Part shown: positions 1 through 64,000 of the stretch, in pieces
Layout of the letters: each line of letters begins with the position of its first letter
Position numbering within the stretch: the first letter of the stretch is position 1
Origin: Macrostomum lignano
Lineage: Eukaryota
NCBI GenBank assembly: GCA_002269645.1
Contig: NIVC01002145.1
Span: 62,001-126,000 of the forward strand
Length of the DNA: 64,000 nucleotides
Reading direction: 5' to 3'
Made by a program: the position numbers and the translations under genes
Notes under the pieces: generated by a model
The model's input: only the letters and a program-made list of their open reading frames with translations
What the model was told of the DNA's origin: nothing
Databases searched by the model: none

Positions 1-460
1 CAAGGACACTGAGGGAGCGGAGAGGCAGATTCAAGGACACTGAGGGAGCGGAGAGGCAGATTCAAGGACACTGAGGGAGCGGAGAGGCGGATTCAAGGAC
101 ACTGAGGGAGCGGAGAGGTAGATTCAAGGACACTGAGGGAGCGGAGAGGCAGATTCAAGGACACTGAGGGAGCGGAGAGGCAGATTCAAGGACACTGAGG
201 GAGCGGAGAGGTAGATTCAAGGACACTGAGGGAGCGGAGAGGCAGATTCAAGGACACTGAGGGAGCGGAGAGGCGGATTCAAGGACACTGAGGGAGCGGA
301 GAGGTAGATTCAAGGACACTGAGGGAGCGGAGAGGCAGATTCAAGGACACTGAGGGAGCGGAGAGGCGGATTCAAGGACACTGAGGGAGCGGAGAGGTAG
401 ATTCAAGGACACTGAGGGAGCGGAGAGGCAGATTCAAGGACACTGAAGGAACAGAATGGC
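1..460. repeat. 31-bp minisatellite (CAAGGACACTGAGGGAGCGGAGAGGCAGATT), ~14 copies, truncated by the window edge, in a K2P intron
   Basis: Unit recurs at positions 1, 32, 63 and onward; only the GCAG/GCGG/GTAG triplet varies. Confidence 0.95.
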
Positions 461-583
461 AGATTTCTTACTATTTACGGACTACTTACGGACGCATTCA
501 AACACAAAGGGCTATTGCTACTACAAGTAGTGCAAATTTTAATTAATAGTATAAAATTGGTCCCAAACTGGCTGCCATCGCAG

Positions 584-1503
584 GCTACGGCCACGTGGCG
601 CCCAAAACGGTTGCCGGCCGGCTGTGCACCATCTTCTACGCCATGGTGGGCATCCCGCTGATGCTGCTATGCCTGCACAACCTCGGCTCCTTCCTGGCTG
701 ACGTGTTTCGCCTCTGCTACCAGCACTGCTGCCTCCGTCTGTGGCGCAGACGTCGGATGCGCCGGCTGGCCCGCCATCACGAGGCCATCAGCAGTCGCAG
801 TCGGCGGGGCCGGGTGCGCGCCTTTGACCAGCTGTCGGAGATCATGCCCATCTCCAGCCGCTACCGGTCCCGACGGAGCAACCGTAGCGGCGCTACAGTC
901 CGGCGCGGCGGCGGCGGCGGCAGCGGACGGAGCGGTCTATCGACGGCTACGACGGCCGGCGGGCGACACGGGGCGGCGGAGGCGACGCTGGGCGGCAACG
1001 GTGGATCGCCGCCAGCGATGATGTCGCGTCGACGAATCTTCCAGCTGGCCGACCCGAGCACCGGGCAGACGCTGGACCTGTGCGTGCTACCGCCGGCGTC
1101 GGTGGGAACCGCCGGGCGGGCCGCCAGCTCCTACGCCGCCTCGACGCCAGTCAGCAGCGTCGAGGATCTCGGCGAAGTAATCCGCGTGCCGGTCTGGCTG
1201 ACCCTGACGGTGTTCTGCATCTACATCCTGACCGGGGCGGTGCTGTTCTACTCCTGGGAGCAGTGGGGCTTCATGGACTCCGTCTATTTCGTGTTCATCA
1301 CCCTGACAACCATCGGGCTGGGCGACTTCGTGCCCGGCATGCAAGAGTCGTCCTGGACTGACGAGGCCAAGCCAATCACCTGCGGCCTGTACCTGCTGTT
1401 CGGCCTGGCCATGATCGCCATGTGCTTCCAGCTGATGCAGGAGGAGGCCAAGGACAAGGTGAAATCGTTCGGCAGAAAGATCGGACTGCTGGACGATGGC
1501 TGA
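584..1503 (+). CDS. Two-pore-domain K+ channel (K2P, TWK/TRESK-like), final coding exon; 5' exons lie upstream of the window
   Basis: Acceptor CAG at 581-583, phase 1, restores the P1 filter GYGHVAPKT. Then M2 ([16 protein letters not shown]), a long loop, M3, P2 ([20 protein letters not shown]), M4 ([13 protein letters not shown]), and TGA at 1501-1503. Confidence 0.93.
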
Positions 1504-1924
1504 AGGCTGGCTGGTCCCAGCAACCAGCTGGAGAAGAAGGATGCTGCACTCAAAAATTGTTCGATTTTTTTGCCGGTTTTTGCTGCAAAATTCGAAATGT
1601 TTCTTTTGTGGTTTGTAGCAATACTTTGATCGCCTGTTGCTAAAACCATTTTTTAAACTCGATTTTTTTGTAATATTTTGTTGACCACAGCTGGACAAAA
1701 CTCAGTCAATTTAGCCCTAATAATGAAAACCTACATCTCGCTAATGCATTGTTATAGTTATTTAAGGTAGATTAAGTTTCTTGAAAATCCGGGCCCAAAA
1801 CAAGTACAATTATAAGACATTCAATTGGGGGGGGGAGCGGAATGTAGATACGAAAAGGGTGGGGTGGAGTGCGCGACTGAGGAAAGAGGCGAGATTGAAG
1901 AGCCAATCAGAAAGCAGCGAAGGA

Positions 1925-2982
1925 GAGAGATAAGAATAACAAGACTGAACTGGACAGAGTGAGAGAGATAAAGAATAACAAGACTGAACTGGACAGAGGG
2001 AGAGAGATAAAGAATAACAAGACTGAACTGGACAGAGTGAGAGAGATAAAGAATAACAAGACTGAACTGGACAGAGGGAGAGAGATAAAGAATAATAAGA
2101 CTGAACTGGACAGAGGGAGAGAGATAAAGAATAACAAGACTGAGCTGGACAGAGGGAGAGAGATAAAGAATAACAAGACTGAACTGGACAGAGTGAGAGA
2201 GATAAAGAATAACAAGACTGAACTGGACAGAGGGAGAGAGATAAAGAATAACAAGACTGAGCTGGACAGAGGGAGAAAGATAAAGAATAACAAGACTGAA
2301 CTGGACAGAGGGAGAGAGATAAAGAATAACAAGACTGAACTGGACAGAGGGAGAGAGATAAAGAATAATAAGACTGAACTGGACAGAGGGAGAGAGATAA
2401 AGAATAACAAGACTGAGCTGGACAGAGGGAGAGAGATAAGAATAACAAGACTGAACTGGACAGAGGGAGAGAGATAAGAATAATAAGACTGAACTGGACA
2501 GAGGGAGAGAGATAAGAATAACAAGACTGAACTGGACAGAGTGAGAGAGATAAAGAATAACAAGACTGAACTGGACAGAGGGAGAGAGATAAAGAATAAC
2601 AAGACTGAACTGGACAGAGGGAGAGAGATAAAGAATAACAAGACTGAGCTGGACAGAGGGAGAGAGATAAGAATAACAAGACTGAACTGGACAGAGGGAG
2701 AGAGATAAGAATAACAAGACTGAGCTGGACAGAGGGAGAGAGATAAAGAATAATAAGACTGAACTGGACAGAGAGGGAGAGAGATAAAGAATAATAAGAC
2801 TGAACTGGACAGAGAGGGAGAGAGATAAAGAATAACAAGACTGAACTGGACAGAGGGAGAGAGATAAAGAATAACAAGACTGAGCTGGACAGAGGGAGAG
2901 AGATAAAGAATAATAAGACTGAACTGGACAGAGAGGGAGAGAGATAAAGAATAACAAGACTGAGCTGGACAGAGGGAGAGAG
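1925..2982. repeat. 38/39-bp minisatellite (AGAGATAAAGAATAACAAGACTGAACTGGACAGAGGGAG), ~27 copies
   Basis: Direct tandem units; accounts for the repetitive ORFs at 1810-3023. Confidence 0.95.
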
Positions 2983-4854
2983 AACCTCCAATAAAAAATT
3001 ACAAATTTGCGAGTGTATAGCATCTTTGTACTTTAGTTGTCTGTGTGCCCGATACTAAATGACAATACAATTTTTGTAATTTGCAATCGATTTTTTCTGT
3101 AGATTATCATCAAGAAATGAAAAAATAACAAAAAAATAGAACCAATTCATTATAAATAATATTCTTGTCAGCTTGTCATTAATAAAAAAACTGCTTCAAT
3201 GTGCCCCTACTTACTTATTCATACTACTAGAAAGATTAGTGGTACCATTGCTAGCGACTGAGGATTTTTCCAATTTTCCAATTTTAAATGAGTGGATCAA
3301 GACACTGCATTTTTGCTCAGCTGACTCACTTTGACACCTCCCCTAAATCGAGTGGCGACATAAACTACATAAATTTAAATTCATTTCAGTAAACTACTGT
3401 TAATTTAAGTAGAGGGTGTAGATTTTTTAGAAGAGAAAATGATTAATGAGTATATAGGATTGACCATAGACTGTTTTTACATAGCAGAAAGGCTGGTGTA
3501 GGACTGTAGGGCCAGCGTGTGTGAATGAAAGAAGGGCGAGGGGAGTTGTGAGACCTGCACCAATAAAAACGATCAACTGAATTACTGACCCAGGATTGAT
3601 TTTTGATTGCTTGCATTCTCACTGAAGCAAGGAATTTAGTTTCAATTCATTTGCAACATCTGGCGAACGATTTCTCTGCCACTTTCTGTTAAGACGTGGC
3701 CAATTGGAAGGAGCTTAATGTTTCGATTGACAAATATTGACTCCGAGATGATGGTACGAACGAGGTCTGCGCCGTCTCAGACGCGTTGAGCAGATGTCCA
3801 CTCGCGTATGATTTTCACTTTCCTGGAAGCTTTTACATAGGAGAGCAGCGTCACTCTCAAGCCGTCAATGCACTTTAGAGCTTCCAAGAGCTTAGGAGCT
3901 TCCAAAAACCATGCAAGACGGTAAACGAGATCTGACTCTCGCGCTAACGGCTTGTGTGCCACGAAATATTGACCGGGGGGTTGTCTTGCGATTCGCAACA
4001 CATAATGGCCAATCCCAAAGCACAGAGAGAATGTACATTCCTAACGATTAAAATGTCAGAAAGTCAGGCCCGCTGTATAACCAGTGTGAGCGTTTGTACG
4101 AGTGCGTGCCTGCTTGAATGTGCTCAGGACTCAGCCGAATGGGGAGAATTGCCGAAGGCGTTTCGCCAGGGTCCCAACGAAGCCCCCTCCAATTATCAAT
4201 TATTGTGGGGGTTAGCCGGTATCTCATGGCACCCCGGGCCATTTGGCAAAGTGAGTTTCTGAGGTAAATAAAATAATGATGAGGACGCATCTTTTTTCAA
4301 TCTTAAAACCGCACTTTTTGCTTCGATGTGCTTTCCCCCTACTATCAGTAGGCTAGCTTAGGATTTTCTCTCTATTCTCTCATCTAGGCTGAGTTCTATA
4401 CTAACTAATGACATTACTATTAATTATGTTAGATAATTTACTTACCTTAGGATTCTAATTTTGGATTGTTTACGCATCTTTGAAGGTCAGACTGTCTGGG
4501 TCTGATGCGGATTGACCTCTGACAGCCTAGACAGGCGACACTAAGTCTGGGAGGAATGTTTTTAATCTCATTCTGACCCCCCTGATTTGTGACTTTTTCA
4601 CTATTTTTAGCAATTTGTGACGGTCTAGCTGTCACCTTTGGCTCCAGCCCATCTGGGTCAAAGAGGTCTTTCCAGCTTTCTCCCCACTCGCTCTGTTACC
4701 TTCTCCTTTGATTTATGGGGGTTCTGCAGTCACTTTTGGCGCCAGGATGTCTAGACAAGTGACTTTTATTATGCTTTGCACATGATTTATGACCGCACCT
4801 GTCAACTTCCCTGGGGTCTGAAGGCCACCTGGTGGGGTGGGTTTTGGGGTCTTG

Positions 4855-4995
4855 AGCTCAGCCAATCAGAGACGACCTGACTGCCCCCGGCTCGTCCAAT
4901 CGGAAAATTCGGCGCCTATTTTAACAAAAGCTCTCAGCCAATCAGAAAATTCGGCGCGCGTTATAACAAATCGGCCGCATGAGAGCTATAAAAGG
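4855..4995 (+). promoter_or_regulatory. Promoter-like cluster: 3 CCAAT boxes, two TTCGGCGC (E2F-like) sites and a TATA box (CTATAAAAGG)
   Basis: GCCAATCAGA at ~4861, CCAATCGGAAAATTCGGCGCC at ~4896, GCCAATCAGAAAATTCGGCGCGCG at ~4938, TATAAAAG at ~4987. No intact downstream gene was identified. Confidence 0.4.
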
Positions 4996-6974
4996 CGGCA
5001 ACTCGACCCGCGCTCGTAAAGGCCTGCTTGGACCTCCCTTTTTGCACGGTCCTAACCCCGTCTTAGATGGCTCCTTCGGCATCTGCTGCGTCTTCGACGT
5101 CTGATCCCCTTCCCCCGGCAGTTTCGGCTTCAGCAGCTAAGCTCCCCTTGAGAGGCATCACCAGTACTTCCCGGCCGTGAACAAAGAGCAGCAACAGCAA
5201 CAGCAACCGGCAAGTGAAGAGTAACGGCGGCACTCGTCAGTTAAGATCAGCAGCAGCATCCCATCCGAGCGTTTCGGTCTCTGCGGATCCCTTGGCTACC
5301 GGCAGTTAGGTCCTCTGATTGGTTTGGTGAGAGGCTATCTTGACCTGCTAAACTGGGTGCGCCCTTTGTCTGACCCCTTCCTAGGTAGTCTGATAGTGTT
5401 TGCACTTTTGCTTGCTTGCTTTTTGTGTGCCAAACTCGAGGCAAAAGTTTTATATAATACTAAAAGTAGCCATTTGCTCTGACTCGATCTAAGGTGTTTA
5501 GGATTGCGGATTAAGTGAGAAAGTTAAATCTGGAAGTTAAAGACTTAGCGTTTTCTTTCTTTTTCGCAATGCCAGCTGAGATGAGCGGCTAAATCTAGAG
5601 GCAGAGGTCACGGTGGACCGGAAGCGGCACAGCTCCCAGTCAATCAGTCGATCTAAGAAATCATTATGTTAAGCATGCAAATTGAGAGCCAGACTGGCGC
5701 TTTGGCGCGGTCACAGGCAGCTAAGCGGCTAAAGTAAGTTAAATATTAGTCTAACGATCTCCGAAAGTGACAATGCATCTACATCATCGCTATCTGTCGA
5801 CGTGTTAACACATTTAGTGTCAAAAGCGTGCAGTTACGTGTACTTTTACATGTTCTTCTGGGAATTTGGTAATGAAATAGTACATTTAGTAGTGTATGAA
5901 GGCTCGCCAGCGCAAGAACCCCCTGCAAAAGTCCTCTCTGTCCCTGCATGGCCAATGCGATCTTAGTCCCAGCAGCGTCTCTTCTATTCGGCTATGACTT
6001 CGAGATTTAGACAGCTAAAAGACACTAGATGGCAGGTAAGTGCAGTGCCCCTCTAGTCGGAAGTCCGATTTCGATAGCTCCGGTTTGGTGAGCCGGGGCG
6101 CACGGACTGGTGGCAGCGAGTTAGTTAATCCGCGGGTTAGCTAATCTCTACTTTTCAAATTCTCCCTGCTTGTCTTCTCCTAGCTATAGGACCTTGCTGC
6201 TCGCCCACAGTCCAGCTACCATGGGGCTGACCATCTGACAGGAGTGAGAGGCCAGAGCTTTAAGTGATTCATTTCTGAGTTCTGAGGCCCGAAGCTATAG
6301 GCTTAAAAAGGCCGAAGCCATCAATAAGACAAAAAATCGATGCACTTCGATCTGATTTCCTAAAATAAATAGCTATACTATTAAGAAACAGACAGCGCTC
6401 TGCATTTCACTGTATAGCTTTCGATAGTATATATTATAATTATAAATAACTCGCATAAAGTGCCTCGCTGCAACAAAAAGAGATCAATACTATCTAGCCT
6501 TACTTGCAGTAGTACTGATGATAATTGCGGAATTTCAAAAAAAAGAACAACAAAAAACGGCACACAAGACGCGAGAGTACATTAATAAGTTAGTGAAAGT
6601 TTACTAAAGAAGTCACTAGAGATATGTACAAATATTCTTTTTGCTTTGTCATTTTTGTTCGATCGGAGAACTCGCGGTCAATTACCGATTGGGCCAAAAA
6701 TGTGGCGCCTAACAAAATTTAAGCTGAGATGTGCTCAAAATGTCTCCATAAGCTGGAGAGGAACAAACTGGGCAACATGGTTATGAAACCCAAAATATGC
6801 AATGCCAGCCATCTGATAAAGTTGGCTTTTTCTGTCATGAAAACACAAAGCTGCAGATTAAACAAAAACAAACAGTTTATAGGAATTGAAAAACACAAAT
6901 ATCCAATTGAAATTGATTGCTCTGAGAAGAGTGGAATACTCAGGTATACAATTCAATATTCGATGGCTTTGCAT

Positions 6975-7135
6975 TTGATTGGCTAGTGCCTTGCTCTCTG
7001 ATTGGCTAGTGCCTTGCTCTCTGATTGGTTAGTGCCTTGCTCTATGATTGGATAGTTGCCTGGCCATCTGATTGGCTAGTGCCTTGCTCTCTGATTGGTT
7101 AATGCCTTGCTCTCTGATTGGCTAGTGCCTGGCTG
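6975..7135. repeat. ~23-bp repeat (GATTGGCTAGTGCCTTGCTCTCT), ~6 copies, 3' of CERK
   Basis: Visible tandem units, each containing ATTGG. Confidence 0.85.
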
Positions 7136-7346
7136 TTAAAATGATATCACAAAAGTACATTTTGTTACGATATTATCACAAACGGGAGACAGGTAGCTAA
7201 GCAGAAAAAATCTAGAAAAAAATGTAATAAAACTTAAGTGCAAAGAACACGTTTCGCAATTACTAAAAACATAGTTAATAAATTTGCGCCAAAAAAACAC
7301 CAAAGAAAATTTATTTTTTTTAATAGACAATCGTTGCACTGATTAG

Positions 7347-7539
7347 TCAGAGAGTCACGTGACAGCCGAACAGCTGCAGCAGCTGCCGGTGCACGCGGAC
7401 CGCCAGGCCGGCCTGCCGCAGCACTTCCCCGTCGCAGTTCCACACGGACCCGGCCGGATTGTCCAGAACGCGCACGGAAAACTGGCGCACTCGGTGGACC
7501 TGCGTGCGGGGTGGAAGCCCGTTGGTGGGTGCTGGGGTC

Positions 7540-7604
<65 letters not shown>

Positions 7605-10600
7605 GCCATCAGAGCAGTCTTCCAACCTGCACGCAGTCGAGCTGGAACTGTGGCTCCACAGGTGCGGGTGGCGTAGGCGGAGGCGGCGGCAGCGAGTCGT
7701 CGATAGCGGAGGCGCCGGCCGCGGCGGTGGACAAGCGCACGGGGCAGCTGCTGACGCGGTACAGGTGGCGCAGGAACTCCGCCTTGCTGCAGTCGCGCAC
7801 CAGCACCAGGTCGGTGCAGCCGTCGCCCAGGTGGGCAAACGGCACGGCACCGGCGGCGCTCTTAGTCGATCGGCAGGGCATCAGGAAGCTGTTGACGGCG
7901 ACGAAGCGACCGGTGACGGTGCGGAGCTGCCGCCGTTGCTGCTCCTTCGCCTCCGGGGCGCACTCGGCGAGCGCGTCCGATGAGCAGACTGAGCAGTCGC
8001 GAGTGCACACGGCGTGGCATCTGAATTGGAATGGCGATGCAACATAGCTATCTATGGACTTTTAATGGCATCGCAAAATACCCTGCAGAATTTTAATAGC
8101 ATCAAAATCTATCTAAAATACCCCCCACGGAGAATCGGTGAGGTAGCCCAAAATTCCCCGCCAGGGAGAATTAGTAAAGTAGCCCAAAATACCCCATGGA
8201 GAATCGGTGAGGTAGCCCAAAATACCCCCATGGAGAATCGGTGAGGTAGCCCAACATACCCCCATGGAGAATCGGTGAAGTAGCCCAAAATTCCCCGCCA
8301 GGGAGTATTAGTAAAGTAGCCCAAAATACCCCATGGAGAATCGGTGAGGTAGCCCAAAATACCCCCATGGAGAATCGGTGAGGTAGCCCAACATACCCCC
8401 ATGGAGAATCGGTGGGGTAGCCCAAAATACCCCCATGGAGAATCGGTGAGGCAGCCCAAAATATCCCCATGGAGAATCGGTGAGGCAGCCCAAAATACCC
8501 CCATGGAGAATTGGTGAGGCAGCCCAAAATACCCCCATGGAGAATTGGTGAGGCAGCCCAAAATACCCCCATGGAGAATCGGTGAGGCAGCCCAAAATAT
8601 CCCCATGGAGAATCGGTGAGGCAGCCCAACATACCCCCATAAAGAATCGGTGAGGTAGCCCAAAATACCCCCATGGAGAATCGGTGAGGCAGCCCAAAAT
8701 ACCCATGGAGAATTGGTGAAGTAGCCCAAAATACCCATGGAGAATCGGTGAAGTAGCCCAAAATACCCCGGGAGAATTGGTGATGCAGTCCCCAAAACCG
8801 CAGATCAACCCGCAGCTCACCTGCCGTCGGCCTCCAAAAAGCTGATCTCCAGAGCGTGAGATCGTAGGTTGAGCAGCCGGTGAGCTCCCACCAGGTCGTA
8901 CCTGGCCGGCCCCATCCAGCGCAGCGGCTCGCTGGACCTGGCCACCTCGCCAAAATAGCCGTAGCCCAGCAGGCTGATATTATACGTCAGGAACTGGCCG
9001 GAATCGGAGTACACGGACGCCATGTCCATGGCGACGCGTCGGCCGAGAATTATTTGAACAATGGCGGTGAGAGCGTCGCTTGTACCGTTGATGCTGTGGA
9101 CTACGGTGTCCGTGCTGCCTGCAGGGAGCGAGGGGCGATTGCAGTTTACTTTTTGCGAACTATTATTGGCGGGGAATCCTTAATGATCGTATGGGAATTC
9201 CTAATGATTTTTGAACGGGAATCCCAATGATTGTTGAAGGGAAATCCAAATAATTGTTGGGAAAGAAACTCCTGAAGGGAAATAAAAACCTTATAGAAGG
9301 TAAATGACTGTAAAAAGGGAATCCCTACGGCTATAAAAAGGAATCTCTAATGAATATAAAAAGGAATCCCTAACGACTTTTGGAAGGGAATCCAAAATGA
9401 TTTTTGGAAGGGAATCCCTAATGACTGTCAAATGGGGAATCCCTAATGATTGTAAAAGGGGAATCCTTAATGACTGTAAAAATGGGAATCTCTAATGACT
9501 ATGAAACTAAAATCCCTAATATCTGTAAAAGGGGAATCCCTAGTAACTCTCAAAAGGGAATCCTTGATGACTGTAAAAATGGGAATCTCTAATGACTGTG
9601 AAAGGGAAATCCCTAATGATTTAAAAGGGGAATCCCTAATGATTATAAAAAGGGAATCCTTAATGACTGTAAAAGGGAATCCCTAATTATTGTAAAAGGG
9701 GAATCCCTAAATAATATAAAAGGGGAATCCCTAATGACTGTAAAAGAGGAATCCCTAATGATTGGTAAAAAAGATTCCCCAACTATCCTTGGATGGGAAC
9801 CGCCAATGACTGCGGGAAGGAAACCCCCCCCCCCAGCGCTTGCTGGGAGCTCGCATTTACCAGCTGGCACAATGCCAATCGTGTGATCGGGCCGCAGCTC
9901 AGGATCGTCAACAGTGTGAGCAGTCAGGCCTTCGTCCAGTCGCTTGCGCAGCAGCAGGCCGTGGAACAGCTCAGACAAAATGCCGTCGCCGCCGACCCCA
10001 ACAATGCTGGAATAGAAATAAAAAATTGAAGGATTAAGCTAAGCTCGAACAGATGTGCCCCATCCGATGCCTGCACATTTTAAATTTTATTCAATCTTCT
10101 TTTCTGTAAAATATGCTTTTTGTGAACTACTGTTTATTTTATTGGATTTTTGCTTTGGGCCTTTATGTCAGCAAAAACTCTATTATCATAGCTATTTGAA
10201 CTATGATAATGACTTTCAGAATATATTATCAATCACAATTTCAAAAAAATTGATTTACATGTATGATATGCTTTTCCAGTTCATATCCAGTATGAGGATC
10301 TGTGAGATTGGCGGCGGCCCAGCAACTGAGTATCTGTGAGGCTGGCCCAGAAACTGAAACTCTGTGAGGCTGGCCCAGAAACTGAAACTCTGTGAGGCTG
10401 GCCCAGAAACTGAAACTCTGTGAGGCTGGCCCAGAAACTGAAACTCTGTGAGGCTGGCCCAGAAACTGAAACTCTGTGAGGCTGGCCCAGAAACTGAAAC
10501 TTTGTGAGGCTGGCCCAGAAACTGAAACTCTGTGAGGCTGGCCCAGAAACTGAAACTCTGTGAGGCTGGCCCAGAAACTGAAACTCTGTGAGGCTGGCCC

Positions 10601-12914
10601 AGAAACTGAAACTCTGTGAGGCTGGCCCAGAAACTGAAACTCTGTGAGGCTGGCCCAGAAACTGAAACTCTGTGAGGCTGGCCCAGAAACTGAAACTCTG
10701 TGAGGCTGGCCCAGAAACTGAAACTCTGTGAGGCTGGCCCAGAAACTGAAACTCTCTGAGGCTGGCCCAGAAACTGAAACTCTGTGAGGCTGGCCCAGAA
10801 ACTGAAACTCTGTGAGGCTGGCCCAGAAACTGAAACTCTGTGAGGCTGGCCCAGAAACTGAAACTCTGTGAGGCTGGCCCAGAAACTGAAACTCTGAGGC
10901 TGGCCCAGAAACTGAGGATCTGTGAGGCTGGTCCAGCAACTAATGAGCCTCGGAAGTGTAATTAATGGGAAAACAACAAATAATTTCTGAGCTGTGTGTG
11001 ACAGCTCAGTGTCAAGCACTTCGATTTCCACAGACCGAAAAAAAGAAAATTCTCTGCTTAGCCTACTGCTAGTAGCATTTCAGTGGCAAGCAGTCCAACA
11101 GGAAAGAAACCAACCCGTCAAACGACTGCAGCTTCTCTTGCAGCAGAAAGTCCTTGGCGTGGTGTCGCCGTTCCGTGTGCACGAACCGCGCGGCTACCCG
11201 GCACTGCCGCAGCGCCGGCCGCAGCAGCCGGTCGCAGAGGCGCACCGCGCCGCCGCCTCCGCTCACCGGGTTGACGAACACCAGCAGGGAGCGCGGCCGC
11301 CTGTGCCGACCAGCCGCGGCCTCCAGCTGGGGCGTCAGCAAAGCCAGCAGGCTGGAGCAGTCAGACAGGCCGGTCAGCTGGATTTGCTGAAGCCGCCAAC
11401 GGCAGTCGCCGGTTTGTACAGCCGCCACCAGCTCGAGCTGTTGCTTCTGCTGCTGCTGCTGTTGCTGCTTCTGCTGCTGCTTTTGGCTGCCCGAAATATC
11501 CGGAGTGGCCTGAGCGTGCAGAATGTCGTCCAGCTGGTACTGCGCGCCTGGCGGAGCGGGTAGCGGTGTACATCATAGGGAGCGGGTGTGTACATCACTG
11601 AGATGGGTGTGTACTAGGGGTCACTATCCCGGGATCCCGGGATTGACAGAATACGGGATTTTGTGACCCTTAGTGTGTACATCATAGGGAGCGGGTGTGG
11701 AAAAAACAATAGTTGCCAACTTGCCATGCCAAAAAATAACTGGCTAAGGCTGAGAGTTTTAACTAGTTAATATTTCTGGGCGTCACTCTGGTAGCATGAC
11801 TCCAATATAAGCAATACAAGAACACGATACACAAGGCTTTAAGTAAGTCCTAAGCCAGATCAACCGAACTTGTGTGAATCTGTAAGACACACAATTAAAC
11901 TAATTGAAATTCCTACACTAAGCTACTGGTTTAGGCAACACACGGAGAATAGTGCCTGCGTTTTCACTTAGCTAAAAGAACTAAAGTGAAAATCTAAGCG
12001 AGATAAAACAGCCTTTCAGTCAGCACGTTTGTCCGTACTATCAGTAAGAGGCAAGATCGAAAACAGATAAGAAAAATTGATAAGCAACGTTCAGCCAAAT
12101 TAACAACTCCCCAGCGTACAACTATAGTACATGTAGAGTGGCTGCAACGTGAAATCAATAATTATTTTATCAGGCTAAACTCAAGTGAGATGTGGAGTAA
12201 AGAGAAAAGATAAGCATTCTTGAATGTACCCTCTAGAGAATTCTAGCAATATCTACGCACTTGGCTTGTTGCAGATAGACAGCCTAAACAGCTTGGTTAA
12301 AATAGTCAGACAGGCAAAGTGGGAAGACAGGCGGAGAAAAGAAGAAAAAGAGAGAGAGAGAGAGCTAGATTCCTGCACCCGTACAGTGTAAGTGTGGCTA
12401 GCTAGAGTTTTCCATGCTTGTGCAGAAAATAGCTGCGAGTACGCGAGCACTTTTCGCGCGTACTTACAGTGACTGACTGGGTGACTGGGTCGAGTGCGCC
12501 AAGTTCAATGAGAGCTACGGGCAGCCTTACCTATTCGTGTTAATTAGGTAAACATGTATTGTACTATACAGAACACATGTAATGCACTTTGGCCTTGACT
12601 CTCATTGACCGAACAGGGATTCGAACCCAGTACGTTGAGCGCGAGAGGTAGACGCGTTACTGCTTGAGCTGTTTGCCACCCCTTTCAGGAGTCAGGACCA
12701 TGAGAAGGGAGTTTTCTCTAGAATATTCTTGTTGAGTTATAAAATTTATGTTGAGAAAAATGTCAGGCATACCTGATGAGATGACAGAGCAGTGGGCCTG
12801 AGCACGCCAGGACAGGCACTGGTCTATCAGGTTCAGTGTCAGAGTGCATGGATTGCCTTTGTGCAAGCAGTCGAAATGATAAATTTCTGATAGGCATTCC
12901 AATGAATTGGACAT
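7347..12914 (-). CDS. CERK: Ceramide kinase (PH-like N-terminus plus DAGKc domain), ~521 aa, 6 coding exons
   Basis: Exons 12914-12773, 11547-11115, 10006-9861, 9118-8821, 8020-7627, 7499-7347. All GT-AG, phases 1,2,1,2,0, total 1566 nt. Motifs: RPRSLLVFVNPVSG, FDGIVGVGGDGILSELFHGL, IGIVPAGSTD, SLLGYGYFGEV, RWMGPARYD, AHLGDGCTDLVLVRDCS, WNCDGEVL, VRVHRQLLQLF; these are characteristic of CERK. Confidence 0.93.
7538..7604. repeat. (GACA)n microsatellite filling half of the last CERK intron (127 bp)
   Basis: Pure GACA run between exons 7499 and 7627. Confidence 0.95.
8125..8785. repeat. ~32-bp minisatellite (CCCCATGGAGAATCGGTGAGGCAGCCCAAAATA), CERK intron
   Basis: About 20 tandem units. Confidence 0.95.
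9170..9780. repeat. Degenerate ~24-bp minisatellite (GGGAATCCCTAATGACTGTAAAA), CERK intron
   Basis: Recurring GGGAATCC(C/T)TAATGA core. Confidence 0.85.
10335..10930. repeat. 28-bp minisatellite (AGGCTGGCCCAGAAACTGAAACTCTGTG), ~21 copies, CERK intron
   Basis: Near-perfect tandem units. Confidence 0.95.
11615..11672. mobile_element. 58-bp hAT-like micro-MITE
   Basis: Ends TAGGGGTCAC and GTGACCCTTA (9/10 inverted match). Perfect 8-bp TSD GTGTGTAC at 11607-11614 and 11673-11680. Internal palindrome CCCGGGATCCCGGG. Confidence 0.75.
12606..12680 (-). mobile_element. tRNA-derived SINE head in CERK intron 1
   Basis: Minus strand reads GGTGGCAAACAGCTCAAGCAGTAACGCG (A-box-like) ... GGGTTCGAATCCC (B-box). 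No convincing cloverleaf. Confidence 0.55.
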
Positions 12915-13814
12915 TTTCCAGTTATTACTTTTCCAAGCTGGATGCAACTTCTTGTTGATCCTCTAATGTAGAGTTGTTAGATGCAAATCATTTTTTTATT
13001 CTATATCATTCTGGCACACAAGGCTGTAATCAATGGTCATTACAGTGCAACAATAGAAATATAACCTAATGAGACAGACTAAATTACTATTTCAATATGC
13101 TAGTTATTGTATACTTAATTAAAATTAGATAAATATGCTTTCAGAAAAATAGCATGGTATAAGTACTATAGGCTATAGCATCTTAAGCTATAAAGCTGAA
13201 ATATATATTACTTTTATTAAGAACATTCTTTTAATATTTGTAGATGACTAGGCCTATCTTTGACTTTGTTATGAACTATTTAAAAGAATTACTAATAATT
13301 GATTTCTGGGTCCTACAACTAAGTAAAGAGGCTTTATCAAAGAATATAAAAGAAAGTTTGAAAAGCTTTGCTTGATTATCAGTTTATAATTATTGCTTAC
13401 TTTGATTTTATAAAAAATGCCAACTTAATTAAACATTGAAAAAATAAATATTTTAACAGTAATAAAAACATTTATAAGAACAAAAAACAGTGTTAAAGAC
13501 TATACTATAATGTTTGAGTTGGTATAAAATTATATCATTTTTAGGAATCCTGACAAAATTGTAAAAACTTCTGAATGTATAAGCCAAGAAAAAATTAAGG
13601 TGAGAGCAGATAAATAAAATAAATGGCAAAAAACTTCTTATAAGCTGATATTAAATGAAAATATTTGAAAAAAAGGAACTAGACCTAGTGGATCGGCAAA
13701 TTTGCAAGAATTAAAAAATATCCACCATTTGTTGCTAATTAGTCTAGATAAAACTTTTCAGATTTAGTTATATAGATTAGCCAGGAAGTTATATTTTGAT
13801 ACAGGCCAACAAGG

Positions 13815-14544
13815 GGCAATCTTCAAGTTTTGTTCGTTAAATTATTTTTTCAATGATTTCTGAACTATCTTGCTTTGAGATGATTATTTTCGAGCTCTCC
13901 AGTGTACCCAGCCCTTTCCTAGTTGAGAAAGTAGCAGTTTTGTTAATATTATATATCTAATGTACCGTAAAGCCATTGCCCGTTGGTAGGCAAAGGAATG
14001 TCTATGGCCCATATTACGGACCACGGTAACGTAATGATGACGTGGCTTTCACTGACGTGGCATTTTAGCAAAGAACGTCTATGGTGAATAAAGATGCTAC
14101 TGTACGCAGCTTTAGGAGTGGCATGGAGTAATATCATAAGCAGTTAATAGACAAGCAGCTAATACACTAAAAGATTAATACACTATGGCAGGACAACCAT
14201 TTGGGAACATCCTATACTGGATCGCACATTACTATAATGTCTAAGCATTAAGTTCTATGTGTTAAACTGTTGCTACTGAACTGGACTGCTACTACTGCCC
14301 CTGTTGTACCCCACTGTGTTACTATTTCTGTCTGTTTGTACTCAGTGTTACATGTTAGCTTTGCTTGTTTGCATCTTATATTTCCAGCTTTATGGTACCT
14401 TAGAGGTTAATATTAACAAAGCTGCTACTTTCTCAGCTAGGAAAGGGCTGGGTACACTGGAGAGCTCGAAAACAATCATCTCAGAGCAAGACAGTTCATA
14501 AATCATTGAAAAAACAATTCAACGAACGAAACTTTAAGATTGCC
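13815..14544. repeat. Long inverted repeat: ~158-bp arms (13815-13973 and 14387-14544) with a ~415-bp spacer; foldback/MITE-like
   Basis: The reverse complement of the right arm matches the left arm, including TTTTCGAGCTCTCCAGTGTACCCAGCCCTTTCCTAG exactly. Confidence 0.85.
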
Positions 14545-15429
14545 TAACAAGGTAACAACAGTAGCAAATGTTTCTCGCAAATCATAAAAAAACAGATTAA
14601 GCTAAGTTATTAATCACAGTGTATCGTACGCTACTTGGATCAACACCTTTCGCTCATGAGTTATTGATTTAATACTAAACTAGACGGGTCACTATCACAA
14701 TCACAAGCCTCTACTCGCTTTCGTTATAGGCAATATAGCAAAACGTTGACACACTTGCAAGTTTTAAATTATTTAAGTCCAAATTAGTATGTGTACCAAA
14801 ATTTGTTAAAATAAAAACTTTGGGTACAGGGCTAGAGATTTCTCTGTTATACTTACACTCATGTTAGTCAGTCAAGTGTAACAAACACTATCAGGTCCTA
14901 ACTCTTGACCAGTTCGAAGAAAATTTTAAGTTTGAATACAGAATATGAATTACCTGTTTTAACAAATATAAGCGTAGCTCAGATACTTATATTGTTTTCG
15001 AATTTAAAATTTCGAATGAAGTTCTTCTATATACAAAAAACACTTTCGATTATCTAAAAAAATATTCATAGTAATCGATCAGCTGATTGAAATGTTTAAT
15101 AACTGCTCTACAAATATCGATCGTTTGATCGATTATGACTAATCCAAGTAATCCTCTCGTGCTTCCCTTCCATAGGTTCCTCTGTCTTGCTCTTGAGTTT
15201 TCTTGCTCTCTGGCTTGTTAGATAGTCAAACTAGGCAAGGCAAGGCATGAGAAAAGAACTGTAAACCCGAGCAAATTAAGTTTCAGTGCATGCAATTCCT
15301 TTCTCTACATGTACGTGGGTTCATGTATCTTAATTTTAGGAAGTCTGTATATAAATTTCATATTCATCGAACATATTAAACGTATTTTACGTAAGTCTCC
15401 CACTCCTATTAATATTCTCTGGCTTACAG

Positions 15430-18400
15430 GAAGAAGACATTCAGTCACGCATAATGCGAAGTCTAGCAGAGTTTACGAATAATTCTCAGCTGTGTGGCTT
15501 TATTATGCTGCTGACTGTTGCTGGCTGCATCTTGGTTCTTGCACTATTTATCATTCTCTGCGTGCCACGCTGCGTTAAGGCCAATAAATACAGGGTAATT
15601 ATTGCTTTATTGATTCAGAGCTCATATTGAACGTTTGTCCCCACGATTGATAAATATGGCAATAAATGTGCAAAATTCTATTTTGAACAGGTTTTCACAC
15701 CGCAATCGGAGTCGCCAGTTCAGACGCAGCCCACTACACCGACATTTCCTCTTCTGCCTCCGTCAATCGAAGCATCTTCGGCAACGCCAGCGTTGGACTC
15801 CAGCAACAGTAGTAACTTTGGTGGCAGTCACGGCAGTCGATGGCCAAGCAGCCAGCTGTTGCTGGATCCGACCGCCGCGATGCTGGAGCCGGCGGCCAGA
15901 TTCCTGATACCGCGAGTCCGGCTAGCAACGCCTGAGGCTGCTCCGCCATCAGGAGTCATCCTGGGTGAGCTGGGGCGAGGAGTCTGGGACCCCTAGTTAA
16001 TAACGTGCCGGTGGCAGTTTATTTCAAGCACTGCAGGGGGTACTGTAGAAAGGGGTACTGGTCAGACATTGATGGACAAGTCAGTGTAGGGTCAAGGATT
16101 GTAGGGTCAGGCACTGTAAGGTCAGGCACTGTAGGGTCAGGTATTGTAGGGTCAGGCACTGTAGGGTCAGGCTATGTAGGGTCAGGCAATGTAGGATCAG
16201 GCATTGTAGGGTCAGGCATTGTAAGGTCAGGCACTGTAGGGTCAGGTATTGTAGGATCAGGCATTGTAGGATCAGGCACTGTAGGGTCAGGCACGGTAGG
16301 GTCAGGCACTGTAGGGTCAGGCTATGTAGGGTCAGGCAATGTAGGGTCAGGCATTGTAGGGTCAGGCACTGTAGGGTCAGGCATTGGTGGGTAGACTGTT
16401 ACAATATCTTGAGCACTGACTCTGCATACCAACTCACTAAAACACACGCGACCGGAAGCTCCGGACCCGCTGCGGATGGACCGGAAGCACCTGTACTTCC
16501 TGAGCGAACTCGGCCCGGCCTGGTTCGGCCCCGTAGTTCGAGCCGACTGCACCCGCTACGGCGAGAGCCTCCGCGACCGGGTCATCGTCCGGCTGCTCAC
16601 CTGCGGCGACAGTCGAGGCCGGAATAGGCGGCATTTCTTGGCCGATTTGCAGGCCTATCGGGAGTGCTCGGCTGATCCGTGCGTCCTTCGGCTGCTAGCG
16701 ATCTGCCCGGAGGAGCCCTGCTTGGCCGTGATGGAGGCCGCGGCTGTGAGGGGCTTGAATTCTGACCTGGATATAGTTAGTTAGCCAGTTAGTTTTGTCC
16801 CAAGAAACTTTGGGGACCTCCGCAAAGCAGCCCGCAGCCCGCAAAGCAGGCGCACGCTATCAAAGGGTGCGGAGCTCATCTTAGAGAACACCCAGGGCCT
16901 TGGAATTTGTGTGGCCACATGCTGAGGTACCGAGGTACTTGGGCGAGAGAGTTAGACTGAGATTACTGAGATTACTCTGCACTGTATGGGCAGCTCTGAG
17001 AATGAATTTAGTTTATGGTCCTACAGGTATATCGGGTTGATATCCCTCAGGTGTTAACTGGTGGTTGATCTGTCTCAGGTGGTAACTGATTGATCTGTCT
17101 CAGGTGGTAACTGGTTGATCTGTCTCAGGTGGTAACTGATTGATCTGTCTCAGGTGGTAACTGGTTGATCTGTCTCAGGTGGTAACTGGTTGATCTGTCT
17201 CAAGTGGTAACTGGTTGATCTGTCTCAAGTGGTAACTGGTTGATCTGTCTCAAGTGGTAACTGGTTGATCTGTCTCAAGTGGTAACTGGTTGATCTGTCT
17301 CAAGTGGTAACTGGTTGATCTGTCTCAGGTGTTAACTGGAGGTTGATCTGTCTCAGATGTTAACTGGTTGATCTGTCTCAGGTGGTAACTGATTGATCTG
17401 TCTGAGGTGTTAACTGGTGGTTGATCTGTCTCAAGTGGTAACTGGTTGATCTGTCTCAGGTGGTAACTGGTTGTTCTGTCTCAGGTGGTAACTGGTTGAT
17501 CTGTCTCAGGTGGTAACTGGTTGTTCTGTCTCAGGTGGTAACTGGTTGATCTGTCTCAGGTGGTATCTGGTTGATCTGTCTCAGGTGTTAACTGGTTGAT
17601 CTGTCTCAGGTGTTAACTGGAGGTTGATCTGTCTCAGGTGTTAACTGGTTGATCTGTCTCAGGTGTTAACTGGTTGATCTGTCTCAGGTGTTAACTGGAG
17701 GTTGATCTGTCTCAAGTGGTAACTGGTTGATCTGTCTCAGGTGGTAACTGGTTGATCTGTCTCAGGTGGTATCTGGTTGATCTGTCTCAGGTGTTAACTG
17801 GTTGATCTGTCTCAGGTGTTAACTGGAGGTTGATCTGTCTCAGGTGTTAACTGGTTGATCTGTCTCAGGTGGTAACTGATTGATCTGTCTCAGGTGTTAA
17901 CTGGAGGTTGATCTGTCTCAAGTGGTAACTGGTTGATCTGTCTCAGGTGGTAACTGGTTGATCTGTCTCAGGTGGTAACTGATGGTTGATCTGTCTCAGG
18001 TGGTAACTGGGTGTAAACAACCCTTAACAAATCGAATATTAACATCCTTAGGTAAACAAACAGTTATGCCAGACTCTATAAACTCATGCTATTAACCCCT
18101 TTAGACCGACCTGAAGTCCCTGTTGCTGTCCGAGCGCCAACACGCTGTGACATGCGGCAGCAAGCTTCTGGCTGACAACTTGACGATTCGATTCGCCTCC
18201 CAGGCCAGCCGCGGACTGGCCGCCCTTCACGACAAAGGATTCGTCTATCAGGATGTTGGAGCCAGGAACTACCAGGTAGCAACCGGCTCCATGGTTGTGA
18301 AAATTGGCGACTATGGGTGCACACAGCTTCTGCATCCGGTGAGGCTCTTGGTAGCTGACTTTGCCGCGCGTATTTCTGAAACTCGGGTCACAGGGAAGTT

Positions 18401-20056
18401 GAACTTCTATTATCGGGTCACAGGGAAGTTGACCTTCAATTCTTGGGTCACAGGGGAAGTTGACCTTCAATTCTTGGGTCTCAAGATTTGATCTTTTATT
18501 TAAAGAATACCACCCTATAGCTTCATAACAGTTGGTGCCTTTTTGCTGGCATTAAAAAACGTCAAGAAAAGCTGTCGCTTACACTGCAGAGCGACTATGG
18601 AGTCGTGAATGGCGATCTTGTGCCCTTGCGCTGGTTGGCTCCTGAGACGCTTTGCGGAAAGGCGGCGGCAGTGACAGTGGCTGACCAGACAGCTCAAGCC
18701 AACGTTTGGTAAGCTGCCTTAGATTAAGTTGCCCGGCCTTAATCCGCGTGAGCTCACTCCAAAGTTCTCTTCTAGCACCCATTCTAGCACTCATTCTAGC
18801 ACCCCTTCTAGCACCCCTTCTAGTACTCCTTCTAGCACTCCTTCTAGCACTCCTTCTAGCACCCCTTCTAGCACTCCTTCTAGCACCCCTTCTAGCACTC
18901 CTTCTAGCACCCCTTCTAGTACTCCTTCTAGCACTCCTTCTAGCACTCCTTCTAGCACCCCTTCTAGCACTCCTTCTAGTACTCCTTCTAGCACTCCTTC
19001 TAGCACCCCTTCTAGCACTCCTTTTAGTACTCCTTCTAGCACCCCTTCTAGCACCCCTTCTAGCACCCCTTCTAGCACCCCTTGTAGCACCCCTTCTAAC
19101 TAAAATGCGGCACCCACAGGTCCCTCGGAGTGCTATTGCTGGAATTGTGCACCTTGGCTGAGCTACCGCACAGGCGACTGTCGGACGCTCAGCTGCTGAC
19201 CGAGCTGGCAGCCGGCAGAATCGACCTGAGCGCCGGGCTGCTCCGGGAGGCCTCGGAGGCCATCATCGGCGGCTGCGAAGGCGGTTGCGAGGCGGGCGAC
19301 TCGCTGTGAGTTCTCAACTAGCTGCCCGCTTGCTCAAACTCAATGAAGTAGCCATCTAGCTGCGAGTGTGCGGTCTGTTGATAAATAAATGTGAACACCC
19401 GACCTTGTCAATTACTTTATTCACATGACCACGTGACCCCTCGTATTGATTGTGACCTTCGAGAATCTCTTCGAAGACCTTCTAATTAACATTCGAAGGA
19501 ACATCTATGACCCGCTTAATGGCCATCACCTTCCTAATAGACGGTAACCCTCCATCACCTCCGGAGACAGAGCAGTTCAGTGGTAAACCCGACTGACTCT
19601 CGTGCCTCGACACCCTTGGTTGCAGAGTGCGTGCCCGCGTACAGTATTGGCGTGCTTGAGTGTGCTCAGGAGACAACGAAATGGGCAGAACTACCCCTAA
19701 GCGCTGGTTGGCGTTGCGCCAGGGCACTCCTGCAATTATTATTATTGTTATCTTTGACCCCTCTCAAAGTCCATGACCCCAAGCTCTCCCTGGCACACTG
19801 CCAGCACCCTGCATGCTCGCCCAGCTTCCATCTGCACCGTCCCCTTCATCTCGCCTACCGCTGCCACAGTCGGGAGCTGCTCGGCCAGTGCCTTCGCCAA
19901 TCCCCGGGCTGCCGACCCTCGGCCCGGCAGGTCTCCGAGCTGGCCGACCGTCAGCTGCTCCGCCGGCTGTCCGAATCCAAGCGCAGGCGACGGTCGCTGC
20001 CGGCCCCGAATAGCAGCGTGCGCGCCAAGCTGCGACTGTTGGACAGCGTTGATTGA
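15430..20056 (+). CDS. LMTK/AATK (lemur tyrosine kinase)-like transmembrane kinase, probable pseudokinase, ~484-500 aa
   Basis: Exons 15430-15594 (TM helix; in-frame ATG at 15454, optional upstream micro-exon 15290-15310), 15691-15964, 16459 (or 16414)-16745, 18105-18338, 18590-18708, 19120-19305, 19870-20056. Phases are consistent. LMTK-type motifs: RKHLYFLSELGPAWFGPV, YQDVGARN, VKIGDYG, VPLRWLAPE, DQTAQANVWSLGV, C...P..RP. Confidence 0.85.
16080..16386. repeat. 15-bp minisatellite (GTAGGGTCAGGCACT), kinase intron
   Basis: About 20 units. Confidence 0.95.
17045..18010. repeat. 25-bp minisatellite (GTGGTAACTGGTTGATCTGTCTCAG), ~38 copies, kinase intron
   Basis: Tandem units with occasional 3-bp insertions. 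Confidence 0.95.
18380..18485. repeat. ~29-bp repeat (GGGTCACAGGGAAGTTGACCTTCAATTC), 3-4 copies
   Basis: Visible tandem units in a kinase intron. Confidence 0.8.
18770..19098. repeat. 12-bp minisatellite (AGCACTCCTTCT), kinase intron
   Basis: About 27 units. Confidence 0.95.
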
Positions 20057-20700
20057 CAGGTTGATTGACAGGTTGATTGACAGGTTGATTGACAGGTTGA
20101 TTGAAAAGTTCATTGACAGATTGATTGACCGATTGATTGATAGGTTGATTGACAGCCTATGCATAGCCAATGCATACTACTTTGATTGAAAGGTTGATTG
20201 ACAGATTGATAGTCAGGTTGATTGTCAGGTTGATTGACAGATTGATAGTCAGGTTGATTGTCAGGTTGATTGTCAGGTTGATTGTCAGGTTGATAGTCAG
20301 GTTGATAGTCAGGTTGGTTGTCAGGTTGATAGTCAGGTTGGTTGTCAGGTTGATAGTCAGGTTGGTTGTCAGGTTGATTGTCAGGTTGATTGACAGGTTG
20401 ATTTTAAGGTTGATTGACAGATTGATAGTCAGGTTGATTGTCAGGTTGGTTGTCAGGTTGATTGTCAGGTTGATTGACAGGTTGATTGTCAGGTTGATTG
20501 ACAGGTTGATTGTCAGGTTGATTGTCAGGTTGATTGTCAGGTTGATTGACAGGTTGATTGTCAGGTTGATTGTCAGGTTGATTGTCAGGTTGATTGACAG
20601 GTTGATTGTCAGGTTGATTGACAGGTTGATTGTCAGGTTGATTGTCAGGTTGATTGACAGGTTGATTGTCAGGTTGATTCACGGCATTGATTTGCAGGTT
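20045..20700. repeat. 12-bp minisatellite (GTTGATTGACAG / GTTGATTGTCAG) starting at the kinase stop codon
   Basis: Two blocks, 20045-20157 and ~20190-20700. Confidence 0.95.
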
Positions 20701-21559
20701 GACTGACAGCATTGACAAATAGGGTTGATTGATAAGGATTAGGAACAAAGTTGACAATATTAGAACTTAGTGCAGAAATCCCATCTCCAAAATAATCGCC
20801 CTAAGATTAAAAGCTTCAATAAAATCGCATGACTTCTTCACTTTGATCAACTTTGATCGAGAAAAGCCGTAACGAACAAGCAATTTTTAGTTTCTCCACA
20901 TTTCCTATTCCATTTTTGATTGTGCAGGGAGCCAACCGGCTAATCACGTGACTCCGTTAATTTCCTGTCTTAGGCGTTTCAGATAAAAAAATCTTCTTAC
21001 CTACGAGTACCACAGACTTGTTTTCTCCCATTGTGCTGTGCCGTGAATTCCCTGACCAAATATGTTTCTCAAGAATGCAATTTTTAGGAAAAAAGAAAGT
21101 AAAAAAATTTAATGGAAGTCTCCGTATGATTAGGCGACTTTTGGACTTTTTGTGGAAAAATTCTATCCCGTTTTGTTTCAACTTTCAATGCATACTACTT
21201 TGATCGCAGCTGGAGTAGCATAAGCTGCTGATTGAGTTTTTTTTTACTTTTGGAAACTTTTGTCTTTGTCCAGTCTTACTTGTATAACTGCGAAGTTTTA
21301 TTACACGTTTTAAAGCACAGAACATGTAATAAAGCTTTAACACCGTTAGATTCTGTACCATATTTAGTCTTTCAGTGAAATACTTTATTCAAATTGTTAA
21401 TTATATAAGTTAACATTGTATACATGTCGTTCAATGCAAGCTTAACCAGTGCAATTTTTGTTGCAAAATTATTGTTGCAATCTGTTACTTTTTCAATTGA
21501 GATTGCACTTTTGTTAGTGGCTTTCTTGGGGTGCGAGAACTTCTGAATCTGGCTGCAGG

Positions 21560-21985
21560 TTGACTCTGTCTAACTGCAGCTTTTATCAATCAAACTGCAG
21601 ATTTTTATCAATCAAACTACAGATTTTTATCAATCTAACTGCAGCTTTTATCAATCAAACTGCAGATTTTTATCAATCAAACTACAGATTTTTATCAATC
21701 AAACTGCAGATTTTTATCAATCAAACTGCAGATTTTATCAATCAAACTGCAGATTTTATCAATCAAACTGCGGATTTTATCTATCAAACTGCAGATTTTA
21801 TCAATCAAACTGCGGATTTTATCAATCAAACTGCAGATTTTTATCAATCAAACTGCAGATTTTATCAATCAAACTGCAGATTTTTATCAATCAAACTGCA
21901 GATTTTATCTATCAAACTGCGGATTTTTATCAATCAAACTGCGGATTTTTATCAATCAAACTAAAGATTTTATCAATCAAACTAC
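21560..21985. repeat. 22/23-bp minisatellite (ATCAATCAAACTGCAGATTTT(T))
   Basis: About 18 units. Confidence 0.92.
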
Positions 21986-22972
21986 AGTTTTTTTATGCAC
22001 TCGAACGTTGATTATTTTACATTGTTTAAACTCAATTAAACTAAAGGTTTTCCGTAAAACAGCATGACAACAATACTAAGGAAATTGACGCTCAGTTAAG
22101 TCTTTTACACAATGCTACTCGTAAAATACATAATTAGCACGCTTCGACTATACTGAAACTCTTCTCTACAAAATCTGTTTCTGGTTGTTAATTTTTAACT
22201 TTCTGGCAACTTGACAACGGGCCAAAGATATATTATTCAACAAGAGCATCAATTGTGGCACACACTTGCTAAGAGTGTGTTGTAGATAGGCTTTGTTCAG
22301 GAACAGCTTTCGGATCTCTGCTTCTCTCAGTTCTCCCTTGCTAAGCGAATAGAACGAGAATTGTAGCGAACATTGCAGCAGCAGCAGCGGCAGCATCGGT
22401 GCCTGCCGTCTTCAACTGCATGGAGCCAAGGTGACCCAGACGCCAGGACTTGGAGTTGCCAACTCTTGCCCAAGCCAAATCCACTCTTAACAATCCAGAC
22501 TCCTGGCTCTGGGTCTCCTTGATCGGAGCCCACGCGCAACTGTAGCGAAACACAGCCACCCCCAACCCTCCCCTTCCATGGAGCCATTGCATTCGGGATT
22601 CGAAAATTAGTATTTTGAACAAGAGAAAATATTCAATGAAAAAAGGACTGATTCGGAAGCTGGAAAATGGGAAAGCAGTTTCGGAGCCTCATTGCTGGAC
22701 ATTTGAGATGCAGGGATGCTGCGCCTTCCTCATCAGAGCGTTGGAGCATCGGGTTTCTAAGAAATTGATACAAGTGCCGCGGCTCTCCTCTGATCTGTCA
22801 CTGGCTGTCATTGTGCAGCTCGTCCGCCCACCTGCCAGCTCCTCACCCGCTCCCCTCTCCTCCTCCGCGGCCGACTCTCCGGCCAGAGCCCTTGGGTTCG
22901 ATTCCCTGCGCGGGTCACGCTAATTAACGGGAGGGCTGAATAAGCGCTACGTTCTAAATATTAACTAACTAG

Positions 22973-23298
<326 letters not shown>

Positions 23299-23559
23299 GT
23301 CCCACTCGTAGAGGTGCTTTACAAATGCTTTTAAACAAAATCATCACCTCCATATGTGGGTCCTCGCGCTAGAAAAGGTGCAAATTTACGCCTAACAACC
23401 AATGCTTTGCTGCTTTGGGTTCGAAGGGCACTGGTTTTGATATTTTGTACTTTGGAGTTTCCTACTTCAAAACAAAAAGTTACCAACGGTACATATCGAA
23501 TACCGCGACCCAGTCCAGCCTCTAGGCTTTACTTGTACCTTGTTTTTCTCACTCCCCCT

Positions 23560-24066
23560 CCCACTTACTCGCCCTCTCACTCTCTCACACTCTCACTCTC
23601 TCTCCCCCTCTCTCTCCCTCTCACTCCCCCTCTCACTATTACTCTCTATCTACCTCTCACTCTCCCTCCTACTCTCACTCTCCCTCCTACTCTCACTCTC
23701 CCACTCACTCTCCCCTTCTCTCTCTCCCTTTCACTCTCCCTTCCACTGAATCTCCCCCACTCTCCCTCTCATTATCCCTCTCCATCTTCCTCTCACTCTC
23801 CTTCTCCTTCTCACTCTCCCTCCCACTAACTCTCTCCCTCTCTCTCTCCTTCTCCCTCTCCCTCTTCCTTTCACTATCCCTCTCCATCTTTCCCTCACTC
23901 TCCCTCTCACTCCCATTCTCTCTCATTCTCCCTCTCCTTCTCACTCTCCCTCTCACTCTTCTTCCTCTCACTCTCCCTCTCACTCTCCCTCTCCATCTCC
24001 CTCTCACTCTCCCTTTCTCTCATCCTATTCTCTATCTTCGTCTCCCTCCCTCCCCCTCTCCTCTCC
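23560..24066. repeat. CT-rich polypyrimidine low-complexity tract
   Basis: Almost exclusively C/T with CTCACT and CTCTCC motifs. Confidence 0.9.
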
Positions 24067-24469
24067 TGCTTCATTTCGACAAACAGAAATTGGGTCAGTC
24101 TTGAAAATTGCAACAACTCGCTTTAACGATTCATAAAAACTGCTAAAGAGCCGGCAGTAGGCGAAGGTGCATGCACTTACTACTATTTCACCCACTCATT
24201 TTGTGTAGACTAAAGTAAGCAAATTCTCCGTCTATGAGGCAATTCAGAACCCTCCGCCATCAATCAGCAGTTCTCATTCGCTCAGCCCGCAAGCAGTTGG
24301 CCGCCCTCGCCCACCTTGGGCGGCTCTCATTGGCTGGCGCTTTTTCAGTCAGTCAGAATCTTTGCTCGGTTTTTTAACTCGCGCGATCAAGCCAACACCT
24401 GGGAGTCCCCCGATTGAGTCGTCTGTTAAAATTTGCTTTGCCAGCACTTGCTTAGCCAGAAAAGCCACA

Positions 24470-24525
24470 ATGCATCCTGGGCACGTGAGTCTGCACCACC
24501 CCACAACTGCCAAGGCTGCTTCAAG
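24470..24525 (+). CDS. Probable first coding exon of the DMRT gene (MHPGHVSLHHPTTAKAASR)
   Basis: ATG at 24470 and a strong donor AG|GTAAGA at 24526. Its phase 2 matches the phase-2 acceptor at 38330, and the exon there has no ATG before DM1. CCAAT-like and TCAGTC Inr-like elements occur at 24250-24360. Confidence 0.5.
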
Positions 24526-24804
24526 GTAAGATTGTCAACTTTAAGCACACACTGTACTCCTTTTATCTATTCGACATTTTACTCATCCACACAGACTTAC
24601 GCGTCCATCCGTTTTTGTTCCTTCTGTTTGTGGGGAAACGTGCTTAGCTATAAAGGATAGCTATTAGCTATAAATATATATAATATTAGCTATAAATATA
24701 CTGTGATAAACACTACCGAAACCCAAAATCAAAAGCGCTACCAGCCTGAATCTATCTACGAAAATCTATCTGCCCTTCCCAAAATTGATGCGCCATTCAG
24801 GCAA

Positions 24805-25310
24805 TCTATCTAACCACTCCTACAGTCTATCTGCCACTCCTACAGTCTATCTGCCACTCTTACAGTCTATCTGCCACTCCTACAGTCTATCTGCCACTCT
24901 TACAGTCTATCTGCCACTCCTACAGTCTATCTGCCACTCTTACAGTCTATCTGCCACTCTTACAGTCTATCTGCCACTCCTACAGTCTATCTGCCACTCT
25001 TACAGTCTATCTGCCACTCCTACAGTCTATCTGCCACTCTTACAGTCTATCTGCCACTCTTACAGTCTATCTGCCACTCCTACAGTCTATCTGCCACTCC
25101 AACAGTCTATCTAACCACTCCTACAGACTATCTGCCACTCCTACAGTCTATCTGCCACTCCCACAATCTATCTACCACTCCAATGATCTATCTACCACCC
25201 CCACAATCTATCTGCCACTCGAATAAACTATCTACCACCCCACAATCTATCTGCCACTCCAATAATCTATCTACCACCCCCACAATCTATCTGCCACTCC
25301 AATAATCTAT
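24805..25310. repeat. 20-bp minisatellite (TACAGTCTATCTGCCACTC(C/T)), degenerate at the 3' end
   Basis: About 24 units. Confidence 0.93.
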
Positions 25311-26134
25311 CAGCCAATCTTATAATCAAATAAGCACCCAGCTGGCCCCGCATGGGATTCTGGAGGCCAGTAATTACAGGCCGGACACAGTGTTATGCTG
25401 TTAGATAAGTTACAAAAGAAAATTTCGTGGGAAAGTCATCAAGCCTGAGCTAAAACATGAAGGATGCATAGCACCAATGTGATAGGCTCTGAAGCAAGCG
25501 CAAATAGAAGACCAAGTATAACAAAGCAAAGGATTAGAGCTAGACAGAGACAGAGAAAGGAGAAACAAACGCACATAGGATAGAGAGAGGCCTGCAGTTG
25601 CAGGTTCACCAATTGTATCAAAAACATCGCTTGCGTTCGGAGGAAGAATCGGGGGGGGGGGCGCGGCGGGTGCGGGGGCCTGCGCGAGAGCGGGCGGCAA
25701 TGGCGCGGCCTGGGTTACAGCTATAGCCGAGTCCTCCTTCTCTTCTTCCTAATATTCGAATATTCGGAAATTTTCGCTACATTCTTCACCGCGCCAGCTA
25801 TGAAGAACTGTGCACCCGGGAGCTAAGCGAGAGTGAGGGGGAGACGAGAGGAGAGAAAAAAACAGGATCGAGGTTGCCAACCCCCCCGCTAGCTATGCGA
25901 GCTGCTCCACCTTCTCATTCTTGGCCGGGGCCCGATTGTAGCAAAACTTGAAAGCCATGCAGGCAGCTTGAGAAAGGGGCAGAGGGCTCCGGCTTTGGGG
26001 GGCCGAGCAAACGCAACCTCTCAGTCCCCAGCTTTCGGACTGGCTTGCTGCTGATTCCATGGCTATCTGTGTGTCCTTAGCGGGAGTCCTCAGTTCCGAT
26101 AGACACTGAGACACTTTTTATCAATAGTTTTGAA

Positions 26135-26151
26135 GACAGACAGACAGACAC

Positions 26152-26242
<91 letters not shown>

Positions 26243-26358
26243 CACAGACACACAGACAGACAGACAGACACACAGACAGACAGACAGACAGACAGACACA
26301 TAGACAGACAGACAGACAGACAGACAGGCAGGCAGACAGACAGACAGACAGGCAGACA
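26135..26358. repeat. (GACA)n microsatellite with GGCA/CACA variants
   Basis: Direct observation. Confidence 0.95.
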
Positions 26359-27085
26359 CTCTTACGACTGTCTGTGTGTTTAGCGGGACCTGAGTTATGT
26401 TAATGCGTTACGTGGACCACGCAATTCCGGTTAAAAAATAGAGTCTGTTTTGACAACGCGAAAGGCTAGCTAGGGTTATCTTTTTGTTAACTTGACGGAA
26501 TAGCCAGTTCGTGGAAACTGTGGTGGTTCACTAACTACGTTTTGGGGACCGGGTTAGGTGGACCGCAAAAAAACAGTTGGTTTAGTTAGACCTCTTTCGT
26601 TGTAGAAAATTTATTGCTTTAAACTGTTCTTTTGAACTAATTAAAACAGAAATTCTCAAAAAGAACAGATAAAAGGGTTACGACGTCATTTAATGAAAAT
26701 ATCCCAAGTTCAAACCAATTTATATAGCATTATTAATCGGGTTAATCGGGTTAAACAAATGTACGATCGCATTAGTTAGTTGCGTCGCGTGAATACAAGA
26801 AGGTGAATGAAAATAAAGCATTTTAAAAATAAATACCGAATCATATCAAATACTAACTGTAAACTCATTAAAACTAATTTAGGTCAAAATGTATGCTTCA
26901 AATACATGTTAACAAACGTAAGATTCCATTAGTTAATAAAGGTCATCGAGTACGAGCCTACAAGAAGTTGAAGGGCATTTTTAATAACGACAAAAGTTAC
27001 TAAAACTGAAATTAAATTTATTTGACTACATCAGTCCTATTATACTGAATGAGTTGGTGAGCAATCATATGCTAAGCCAATCATT

Positions 27086-27401
27086 TTACCGACTTTCATC
27101 TTTTCGTTCACGCAGATGATGGCTTAATCTTCTTATTTTTTCTACGAAATATTCTCCTGGACCTTCCCTGCCTCCGTGGTCCGGGACCGCTTCTGTTATT
27201 GATCTGTCATTGCCTCTCTCACGAAGTTCAGCTTACTCAGCCATCGAATCCGCTTTCGTCAGCTCAGCTCTATGATGAACCTTTCTATATTTCTCGTCAA
27301 TTAGTAGTTTGAATCTTCTTTTAAAGTTCGTTTTAACCTTCATCTCGGTGAAACGCAGTCAGTCTCGTCGAGATCAGGCGAACAAAATCAACCACAGGCT
27401 C
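27086..27401 (-). pseudogene. Decayed BESS-motif-like exon (MADF-BESS / Harbinger-ORF1-like)
   Basis: Acceptor TTTTCTACCTTTGTAG| at 27402, then EPVVDFVRLISTRLTAFHRDE-(+1 frameshift)-VKTNFKRRFKLLIDEKYRKV..DSMAE*. Resemblance to BESS is by eye only. Confidence 0.3.
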
Positions 27402-30353
27402 CTACAAAGGTAGAAAATAAAATTAACTGACAATCAAACAGACACAGAAATCTGTTCCAGTTGTGTCTGTAGGTTATGTGGACCACCTGAGAGCCAGAGC
27501 CTCAAACAGACAGAGAAATCTGTTCGAGTTGTGTCTGTAGGTTAGATGGACCAGCTATTCTACAGCACTTCTAGGCGATAATCTGAGCCAGGAATCTCCA
27601 AGAGCCTCTCGTTACACATCCAGATGTTCTGCCTTGATGCTGGACTAGCTCACTTTCTAGGAATCTGTTCTGATTGCATTCTAACAAACTGAAGCATTCT
27701 CGGCACTAAACTTTCTCGGCGGCTCTGAGAGCCAGAGCCTCAAACAGACAGAGAAATCTGTTCGAGTTGTGTCTGTAGGTTAGGTGGACCAGCTATTCTA
27801 CAGCACTTCTAGGCGATAATCTGAGCCAGGAATCTCCGAGAGCCTTTCGTTACACATCCAGATGTTCTGCCTTGATGCTGGACTAGCTCACTTTCTAGGA
27901 ATCTGTTCTGATTACATTCTAACAAACTGAAGCATTCTCGGCACTAAACTTTCTCAGCGGCTCTGAGATCCAGAGCCTCAAACAGACAGAAATCTGTTCG
28001 AGTTGTGTCTGTAGGTTAGGTGGACCAGCTACTCCACAGCACTTCTAGGCGATAATCTGAGCCAGGAGTCTTCGAGAGACTTTCGTTACACATCCAGATG
28101 TTCTGCCTTGATGCTGGACTAGCTCACTTTCTAGGAATCTGTTCTGATTGCATTCTAACAAACTGAAGCATTTTCTGCACTAAACTTTCTCGGCGGCTCT
28201 AAGAGCCAGAGCCTAAACAGACAGAGAAATCTGCTCGAGTTGTGTCTGTAGGTTAGGTGGACCACCTTCTGAGAAACAAAGCCTCAAACAGACTGAGAGA
28301 GCTGCTTCAGTTCTGTCTGTAGGTTATGTGGACCATTTAAGAGCCAGAGCCTCAAACAGACAGAGAAATCTGTTCGAGTTGTGTCTGTAGGTTAGGTGGA
28401 CCAGCTATTCTACAGCACTTCTAGACGATAATCCGAGCCAGGAATCTCCGAGAGCCTCTCGTTACACATCCAGATGTTCTGCCTTGATGCTGGACTAGCT
28501 CACTTTCTAGGAATCTGTTCTGATTGCATTCTAACAAACTGAAGCATTTTCTGCACTAAACTTTCTCGGTGGCTCTAAGAGCCAGAGCCTAAACAGACAG
28601 AGAAATCTGCTTGAGGAGTTGTGTCTGTAGGTTAGGTGGACCACCTTCTGAGAGACAAAGCCTCAAACAGACTGAGAGAGCTGCTTCAGTTCTGTTTGTA
28701 GGTTATGTGGACCATTTAAGAGCCAGAGCCTCAAACAGACAGAGAAATCTGTTCGAGTTGTGTCTGTATGTTAGGTGGACCAGCTATTCTACAGCACTTC
28801 TAGGCGATAATCTGAGCCAGGAATCTCCGAGAGCCTCTCGTTACACATCCAGATGTTCTGCCTTGATGCTGGACTAGCTCACTTTCTAGGAATCTGTTCT
28901 GATTGCATTCTAACAAACTGAAGCATTCTCGGCACTAAACTTTCTCAGCGGCTCTGAGAGCCAGAGCCTCAAACAGACAGAGAAATCTGTTCGAGTTGTG
29001 TCTGTAGGTTAGGTGGACCAGCTACTCCACAGCACTTCTAGGCGATAATCTGAGCCAGGAATCTCCGAGAGCCTCTCGTTACACATCCAGATGTTCTGCC
29101 TTGATGCTGGACTAGCTCACTTTCTAGGAATCTGTTCTGATTGCATTCTAACAAACTGAAGCATTCTCGGCACTAAACTTTCTCGGCGGCTCTGAGAGAC
29201 AGAGCCTCAAACAGACAGAGAAATCTGTTCGAGTTGTGTCTGTAGGTTAGGTGGACCAGCTATTCTACAGCACTTCTAGGCGATAATCTGAGCCAGGAAT
29301 CTCCGAGAGCCTTTCGTTACACATCCAGATGTTCTGCCTTGATGCTGGACTAGCTCACTTTCTAGGAATCTGTTCTGATTACATTCTAACAAACTGAAGC
29401 ATTCTCGGCACTAAACTTTCTCAGCGGCTCTGAGATCCAGAGCCTCAAACAGACAGAAATCTGTTCGAGTTGTGTCTGTAGGTTAGATGGACCAGCTACT
29501 CCACAGCACTTCTAGGCGATAATCTGAGCCAGGAGTCTTCGAGAGACTTTCGTTACACATCCAGATGTTCTGCCTTGATGCTGGACTAGCTCACTTTCTA
29601 GGAATCTGTTCTGATTGCATTCTAACAAACTGAAGCATTTTCTGCACTAAACTTTCTCGGCGGCTCTAAGAGCCAGAGCCTAAACAGACAGAGAAATCTG
29701 CTCGAGTTGTGTCTGTAGGTTAGGTGGACCACCTTCTGAGAGACAAAGCCTCAAACAGACTGAGAGAGCTGCTTCAGTTCTGTCTGTAGGTTATGTGGAC
29801 CATTTAAGAGCCAGAGCCTCAAACAGACAGAGAAATCTGTTCGAGTTGTGTCTTTAGGTTAGGTGGACCAGCTATTCTACAGCACTTCTAGGCGATAATC
29901 CGAGCCAGGAATCTCCGAGAGCCTCTCGTTACACATCCAGATGTTCTGCCTTGATGCTGGACTAGCTCACTTTCTAGGAATCTGTTCTGATTGCATTCTA
30001 ACAAACTGAAGCATTTTCTGCACTAAACTTTCTCGGTGGCTCTAAGAGCCAGAGCCTAAACAGACAGAGAAATCTGCTCGAGTTGTGTCTGTAGGTTAGG
30101 TGGACCACCTTCTGAGAGACAAAGCCTCAAACAGACTGAGAGAGCTGCTTCAGTTCTGTTTGTAGGTTATGTGGACCATTTAAGAGCCAGAGCCTCAAAC
30201 AGACAGAGAAATCTGTTCGAGTTGTGTCTGTATGTTAGGTGGACCAGCTATTCTACAGCACTTCTAGGCGATAATCTGAGCCAGGAATCTCCGAGAGCCT
30301 CTCGTTACACATCCAGATGTTCTGCCTTGATGCTGGACTAGCTCACTTTCTAG

Positions 30354-30650
30354 CATACATGCGCAACAGTCGGCCGAGTCGGCCGATCCGGCCGACCGAT
30401 TTGGCGGCCAACCAAGGTAAGTCGCAAAAATGCCCACCCGAAAGAATCATACGTAGTACTAATTAGATGACGAGGCATTTAGCCCTTATAAGACAGTTAT
30501 AGTTACTTCTGCCGTTTACCCAAAATTGCGTTAATTTTGCTTAAGGGTTTCTTTTACAGGTAAGTCGCATTTTTGGCCAAAAACTACGTCGCATTTTTTG
30601 TTAAAACTAAGTCGCACGGCCGACCGAATTTTGGAGGTTGCGCATGTATG
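30354..30650. mobile_element. 297-bp MITE (8-bp TSD; hAT- or P-superfamily-like) inserted in the satellite
   Basis: Perfect 14-bp TIRs CATACATGCGCAAC / GTTGCGCATGTATG. TSD CTTTCTAG at 30346-30353 and 30651-30658. The interrupted monomer resumes exactly. Confidence 0.93.
30459..30521 (-). other. Diverged LSU (28S) rRNA fragment, helix 69-71 region, inside the MITE
   Basis: Minus strand GGGTAAACGGCAGAAGTAACTATAACTGTCTTATAAGGGCTAAATGCCTCGTCATCTAATTAG versus remembered eukaryotic consensus GGGTAAACGGCGGGAGTAACTATGACTCTCTTAAGGTAGCCAAATGCCTCGTCATCTAATTAG: 53/63 ungapped by hand. Confidence 0.85.
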
Positions 30651-33600
30651 CTTTCTAGGAATCTGTTCTGATTGCATTCTAACAAACTGAAGCATTCTCG
30701 GCACTAAACTTTCTCAGCGGCTCTGAGAGCCAGAGCCTTAAACAGACAGAAATCTGTTCGAGTTGTGTCTGTAGGTTAGATGGACCAGCTATTCTACAGC
30801 ACTTCTAGGCGATAATCTGAGCCAGGAATCTCCAAGAGCCTCTCGTTACACATCCAGATGTTCTGCCTTGATGCTGGACTAGCTCACTTTCTAGGAATCT
30901 GTTCTGATTGCATTCTAACAAACTGAAGCATTCTCGGCACTAAACTTTCTCAGCGGCTCTGGGAGCCAGAGCCTCAAACAGACAGAGAAATCTGTTCGAG
31001 TTGTGTCTGTAGGTTAGGTGGACCAGCTATTCTACAGCACTTCTAGGCGATAATCTGAGCCAGGAATCTCCGAGAGCCTCTCGTTACACATCCAGATGTT
31101 CTGCCTTGATGCTGGACTAGCTCACTTTCTAGGAATCTGTTCTGATTGCATTCTAACAAACTGAAGCATTCTCGGCACTAAACTTTCTCGGCGGCTCTGA
31201 GAGCCAGAGCCTTAAACAGACAGAAATCTGTTCGAGTTGTGTCTGTAGGTTAGGTGGACCAGCTACTCCACAGCACTTCTAGGCGATAATCTGAGCCAGG
31301 AGTCTTCGAGAGACTTTCGTTACACATCCAGATGTTCTGCCTTGATGCTGGACTAGCTCACGTTCTAGGAATCTGTTCTGATTGCATTGTAACAAACTGA
31401 AGCATTTTCTGCACTAAACTTTCTCGGCGGCTCTAAGAGCCAGAGCCTAAACAGACAGAGAAATCTGCTCGAGTTGTGTCTGTAGGTTAGGTGGACCACC
31501 TTCTGAGAGACAAAGCCTCAAACAGACTGAGAGAGCTGCTTCAGTTCTGTCTGTAGGTTATGTGGACCATTTAAGAGCCAGAGCCTCAAACAGACAGAAA
31601 TCTGTTCGAGTTGTGTCTGTAGGTTAGGTGGACCAGCTACTCCACAGCACTTCTAGGCGATAATCCGAGCCAGGAATCTCCGAGAGCCTCTCGTTACACA
31701 TCCAGATGTTCTGCCTTGATGCTGGACTAGCTCACTTTCTAGGAATCTGTTCTGATTGCATTCTAACAAACTGAAGCATTTTCTGCACTAAACTTTCTCG
31801 GTGGCTCTAAGAGCCAGAGCCTAAACAGACAGAGAAATCTGCTCGAGTTGTGTCTGTAGGTTAGGTGGACCACCTTCTGAGAGACAAAGCCTCAAACAGA
31901 CTGAGAGAGCTGCTTCAGTTCTGTCTGTAGGTTATGTGGACCATTTAAGAGCCAGAGCCTCAAACAGACAGAGAAATCTGTTCGAGTTGTGTCTGTAGGT
32001 TAGATGGACCAGCTATTCTACAGCACTTCTAGGCGATAATCTGAGCCAGGAATCTCCAAGAGCCTCTCGTTACACATCCAGATGTTCTGCCTTGATGCTG
32101 GACTAGCTCACTTTCTAGGAATCTGTTCTGATTGCATTCTAACAAACTGAAGCATTCTCGGCACTAAACTTTCTCGGCGGCTCTGAGAGCCAGAGCCTCA
32201 AACAGACAGAGAAATCTGTTCGAGTTGTGTCTGTAGGTTAGGTGGACCAGCTATTCTACAGCACTTCTAGGCGATAATCTGAGCCAGGAATCTCGAGAGC
32301 CTCTCGTTACACATCCAGATGTTCTGCCTTGATGCTGGACTAGCTCACATTCTAGGAATCTGTTCTGATTACATTCTAACAAACTGAAGCATTCTCGGCA
32401 CTAAACTTTCTCAGCGGCTCTGAGATCCAGAGCCTCAAACAGACAGAGAAATCTGTTCGAGTTGTGTCTGTAGGTTAGGTGGACCAGCTACTCCACAGCA
32501 CTTCTAGGCGATAATCTGAGCCAGGAGTCTTCGAGAGACTTTCGTTACACATCCAGATGTTCTGCCTTGATGCTGGACTAGCTCACGTTCTAGGAATCTG
32601 TTCTGATTGCATTGTAACAAACTGAAGCATTTTCTGCACTAAACTTTCTCGGCGGCTCTAAGAGCCAGAGCCTAAACAGACAGAGAAATCTGCTCGAGTT
32701 GTGTCTGTAGGTTAGGTGGACCACCTTCTGAGAGACAAAGCCTCAAACAGACTGAGAGAGCTGCTTCAGTTCTGTCTGTAGGTTATGTGGACCATTTAAG
32801 AGCCAGAGCCTCAAACAGACAGAGAAATCTGTTCGAGTTGTGTCTGTAGGTTAGGTGGACCAGCTATTCTACAGCACTTCTAGGCGATAATCCGAGCCAG
32901 GAATCTCCGAGAGCCTCTCGTTACACATCCAGATGTTCTGCCTTGATGCTGGACTAGCTCACTTTCTAGGAATCTGTTCTGATTGCATTCTAACAAACTG
33001 AAGCATTTTCTGCACTAAACTTTCTCGGTGGCTCTAAGAGCCAGAGCCTAAACAGACAGAGAAATCTGCTCGAGTTGTGTCTGTAGGTTAGGTGGACCAC
33101 CTTCTGAGAGACAAAGCCTCAAACAGACTGAGAGAGCTGCTTCAGTTCTGTCTGTAGGTTATGTGGACCATTTAAGAGCCAGAGCCTCAAACAGACAGAG
33201 AAATCTGTTCGAGTTGTGTCTTTAGGTTAGGTGGACCAGCTATTCTACAGCACTTCTAGGCGATAATCTGAGCCAGGAATCTCCAAGAGCCTCTCGTTAC
33301 ACATCCAGATGTTCTGCCTTGATGCTGGACTAGCTCACTTTCTAGGAATCTGTTCTGATTGCATTCTAACAAACTGAAGCATTCTCGGCACTAAATTTTC
33401 TCGGCGGCTCTGAGAGCCAGAGCCTCAAACAGACAGAGAAATCTGTTCGAGTTGTGTCTGTAGGTTAGGTGGACCAGCTATTCTACAGCACTTCTAGGCG
33501 ATAATCTGAGCCAGGAATCTCCGAGAGCCTCTCGTTACACATCCAGATGTTCTGCCTTGATGCTGGACTAGCTTACTTTCTAGGAATCTGTTCTGATTAC

Positions 33601-36600
33601 ATTCTAACAAACTGAAGCATTCTCGGCACTAAACTTTCTCGGCGGCTCTGAGAGCCAGAGCCTCAAACAGACAGAAATCTGTTCGAGTTGTGTCTGTAGG
33701 TTAGGTGGACCAGCTACTCCACAGCACTTCTAGGCGATAATCTGAGCCAGGAGTCTTCGAGAGACTTTCGTTACACATCCAGATGTTCTGCCTTGATGCT
33801 GGACTAGCTCACTTTCTAGGAATCTGTTCTGATTGCATTCTAACAAACTGAAGCATTTTCTGCACTAAACTTTCTCGGCGGCTCTAAGAGCCAGAGCCTA
33901 AACAGACAGAGAAATCTGCTCGAGTTGTGTCTGTAGGTTAGGTGGACCACCTTCTGAGAGACAAAGCCTCAAACAGACTGAGAGAGCTGCTTCAGTTCTG
34001 TCTGTAGGTTATGTGGACCATTTAAGAGCCAGAGCCTCAAACAGACAGAGAAATCTGTTCGAGTTGTGTCTGTAGGTTAGGTGGACCAGCTATTCTACAG
34101 CACTTCTAGGCGATAATCTGAGCCAGGAATCTCCGAGAGCCTCTCGTTACACATCCAGATGTTCTGCCTTGATGCTGGACTAGCTCACTTTCTAGGAATC
34201 TGTTCTGATTGCATTCTAACAAACTGAAGCATTCTCGGCACTAAACTTTCTCGGCGGCTCTGAGAGCCAGAGCCTTAAACAGACAGAAATCTGTTCGAGT
34301 TGTGTCTGTAGGTTAGATGGACCAGCTATTCTACAGCACTTCTAGGCGATAATCCGAGCCAGGAATCTCCGAGAGCCTCTCGTTACACATCCAGATGTTC
34401 TGCCTTGATGCTGGACTAGCTCACTTTCTAAGAATCTGTTCTGATTGCATTCTAACAAACTGAAGCATTTTCTGCACTAAACTTTCTCGGCGGCTCTAAG
34501 AGCCAGAGCCTAAACAGACAGAGAAATCTGCTCGAGTTGTGTCTGTAGGTTAGGTGGACCACCTTCTGAGAGACAAAGCCTCAAACAGACTGAGAGAGCT
34601 GCTTTAGTTCTGTCTGTAGGTTATGTGGACCATTTAAGAGCCAGAGCCTCAAACAGACAGAGAAATCTGTTCGAGTTGTGTCTGTAGGTTAGGTGGACAA
34701 GCTATTCTACAGCACTTCTAGGCGATAATCCGAGCCAGGAATCTCTAAGAGCCTCTCGTTACGCATCCAGATGTTCTGCCTTGATGCTGGACTAGCTCAC
34801 TTTCTAGGAATCTGTTCTGATTGCATTCTAACAAACTGAAGCATTCTCGGCACTAAACTTTCTCGGCGGCTCTAAGAGCCAGAGCCTCAAACAGACAGAG
34901 AAATCTGTTCGAGTTGTGTCTGTAAGTTAGATGGACCAGCTATTCTACAGCACTTCTAGGCGATAATCTGAGCCAGGAATCTCCGAGAGCCTCTCGTTAC
35001 ACATCCAGATGTTCTGCCTTGATGCTGGACTAGCTCACATTCTAGGAATCTGTTCTGATTGCATTCTAACAAACTGAAGCATTCTCGGCAACAAAAAATT
35101 CTCGGCGGCTCTGAGAGCCAGAGCCTCAAACAGACAGAGAAATCTGTTCGAGTTGAGTCTGTAGGTTAGGTGGACCAGCTACTCCACAGCACTTCTAGGC
35201 GATAATCTGAGCCAGGAATCTCCGAGAGCCTCTCGTTACACATCCAGATGTTCTGCCTTGATGCTGGACTAGCTCACTTTCTAGGAATCTGTTCTGATTG
35301 CATTCTAACAAACTGAAGCATTCTCGGCACTAAACTTTCTCGGCGGCTCTGAGAGCCAGAGCCTCAAACAGACAGAGAAATCTGTTCGAGTTGTGTCTGT
35401 AGGTTAGGTGGACCAGCTACTCCACAGCACTTCTAGGCGATAATCTGAGCCAGGAATCTTCAAGAGACTTTCGTTACACATCCAGATGTTCTGCCTTGAT
35501 GCTGGACTAGCTCACTTTCTAGGAATCTGTTCTGATTGCATTCTAACAAACTGAAGCATTCTCGGCACTAAATTTTCTCGGCGGTTCTGAGAGCCAGAGC
35601 TTCAAACAGACAGAGAAATCTGTTCGAGTTGTGTCTGTAGGTTAGGTGGACCAGCTATTCTACAGCACTTCTAGGCGATAATCCGAGCCAGGAATCTCCG
35701 AGAGCCTCTCGTTACACATCCAGATGTTCTGCCTTGATGCTGGACTAGCTCACTTTCTAAGAATCTGTTCTGATTGCATTCTAACAAACTGAAGCATTCT
35801 CGGCACTAAATTTTCTCGGCGGCTCTGAGAGCCAGAGCCTCAAACAGACAGAAATCTGTTCGAGTTGTGTCTGTAGGTTAGGTGGACCAGCTATTCTACA
35901 GCACTTCTAGGCGATAATCCGAGCCAGGAGTCTCCGAGAGCCTCTCGTTACACATCCAGATGTTCTGCCTTGATGCTGGACTAGCTCACTTTCTAGGAAT
36001 CTGTTCTGATTGCATTCTAACAAACTGAAGCATTTTCTGCACTAAACTTTCTCGGCGGCTCTGAGAGCCAGAGCCCTAAACAGACAGAGAAATCTGTTCG
36101 AGTTGTGTCTGTAGGTTAGGTGGACCACCTTCTGAGAGACAAAGCCTCAAACAGACTGAGAGAGCTGCTTCAGTTCTGTCTGTAGGTTATGTGGACCACC
36201 TAATAGCCAGAGCTCTAAACAGACAGAGAAATCTGTTCGAGTTGTGTCTGTAGGTTAGGTGGACCAGCTATTCTATAGCACTTCTAGGCGATAATCTGAG
36301 CCAGGAATCTCCGAGAGCCTCTCGTTACACATCCAGATGTTCTGCCTTGATGCTGGACTAGCTCACTTTCTAGGAATATGTTCTGATTGCATTCTAACAA
36401 ACTGAAGCATTCTCGGCACTAAACTTTCTCAGCGGCTCTGAGAGCCAGAGCCTCAAACAGACAGAGAAATCTGTTCGAGTTGTGTCTGTAGGTTAGGTGG
36501 ACCAGCTTCTCTACAGCAATTGAGTTGCAGGCCTTGCAGCTAGCTACTTTGAGATCATCAAACGAAACTCACTTTTCTGGACTCGGTGTCGACGGATTTG

Positions 36601-38249
36601 CGAGCAGACTGATGATTTTCACCAGGCGATGCGGCTTCTTCGATTTCGCAGTGGCTTTTTGCGACGGTGTTTTTTTAGTTTTTATTTTAGGCTTGGCGTC
36701 CTTTTTTGCGGGTCATCATATCTTGGTTGTAGATTACAGTTTTTGGCACAATAAATTTATATATGGATGAAACTTGGAGTAATGATTAACATTAGACCTA
36801 TTAAGTATAAAAAACCGTTCTAATTTATACAATTGCAATCCTTTAGAGTTGTATAGTATGGATTATAAGTACTTTCTTTTAAACTGTCTGTGTCTGGTCT
36901 CACTACGCCATGGTTTACGTGGACCACCCGCTTAGACATTATATATCCCTCTCTCCACTGTCTTACCTTCAGAACGCTTGCGGGTTTCCTATTGGCTGCG
37001 GTCGGTCCCATTGTTGGGGTGGATCTATCCTCCTAAGTGTTAACCAGCCAATTATAGAAAGGGAGGTCTGTCTGTCTGTCTGTTCCAACCCTATACTCCT
37101 GCACATGTGTTTACGTGGACCAAACAGACAGTGAGTGTTAGGCTGACTGTTAATGCGTTCTTAGTTTTACTGGGACCGCAATCAAGTCGACCTTTTGCTA
37201 GAGAGTCAGAGACCCAATCGCTAGCTAAAAGGCCCTTCTTAATTGCGTCCTCTTGATCAAATCTTTTGCATGTACATGTATGAATTGTCCTTTTCAATTA
37301 GGTAAATTGCATCTTCAACTTTGCACTTGAAAGGCTGCAGCTTAGGATCTTCTTCTTCCAACATTGGAGGAGGATAGAACAGGATATCCCATAGTGTTTA
37401 GGATAGAATTGGCAAGCACTTAATTCATGAAGTTGCTATTTTCTTCTTGTGTAATGGTAGAGCCTCAGAAATTCGCATTTACACAGTGTGGCTATCAAGG
37501 ACCACTGGGAGTTCTTGAGAAGTCATTGAAGAATACTATTTAGGCTTCACTTAAATATCTTTCTTGTCTCGGAGTCTTTATCGTTTGATCTGGTTAGCGA
37601 ATTGGATTTCTTTACGTTGGTGTCTTACTCTGTGAGTCTGTGCTCAGAGTACGATACCGAAATTGCTGGAACTGAGCTAATTAAATGGAGTTTAAAGTTT
37701 ACTGTATCAAATTCATTTCGCATACGAGGTTTCAGAATTTAACCTGCGTACCTACTTGAATGTCAAAGATGTTGAACGCATATTGTTTTAAAGCCAGTGG
37801 CGGTCATAATATGATGTTAACATAGCCATTTGTTCGTAAGGTAATGATCTGTAAAAAATTCAGTTTTGCATCGAATCTATGCTTAATAACTGCTATACAC
37901 AAACAGACACAAACAGACACAAACAGACACAAACAGACGATTTTCGAAAAATTTTCTAAAATTTTTCGGTTTACGTGGACCAGACTCGCTCAGTTTAGGT
38001 AGACCAGGCTGGAGGTCCAGCTAAACTGAAATGCAAATAACTTTGGAAAAAACCATGCTAGACATCCCAAAATTGCTTAAGCCTTTCTTGACCCGCCTGA
38101 CATTAATGTGAGATCCTCATCAACGTCTTAACCCCACCAGAGACAAAATTATTTGGTGGTCCACCTAAGTGGTCTACCTACACCGGGTGGTCCAGCTAAC
38201 GAGGCTACTAAACTTCCAAAAAGTCCACGTAAACACACAGACAGTAGAA

Positions 38250-38302
38250 CAGACAGACAGGCAGGCAGACAGACAGACAGACAGGCAGACAGACAGACAG
38301 AC
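38250..38302. repeat. (GACA/GGCA)n microsatellite just upstream of the DM1 exon acceptor
   Basis: Direct observation. Confidence 0.9.
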
Positions 38303-38329
38303 GATCAGTTCAACCCTGGCCACTCGCAG

Positions 38330-39204
38330 GCAGCAGCACAGGCTGCAGTCAGCGGCAGTGCCAGTCAGCCTGGGCCCTAGCGGAGGCTACAGCAACCGCA
38401 AGCAGTACTTCTGTCGAAAGTGCAAAGGCCACGGCATCAACATTAGCGTCAAAGGTCACAAGCGGAACTGCAAATACAGAACCTGCCCCTGCCCCAAGTG
38501 TGAACTGGTGGAGCACGGTAGGCAGATTGTGGCCAAGCAGATTAGCAATTATCGCAAGCAGCGAACTCAGGACCTACTTGCTGAGCAGGAGCAGCGGCTG
38601 AAAGGTCATCCGCCGCCGCCTCCACCGCTTCCACCCTCGGCAGCGCAGTCTCAGCTGGCGTCTCTGGCAGCAGTGGCGCAGCTTCCGGGGTTTCTGGCTC
38701 AGGCTGGCAGTTCCTCGATACCTCGGTCAGCCGAAGCGAAGCGGCTGCAAGCGACTGCCGGAGGCACGAAGGAGGGTGAGGGTGAATTCTCAGACTGTTG
38801 AACAATGAGCCTCAGAGATGCTTCTTAAGGTCAAACTAAAAAGAGAATCCTTCCCCAGGTCAACATAGAAAGGGAATCCTTTCCAAGGTCAAACTAGAAG
38901 GGGAATCCCCCCTAAGGTAAATCTCGGAGGGGAATCCTCCCAAGGTCAAAATAGGTGAATCCTCCCCAAGGTCAAGCATGCGAGACGATGCTAGAAGAGA
39001 CTAACCAAACTTCTCCACATCCCGCCGTTCAGACGAAGGCCCGCACTGTCGTCGGTGCCGCAACCACGGCATAATTCAATTGTGGCGCGGTCACAAGAAG
39101 CGCTGCCCGAAGGCGCAGTGCATCTGCGACGATTGTTCGCTAATTGCGCTGCGCAAATCCAACGACAAGTCGCTGAGGGAAGAGAACCAGCAGTCGCAGC
39201 AACG

Positions 39205-39237
<33 letters not shown>

Positions 39238-39358
39238 ACAGCAACAAATCACCACCAGATTCGATCACTTAGACTTCAAGCACGATGATCAGTTCACTTC
39301 CGCCATCGCCGGTGGCCATTTAAGCGCGTTTGGGCACCACCATCACCACCACCACCAC

Positions 39359-39389
<31 letters not shown>

Positions 39390-40592
39390 TTCAGAATCAG
39401 CAGCTGCCAAGCAGCAGTCGCCGTCCTCAGCGGCCCGTGGCGCCCGTAGCGCCGTTTCCGCATCAGCAGCATCAGCAGCTGCACCATCAACACCACCCGC
39501 CAGCGCCGACCATCGGGTCCTTGACTCTGGAGCCGATCGAAGCGGCCGCGGCGGCTGCCGCGGCTGCAGCGGCGGCTGCGGCTGCTGCAGTATCGGCGAC
39601 GTCCACCGAGGAGTCCATCAAGCCGGACCCGGCCGCATCTGCGACCGCGGCCATCGGAGACACCGTCGCGTCAATGACCCCGCCGACAGGCTTGGAGGAA
39701 AAAAGTGAGCAGCAGCTCTGAGCTGCAGCAGAAATACAGGGGGGCATCCAATCCGAGAGATGACTGCTGCTCAAGCAGATCTTGGGAAATGAAACTGCGA
39801 GTGCTCAAAAAAATCCACAAGCAATTTTTCATTCCAGCAGCTCGTCACTATCAGCCGTTTTGCTTCCCCGGCGTCGGCGTTGGCGGAGGCGGCATCGGCG
39901 GGCCGGAAGTCGACATTGGAGGCGTCGGCGCTTTCGACCTACCTAGCGGTGGCATCGGCGGCGGCGCCGGCTGCAGTGTCGGCTTTGAAGAGCAGTCGGC
40001 GTCGCTCTACCAGAAGGCGCAGTCTTGCTGGCGGCTGGCCGACCCTTACGGGTCTGGCGGCGGTGAGTACAACCGATTGAGCAGACATTTTGACATGAGA
40101 CAGCGGACACTTAGACAATAGACAGCAGACACTCTGACAATAGACAGCAGAAACCTCGACATGAGACAGCAGAAACCTCGACATGAGACAGCAGACACTT
40201 TGACAATAGACAGCAGATATTTTGACAATAGACAGCGGAAATTTTGACAATAGACAGCAGACATTTTGACAACATACAGCAGACACTTTGACAATAGACA
40301 GCAGACACTTTAGTAATATTCAGCAGACACTTTCACAATAGACAACAGACTGAATGGAGGATAAACTACTGTCAGTAGGAAAAATCGCGCAGCCAATGAG
40401 CTCAAACATTGAAACATTGACATTGACATCGCAGTGTACGGCAGCTACCAGGACCCGTACAGCAACTACTTTGCGCAACAGCAGGCCAAGCTGGAGCAGC
40501 AGTACGTGGCTGCCGGGCAGTACCTACCGACCTCCTTGGCTGGCGACATTGCTGACTCGCAGGGAGGCATGTGGCCTGGAAGCAGCATCTGA
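38330..40592 (+). CDS. DMRT (doublesex/mab-3-related) transcription factor with two DM domains; ~518 aa if exon 24470-24525 is included
   Basis: Exons 38330-38775 (DM1: FCRKCKGHG..VKGHKRNCKYRTCPCPKC), 39033-39704 (DM2: PHCRRCRNHG..WRGHKKRCPKAQCICDDC; polyQ/H/A), 39838 (or 39841)-40062, 40435-40592 (stop). All three junctions are phase 1. Confidence 0.88.
38825..38975. repeat. Degenerate ~28-bp repeat (GGGAATCC..CCAAGGTCAA), DMRT intron
   Basis: About 5 units. Confidence 0.75.
40085..40330. repeat. ~22-bp repeat (GACAATAGACAGCAGACACTTT), DMRT intron
   Basis: About 11 degenerate units. Confidence 0.85.
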
Positions 40593-40759
40593 CATTCTGA
40601 GAGCGTTCTCTGTCCTGTGAAAACATCTCAAGAGAGCGGCTACGAGCGCTTCTTACGAAGCTTATATTCGAAAAATCTTTGTCAGACTTCAACGTGGCCC
40701 TTTAAGTGAGGCGACTTCATAAAGCTTTATTGACAATAGTAGAGGGTAAGGGTTACTGT

Positions 40760-41522
40760 CGTCTATGGTAAAGCCTCACCAAAAGTACAAGCTACAGCTG
40801 TGTCTATGGTAAAGCCTCACCAAAAGTACAAGCTACAGCTGTGTCTATGGTAAAGCCTCACCAAAAGTACAGGCTATAGCTGTGTCTATGGTAAAGCCTC
40901 ACCAAAAGTACAAGCTACAGCTGTGTCTATGGTAAAGCCTCACCAGAAGTACAAGCTACAGCTGTGTCTATGGTAAAGCCTCACCAAAAGTACAGGCTAC
41001 AGCTGTGTCTATGGTAAAGCCTCACCAAAAGTACAGGCTACAGCTGTGTCTATGGTAAAGCCTCACCAAAAGTACAAGCTACAGCTGTGTCTATGGTAAA
41101 GCCTCACCAAAAGTACAGGCTATAGCTGTGTCTATGGTAAAGCCTCACCAAAAGTACAGGCTACAGCTGTGTCTATGGTAAAGCCTCACCAAAAGTACAG
41201 GCTACAGCTGTGTCTATGGTAAAGCCTCACCAAAAGTACAAGCTACAGCTGTGTCTATGGTAAAGCCTCACCAAAAGTACAAGCTACAGCTGTGTCTATG
41301 GTAAAGCCTCACCAAAAGTACAAGCTACAGCTGTCTATGGTAAAGCCTCACCAAAAGTACATGTACAGGCTACAGCTGCGTCTATGGTAAAGCCTCACCA
41401 AAAGTACAGGCTATAGCTGTGTCTATGGTAAAGCCTCACCAAAAGTACAGGCTATAGCTGTGTCTATGGTAAAGCCTCACCAAAAGTACATGTACAGGCT
41501 ACAGCTGCGTCTATGGTAAAGC
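40760..41522. repeat. 41-bp minisatellite (GTCTATGGTAAAGCCTCACCAAAAGTACA(A/G)GCTACAGCTGT)
   Basis: About 18 units. Confidence 0.95.
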
Positions 41523-42414
41523 CCTCATTAAAAAGAGAATAGGAGCTGGTCTGGTCTAATTCCAACTGTTGCAATAAAAATTATAACAATTAATTGTTGT
41601 TTTTACAATTCAATTTTCAAAGAAATATCAAATTTTGAACATTTTTCATTGTCGCTTTAGGCACTCTTGTCCAAATATCCAGATCCTGTTTGTTAAATAG
41701 CTACTGTACTTGGATAAAAATGTCACACTGCACTTTTTTGCGAAAAGAAGAATAAAAATTAAAGTTTGCAAATGCCCCTATGCTATTGATGTCAGTGAAA
41801 TGGTAGTGCTAGTGACATGTAGGTGTTGTTTGCAGTTAGTCATTACGATTTTATTGATTAAAAAAGCGTTATTTATCATGGCTCACTGAATTAAGCTTCA
41901 CTGATTGCAAATAAAAATGGCATAATACACAGGTGCGTCATTCGTTCATTGTTGCTTAACCCGCGTCCAAACTATAAAAGCTAATTAATTGGTATTGCTG
42001 TCACTCGAGCTTCTCTCTTTTTGAGCAAATATTTAAGCACCATTTTCAGCTACAAATTAACATTAGCAATACCAAGCCAATTTCATCAGCACGCCGACCA
42101 CGTGTCTGCAGCAAATCGAACTGCGAACTTCGGACTTCGACTATGGACACTCTGCTTCAAATTTCTATGAGGTCTCTGAGCTGTCTCTGAGCTAAGGGGT
42201 GTATTGAATGCACTGGCGCTTAAAAGAAAATCCGACCTTCTGGAAGAATTTAATATCTCGACAATCCGGAGGGATGGCAACTTGATTCTTGTTTGAAAAG
42301 GTGCGCAACAAAAAGTTTAACCGCGTTCTTGAAGTTCGTGTGCCTGCGCTGCTACGTTACGGCGCAGCAAAACATGTTAGGGATGTGATTTCACCCCGGT
42401 AGTTCAACTGTTAA

Positions 42415-43560
42415 GCTACCAATTAAGCTACCATTTTAACAACGATTCGAGCTACCATTTTAACAACCATTCGAGCTACCATTTTAACAACCATTCGAGC
42501 TACCATTTTAACTACCATTAGAGCTACCATTTTAACTACCATTCGAGCTGCCATTTTAGTTACCATTCGAGCTATCATTTCAACTACCATTCAAGCTACC
42601 ATTTAAACTACCATTCGAGATACCATTTTAACTACCATTCGAGATACCATTTTAACTAACTACCATTCGAGCTTCCATTTTAACAACCATTCGAGCTACC
42701 ATTTAAGCTACTATTCGAGCTACCATTTTAACTACCATTCGAGGTACCATCTAAGCTACTATTCGAGCTACCATTTTAACTACCATTCGAGGTACCATCT
42801 AAGCTACCATTCGAGCTACCATTTTAGCTACCATTCGAGCTACCATTTAAGCTACTATTCGAGCTACCATTTTAACTACCATTCGAGGTACCATCTAAGC
42901 TACCATTCGAGCTACCATTTTAGCTACCATTCGAGCTACCATTCGAGCTACCATTTAAGCTACTATTCGAGCTACCATTTTAACTACCATTCGAGCTACC
43001 ATTTTAACTACCATTCGAGCTACCATTTTAGGCTACCATTCGAGCTACCATTTTAGGCTACCATTCGAGCTACCATTTTAACTACCATTCGAGCTACCAT
43101 TTTAGCTACCATTCGAGCTACCATTTAAGCTACTATTCGAGCTACCATTTTAACTACCATTCGAGGTACCATCTAAGCTACCATTCGAGCTATCATTTTA
43201 GCTACCATTCGAGCTACCATTCGAGCTACCATTTAAGCTACTATTCGAGCTACCATTTTAACTACCATTCGAGCTACCATTTTAACTACCATTCGAGCTA
43301 CCATTTTAGGCTACCATTCGAGCTACCATTTTAACAACCATTCGAGCTACCATTTTAACTACCATTCGAGCTACCATTTTAGCTACCATTCGAGCTACCA
43401 TTTAAGCTACTATTCGAGCTACCATTTAAGCTACTATTCGAGCTACCATTTTAACTACCATTCGAGGTACCATTTAAGCTACCATTCAAGCTACCAATTA
43501 AGCTACCAGTTAAGCTACTGCTCAAGCTACCATTCGAGCTACCATTCTTGCTACAATATA
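42415..43560. repeat. ~12/24-bp minisatellite (TTCGAGCTACCA / TTTTAACTACCA)
   Basis: Alternating 12-bp subunits. Confidence 0.93.
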
Positions 43561-44079
43561 AGCTAAGCACTACAAGGAAAGCATACCCGTACACTACAAA
43601 AGTACATGAACAGTTTCTGAGAACGCGGCAACACTCGAGTTAGGATAAAACTCCAAACGGCCAACCAAGCGGAGCACAGTGTATTGTAAATACGCCGTAC
43701 AGGTGTATTAGTAATATTTCACAAATGAATAAACAAAATAACACGAAATAATTTGCCATTAGCGCGGCAGTGCAGATTGCAAATCAAAATATTTTAACTG
43801 CTCTTAGGGCAGACATGCATCGAATTGTAATGAAAGCCATTGCGTTTGTTGATACGCCAAGGTTTAAGCAGGAGATCAGTTTGCGTTTCGGGTGCAAGGC
43901 ACCTGCGCCTAGCAACTACTTGTCTCTCACACCAATATTAACTATCTGATCTTCACGGGGATACCTGTAAATCTATCTGCATATTTTTATTGAAAATGTA
44001 CAGATGCTCCACACAATTACCGTTTCGTTCAATTCAAGTATTCACCAACTGTAACATCCATACCAAAAAATCTATGGAC

Positions 44080-44812
44080 AATACCCCAGCTGATCTGCAG
44101 ACAATACTCCAGCTGATCTGCAGACAATACTCCAGCTGATCTGCAGACAATATCCCAGCTGATCTGCAGACAATATCCCATCTGATCTGCAGACAATACC
44201 CCAGCTGATCTGCAGACAATACCCCAGCTGATCTGCAGACAATACCCCAGCTGATCTGCAGACAATATCCCAGCTGATCTACAGACAATATCCCAGCTGA
44301 TCTGCAGACAATACCCCAGCTGATCTGCAGACAATATCCCAGCTGATCTGCAGACAATACCCCAGCTGATCTGCAGACAATATCCCAGCTGATCTGCAGA
44401 CAATACCCCAGCTGATCTGCAGACAATATCCCAGCTGATCTGCAGACAATATCCCAGCTGATCTGCAGACAATACCCCAGCTGATCTGCAGACAATATCC
44501 CAGCTGATCTACAGACAATATCCCAGCTGATCTGCAGACAATACCCCAGCTGATCTACAGACAATACCCCAGCTGATCTGCAGACAATACTCCAGCTGAT
44601 CTGCAGACAATATCCCAGCTGATCTACAGACAATACCCCAGCTGATCTGCAGACAATATCCCATCTGATCTGCAGACAATACCACAGCTGATCTGCAGAC
44701 AATATCCCATCTGATCTGCAGACAATACCACAGCTGATCTGCAGACAATATCCCAGCTGATCTGCAGACAATATCCCAGCTGATCTACAGACAATATCCC
44801 AGCTGATCTACA
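44080..44812. repeat. 23-bp minisatellite (CAGCTGATCTGCAGACAATA(T/C)CC)
   Basis: About 31 units. Confidence 0.95.
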
Positions 44813-45354
44813 GACTATTCCCTAAAACTATTGTACTGTTAACAGGCAGTATCGCTCCAAAAAATCTCAATATTCTCAAGAATCTACACATCATATTCAT
44901 ACAACGAATTCACAATAAAAACGCTTACAGAAACAAATTAGCAAGCACATCACGGCAAGGCAAAACGCGATTTAAGCGGGCGGTCATGCAGAGAAGCTAA
45001 TAATGTATTATATAAAATATAATCTTTTAAAAAAGCCAAGAGACAGCAAAGCAATTACAGAAAAAACCGACTGTAAGAAGTCCAGCGAAAATGTTATCAT
45101 TTAGTGCGCGCATAAGAGAGAGAGAGAACAATTATGAAATATAGACAGAGATCATCTCAGCGTGAGAATATCTCAAATAGCAACAATTATAGATGAAGCT
45201 AGCATATTACTCATATAAATATTTGAAAATGGCCACGTCATAAGCAGGCGAAAGATATGATTACGAGCTATTAATATGAGCGCTGTTTACTGCTAATCTA
45301 AAATAAGGTGGCCTACGGTAGCAAATATATAATTATTTTTAAGTGGAATCACCT

Positions 45355-45760
45355 TGAGGGGTTCACCTAGAAAGACGTTCACCTAAAGGGGGAGTTTACC
45401 TAGAGGGGTTCACCTAGAAAGACGTTCACCTAAAGGGGGAGTTCACCTAGAGGGGTTCACCTAGAAAGACGTTCACCTAGAAAGACGTTCACCTAAAGGG
45501 GGAGTCCACCTAGAGGGGTTCACCTAGAAAGACGTTCACATAAAGGGGGAGTTCACCTAGAGGGGTTCACCTAGAAAGACGTTCACTTAAAGGGGAGTTC
45601 ACCTAGAGGGGTTCACCTAGAAAGACGTTCACCTAAAGGGGGTTCACATAGAAAGAAGTTCACCTAGAGGGGGTTTAGATAGAAAGAAGTTCACCTAGAG
45701 GGGTTCACCTAGAAAGAAGTTCCCTTAAAGGAGAGTTCACCCATAGGGGAGTTCACGTAA
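45355..45760. repeat. Composite minisatellite built on GTTCACCTA(G/A) subunits
   Basis: Alternating GTTCACCTAGAAAGAC / GTTCACCTAAAGGGGGA / GTTCACCTAGAGGG. Confidence 0.88.
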
Positions 45761-46269
45761 ACTATTAGCAGCAATTAGCAGATAAAAAATCTTCAATAGA
45801 AATTTCTCCAATAAAAGAAGGAAGCGTAAAACTACAAAACAATTTCAATTGTCAACTAAAAAAACAGAGAACGATTCCGAATCGCTACGGATTTTAGCAA
45901 TTTCTATATTATATAAATATCAGAGTTTTATAACGCGACGCAGGCAACCAATGCAGTCAGATATTCAATATATACTACTGAAATAACAGCTACTGGTAGC
46001 GATATTATGCAACTGAAAAACAGCAGTAAAAAATAAATAATAAAATAATAACTTCTCAAGTAAAGCTGTGTGTACTTTGATTTTTAAAAACAGACAATCG
46101 CCACTATGTGGAGCGCACAAAACAGTAATCATATAATCACGCATATAAACTTTTAAGGACGTCAGCTAAAAAAGCAAGTAGATGAAGAGATTAACATTTT
46201 TGGGAGACTGATAGAATGAACTGCTGTGAGTAATTTACAGCTCTAGGATTTTTACTCTAGACAGCGCTA

Positions 46270-46850
46270 ACATCCTTAATTGGGGAGATTTCTGAGCATC
46301 CTCAATTGGGGAGATTTCTGAACATCCTTAATTGGGGAGATTCCTGAACATCCTTAATTGGGGAGATTTCTGAACATCCTCAATTGGGGAGATTTCTGAG
46401 CATCCTCAATTGGGGAGATTTCTGAATATCCTCAATTGGGGAGATTTCTGAGCATCCTCAATTGGGGAGATTTCTGAATATCCTCAATTGGGGAGATTTC
46501 TGAACATCCTCAATTGGGGAGATTTCTGAATATCCTCAATTGGGGAGATTTTTGAGCATCCTCAATTGGGGAGATTTCTGAGCATCCTCAATTGGGGAGA
46601 TTTCTGAATATCCTCAATTGGGGAGATTTCTGAACATCCTCAATTGGGGAGATTTCTGAACACCCTCAATTGGGGAGATTTTTGAGCATCCTCAATTGGG
46701 GAGATTTCTGAGCATCCTCAATTGGGGAGATTTCTGAATATCCTCAATTGGGGAGATTTCTGAACATCCTCAATTGGGGAGATTTCTGAACACCCTCAAT
46801 TGGGGAGATTTTTGAGCATCCTCAATTGGGGAGATTTCTGAATATCCTCA
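46270..46850. repeat. 26-bp minisatellite (TCTGAGCATCCTCAATTGGGGAGATT)
   Basis: About 22 units. Confidence 0.95.
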
Positions 46851-46930
46851 AATGCGGGATTTCTAAGCACCTAAAATCCTGCAAAATAACAAATCCCCCA
46901 AAAACGGCATATGGGATTTTTTAGGATTTT

Positions 46931-47299
46931 TCACGCCAAGCCGGCCTTATGCCTAGCCAACAGGCCTGTCAGCTGTTCGCTAGTCTCGTTGCCGCCAAAG
47001 TCCAACTCCCGACTGATGGAATCCTCATCGGCGCCCAAAGAGCGCACTAATCCGACCGTGCCGCCGGCTCCGCCGTTTGCGACGCCGCCAACGACTGTAG
47101 CGGCTGCTCGCTGCTGCGAGACGCGCTCCGATTGAGCCGCCATTGAAGGCGTCTGCATCTGCCAGGTGGCCTCCAGCAGCGACGGACGCCGGGTGGTCAT
47201 TCTGACGCCTGCCGGCGCAGTGGCGGCAGGGACAGCGGCGGTGGCGGTGGAAGAGTGAGGCGGATGTCTGTGGGTCGATGCGCGTTTTCTGGCGCCCAC
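46931..47299 (-). CDS. Putative terminal coding exon (122 aa), possibly an alternative last exon of the MS4A-like gene
   Basis: GC-rich island with acceptor CCCCTAGCAG| at 47300, phase 0, open to a stop; reads RRPSLLEATW and DEDSISRELDF. The parent gene is inferred from strand and phase only. Confidence 0.5.
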   Translation of the reverse strand: MGARKRASTHRHPPHSSTATAAVPAATAPAGVRMTTRRPSLLEATWQMQTPSMAAQSERVSQQRAAATVVGGVANGGAGGTVGLVRSLGADEDSISRELDFGGNETSEQLTGLLARHKAGLA

Positions 47300-47359
47300 C
47301 TGCTAGGGGATGCAGGTGGTTGAAGTTCAAGGTGAGTGGCGCGTAGGTGCACGTCAAAT

Positions 47360-48682
47360 TGGAACTCCAACATCCTGAGATTGGAACTCCAACATCCTGA
47401 GATTGGAACTCCAACATCCTTAGATTGGAATCCAACATCCTCAGATTGGAACTCCAACATCCTTAGATTGGAACTGCAACATCCTCAGATTGGAACTCCA
47501 ACATCCTCAGATTGGAATCCAACATCCTTAGATTGGAACTCCAACATCTTCAGATGGGAACTCCAATCCAACATCTTCAGATTGGAACTCCAACATCTTC
47601 AGATGGGAACTCCAATCCAACATCTTCAGATTGGAATCCAACATCCTCAGATTGGAATCCAACATCCTTAGATTGGAACTGCAACATCCTCAGATTGGAA
47701 CTCCAACATCCTCAGATTGGAATCCAACATCCTTAGATTGGAACTCCAACATCTTCAGATGGGAACTCCAATCCAACATCTTCAGATTGGAACTCCAACA
47801 TCTTCAGATGGGAACTCCAATCCAACATCTTCAGATTGGAATCCAAAATCCTCAGATTGGAACTCAAATATTCTCAGATTGGAATCCAACATCCTCAGAT
47901 TGGAATCCAACATCTTCAGATGGGAACTCCAACATCCTCAGATGGGAACTCCAATCCAACATCTTCAGATGGGAACTCCAACATCCTCAGATGGGAACTC
48001 CAATCCAACATCTTCAGTTTGGAATCCAACATCCTTAGATTGGAACTCCAACATCTTCAGATGGGAACTCCAATCCAACATCTTCAGATTGGAATCCAAC
48101 ATCCTTAGATTGAACTCCAACATCTTCAGATGGGAACTCCAATCCAACATCTTCAGATTGGAATCCAACATCCTCAGATTGGAATCCAACATCTTCAGAT
48201 TGGAATCCAACATCCTCAGATTGGAATCCAACATCTTCAGATTGGAATCCAACATCTTCAGATTGGAATCCAACATCCTCAGATTGGAATCCAACATCCT
48301 CAGATTGGAATCCAACATCCTCAGATTGGAATCCAACATCCTCAGATTGGAATCCAACATCTTCAGATTGGAATCCAACATCCTCAGATTGGAATCCAAC
48401 ATCCTCAGATTGGAATCCAACATCCTCAGATTGGAATCCAACATCCTCAGATTGGAATCCAACATCTTTAGATTGGAATCCAACATCCTCAGATTGGAAT
48501 CCAACATCTTCAGATTGGAATCCAACATCCTTAGATTGGAACTCCAACATCTTCAGATTGGAATCCAACATCCTCAGATTGGAATCCAACATCCTCAGAT
48601 TGGAATCCAACATCCTCAGATGGAAACTCCAAAATCCTAAGATTGGAACTCCAACATCCTTAGATTGGAACTGCAACATCCT
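47360..48682. repeat. 21/22-bp minisatellite (GGAATCCAACATCCTCAGATT and variants)
   Basis: About 60 units. Confidence 0.95.
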
Positions 48683-49214
48683 CTAGGATACAGTGCGTCA
48701 AATGATGGTCTACTATAGACAATATCTAAACCTGCATAGTACACTAGCTTGACATCCTAGGTTCGAATTTGTAAACGCCGATGATAATAAATGAGCAAAG
48801 AGAAAAAGGCAAACAGAAAGTTGAAGCCATGCTCAGTGCAGGAATTATTTTTAGCTTTTATGACAGCCGAGTCCGTGAGTGCTAAATACTCGAAACACTT
48901 TAAATTCCTACACAACACTCTACTATGAGTAGAAAAGCACGAGTAGGCAAGGATGTATAAATATTAATGGAAAAAATGCTGAGACCATAGCTCTTACTGA
49001 AACCAGTTAGTATAAAAATGGGTGATCGCATTTCTCAATTGTTCTGCTGGCCAGGCTGGTCAGTATGTGAGGTTAGTCAGGGTTATAATTAATTTATTCA
49101 CCCGGGGAAGAATACCATTATTTTATGTACCGATGCTAATCGTGGATTTAAATTCCCTCTTGTTAAATGTTAGTAAATTTAAAAAGATGCAAAACACCCC
49201 TTTATTTATACTCT

Positions 49215-50320
49215 AGACAGCACTAGACAGTCACTCCCGCCCCTAGATACTTCCCTCCCACCTTCCCTAGATACTGTCTGTCACTCCTGCCCCTAGATAC
49301 TTCCCTCCCACCTTCCCTAGATACTGTCTGTCACTCCTGCCCCTAGATACTTCCCTCCCACCTTCCCTAGATACTGTCTGTCACTCCTGCCCCTAGATAC
49401 TTCCCTCCCACCTTCCCTAGATACTGTCTGTCACTCCTGCCCCTAGATACTTCCCTCCCACCTTCCCTAGATACTGTCTGTCACTCCTGCCCCTAGATAC
49501 TTCCCTCCCACCTTCCGTAGATACTGTCTGTCACTCCTGCCCCTAGATACTTCCCTCCCACCTTCCCTAGATACTGTCTGTCACTCCTGCCCCTAGATAC
49601 TTCCCTCCCACCTTCCCTAGATACTGTCCGTCACTCTCGCCTCCCCTTTGATACGGTCAGTCCCCGCCACCCCTAGATACAGTCACTTCCCGCCACCCCT
49701 AGATACAGTCACTTCCCGCCACCCCTAGACACTGTCACTCCCGCCACCCCTAGATACTGTCACTCCCGCCACCCCTAGATACAGTCACCCTCCGCCACCC
49801 CTAGATACAGTCACTCCCCGCCACCCCTAGATACAGTCACTCCCCGCCACCCCTAGATACAGTCACTCCCGCCACCCCTAGATACTGTCACTCCCCGCCA
49901 CCCCTAGATACAGTCACCCTCCGCCACCCCTAGATACAGTCACTCCGCGCCACCCCTAGGCACAGTCACTCCCGCCACCCCTAGATACTGTCACTCCCCG
50001 CCACCCCTGGATACAGTCACCCTCCGCCACCCCTAGATACAGTCACTCCCCGCCATCCCTAGATACAGTCACTCCCCGCCACCCCTAGACAGTCACTCCC
50101 GCCACCCCTAGATACTGTCACTCCCGCCTAGATACTGTCACTCCCGCCTAGATACTGTCACTCCCGCTTCTCCTAGATACAGTCACTCCCACCACCCCTA
50201 GACACAGTCACTCCCGCCACCCCTAGATACAGTCACTTCCCGCCACCCCTAGATACTGTAACTTCCCGCCACCCCTAGATACTGTCACTCCCGCCACCCC
50301 TAGATACTGTCACTCCCAGG
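49215..50320. repeat. Minisatellite with a 50-bp dimeric block (49225-49625) followed by 26/27-bp monomers (CCCCTAGATACAGTCACTCCCGCCA)
   Basis: Period 50 at 49261/49311; CCTAGATAC core shared by both blocks. Confidence 0.92.
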
Positions 50321-50691
50321 GCACGCCACATTTTGAGAACCGTGAATAGTAAACAACGGCAACTAGTGCACAGCGAAACAAGTATCAACAACGGAAAAAC
50401 ACGCTAGAAAAAACAAGTAGATACGCAGGCGTCCAGTATGGGGAGAGGTATGACTCCTAACCCCCCAAAAAATTTTCTAATTATTCATAAAGTCCAGTCC
50501 ATTTGATTTACCTGATAATTTTAAAGAACGCGCTGTCTTGCAAACAGTCGGGTTAATAATTATTTTAATAGAAAAGGTAAATTCAAAGAAGTGCTATTGA
50601 CAAGCTGGGGGAAGACTGGTATGGATTAGCTGAAGCTGCGATCGGCGTATAGGCGGTATTGAGACAGTCACAGCTGGCATAGTGCCAACAG

Positions 50692-53600
50692 TCAGCGGAT
50701 AGCTGAGTTAGCTGACAGCTGCTGATGATGATGCGGCAGCGACTGCTGTTGCTGATGCTGAAACTGCCGATTGGCCACCTGTTGCAGTGCAGTTTTATTG
50801 CGACAGGGCAGATGCGAAACTCTTTGTTAGATAGCGTTGGACTAATTGCAGACTGGGGTATTTGGATATAAATATTGAATACAAATTTTGCAGCTTGGAG
50901 AGCGATTTCAATTAAAGATTTCTTAGACTTAGGGTGATTTCTAAAATAGGGAATTGCCTGGATTGGGACCTATTCTAAAATAGGGAATTGCCTGGATTGG
51001 GACCTATTCTAAAATAGGGAATTGCCTGGATTGGGACCTATTCTAAAATAGGGAATTCCCTGGATTGGGACCTATTCTAAAATAGGGAATTCCCTGGATT
51101 GGGACCTATTCTAAAATAGGGAATTGCCTGGATTGGGACCTATTCTAAAATAGGGAATTCCCTGGATTGGGACCTATTCTAAAATAGGGAATTCCCTGGA
51201 TTGGGACCTATTCTAAAATAGGGAATTCCCTGGATTGGGACCTATTCTAAAATAGGGAATTCCCTGGATTGGGACCTATTCTAAAATAGGGAATTCCCTG
51301 GATTGGGACCTATTCTAAAATAGGGAATTCCCTGGATTGGAACCTATTCTAAAATAGGGAATTCCCTGGATTGAGACCGATTCTAAAATAGGGAATTCCC
51401 TGGATTGGGACTTATTTTAAAATAGGGAATTCCCTGGATTGGGACCTATTCTAAAATAGGGAATTCCCTGGATTGGGACCTATTCTAAAATAGGGAATTG
51501 CCTGGATTGGGACCTATTCTAAAATAGGGAATTCCCTGGATTGGGACCTATTCTAAAATAGGGAATTGCCTGGATTGGGACCTATTCTAAAATAGGGAAT
51601 TGCCTGGATTGGGACCTATTCTAAAATAGGGAATTGCCTGGATTGGGACCTATTCTAAAATAGGGAATTCCCTGGATTGGGACCTATTCTAAAATAGGGA
51701 ATTCCCTGGATTGGGACCTATTCTAAAATAGGGAATTCCCTGGATTGGGACCTATTCTAAAATAGGGAATTCCCTGGATTGGGACCTATTCTAAAATAGG
51801 GAATTCCCTGGATTGGGACCTATTCTAAAATAGGGAATTCCCTGGATTGGGACCTATTCTAAAATAGGGAATTCCCTGGATTGGGACCTATTCTAAAATA
51901 GGGAATTCCCTGGATTGGAACCTATTCTAAAATAGGGAATTCCCTGGATTGAGACCGATTCTAAAATAGGGAATTCCCTGGATTGGGACTTATTTTAAAA
52001 TAGGGAATTCCCTGGATTGGGACCTATTCTAAAATAGGGAATTGCCTGGATTGGAACCTATTCTAAAATAGGGAATTGCCTGGGGCCTGGATTGGGACCT
52101 ATTCTAAAATAGGGAATTCCCCAGATATTGGAGCGATTTTTTATAAAGAAGGGAATTCCCCAGATGGGGGCTATTTTCTAATAGGGAATTCTCCATATTG
52201 AAAGATTGGGGCGATATTTTAATATGGATTCCTAATAGGGGATTCCCTGTAAAACTGTGATTGTCAATTATGGATTTTTTGGATGTGGGAGAGGGCGAAT
52301 ATGGGGCGTTTTGTTAACTGAGGTTGCTAAGGGAGGGATTTGTTGCAACATATTTTGTTAATTAAGTGATTGTACAAGTCATAAAGACATATATATATAT
52401 ATTTGATTTCGCAGGTGACAGATATCTAGGTGCATATACTAATACTATAGTTTGAGCTCAACTGAAAAAAATTGTTAAAATATATTATGGCTTGTAACAA
52501 ATAACCGCAAAAAATCGCGACGTGATCGGGACATTGTGCAACTCTGTGCGCGAATGGTGCCACAACACCCTCTGCTTATGCACGGTTATTCAAATTTGCA
52601 CTCGGATGGTTTATAACAAACTTTTTGCATTGCTTGCAATTGTGCAACTTAGCAGCATAGCACTCACCGGCTCCATGTGCATGGACTGCAAATGGGAGAG
52701 GGGTGGGGCAAAGTGATATCAATTTCACTCAGTGGACACTTGTCGTGCTAACCCAGCACAAAAAATCACTCAGTAGACATTTGTGTTACCCAAATACTCA
52801 CAAAGATCACGCAGTAGACATTTGCGCTACCCCAAATGCTCACAAAGATCACTCAGTAGACATTTGCGCTACCCCAAATGCTCACAAAGATCACTCAGTG
52901 GACATCTGCGTTACCCAAATGCTCACAAAGATCACTCAGTGGACATTTGTGCTACCCCAGCACACGAAAATCACTCAGTGGACATTTGCGCTAACCCAAA
53001 TACTCACAAAGATCACTCGGTGGACATCTTTGCTACCCAAATACTCCCAAAGATCCCTCAGTGGACATTTGCGCTACCCCAGCACACGAAAATCACTCAG
53101 TGGACATTTGCGCTAACCCAAATACTCACAAAGATCACTCGGTGGACATCTTTGCTACCCAAATACTCCCAAAGATCCCTCAGTGGACATTTGCGCTACC
53201 CCAAATGCTCACAAAGATCACTCAGTGGACATCTGTGTTACCCAAATGCTCACAAAGATCACTCAGTGGACAATTTATAAAACACTGCACTCACATTCAG
53301 CGAATTCGTGCTCCGCTTCAGCTCGGAGAAGGAGTCCCGCTGGGACCTGTGAAACACAGTTCTCACGAAGATGCCCAGCACTTGGAGCAGATTTTTGCCA
53401 ACGCACCAATCGCAGGAAACGCAGGCCAGCACCAGCAGCCAGCTGGCCGTCAGCACCATTGAGCACAGCGCCAAAAACACCCGCAGCTGTTGATGCTCCT
53501 GCTGCTGAGGCTGCAACGGCGACTGAGAAGGCGAAACGCCTGTCGGATCGGGCGAAGGCGAGTCGGACGGTTGGGACAGGGCGATCCAGGCCACCACTAG

Positions 53601-55083
53601 CAGCAGACAGCCGACGGACTGAATGCCCAGGTTGAACAGGGAGTACAGGCGGTACAGTCTCAGCTGGAATGGGTTGGAAATTTACGCCTTGTACTGCTTA
53701 TTAGCGGCAGATGGACTCACACTTCAGCATCCAAGCCTCGAGGAAAGCTACATAAAGGCAATTTAGGATACTCTGGCAACAGGGATACCCTAACAGGGAA
53801 TACCCTAGCAACAAGGATACCCTAACAAGGAATACCCTAGCAAAAGGGATATCCTTACAGGGAATACCCTAGCAACATGGATACTAACAGGGAATACCCT
53901 AGCAACAGGGAATACCCTAGCAACAGTGAATACCCTAGCAACAGGAAATACCCTAGCAACAGGGAATACCCTAGCAACAGGGAATACCCTAGCAACAGGG
54001 AGTCTTAAGACTTACAAGTGGACTTCATAAAAAAACTTTGAAAACCCTCACCATTCTTTGCAGCTGAGTGTTTGCATACCACAATGCCAAACCGCTGGAA
54101 ACTAGCATCTGTAATAAAAATGCACGGGGAATGTCTTACATTTTACGTCATGAAGAGATCATACGAATGCATTGGTTTTACGAGAAGCTTTAAAAAATTA
54201 ACTTTCTATCCAGTAATTCATTATTGCGTAAAATTGACGATAATAAATACGTACATAATTTTAACACACGTAAAATACGAAGTAAGTGACTTTTGGACGA
54301 TTCTAGAACGACGACATGTCACGGTACAAGAGAGAAGAGGAGAGGAAAGGAGAGGAGAAGAGAGAACTGAGAAGAGACGCAAACTTTGAGCGAGCCAGAG
54401 TTTGCCAACCCTCACTTTATGCATTAGAATCGCACATCGCATTCAAAACAACTCTATTAACTCTACTTGCGATAGTAGAAAGTTAGACGCTAACACAACG
54501 ACTCTTGGGCGACTCCTTTCCGATTCTACAATCTACAATGCACGTGTTGCGCTCGTGACTCAACAGTCGCCTCTCCGTCGCATTGCAGTCGTTTGAGTCG
54601 TTAAAAAGTCGCAAGAGTCACCCCAGAATCGCTAGAGTCACTAGTGAGTTGTTTGCAATCACTCTTTAGACTCTTGACACTAAGACAGCAGTAGCAAATA
54701 ATGGAAGCTAAGCAAGCAGCTACAGACCCGGTACTCACGGACAGGGAGCACCAGATAGGAAAGCCGAACGCGCCTGTGACGTCAAAGGCTTGCACAGGGC
54801 GCACAGAATGGAATGCAACAACTGTAGCATTGCTGGCCCCAGCCGCTGCTCGAATTCCAACGTCGGTGGCGCCCAGCACAAAGCCAAGGACGCCTAGGAT
54901 TAGCTGGGCCCAGGCTAGCGGTCTGGGCACTCTGGATCCAGTCCGGCCGCTCACCATCAGGCCGCTGTCGGCGTCCCCATCGGTGGCGTCCATCCCGCCG
55001 CCGCCAACAATGACAATGCCATCTGCAGTTGCCGGGACAGCTGGCGCGGGCTCCAGCTCCTCTGACTGTCTATGGTAGCGCAT
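50692..55083 (-). CDS. MS4A/CD20-like four-TM membrane protein, ~291 aa, 5 exons
   Basis: Exons 55083-54739, 54108-54052, 53663-53295, 52685-52668, 50778-50692. All phase 0 and GT-AG. TM1 LAWAQLILGVLGFVLG, TM2 GFPIWCSLSMLVSSGLAL (MS4A-like G.P.W), TM3 LYSLFNLGIQSVGCLLLVVAWIAL, TM4 FLALCSMVLTASWLLVLACVSC. The family call is by eye. Confidence 0.7.
50938..52135. repeat. 34-bp minisatellite (CTAAAATAGGGAATTCCCTGGATTGGGACCTATT), ~34 copies
   Basis: Period 34 (50941/50975); most units contain the palindrome AGGGAATTCCCT. Confidence 0.97.
52725..53272. repeat. ~39-42-bp minisatellite (CACTCAGTGGACATTTGCGCTACCCC...)
   Basis: About 13 units in an MS4A-like intron. Confidence 0.9.
53775..54002. repeat. 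~19-bp repeat (AACAGGGAATACCCTAGC)
   Basis: About 12 units. Confidence 0.88.
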
Positions 55084-55485
55084 TGCTTCTAGAAGGGAGC
55101 AGCTGAATAAACCGGGCTACTTCTGTCCGGATAGATGCTACTGCTAACGAACTCAACTGGCTAAATATCAGTTTTCTGCCAAGTGGTGCTGCTGTTGCCG
55201 CTATGGCAACTGGGGGGATGATTTATTGACAACTGATATGCCAGCCTTGCTGCAAACAGAGAAAGAAAAAATAATTTGCTTTGAAATTTAAAATTAGATT
55301 TCACCTGTAAGCTTTACAAGCTTTGACATATAATCTAATTGAAAGACAAATGTTCAAAATTTTGTTTTGCAAAGACCAAATGTAGATTTTTGCAAGATTT
55401 TTGCAAAACCGAATCCAAATGTACAAAAAAAATTCCAAATCTGAATCCGAATATCCAAATGTGCTTCCAAATGTAAAAAAGTAAA

Positions 55486-55520
55486 AGGTAAATGGCGGGA
55501 GTAACTTTGACCCCTTTTAG
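55486..55520 (+). other. Second LSU rRNA helix-69-like fragment
   Basis: AGGTAAATGGCGGGAGTAACTTTGACCCCTTTTAG versus consensus GGGTAAACGGCGGGAGTAACTATGACTCTCTTAAG: 28/35 by hand. Confidence 0.6.
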
Positions 55521-58500
55521 TGACATATTAGTGCTGTACATTAATTTACTGACAAGATTCAATCTATCTCGGGCTTATACTATATCTATCTAGTATCTGA
55601 ATTGAATTGAACTTAATTGTTATATATGAGTATCTAATCTAACCGATTCCAATTACTAATACTAACTCATTACATTTGTGCAATTGATAACTTTACCGTG
55701 TAAAGTGCACGTAAAGTCTGCTGCATTTGCATTTTGAAAAAACAAAGTAATGATTACACTTAAACAATGATTACCTAAAAATGTTTTTGCAACTTTATGA
55801 GCCTAGGTTGAATGCCTCAAAGGTCCCAAAGTTGATTAACTTTACTTATTAAAACTTAAAAAATATGTTATTGCAAAAACAGACAATTGTAAAAAATGAA
55901 AAATATGACATTAAATTTTGTGTTCTCATTTTTTAAATTTACTTTATTTTTCAAAAGTTGCATTTCTTTTACATTTGTATAATTTTTTTTGGTTTTTTGA
56001 TTTTTCCATATTTGGAAGCACATTTGGAAATTTGGAAAATAGAATTTCCAAATCTAAAACATTTGGATTTCCTAAAAGAGAGACTTTTTGGATTTGGATT
56101 CCGAATCTGAATATTTGGATCCATCACTAGTCAATATGTAATACCCTATGATCATAATTATACTATATTATACTATTATACCATATTTATATTTATATAG
56201 TCTTAGAATTTTACCTATTTGGGAAAAAAGTTTTATTAGTTATGGATATTCTGGGTAGTAGGTATCTAAATGAAATGAAAAATTGGTCATTATAAATACT
56301 AAAATATTTCCTTATAGCTATCAACAAACAATCTAAACACAACATATAATATGGTACATCAAACTAGGCCTACTATTAGATAAATAAGAATATAACAAAA
56401 TCTTATCGAGGCATCTAAATCAGATTGATTACAATTTAATTATAAGTATTTTTTCAAATATTAAATGAAAAAAAATCTTCAAAAAAGCAATATTATATTA
56501 TTTTCCATTTATATAAATTTATCTAATCAAATTTATTAAACAGAAATGAATTTAGCTATTTAGCTTCTATTAGTTGTATATTCTGCATTTTTATTTGTAA
56601 AGATAGGATAGGATTCCAATTCTAGGATCCTAATATCCAAAAACATATTGGGATACTAAATCTGCCTAATCCCATTTTTTATCTTATCTAATCTCTTATA
56701 TGTTCATACTTTAGAAAATTATTTTCGTTTTAAAAAAATATACAAAGCAAAGATAAAAGAGTAACAATTCAATGAGTGTAGAATCTAGCATATAAATTAT
56801 GATAATATAATATACCCAAATCCAAATAATATGATAATTTGGATTTAATTGAGTTTTTGGTCTATGATATAAAGATGCATATTAGCTCAATATGCTATAG
56901 TATAGTAGAATAGATGCTAAAGTTGCATTTAAGTTAAATTATTTCTTTGTATACTCAATTTAATATGACCATAGACTATTGCATATTGTATTATATGCAA
57001 GAAAATAGTTATCAATGATGCTGCCACTATTGATTGTGATCTATCCCAAGTGGCAACATTTAAAATACAATTTTGGTAAGCTATTTTACTATTATAAGCT
57101 AATTTTTCTAGTGCTTATAATATATAGTTAAAGTATAGTATAGTGGGCTAACTCAATTTTATATGCAAGCATCTCCAAAAGATTATACTTGTCTTAAGTA
57201 TATTGCTTTGTTTTCTTAATCCCAAATCTTATATGCTAGAAAATTCTAATATACAATGGACCTAAAAATTCTTGGCATATATAATAATATCTTGTATACC
57301 ATAATAGCTATACCATGATAAATTGTGCAACTGTGCTAGCATTTGGTATTGCCATATTTGGTATATAAAAAATTACTTTTAAAATATATGTTTTGTAGAA
57401 AATAATAAAACAAAATAAAAATAATCAATGCTATACAACAATAATTATTTATTTACTAAAAAGTTTTACTGATTTAAAAAACTAAAACTTTAGAACCTAA
57501 AATGAGCTAAAAGCAAAAATTTTTTAAATTAAAATTTTAGCTAAAATTTGATATAGTGAGGCAATTTCATTCTGGCATAGATATTATATGCAAAAACTTT
57601 TCTAACATATAGACCTAAACTTGAATTTATGACATAAGGGGTCATTTTTTGGTATAGACCTTTTATGTAATAGATTTGAGGTTAAGCCAAGGATATGGCT
57701 TTGTTTGATAAGAAGTATTAGCAGAGCAAGCAGCAAATACAAGTAGCAAAAATAAGTTGAAAAAACAATGACCTCTACTAATACTAAAACTCTAGGAATG
57801 TTTGTGTGTATGTGTGTGTGTGTATGTGTTGTGTGTGTTGCAAGTGAACTCCTACAATATTGGCAAGTCAGTGTCAAAACTTATGTTATTTATAATCCCA
57901 GAAGAGTCTACTGAGCTACATTGCTTAGCTTAGCATTGCAAGCAACTTTCTATTAAAAATACTTAATTTTTTTGACAAATTCTTATTCTTATAATCTTAT
58001 TGTCTTTACTTTTTAGCAGGTAAGCTGCCTACCTGCCTTTATTGCCCCAGTGACACAGTCAGGAATTAACTTTTAATATGCCGAATTATATCTACTACAA
58101 TAAGAAAAAGAAATTAAAGTGACTGGATATAGTGAAAATGGCGAAAATATTTTTTGCAAATAGCGTCAGTCATGCATTTTTGGCCTAGCTCGAACACCGA
58201 ACCCGAAACCGAGGCGAAGGCTGACTTTAGGCTTTGCAAGAATTGTTGCAGTTTTATCAAATTAACATTAGGTTGACAGGTAAAAATCGTTGAAACTCTT
58301 GTATAATGAGGTTCATAATATATTCAGTCATATTTATACAGCAATCAGCATGTTTAGTTATGGTTAGATTCGGCCTGAATATCAGAGCAGTAAGAGTTTG
58401 AGTGAACACCTCTTTCTTGGGAAAAAAGAGAAATTCAGCGATTTTAAATAGGCGCAAAGTTTATTCAGAAGCCTAACAAATGCGTTTAATTTCTATTTCC

Positions 58501-58883
58501 GAATTTTAAATCTAATGTTTAAAATGTTTACATGTTGCAAAAATATAAATTCGTTTCGAGTGTTTATTACACTTTTTATTATATAAGTTATGCATCCGTA
58601 CAAGCGAATTGTAAATTTTTGCGAACTCCACGACGACTTATAAGACTTTACCACAACTTTAATTGAATGGTCATCGGATTGGCTCACCAATCACCATCAA
58701 TAACTGCCGGTGGACTGTCATTGCAATAGTAGTAATTGAAGAATAGATTGTTCAATACTACATGTAAAATTGCAACTTCTTTCCAGAAGTGGAATGTGAT
58801 GGGGTCGAATGAGGGCCTGAGCAAGGACCACTGTATATGGTCGACGAAACGTAGACTTCTCGCCTGACCAAGCCGCCGCTGCC

Positions 58884-59260
58884 CTAGAAGGAATAGCAGC
58901 AGCACATCATGCAGCGGCTCAGGGCAGTACTGCTCTGCTCTCGGATGACGTGGCCGGCCAGCTGTGTGGGCGCCGGATGCGCAGCAGCTGGCTGGGTCGG
59001 GAGATCGCTGGCCCGACAGTATATAAATCTCGTCATTGCTGGTATTAGTGATGGCGGTCGGCGAGTAGTGGACACCGAAAGCGGCTTACAGAAGTCCAGC
59101 GTGAGGGCGTCGATCGTTACCGCTCCTGGCCTTAGCTGCAGGGCGGTCCGAAGAGCCGCTCCTGGCCAGCCGGTCAGTGTCCACGTTTCAGCATTGTAGA
59201 GGAGGACGGTTTGTATATGACTGCCTGGAACAGCCGCCCTCTCAGCCGATCCGGCAGCTC
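58884..59260 (-). mobile_element. Decayed RTE-clade-like LINE fragment (post-RT C-terminal region)
   Basis: IQTVLLYNAETWTLT and QLAGHVIR resemble the VLLYGAETWTL ... WAGHV.R motifs of RTE-type non-LTR elements; the sequence between them is degenerate. Confidence 0.75.
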
Positions 59261-59744
59261 GGGGCACTGCAGGACAGTCCAGTCCGCACGGTGCGAAAAA
59301 GGCAAGCGCCCTGCGCCGTGCCATTTCGTCCATGATGCTTGGCACTAGACCGCCGAGGTAGATTAATTAACTCTTGGCAGCAAGGAAAATCAGCATCGAC
59401 CGGAGCACCAGCACGTACATGTACTACTAGCAAGGACCACTTGGAGTAGAGTCTACTACAATTGGTCCTAATTGACCACTAGTTTTATAATTCGGAAAGA
59501 AAAGTGGAATTGCTTTATAATTTATTAGGTTGTACGTCTAATTTCGTCACAAAGGCTATTTTGTTTGTAGTGATTATATCACAGCTATTGTGTGTTCCAA
59601 AAGATAACTTTTGCATCTAATTTCTCTTCATGAACCTTATTTAAAGTCAAACAAAAGCTTACTGTTTATTAGCCGGCAAGTTATATTGCGTATGTATATA
59701 AAATGAAAAACTCCAATCGTTAAAGCAATACTTATAGTCTACGC

Positions 59745-60005
59745 CAGGGGTCAGCAAACTCCTCTCTATCCGCGGCCCTCGGATCCTTTGAAACTTCACA
59801 ATAGCAATTCGGCCCGCTCAAGGTTTGTGTCTTCTTAGCTCTCTATCTCCCCTCTCTCCTCTCTCATCTACCCTCCGATCCCTCCTCTCTCTTCTCTCTT
59901 CTTCTCTATTCTCTCTCTTCTTTCCTCTCCTCTCTCTGGCCCGCAAGCCGTCCGCAGATTCTATACCTGGCCCTTAAGAGTTAAAAAGGTTCGCCGACCC
60001 ATGTG
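59745..60005. mobile_element. hAT (Charlie/Tip100-like) MITE, ~260 bp
   Basis: Starts CAGGGGTCAGCAAAC and ends GTTCGCCGACCCATG(TG). Near-TSD GTCTACGC / GTCTAGGC (7/8). Subterminal GGCCC motifs. Confidence 0.65.
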
Positions 60006-61292
60006 GTCTAGGCGCATTATAGATTTAAATATATAGTCGTGTACATGCATCATTTTTCATTAAGAATACTATAGGTTTTATGACTAGCTATTACTACTAA
60101 ATAAAAAACAAAAATAACTTTTTATTGTGATATTCCAAATTTATAATGCGACTTTTGTAAAGCTTGCTTGCAGAGTGTATTGTATAAAACATAAAACAAC
60201 ACCATAGTGGCTTAGACTTGCCCGTGGAAAAAAAGCATATAACACGTTCACTCAGTCACTTTGTTATAACGCAAGTAAATAAATAACTTTGCCAATAATA
60301 ATTAAAGGACAAGAAGCGGAGAAGGCCGATGTCAAAGTCAATTAAAGTACGTCTAATCAATCAAATAGAGGCATATAGGGACAACAGAAGACTGTTGCGG
60401 ACTCTTCTAACTGAAAAACCGGCTTGAATGTTTTTGTTATAGTAAACTCGCTTAAAATTAATCGAGCAAAATATATTGAATTCTTGTGTGTGTGACTGCA
60501 GGTGCAAATCTACACAGATTTCTTCTCTAAATAAGCGGTCGGCTTGTGTGCAGGTCACTAACTTAATCTGAGCAAATTGACAACAGGAATTGAGTTGTGC
60601 ATGCGAAATCGACACGACACAGCAGTGCTCTTTATCATTAGTGACAACTCTGTCAAAGAGTTGCTTAGGTTAGAGTGTACTATGGATTTATGGGTCTTGA
60701 TTCAGTATCCGGAAAATCTTTGATCGCATTAAACAAAAATATTTTCTTAAAGAAAACCCGGATGTTTGCTTAATTTAATTCTCTAGAAACTATTACTTGA
60801 AAAACCGCGCGGAAATCACAAGTATTTGATAAATACGGTATCGAGCCAATAAAGCATCTGATAGCAGTGATTTATGGGGAGGAGTGCAGTTCTAAAGCGC
60901 AAGTCTGCACAGAATCAATCCAAATCAATCTCAGTTCAGATATATTGGGGTCGGATCGGTTTCTAAACATAAACAGGCGGATTGCATGTATAATCGAAGC
61001 ATCACAACCCAATGAAAAAAAACGGTTGAACATGTAATCGCCAACAATCATGACATGAAGTGGGGACAGCCAATGGACTGGTAAGCGAGCGTCTGCAGTT
61101 GGAAATGACTAAAATCTCTATCTATAGTTGCCTCAGATACAGCGAAATAGAAAAGGACACTGTGAACTACTACATCGTGCAAGATGTTACGGGTCGAGGC
61201 TCGTTTTCCTAGCAAAATGCTCCGTCAACGGCGAGATAGGAAATTTTCGGTTTTATACGTAGCATTGTAGCATGGACACTTTTTTCATGTCT

Positions 61293-62600
61293 ACCCCAAT
61301 GACCCTAACCATAATGACCCTAACCATGATGACCCTAACCATAATGACCCTAACCCTAAGGACCCTAACCATAAGGACCCTAAACATAATGACCCTAACC
61401 ATAATGACCCTAACCCTAAGGACCCTAACCATAAGGACCCTAAACATAATGACCCTAACCATAATGACCCTAACCATAAGGACCCTAACCATAATGACCC
61501 TAACCATAATGACCCTAACCATAATGACCCTAACCATAATGACCCTAACCCTAAGGACCCTAACCATAAGGACCCTAAACATAATGACCCTAACCATAAT
61601 GACCCTAACCATAAGGACCCTAACCATAATGACCCTAACCATAAGGACCCTAACCATAATGACCCTAACCATAAGGACCCTAACCATAATGACCCTAACC
61701 ATAATGACCCTAACCATAAGGACCCTAACCATAATGACCCTAACCCTAAGGACCCTAACCATAAGGACCCTAACCATAATGACTCTAAACATAATGACCC
61801 TAACCCTAAGGACCCTAACCATAATGACTCTAAACATAATGACCCTAACCATAATGACCCTAACCATAATGACCCTAACCATAATGACCCTAAACATAAT
61901 GACCCTAACCATAATGACCCTAACCATAATGACCCTAACCATAAGGACCCTAAACATAATGACCCTAACCATAATGACCCTAACCCTAAGGACCCTAACC
62001 ATAAGGACCCTAAACATAATGACCCTAACCATAAAGACCCTAAACATAATGACCCTAACCATAATGACCCTAACCATAATGACCCTAACCATAATGACCC
62101 TAACCATAATGACCCTAACCATAATGACCCTAACCATAATGACCCTAACCATAATGACCCTAACCCTAAGGACCCTAACCATAATGACCCTAACCATAAT
62201 GACCCTAACCCTAAGGACCCTAACCATAATGACCCTAACCCTAAGGACCCTAACCATAATGACCCTAACCATAATGACCCTAACCCTAAGGACCCTAACC
62301 ATAAGGACCCTAACCATAATGACCCTAACCATAATGACCCTAACCATAATGACCCTAACCCTAAGGACCCTAACCATAATGACCCTAACCATAATGACCC
62401 TAACCCTAAGGACCCTAACCATAATGACCCTAACCCTAAGGACCCTAACCATAATGACCCTAACCATAATGACCCTAACCCTAAGGACCCTAACCCTAAG
62501 GACCCTAACCATAATGACCCTAACCATAATGACCCTAACCATAATGACCCTAACCATAATGACCCTAACCATAATGACCCTAACCATAAGGACCCTAACC
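61293..62600. repeat. 15-bp telomere-like minisatellite (GACCCTAACCATAAT / GACCCTAACCCTAAG), ~87 copies
   Basis: Nearly every unit has CCCTAA plus a second CCATAA/CCCTAA hexamer. Confidence 0.97.
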
Positions 62601-62843
62601 CACTGATTAGCTCTAGAATCACACCTAATTTCGCCTCAATCTCGTCAATATTTTCGTGCCTTGGCTCACGGTTGAATTTATCAATCAAAGCACAAAATTC
62701 CAACAAAATCTGTACAGTTCAAAAGTGCACAGAGTCCTTTTTACTCTTCTCCTGTCCCACGCAATAAGTTCGGGAAAAGTAAATCAAAGCTCCATACGAT
62801 TTGGAATCTCGCGGTCGGATTAGTAACCCGCCCTAGCCACTGC

Positions 62844-63545
62844 TCACAGCATCATCTCTTCTATGTCGTCGACATCTTCAGAGTGCCCGACAGCCTGTCT
62901 GGCTCCGCTGCCGGCGCTCGGTCGCCGCGGCAGCAACTTGCCGCTGCCGGAGCGGCTGTCGGCGCCGCCGGAGAAGCTACTGGGCTGGTAGCCGGTCCCC
63001 GAGTTGCCGTTCAGCAGCTCGGCCAGCGGGTCCGACCCGTCCGCGTCCAAATTTCGCCGTCGACGGCCGCCGGACTCGCCGCTGCCGCTCCGATCCGGCT
63101 GTAGCGGCTGTCGCTGCTCCGACTTGCTCGACGGCGGCGTGTTGTCGCCCGAGCCGCCGAACAGGTCGGCCATCATCTTTTCTTCGCGAGCCTTCTCGGC
63201 CGCCCGACGGTCGCGTAGCTCTGCCGAGTCGACGGCGGCGGAGGTGTCGGCGGGTGCGGCGGGGCCGCTGCCGGATTCCCGCCTGGAGGCGTTGCTGCTG
63301 CCCTGCTGCTGCTGTGTGTAGCCGGGGACGGCCGCGTTATCGTAGGCCGGCCTGCCCTGGTGGAGATTCTCCACGGACGGCTTGAAGTCGTATTGCTTGC
63401 GCTGCCGTTGCTGCTGCTGCTGCTGCGACGGGTGCGGCGGCGGCTTCTTGTTCTCGGCTTCGTCCTCCTTCTCGTCTGGCGGCATGTCGAGCTCCTTCAG
63501 CCTAGCCAGCAGGGCCGCCTTCCGCTTGCGCTCCTCCTCTTCCTT
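62844..63545 (-). CDS. LCA5: Lebercilin (LCA5)-like ciliary protein, final coding exon
   Basis: Acceptor TTCCCGCAG| at 63546, phase 0. KEEEERKRKAALLARLKELD, YDFKPSVENLHQGRPAY, KMMADLFG, GYQPS and terminal DDIEEMML* match remembered lebercilin C-terminal motifs. Confidence 0.72.
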   Translation of the reverse strand, partial: KEEEERKRKAALLARLKELDMPPDEKEDEAENKKPPPHPSQQQQQQRQRKQYDFKPSVENLHQGRPAYDNAAVPGYTQQQQGSSNASRRESGSGPAAPADTSAAVDSAELRDRRAAEKAREEKMMADLFGGSGDNTPPSSKSEQRQPLQPDRSGSGESGGRRRRNLDADGSDPLAELLNGNSGTGYQPSSFSGGADSRSGSGKLLPRRPSAGSGARQAVGHSEDVDDIEEMML

Positions 63546-63654
63546 CTGCGGGAATTTGGGAATTCAGAAAATGGAAATTTCGAAGTTTATAGGACCGAGG
63601 AAAGAAAGACTGTTGGAGGAATCGGGAATCCTGGGAATTCCTATCTATAAGATG

Positions 63655-64000
63655 AGAGGGAAATCCCAGTCATCCGACCTTAGTCTATCAGGTAAGAGGG
63701 AAATCCCGATCATCTGAGTCTACCGTATTGGGTAAGAGGGAAATCCCGGTCATCTGAGTCTACCGTATTGGGTAAGAGGGAAATCCCGGTCATCTGAGTC
63801 TATGGGGTAAGAGGGAAATCCCGGTCATCTGAGTCCATCACGTAAGAGGGAAATCCCGGTCATCTGAGTCTATTAGGTAAGAGGGAAATCCCGGTCATCT
63901 GAGTCTACCGTATTGGGTAAGAGGGAAATCCCGGTCATCTGAGTCTATGGGGTAAGAGGGAAATCCCGGTCATCTGAGTCCATCACGTAAGAGGGAAATC
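63655..64000. repeat. ~31-40-bp minisatellite (GGTAAGAGGGAAATCCCGGTCATCTGAGTC...), LCA5 intron, truncated by the window edge
   Basis: About 10 units. Confidence 0.92.

What the first reader, a model, noticed from the sequence alone, without database searches (positions are those of the whole stretch)
26322..38290. Candidate microsatellite-targeting mobile element: 11.9 kb, inverted ends, ~40-bp patterned GACA direct repeats
Both flanks carry the identical variant string AGAC-AGGC-AGGC-(AGAC)4-AGGC-AGAC (26322-26357 and 38255-38290), like a long target duplication. Just inside are 23-bp inverted ends (20/23). The end motif GTTTA(C/G)GTGGACC recurs internally (~26408, 26553, 36912, 37110, 37970, inverted at ~38155-38190) and in every satellite monomer. 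GTCT/GACA tracts plus central tandem arrays are known for Helentron/HINE and pearl-like elements. The long patterned direct repeat and this cargo are not something I recognise.
Basis: partly seen in the sequence, partly recalled or inferred. Interest (0 to 1): 0.8.

Follow-up and report, generated by a model that had tools for sequence, protein, structure and literature searches.

The report
Satellite-carrying inverted-end element inside GACA microsatellite
An 11.9-kb non-coding insert with inverted ends and a 9-kb internal satellite sits inside a GACA microsatellite just upstream of a doublesex/mab-3-type exon; it looks like a non-autonomous transposon with an unusually long (43-bp) flanking duplication, but no second copy could be found, so its mobility is unproven.

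Summary
A 43-nt exact direct repeat (26316-26358 and 38249-38291) carries three AGGC variants found nowhere else in the window. It brackets 11,890 bp (26359-38248) whose ends are a 20/23 inverted repeat, extending to about 60 nt at 69%. An 11-13-nt motif, TTA(C/G)GTGGACC, occurs 4 times pointing inward in the left arm, 5 times inverted in the right arm, and about 52 times in a 9-kb satellite (27472-36503).

The interior has no ORF of note, no Pfam domain, no Rfam family and no tRNA.

The best reading is a non-autonomous inverted-end DNA element with an amplified satellite, integrated as one unit into a (GACA)n tract upstream of a DM-domain exon.

It resembles animal HINE/pearl elements. It fails their tested criteria: TT target, no duplication, and a 3'-terminal palindrome. 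Its placement is closest to plant microsatellite-targeted SaTar/TAFTA MULEs.

New here: a diverged extra left-end copy (26063-26095) lies outside the repeat-bounded unit, and more end-like modules sit next to internal GTCT tracts. This suggests repeated family activity around GACA tracts.

No other copy or empty site was found in any reachable collection. The host genome is absent from them, so mobility and mechanism are inferred. Interest is moderate.

The parts
26063..26095 (+). L0: a diverged extra copy of the left-end module, outside the repeat-bounded unit and 38 bp upstream of the GACA tract
   Evidence: CTATCTGTGTGTCCTTAGCGGGAGTCCTCAGTT against 26368-26396, 27/29 matches plus two 2-nt gaps. 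Local score 36 against shuffles 17.7 +/- 2.2 (maximum 27). It shares the GCGGGA variant otherwise seen only in the left inverted end.
26134..26358 (+). Left (AGAC)n microsatellite, about 56 units with scattered variants; its last 43 nt are the left direct repeat
26316..26358 (+). Left copy of the 43-nt exact direct repeat (ACAGACAGACAGGCAGGCAGACAGACAGACAGACAGGCAGACA)
26359..26424 (+). Left terminus: CTCTTACG, then the 23-nt inverted end (26367-26389), then a second motif copy (26406-26418). Together these form the left arm of a ~60-nt imperfect inverted repeat.
   Evidence: The lead-in CTCTTACG resembles the CTTTTAA that precedes internal module I1, so it is probably part of the element rather than filler.
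26359..27471 (+). Left unique arm (1.1 kb, partly AT-rich) with four + oriented motif copies (26378, 26406, 26552, 26580)
   Evidence: No ORF or Pfam domain. No other copy in the window.
27472..36503 (+). Satellite array. Units are 68, 71 and 236-240 bp, each beginning with GGTTAGGTGGACC, arranged in higher-order repeats of 1225-1467 bp.
   Evidence: Higher-order copies are 98.6-99.1% identical; the 238-bp monomers average 95.9%. Each unit junction (GTGTCTGTAGGTTAGGTGGACC) matches the inverted end at about 17/22, by my own hand alignment of sequences shown.
30354..30650 (.). Unrelated 297-bp MITE nested in the satellite: 14/14 inverted ends CATACATGCGCAAC and an 8-bp target duplication CTTTCTAG (30346-30353 and 30651-30658)
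36504..38248 (+). Right arm (1.75 kb). It contains module I1 (about 36877-36932, left-end-like); (GTCT)4 at 37066-37081; module I2 (about 37095-37180, left-end-like); (ACACAAACAG)4 at 37897-37938; palindromes at 37945-37968 and 37993-38026; and an inverted motif cluster at 38158-38234.
   Evidence: The stretch 37940-38250 folds far better than shuffles (z = -3.7).
38223..38245 (-). Right inverted end (GTCCACGTAAACACACAGACAGT), followed by AGA and then the direct repeat
38249..38291 (+). Right copy of the 43-nt exact direct repeat; the tract continues as (AGAC)3 to 38302
38304..38801 (+). Context: host exon encoding a DM (doublesex/mab-3) DNA-binding domain, starting within about 100 bp of the right repeat
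   Evidence: PF00751, E = 9e-15; the frame has no ATG even in the reconstructed empty allele, so the element and microsatellite lie in an intron or 5' region.

Best explanation
A non-autonomous DNA element with inverted ends, of an undescribed family in an unsampled protostome-like animal genome.

What the sequence shows. The unit 26359-38248 has about 60-nt imperfect inverted ends. Each end holds two copies of an 11-13-nt motif, TTA(C/G)GTGGACC, and further inward-pointing copies lie in both arms.

Inference on function. This layout is the usual one for transposase-binding sites in cut-and-paste elements such as Ac/Ds, En/Spm and P. I infer that a sequence-specific transposase supplied in trans binds this motif.

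Inference on the satellite. A terminal-module-bearing segment appears to have been amplified inside the element (68/71 bp, then 238 bp, then 1.2-1.5 kb higher-order repeats). Unequal exchange is the likely process. The result is a 9-kb array of about 52 motif copies.

Inference on insertion. The whole unit integrated into a (GACA)n tract just upstream of a DM-domain exon. It duplicated 43 bp of uniquely patterned target. The outer halves of the ends are themselves GTCT/ACAG-like, and family modules elsewhere in the locus also sit next to GTCT/ACAG tracts. This suggests that integration is steered to GACA repeats, possibly to tracts born from older copies of the same family.

Inference on the long duplication. 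It would arise from widely staggered or uncoupled joining of the two ends in the repeat, followed by fill-in, rather than from a fixed-stagger cut.

Shown: the anatomy, the duplication, and the lack of coding capacity. Inferred: mobility, trans-mobilisation, motif function, and how the 43-bp duplication arose.
For: - The exact 43-nt repeat has three private AGGC variants.
- The 20/23 inverted ends abut the repeats within 3-8 nt, and 0 of 2000 shuffles reach this match.
- The inverted similarity extends to about 60 nt with two motif copies per arm.
- The motif is enriched 66 against 1.4 expected, is confined to the unit, and is ordered by orientation.
- The interior has no ORF over 90 aa, no Pfam domain, no Rfam family and no tRNA.
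- There are five end-type modules with different neighbours: L0 outside the unit, then L1, I1, I2 and R. These indicate a repeated family rather than a unique sequence.
- Modules recur next to GTCT/ACAG tracts: the (GTCT)4-I2 junction, and (ACACAAACAG)4 beside the right terminal block.
- Removing 26359-38291 restores one continuous tract.
- There is a precedent for elements with inverted ends flanked on both sides by microsatellites and stacked through them, the SaTar/TAFTA MULEs (PMC5907723).
- A genuine cut-and-paste MITE with an 8-bp duplication sits inside the array, so such transposons have been active in this genome.
Against: - No second full copy and no empty site were found. Every external search was empty, or gave one chance hit.
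- To my knowledge (recalled, not checked here) no eukaryotic cut-and-paste superfamily has a duplication longer than about 11 bp, so 43 bp is far outside that range.
- The two ends are not joined symmetrically to the repeat: 8 nt (CTCTTACG) lie between repeat and inverted end on the left, and 3 nt (AGA) on the right.
- Only the right junction shows microhomology with the tract.
- The extra left-end copy L0 outside the unit gives an interleaved L..P..L..P layout (P = the 43-nt direct repeat). A single simple insertion does not predict this layout.
- The superfamily cannot be assigned.
Confidence: 0.5

Rival explanations
1. A resident repeat locus reshaped by repair rather than by transposition. 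A satellite-bearing segment, itself built from old element debris, was copied or captured into the GACA tract by replication template switching or double-strand-break repair. Alternatively, the 43-nt patterned block was copied from one flanking tract to the other by ectopic conversion. On this view the direct repeat is a repair scar, not a transposase footprint.
For: - The 43-bp length fits repair-associated duplications better than a transposase stagger (my own knowledge, not tested here).
- The junctions are asymmetric. There is microhomology only on the right (…CAGACAGTAGA|ACAGACAG…) and an abrupt left junction.
- The interleaved L0..P..L1..P layout suggests more than one local rearrangement.
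- 42% of the window is tandem repeat, so the region is recombination- and slippage-prone.
Against: - The breakpoints coincide on both sides with a significant inverted-repeat pair (0 of 2000 shuffles). Template switching does not predict this.
- The lead-in CTCTTACG resembles the lead-in of internal module I1, so it is not random filler.
- None of the 26 other arrays checked has comparable flanking direct or inverted repeats.
Confidence: 0.2
2. A Helentron-derived non-autonomous element (HINE/DINE-1/pearl/DTC84 type), moved by rolling-circle transposition. On this view the GACA tracts are the family's own 'hitchhiking' GTCY-type microsatellite, and the repeated end modules reflect tandem or end-bypass copies.
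For: The modular formula matches HINEs: short inverted repeats in both flanks, a tetranucleotide GTCY/ACAG-type microsatellite, a variable spacer, a central tandem array, and palindromes in the right arm (PMC7492417, PMC4067079 and PMC3879986).

Local features that fit:
- L0, followed by a proto-tract and then (AGAC)56, resembles a HINE left flank that ends in a microsatellite.
- The motif core GTGG-A-CCAC is palindromic, like the subterminal repeats of mite HINEs (seen directly in the sequence).
Against: - The boundaries are not T-rich or TT. They read GACA|CTCTT and GTAGA|ACAG.
- A perfect 43-bp flanking duplication is present, whereas Helentrons make none.
- No palindrome lies within 8-35 bp of the 3' terminus. 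The palindromes are 220-300 bp inside and upstream of the terminal inverted end.
- The large tracts lie outside the inverted ends, not between the 5' inverted repeat and the array.
- The 38-nt spacer after L0 matches nothing in the element, which argues against a deleted tandem dimer.
Confidence: 0.12
3. An assembly artefact: a satellite-bearing contig or haplotype was spliced into the tract at a shared 43-mer.
For: - The repeat is exactly identical and microsatellite-borne, which is the kind of sequence at which graph assemblers mis-join.
- No independent copy of the locus is available to check.
Against: - A 9-kb array with resolved higher-order structure and a nested MITE in register implies long, accurate reads.
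- For a mis-join, the inserted piece would need the same 43-mer at both of its ends. That would again imply a genuine element flanked by the repeat somewhere.
- The inverted ends abutting both junctions are not explained by an artefact.
Confidence: 0.07
4. Retroposition by a microsatellite-specific non-LTR machinery (target-primed reverse transcription) of a non-coding transcript that ends in an ACAG-like tail.
For: - Long, variable target duplications and insertion into microsatellites are typical of some non-LTR lineages (stated in the abstract of PMC4640811, listed).
- The right end merges into the ACAG tract by microhomology, while the left junction is abrupt.
Against: - Inverted ends with ordered binding-site-like motifs are not a retroposon feature.
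- No poly(A), pol III promoter, tRNA, 7SL or 5S head, or ribozyme was detected.
- An 11.9-kb template is implausibly long unless the array expanded afterwards.
Confidence: 0.05

Closest known systems
SaTar / TAFTA elements (microsatellite-targeted non-autonomous MULEs of guayule, rice, sorghum, citrus and maize; PMC5907723)
   Same: - Non-coding elements defined by imperfect inverted ends of 40-250 bp.
- Flanked on both sides by the same microsatellite.
- Elements and element ends are stacked modularly through microsatellite linkers.
- The flanks are often inconsistent with a fixed short duplication, which prompted homology- or circle-based insertion models.
   Different: - SaTars are plant MULEs with 9-10-bp duplications when outside microsatellites, and they have known autonomous partners. 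They are 0.4-1.7 kb and carry no satellite.
- Here the host is an animal.
- The duplication is a 43-bp exact patterned block.
- The cargo is a 9-kb satellite.
- No partner or superfamily is known.
HINE / DINE-1 / pearl / DTC84 / MINE elements (Helentron-associated, tandem-repeat-containing MITE-like elements of molluscs, insects, mites and sea urchin; PMC7492417, PMC4067079, PMC3879986)
   Same: - The module set matches: short inverted repeats in both flanks, a tetranucleotide GTCY/ACNG-type microsatellite, a central tandem array able to seed satellite DNA, and palindromes in the right arm.
- They are non-coding.
   Different: - HINEs insert at TT in T-rich DNA without a duplication.
- Their microsatellite is internal.
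- Their palindrome lies 8-35 bp from the 3' end.
- Their arrays are usually 1-6 units.
- Here the large tracts lie outside the inverted ends, a 43-bp duplication is present, the boundaries are not T-rich, and the array has over 50 units with higher-order structure.
Satellite-seeding elements with inverted ends, such as Tetris of Drosophila virilis (PMC4079207, listed)
   Same: Internal tandem repeats related to the element's terminal region are amplified into satellite-like arrays.
   Different: My recollection, not read here, is that Tetris is a foldback element whose repeats lie within long inverted arms. Here the array is unidirectional and central.

Membership tests
HINE / Helentron non-autonomous elements | 11-15-bp subterminal inverted repeats near both termini | tested here: met
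   The 13-nt motif is inverted at 26378-26390 and 38222-34, within a 20/23 inverted repeat.
HINE / Helentron non-autonomous elements | Insertion within TT or T-rich sequence, with T runs at the element boundaries | tested here: not met
   The boundaries read …GGCAGACA|CTCTTACG… and …CAGTAGA|ACAGACAG….
HINE / Helentron non-autonomous elements | No target-site duplication | tested here: not met
   An exact 43-nt flanking duplication is present.
HINE / Helentron non-autonomous elements | A short palindrome or stem-loop downstream of the 3' subterminal repeat, 8-35 bp from the 3' terminus | tested here: not met
   The palindromes at 37945-37968 and 37993-38026 lie 220-300 bp inside and upstream of the terminal inverted end. 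The last 60 bp contain none.
HINE / Helentron non-autonomous elements | An internal tetranucleotide microsatellite between the 5' flank and a central tandem array | tested here: inconclusive
   - The central array is present.
- Only small internal tracts exist: (GTCT)4 at 37066 and (ACACAAACAG)4 at 37897.
- The large tracts lie outside the inverted ends.
- If L0 (26063) were the true 5' end, the 225-bp tract would be internal.
HINE / Helentron non-autonomous elements | Termini shared with an autonomous Helentron (Rep/helicase plus endonuclease) in the same genome | not testable with these tools
   The host genome is not in any searchable collection.
Cut-and-paste DNA transposon with inverted ends / MITE | Terminal inverted repeats | tested here: met
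Cut-and-paste DNA transposon with inverted ends / MITE | A short target duplication of superfamily-specific length (2-11 bp) | tested here: not met
   No short direct repeat flanks either candidate pair of element boundaries. A 10-bp comparison fails (my own reading of the sequences), and the flanks match only as the 43-nt block (39-43 nt if the ACAG at the right end is counted as element).
Cut-and-paste DNA transposon with inverted ends / MITE | Multiple dispersed copies, or an empty site | tested here: inconclusive
   Five end-type modules occur in the window. There is no second full copy in the window and none in external collections.
SaTar / TAFTA-like microsatellite-targeted elements | A non-autonomous element with imperfect inverted ends, flanked on both sides by the same microsatellite | tested here: met
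SaTar / TAFTA-like microsatellite-targeted elements | Modular stacking of elements linked by microsatellite domains | tested here: inconclusive
   Three arrangements are suggestive: L0-(AGAC)56-L1; (GTCT)4-I2; and (ACACAAACAG)4-right block-(ACAG)n. The modules are fragments, not intact elements.
SaTar / TAFTA-like microsatellite-targeted elements | MULE affiliation: 9-10-bp duplications outside microsatellites, and inverted-end similarity to an autonomous MULE | not testable with these tools
   No other copies or partner are available.
Non-LTR-mobilised retroposon | A 3' simple-repeat or poly(A) tail, an internal promoter or RNA-gene head, and no inverted ends | tested here: not met
   Inverted ends are present. 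There is no tRNA and no Rfam family. Only the long duplication and the right-junction microhomology fit.
Ribozyme-bearing tandem repeats (retrozyme / hammerhead satellites) | A self-cleaving ribozyme motif in each monomer | tested here: not met
   There were no Rfam hits at gathering thresholds over the window. There were none at E <= 1 over 26000-28600, which includes several monomers.

The most novel reading that the evidence does not exclude
This could be an animal family of DNA elements that home to GACA/GTCT microsatellites, including tracts seeded by their own older copies. They would integrate by a non-canonical route that duplicates about 40 bp of target. That route could be uncoupled or widely staggered end joining, or insertion guided by homology or by a circular intermediate. 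Their binding-site-bearing termini would also amplify into kilobase satellites. It would be an animal counterpart of plant SaTar elements, with a new integration footprint.
Probability: 0.2. Interest if true: 0.7.

Novelty: new variant of a known kind. Interest (0 to 1): 0.4.

Why it matters
If the family is mobile and regularly produces ~40-bp duplications in GACA tracts, three things would follow.
- It would extend microsatellite-targeted transposition, so far described for plant MULEs, to animals.
- It would give a clean footprint for studying how such targeting works. The unresolved alternatives are staggered cuts, homology or circle integration, and repair synthesis.
- It would be a well-preserved example of a transposon terminus turning into a higher-order satellite.

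The locus also places 12 kb of repeat immediately upstream of the DM-domain exon of a doublesex/mab-3-type gene, a gene family often involved in sex determination. An insertion polymorphism here could have regulatory consequences.

If it is single-copy, it is simply one more complex repeat in a genome region that is 42% tandem repeat.

Tried and rejected
- **Coding capacity.** I checked all stop-to-stop segments of at least 35 aa in both unique arms, and the ORFs in the array. No Pfam domain passed threshold.
- **Structured RNA, ribozyme or SINE head.** Rfam at gathering thresholds over the whole window, Rfam at E <= 1 over 26000-28600, and ARAGORN all gave nothing.
- **Other copies in the window.** BLAST of both unique arms, a self-BLAST of the whole window, and an nhmmer profile of the end module found only the modules already listed plus GACA tracts.
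- **Other copies outside the window.**
  - The metagenome scan with the inverted-end pattern gave one hit, L001. It lies beside an unrelated GC-rich coding sequence that looks, on my reading of its sequence alone, like a DAHP-synthase gene, so I treat it as chance.
  - The bacterial/archaeal and viral collections gave 0 hits with a satellite 20-mer and with the inverted-end pattern.
  - The protein database gave 0 hits with the longest satellite ORF.
- **Orthologous or allelic locus through host genes.** The DM exon had no hit. The K2P channel ORF matched only scattered protostomes at 34-57% identity, so no empty-site test was possible.
- **Literature search for the motif strings.** Only unrelated primer matches turned up.
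- **Tandem-dimer model** ([L-body-R-tract] x2 with the first copy deleted). The 38-nt spacer after L0 matches nothing in the element.
- **Short (e.g. 10-bp) target duplication.** The flanks do not match except as the 43-nt block.
- **'All arrays in this genome are repeat- or inverted-end-bounded inserts.'** The 26 other arrays show only chance-level flank matches, apart from two weak 10-11-nt AT-rich ones.

Full report
**Setting.** The window is eukaryotic.
- It carries a two-pore K+ channel ORF (595-1503) and a gene with two DM (doublesex/mab-3) domains (38304-38801 and 39080-39721).
- Tandem repeats occupy 41.9% of it, in 41 arrays.
- The host is not represented in the searchable collections. 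The DM exon found nothing, and the channel ORF found only 34-57% identical proteins from scattered protostomes.
- So every statement about copy number or empty alleles below is limited to the 64 kb itself.

**Observation check.**
- Direct repeat. The patterned 36-mer is identical at both sites, and exact identity runs for 43 nt (26316-26358 and 38249-38291). AGGCAGGC occurs nowhere else in the window.
- Flanking tracts. The left tract is 225 bp and the right one about 54 bp.
- Inverted ends. 26367-26389 and 38223-38245 match at 20/23. No shuffle out of 2000 reached that in the terminal 40 nt. With gaps, the inverted similarity continues to about 60 nt (69%) and includes a second motif copy per arm.
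- Motif. GTTTASGTGGACC with up to 2 mismatches gives 66 hits against 1.4 expected, and 65 of them are inside the unit. Orientation is ordered: four + copies in the left arm, about 52 + copies in the array, and five - copies in the last 230 bp.

**Interior: left arm.** It is 1.1 kb (26359-27471), non-coding and unique.

**Interior: satellite array (27472-36503).**
- It is built of 68-, 71- and 236-240-bp units, each starting with GGTTAGGTGGACC.
- The units are arranged in higher-order repeats of 1225-1467 bp that are 98.6-99.1% identical. Monomers average 95.9%.
- Each unit junction (GTGTCTGTAGGTTAGGTGGACC) resembles the inverted end at about 17/22, by my own hand alignment. So the satellite looks like an amplified terminal module.
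- Each unit also contains AAACAGACAG, a proto-GACA tract.
- A 297-bp MITE with 14/14 inverted ends and an 8-bp duplication is nested in register at 30354-30650.

**Interior: right arm (36504-38248).**
- It holds two further left-end-like modules, I1 at about 36877-36932 and I2 at about 37095-37180.
- I2 is preceded by (GTCT)4GTTC, the same junction string as at the reverse-complemented right end.
- A (ACACAAACAG)4 tract follows at 37897-37938.
- The last ~300 bp form a strongly self-complementary block (z = -3.7), with palindromes at 37945-37968 and 37993-38026.
- No Rfam family, tRNA or Pfam domain was found anywhere in the unit.

- 26063-26095, which lies 38 bp upstream of the left tract, is a diverged copy of the first ~30 nt of the left end. 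It matches at 27/29 plus two 2-nt gaps, with score 36 against 17.7 +/- 2.2 in shuffles.
- It shares the GCGGGA variant otherwise private to the left inverted end.
- The locus therefore reads: L0 - spacer - (AGAC)56 including P - L1 - body - R - P - (AGAC)3 - DM exon, where P is the 43-nt direct repeat.
- The spacer matches nothing in the element, so a deleted tandem dimer is unlikely.
- The simplest reading is an older, truncated family member next to (or the source of) the tract that later received the 11.9-kb unit.
- With I1, I2 and R, this makes five end-type modules with different neighbours. This is the only evidence available here that the sequence belongs to a repeated family.

**What it most likely is.**
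- It is most likely a non-autonomous DNA element with inverted ends. Its ordered subterminal motif copies look like transposase-binding sites, and one of its terminal modules has been amplified into a satellite.
- It appears to have integrated as one unit into a GACA tract. Removing 26359-38291 restores one continuous tract.
- In that reconstructed allele the DM reading frame is open through the tract but has no ATG and meets a stop just upstream of the tract, at about 26131-26133. So the tract and the element lie in an intron or 5' region within about 100 bp of the DM-domain exon.
- The main difficulty is the 43-bp duplication, far beyond the roughly 2-11 bp I recall (not checked here) for cut-and-paste superfamilies.
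- The junctions are also asymmetric. There is microhomology on the right only, and 8 versus 3 nt lie between the repeat and the inverted end on the two sides.
- I therefore put 0.5 on the transposon reading, with the duplication attributed to widely staggered or uncoupled end joining in the repeat.
- The remaining weight is 0.2 on a repair or template-switch origin, 0.12 on a Helentron/HINE mechanism, 0.07 on misassembly and 0.05 on retroposition.

**Comparison with HINE/pearl/DTC84.**
- The published formula is: flank with inverted repeat, then microsatellite, then spacer, then central tandem repeats, then flank with inverted repeat and palindrome (PMC7492417, PMC4067079, PMC3879986). The locus matches this in its list of parts.
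- Three defining features were tested and failed: TT or T-rich insertion, no duplication, and a palindrome 8-35 bp from the 3' end.
- It therefore should not be filed as a HINE, although a distant relationship cannot be excluded.

**Comparison with SaTar/TAFTA.**
- The closest functional analogue is the plant SaTar/TAFTA group of non-autonomous MULEs. These have imperfect inverted ends, are flanked on both sides by microsatellites, and are stacked through microsatellite linkers.
- Their flanks are often incompatible with a simple fixed duplication. Their authors proposed polymerase stuttering, or integration by homologous recombination from a circular intermediate (PMC5907723).
- The present element differs in host kingdom, in cargo (a 9-kb higher-order satellite), and in having an exact 43-bp patterned duplication.
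- Stuttering cannot produce that pattern. Circle recombination could produce it only if the circle already carried the same pattern.

**Verdict.**
- Novelty is a new variant of a known kind, namely microsatellite-associated, tandem-repeat-carrying non-autonomous elements.
- Interest is moderate (0.4). The long patterned duplication and the animal parallel to SaTar are worth a genome-wide follow-up, which is cheap once the source assembly is available. On present evidence this is one locus in a very repeat-rich region.

Noticed in passing
window 30346-30658: A 297-bp MITE (30354-30650) with perfect 14-bp inverted ends CATACATGCGCAAC and an 8-bp target duplication CTTTCTAG is inserted in register into a satellite monomer. 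The 8-bp duplication suggests a hAT- or P-like family (my recollection). It shows that the array predates this insertion.
   Followed up: partly
window 1-64000: 41.9% of the window is tandem repeat, in 41 arrays. Outside the element there are 35 arrays covering 35% of the sequence, mostly 12-50-bp units in 0.3-1.3-kb arrays between exons. None of the 26 checked has flanking direct or inverted repeats like the candidate.
   Followed up: partly
window 38304-38801 and 39080-39721: The host gene has two DM domains (the first at E = 9e-15; the second partial, 24 bits). This resembles nematode mab-3/dmd-3, by my recollection. Long poly-Q, poly-H and poly-A runs follow. The element ends within about 100 bp of the first DM-domain exon.
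   Followed up: partly
window 595-1503: A two-pore-domain K+ channel ORF (Pfam Ion_trans_2). Its best database relatives are only 34-57% identical and come from unrelated protostome phyla, so the source lineage appears unsampled.
   Followed up: partly
window 7539-7605 and 22962-23298: A perfect (CAGA)16 tract with no associated element or end module, and a near-perfect (TAAC)84 tract. So GACA tracts exist in this region without the element.
   Followed up: partly
window 44077-44822 and 46269-46864: The 80-bp flanks of these two minisatellite arrays share exact direct matches of 11 nt (CCAAAAAATCT) and 10 nt (TAGGATTTTT). This is marginally more than chance, and the matches are AT-rich.
   Followed up: no
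window 37940-38250: The right-terminal ~300 bp behave like a small self-contained inverted-repeat unit. GTTTACGTGGAC at 37969 pairs with 38223-38234. There is an internal hairpin at 37993-38026 and an AT palindrome at 37945-37968. The block is bracketed by ACAG-like tracts on both sides, so it may be a separate small family member.
   Followed up: partly
window 36990-37057: The inverted pair ATTGGCTG / CAGCCAAT encloses about 45 bp just upstream of the internal (GTCT)4 tract. The sequence is CCAAT-box-like on both strands. Its significance is unknown.
   Followed up: no
L001 54-76: The only metagenome match to the inverted-end pattern lies beside an unrelated GC-rich coding sequence that looks, on my reading of its sequence, like a DAHP-synthase gene. 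I treat it as a chance match.
   Followed up: yes

Follow-up and report, generated by a model that had tools for sequence, protein, structure and literature searches.

A degenerate 28S rRNA fragment, probably a passenger, inside a hAT-like non-autonomous DNA transposon inserted into a satellite array

A small transposable element of 297 bp, located at positions 30354-30650 of the window (the whole stretch of 64 kb of DNA that was analysed), contains in its interior a stretch that resembles 28S rRNA. The explanation which we consider probable is that this stretch is a passenger: a piece of rDNA which a hAT-like non-autonomous element captured at the level of DNA. In the following, the carrier, the rRNA similarity, the layout of the element and the pattern of mutations are presented, and other explanations are weighed where the data bear on them.

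The element is framed by two copies of the 8-bp target-site duplication (TSD) CTTTCTAG (30346-30353 and 30651-30658, both on the plus strand) and possesses perfect terminal inverted repeats (TIRs). The inverted repeat reported by the detection program is 16 nt long and 100% complementary (AGCATACATGCGCAAC / GTTGCGCATGTATGCT); its two outermost bases at either side are part of the TSD, and once these are subtracted, 14-nt arms remain (CATACATGCGCAAC), which constitute the left end (30354-30367, plus strand) and, 100% complementary to it, the right end (30637-30650, minus strand; GTTGCGCATGTATG when read on the plus strand). With up to two mismatches allowed, the TIR is matched twice in the window, and both matches are the ends of this element. 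For an empty-site test, the two flanks were joined, one CTTTCTAG was kept, and the resulting 50-mer was compared with the rest of the window. The joined sequence is a satellite monomer: the reconstructed site was found exactly in 18 of the 29 other monomers of the surrounding satellite, and the other 11 are within two mismatches of it. These matches are paralogous empty sites; therefore, a cut-and-paste insertion with an 8-bp TSD is demonstrated. The host array, which extends from 27487 to 36270 (~8.8 kb, as determined by Tandem Repeats Finder), has nested periods consisting of 68-bp subrepeats and of higher-order units of 238 bp and ~376 bp. Its blocks match internally at up to 95-96%, and the transposon breaks just one of the ~30 monomers, the 29 others carrying the target uninterrupted. 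The element is a genuine class II non-autonomous transposon, which inserted recently into one satellite monomer.

The satellite is not the only repetitive sequence in the window. Minisatellites with units of 12-50 bp are very dense (67 Tandem Repeats Finder rows scoring at least 200 in 64 kb); examples are found at 1-465, 1922-2983, 8115-8783, 10316-10941, 17062-18010, 42414-43554, 47354-48683, 50939-52121 and 61298-62600, and many of the long open reading frames (ORFs) of the window are mere translations of such arrays. Pure tetranucleotide microsatellites are present as well, namely (TAAC) with ~84 copies at 22962-23298 and (AGAC) with ~56 copies at 26134-26358. GC content falls sharply to 0.25 at 56001-58000, compared with 0.40-0.55 elsewhere in the window. 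An exon-like ORF at 595-1503 (plus strand) corresponds to a two-pore-domain potassium channel (Pfam Ion_trans_2, E=1e-24); its best relatives, which are only ~55% identical over the pore region, are scattered across cephalopods, bivalves, annelids, arthropods and flatworms. DM (doublesex/mab-3) domains occur in two neighbouring ORFs, both on the plus strand: the domain is complete at 38169-38801 (54 bits) and partial at 39080-39721 (24 bits, the Pfam cut-off being 27), where long tracts of poly-Q, poly-H and poly-A come after it. The two ORFs may represent a single gene with two DM domains, as is the case for nematode mab-3, or two genes; the protein search with the DM-domain ORF gave no match below E=0.001. 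Judging by these ORFs, the host is an animal, and its lineage seems to be missing from the protein collections that were searched.

With its perfect TIRs, its small size, its lack of coding capacity and a TSD for which empty sites can be demonstrated, the element is comparable to a MITE. No ORF in it is longer than 57 aa. An internal ORF of 42 aa has no relatives among 5.8 billion proteins, and its comparison with 1.84 billion cluster-representative proteins yielded just two marginal, repeat-like matches. An autonomous partner was not seen, the TIR having no further occurrence in the 64-kb window, and a sensitive BLASTN comparison of the element with the masked window, together with the TIR search, gave only noise in place of a second copy. 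Exact-pattern scans of metagenome, viral and prokaryotic collections with the left end, the TIR pair and the mutated rRNA site found no copy of the element; the source genome lies outside these collections. A literature search found no report of the TIR sequence. The transposon proposed in an earlier note on this DNA is confirmed by its TIRs, TSD and empty sites; with one copy seen in the 64-kb window, its membership of a MITE family is putative.

The 8-bp TSD points to a hAT-like superfamily. The target consensus of hAT elements is nTnnnnAn, and CTTTCTAG, having T at position 2 and A at position 7, fits this pattern. However, P-like elements likewise generate 8-bp duplications, and the TIR starts with CATAC and not with YARNG (CAG/TAG...), which is usual for hAT elements; agreement is limited to the first two bases. 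Since P-like elements share the length of the TSD and since the CATAC terminus is atypical for hAT, we infer the superfamily rather than demonstrate it, and a P-like affiliation is also possible. Two further types of element have other hallmarks. Instead of the TTAA duplication and the residence in 28S genes that characterize piggyBac/Pokey, we found the 8-bp CTTTCTAG and a satellite site; instead of a retroposed unit of the SINE28 type, we found TIRs and a central segment with no A-rich tail at either end.

A permissive cmscan of the 64 kb identified a sole match with E of at most 1, which was to LSU_rRNA_eukarya (RF02543) on the minus strand at 30445-30569. Over the whole window it scored 42.7 bits with E=8.7e-7 (model positions 2199-2320 of 3401); on a subregion of 401 nt, the values were 36 bits and E=3.7e-7. 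Both scores are below the gathering score of 50 bits, and the Rfam scan of the window at the gathering threshold returned nothing. In addition, the fragment was compared by means of BLASTN with LSU genes on metagenome contigs, which had been recovered by a scan with a 26-mer from the fragment: identity was 88% over 66-68 nt (E ~1e-19), and the alignments had 4 mismatches, 2 gaps and an exact block of 23-26 nt. A resemblance by chance or an assembly artefact would agree with a score that does not reach the gathering threshold. We regard it as extremely improbable, given the E-value for the whole window, the BLASTN values with their exact block, and the fact that the element around the fragment has kept its termini and TSD intact. 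The RF02543 match is a fragment of an rRNA gene, not a gene.

The part which is significant independently is the 77-nt universal core alone (GGGTAAACGG...ATGATT; 30445-30521, minus strand), as supported by cmscan, BLASTN to LSU genes and gapped alignment. This core derives from eukaryotic 28S rRNA and comprises helices H69-H71 with the I-PpoI/R2 site. The 60 nt upstream of it, into which the cmscan match extends up to 30569, are indistinguishable from shuffles (P=0.74), and so are the 45 nt downstream (P=0.997). A longer rRNA fragment reaching 30569 was considered and rejected as a demonstrated feature, the extension being not significant by sequence. The best member of the Rfam clan and the 23S sequence at the same position show that the fragment is of the eukaryotic nuclear and not of the bacterial or organellar type. 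In the cmscan alignment, two of the six stem pairs of H69 (A-C and A-G) and two pairs of H71 are non-canonical, and the fragment is unable to form the rRNA helices. Both the similarity to LSU rRNA H69-H71 and the broken H69 stem had been noticed before the computational analysis, and both proved correct.

The layout of the element was deduced from repeat detection and motif searches. Next to the left TIR, GC-rich subterminal repeats occupy positions 30368-30402; they contain GTCGGCCG/CGGCCGAC motifs at 30369, 30378 and 30389. More precisely, GTCGGCCG is located at 30369 and 30378, and its complement is found at 30389 and again at 30617. The right subterminal region (30583-30630, plus strand; repeat families D1, D2 and D4) consists of (A/C)GTCGCA-T-rich motif copies at 30585-30606 and 30605-30616, followed by CGGCCGACCGAATT at 30617-30630, where CGGCCGACCGATTT of the left subterminal region recurs; the direct similarity between the subterminal parts has a P-value of 0.001. 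A motif composed of (A)AGTCGCA and a T-run is present at 30420, 30563 and 30610, and a degenerate version of it lies near 30587; the orientation is the same throughout. Two perfect copies of the 12-nt direct repeat AGGTAAGTCGCA (family D1; 30415-30426 and 30558-30569, plus strand) bracket a central segment of 131 bp (30427-30557), which includes the rRNA piece. The remainder of this segment on the right, positions 30522-30557, is filler of unassigned origin; the cmscan alignment to LSU rRNA runs through it, which alone is not significant (P=0.74).

This bracketing would be in accord with a nested insertion: the 131-bp segment, an rDNA pseudogene or another rRNA-derived piece, would have inserted into an element of ~154 bp and duplicated AGGTAAGTCGCA as its own TSD. 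A perfect 12-nt repeat does flank the segment, and by arithmetic the chance expectation of a repeated 12-mer in 297 nt is ~0.003. Moreover, the left copy of AGTCGCA is not the mirror image of the right-end copies, because the motif is found within the element in plus orientation only; this is unlike the symmetric sites of a transposase. On the other hand, the motif occurs twice more in the right arm in degenerate form, and thus the perfect copies may belong to a subterminal array. Poly(A) or any other retroposition tail is missing at the ends of the segment, and only 77 of its 131 nt are demonstrable rRNA. We rate such an insertion as unlikely. If it had occurred, the fragment would still be a passenger, and the route of acquisition alone would differ.

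How the fragment decayed was analysed by comparing the 77-nt core with the universal eukaryotic core. In a gapped alignment, the two differ by 12 events, namely 8 substitutions and 4 indels; G:C>A:T transitions, the usual direction of unconstrained decay, account for six of the eight substitutions. The ungapped alignment on which the earlier note was based could be reproduced exactly (53 of 63 positions match). It shows five consecutive mismatches within TTAAGGTAGC, a run that arises because a +TA/-TA pair shifts the register over five positions. In the gapped alignment, TTAAGG becomes TTATAAGG by the insertion of two bases and AAGGTAGC becomes AAGGGC by the loss of two; the six clustered mismatches are thereby reduced to one substitution plus this pair of indels. 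Consequently, three of the 12 events (C>G, +TA and -TA) are located in the 15-nt site CTCTCTTAAGGTAGC, where 2.3 are expected; the probability of at least three is 0.42. In the ungapped framing, at least six of the ten mismatches fall into the site with P=0.009. As this clustering looked significant, the impression that the I-PpoI/R2 site had been specifically mutated was reasonable, but it is an artefact of the alignment. The perfect block described together with it does exist; its length is 23 nt (AAATGCCTCGTCATCTAATTAGT) and not 22. However, it is not a sign of constraint, the probability of a perfect run of at least 23 nt being 0.12 if 12 events are placed at random in 77 nt. Altogether, the decay looks AT-biased and roughly uniform, and it is compatible with neutrality.

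One of the six transitions, the C>T exchange in GCCAAATG, occurs in nature as well. In 55 LSU rDNA contigs from metagenomes (loci L001-L055; in L002, for example, at 3309-3334), the sequence just 3' of the R2/I-PpoI site reads GGTAGCTAAATGCC and not the usual GGTAGCCAAATGCC. Since these environmental contigs carry GGTAGCTAAATGCC, the "universal" position varies naturally in some eukaryotes. The same 55 loci, which resulted from a second metagenome scan, had been candidates for copies of the element; they were rejected as such, being genuine, probably protist, LSU rDNA with the natural C>T exchange.

Both 2-bp indels are located at cleavage positions: +TA lies in the TTAA that is cut by I-PpoI, and -TA is directly 3' of the bottom-strand nick of R2. 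Pokey also uses the TTAA inside this same I-PpoI/R2 site. One may therefore ask whether the fragment was copied, by error-prone break repair, from an rDNA unit damaged at this R2/I-PpoI/Pokey hot spot, the +TA/-TA lesion being the scar of a break made by an endonuclease or a transposase. In the gapped alignment, the insertion falls inside TTAA and the deletion directly after AAGG, and the change from [AGG][TA] to [TA][AGG] is readable as a single micro-rearrangement. The deletion coincides with the place where R2 nicks the bottom strand, and the two bases that follow this nick are T and A (PMC2718515). In contrast, the top-strand cut of Bombyx R2 is 2 bp upstream of the nick, and this stagger would remove GG, not TA (PMC2718515). 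Furthermore, uniform decay would yield about as many events in the 15-mer as were counted (P=0.42), slippage of TA is common, and the match was made post hoc to one of several possible positions. Such a scar is, in our estimate, quite improbable. We give the coincidence of indels and cleavage positions little weight: it concerns one sequence and several candidate "interesting" positions.

It has also been proposed that the fragment serves a purpose, i.e. that the family keeps a mimic of 28S to which proteins of R2 or of a homing endonuclease would bind, be it as a decoy or as a genuine site, as a means of targeting rDNA or the nucleolus, or as a source of antisense small RNAs against 28S. The 23-nt perfect match to 28S would suit such a role, and so would the presence of the fragment in the source element, which is probable according to the argument on age given below. 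It would moreover be a new case, as class II elements with a piece of 28S coding sequence are missing from the table of a recent review (PMC10946416). Several results argue against it. The 15-mer that would have to be recognized is disrupted by three events, and the distribution of the decay is compatible with neutrality. Rfam scans, both at the gathering threshold and permissive, detected no rDNA in the 64-kb window; this copy resides in a satellite, and its target does not resemble 28S (P=0.87), so that the proposed rDNA-targeting module lacks support. Homology-guided targeting was likewise rejected, the insertion site being unlike 28S and unlike the fragment (P=0.99). Both strands of the element fold better than shuffles (z -4.1 and -5.0), and an RNA-structure signal originating from the rRNA part was considered; it was rejected, as the low folding energy is due to the pairing of the termini and to GC palindromes. 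Because the terminal repeats comprise only 14 nt, the element lacks a long hairpin from which small-RNA pathways could be supplied. There is no positive support for any function, and we infer that the fragment has none; a functional module is very unlikely. A specific variant of it appears even slightly less credible: here the family, perhaps including an autonomous parent, would retain the 28S mimic under selection as a decoy or tether for rDNA-specific endonucleases or retrotransposon proteins, or as an antisense or small-RNA module against 28S, and the +TA/-TA pair would be an adaptive change that protects the element itself from cutting or invasion.

The age of the fragment relative to the insertion can be estimated from the state of the termini. 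All 28 TIR positions and all 16 TSD positions are intact, whereas ~16% of the positions of the rRNA core are changed. At ~16% change per site, the probability of an intact TSD (16 positions) is, by arithmetic, ~0.06 and that of an intact TSD plus TIRs (44 positions) is ~5e-4; because TIRs are under selection, the value for the TSD alone is the conservative one. It follows that the fragment was most likely degenerate already before this copy inserted, and the source element probably carried it in that form. Either the lineage would have carried the fragment for some time, or an rDNA pseudogene would have been captured that was already decayed.

For the preferred reading, a passenger captured from rDNA, this leads to the following scenario. 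About 77 nt of the central filler would be a DNA-level copy of part of a nuclear 28S gene or of an rDNA pseudogene, rDNA being a likely donor because it is abundant. In one conceivable route, gap repair after excision would have switched its template into rDNA; it is by such template switching that deletion derivatives classically acquire their filler DNA. In a second one, the 131-bp piece would have been inserted into the ~154-bp ancestor, and the 12-nt repeat would be its duplication. A retroposition tail was found at neither end of the central segment. Capture from rDNA, which had already been suggested for this locus, is a sensible origin for a degenerate 28S piece in an element with TIRs. 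Note that the perfect 12-nt direct repeat around the central segment is not predicted by filler from template switching. In addition, the passenger reading is based on a single copy, and the CATAC start of the TIRs, the unseen autonomous partner and the location of both 2-bp indels at cleavage positions count against it.

If the fragment is only a passenger, it adds one more entry to the short list of transposable elements with rDNA-derived sequence. It illustrates a route of dispersal, by which a satellite array received a degenerate piece of 28S, and such fragments can give rise to spurious rRNA matches or to calls of "orphan rDNA" in genome annotation. The finding would gain importance only if the fragment turned out to be conserved in the family of the element.

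Among known systems, non-autonomous hAT elements and MITEs are similar with respect to their short perfect TIRs, 8-bp nTnnnnAn TSDs, subterminal motifs, lack of an ORF and a foreign centre. The element differs from hAT elements in that its TIR starts with CATAC and not with YARNG, and in that one copy and no transposase-encoding partner were seen; it could be P-like. An example is provided by deletion derivatives of the Ds type, whose filler DNA reportedly stems from abortive gap repair (Rubin & Levy 1997; Yan et al. 1999). Pack-MULEs and Helitron transduplication are comparable insofar as pieces of host genes are captured or spread by processes at the DNA level.

According to a review published in 2024, the acquisition of rDNA modules by transposable elements is modular reshuffling, mostly without benefit (PMC10946416). 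Its table comprises many modules with a 5S promoter (SINE3, Cassandra, Ajax); for 28S it names the mammalian SINE28, and for the IGS it names repeats found in Pokey, a piggyBac element, and in the MITEs of Pokey (PMC10946416). A cut-and-paste element with a fragment of the 28S coding core is absent from this table, which makes the element described here a new case of a phenomenon already known. Pokey and mPok of Daphnia (piggyBac) come close, as they are a class II element and MITEs with rDNA-derived sequence and are linked to the same 28S region, into which Pokey inserts (PMC10946416). However, Pokey has IGS-derived repeats and a TTAA duplication and lives in rDNA, whereas the element presented here has a piece of the 28S core as cargo, the 8-bp TSD CTTTCTAG and a satellite site. 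SINE28 (Longo et al. 2015, as cited in PMC10946416) is, as far as the review describes it, a mobile element with 28S rDNA sequence, and it is the sole 28S-derived entry in the table (PMC10946416). In contrast to this retrotransposed SINE, our element moves by cut-and-paste, has TIRs and a TSD but no tail, and contains 28S as an internal passenger and not as its body. The 5S-derived modules of SINE3/AmnSINE1, Cassandra and Ajax are also rDNA sequences inside non-autonomous elements (PMC10946416). They are retained because a working Pol III promoter is kept, whereas the 28S H69-H71 segment is degenerate and has no known promoter activity. Finally, orphan rDNA fragments (Robicheau et al. 2017) are, in the account given by the review, short decayed copies of rDNA outside the locus (PMC10946416). 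The fragment differs from these, and from the cargo of Pack-MULEs and Helitrons, in its context: it is neither free-standing nor part of a MULE or a Helitron, but resides in an animal genome within a small element with TIRs.
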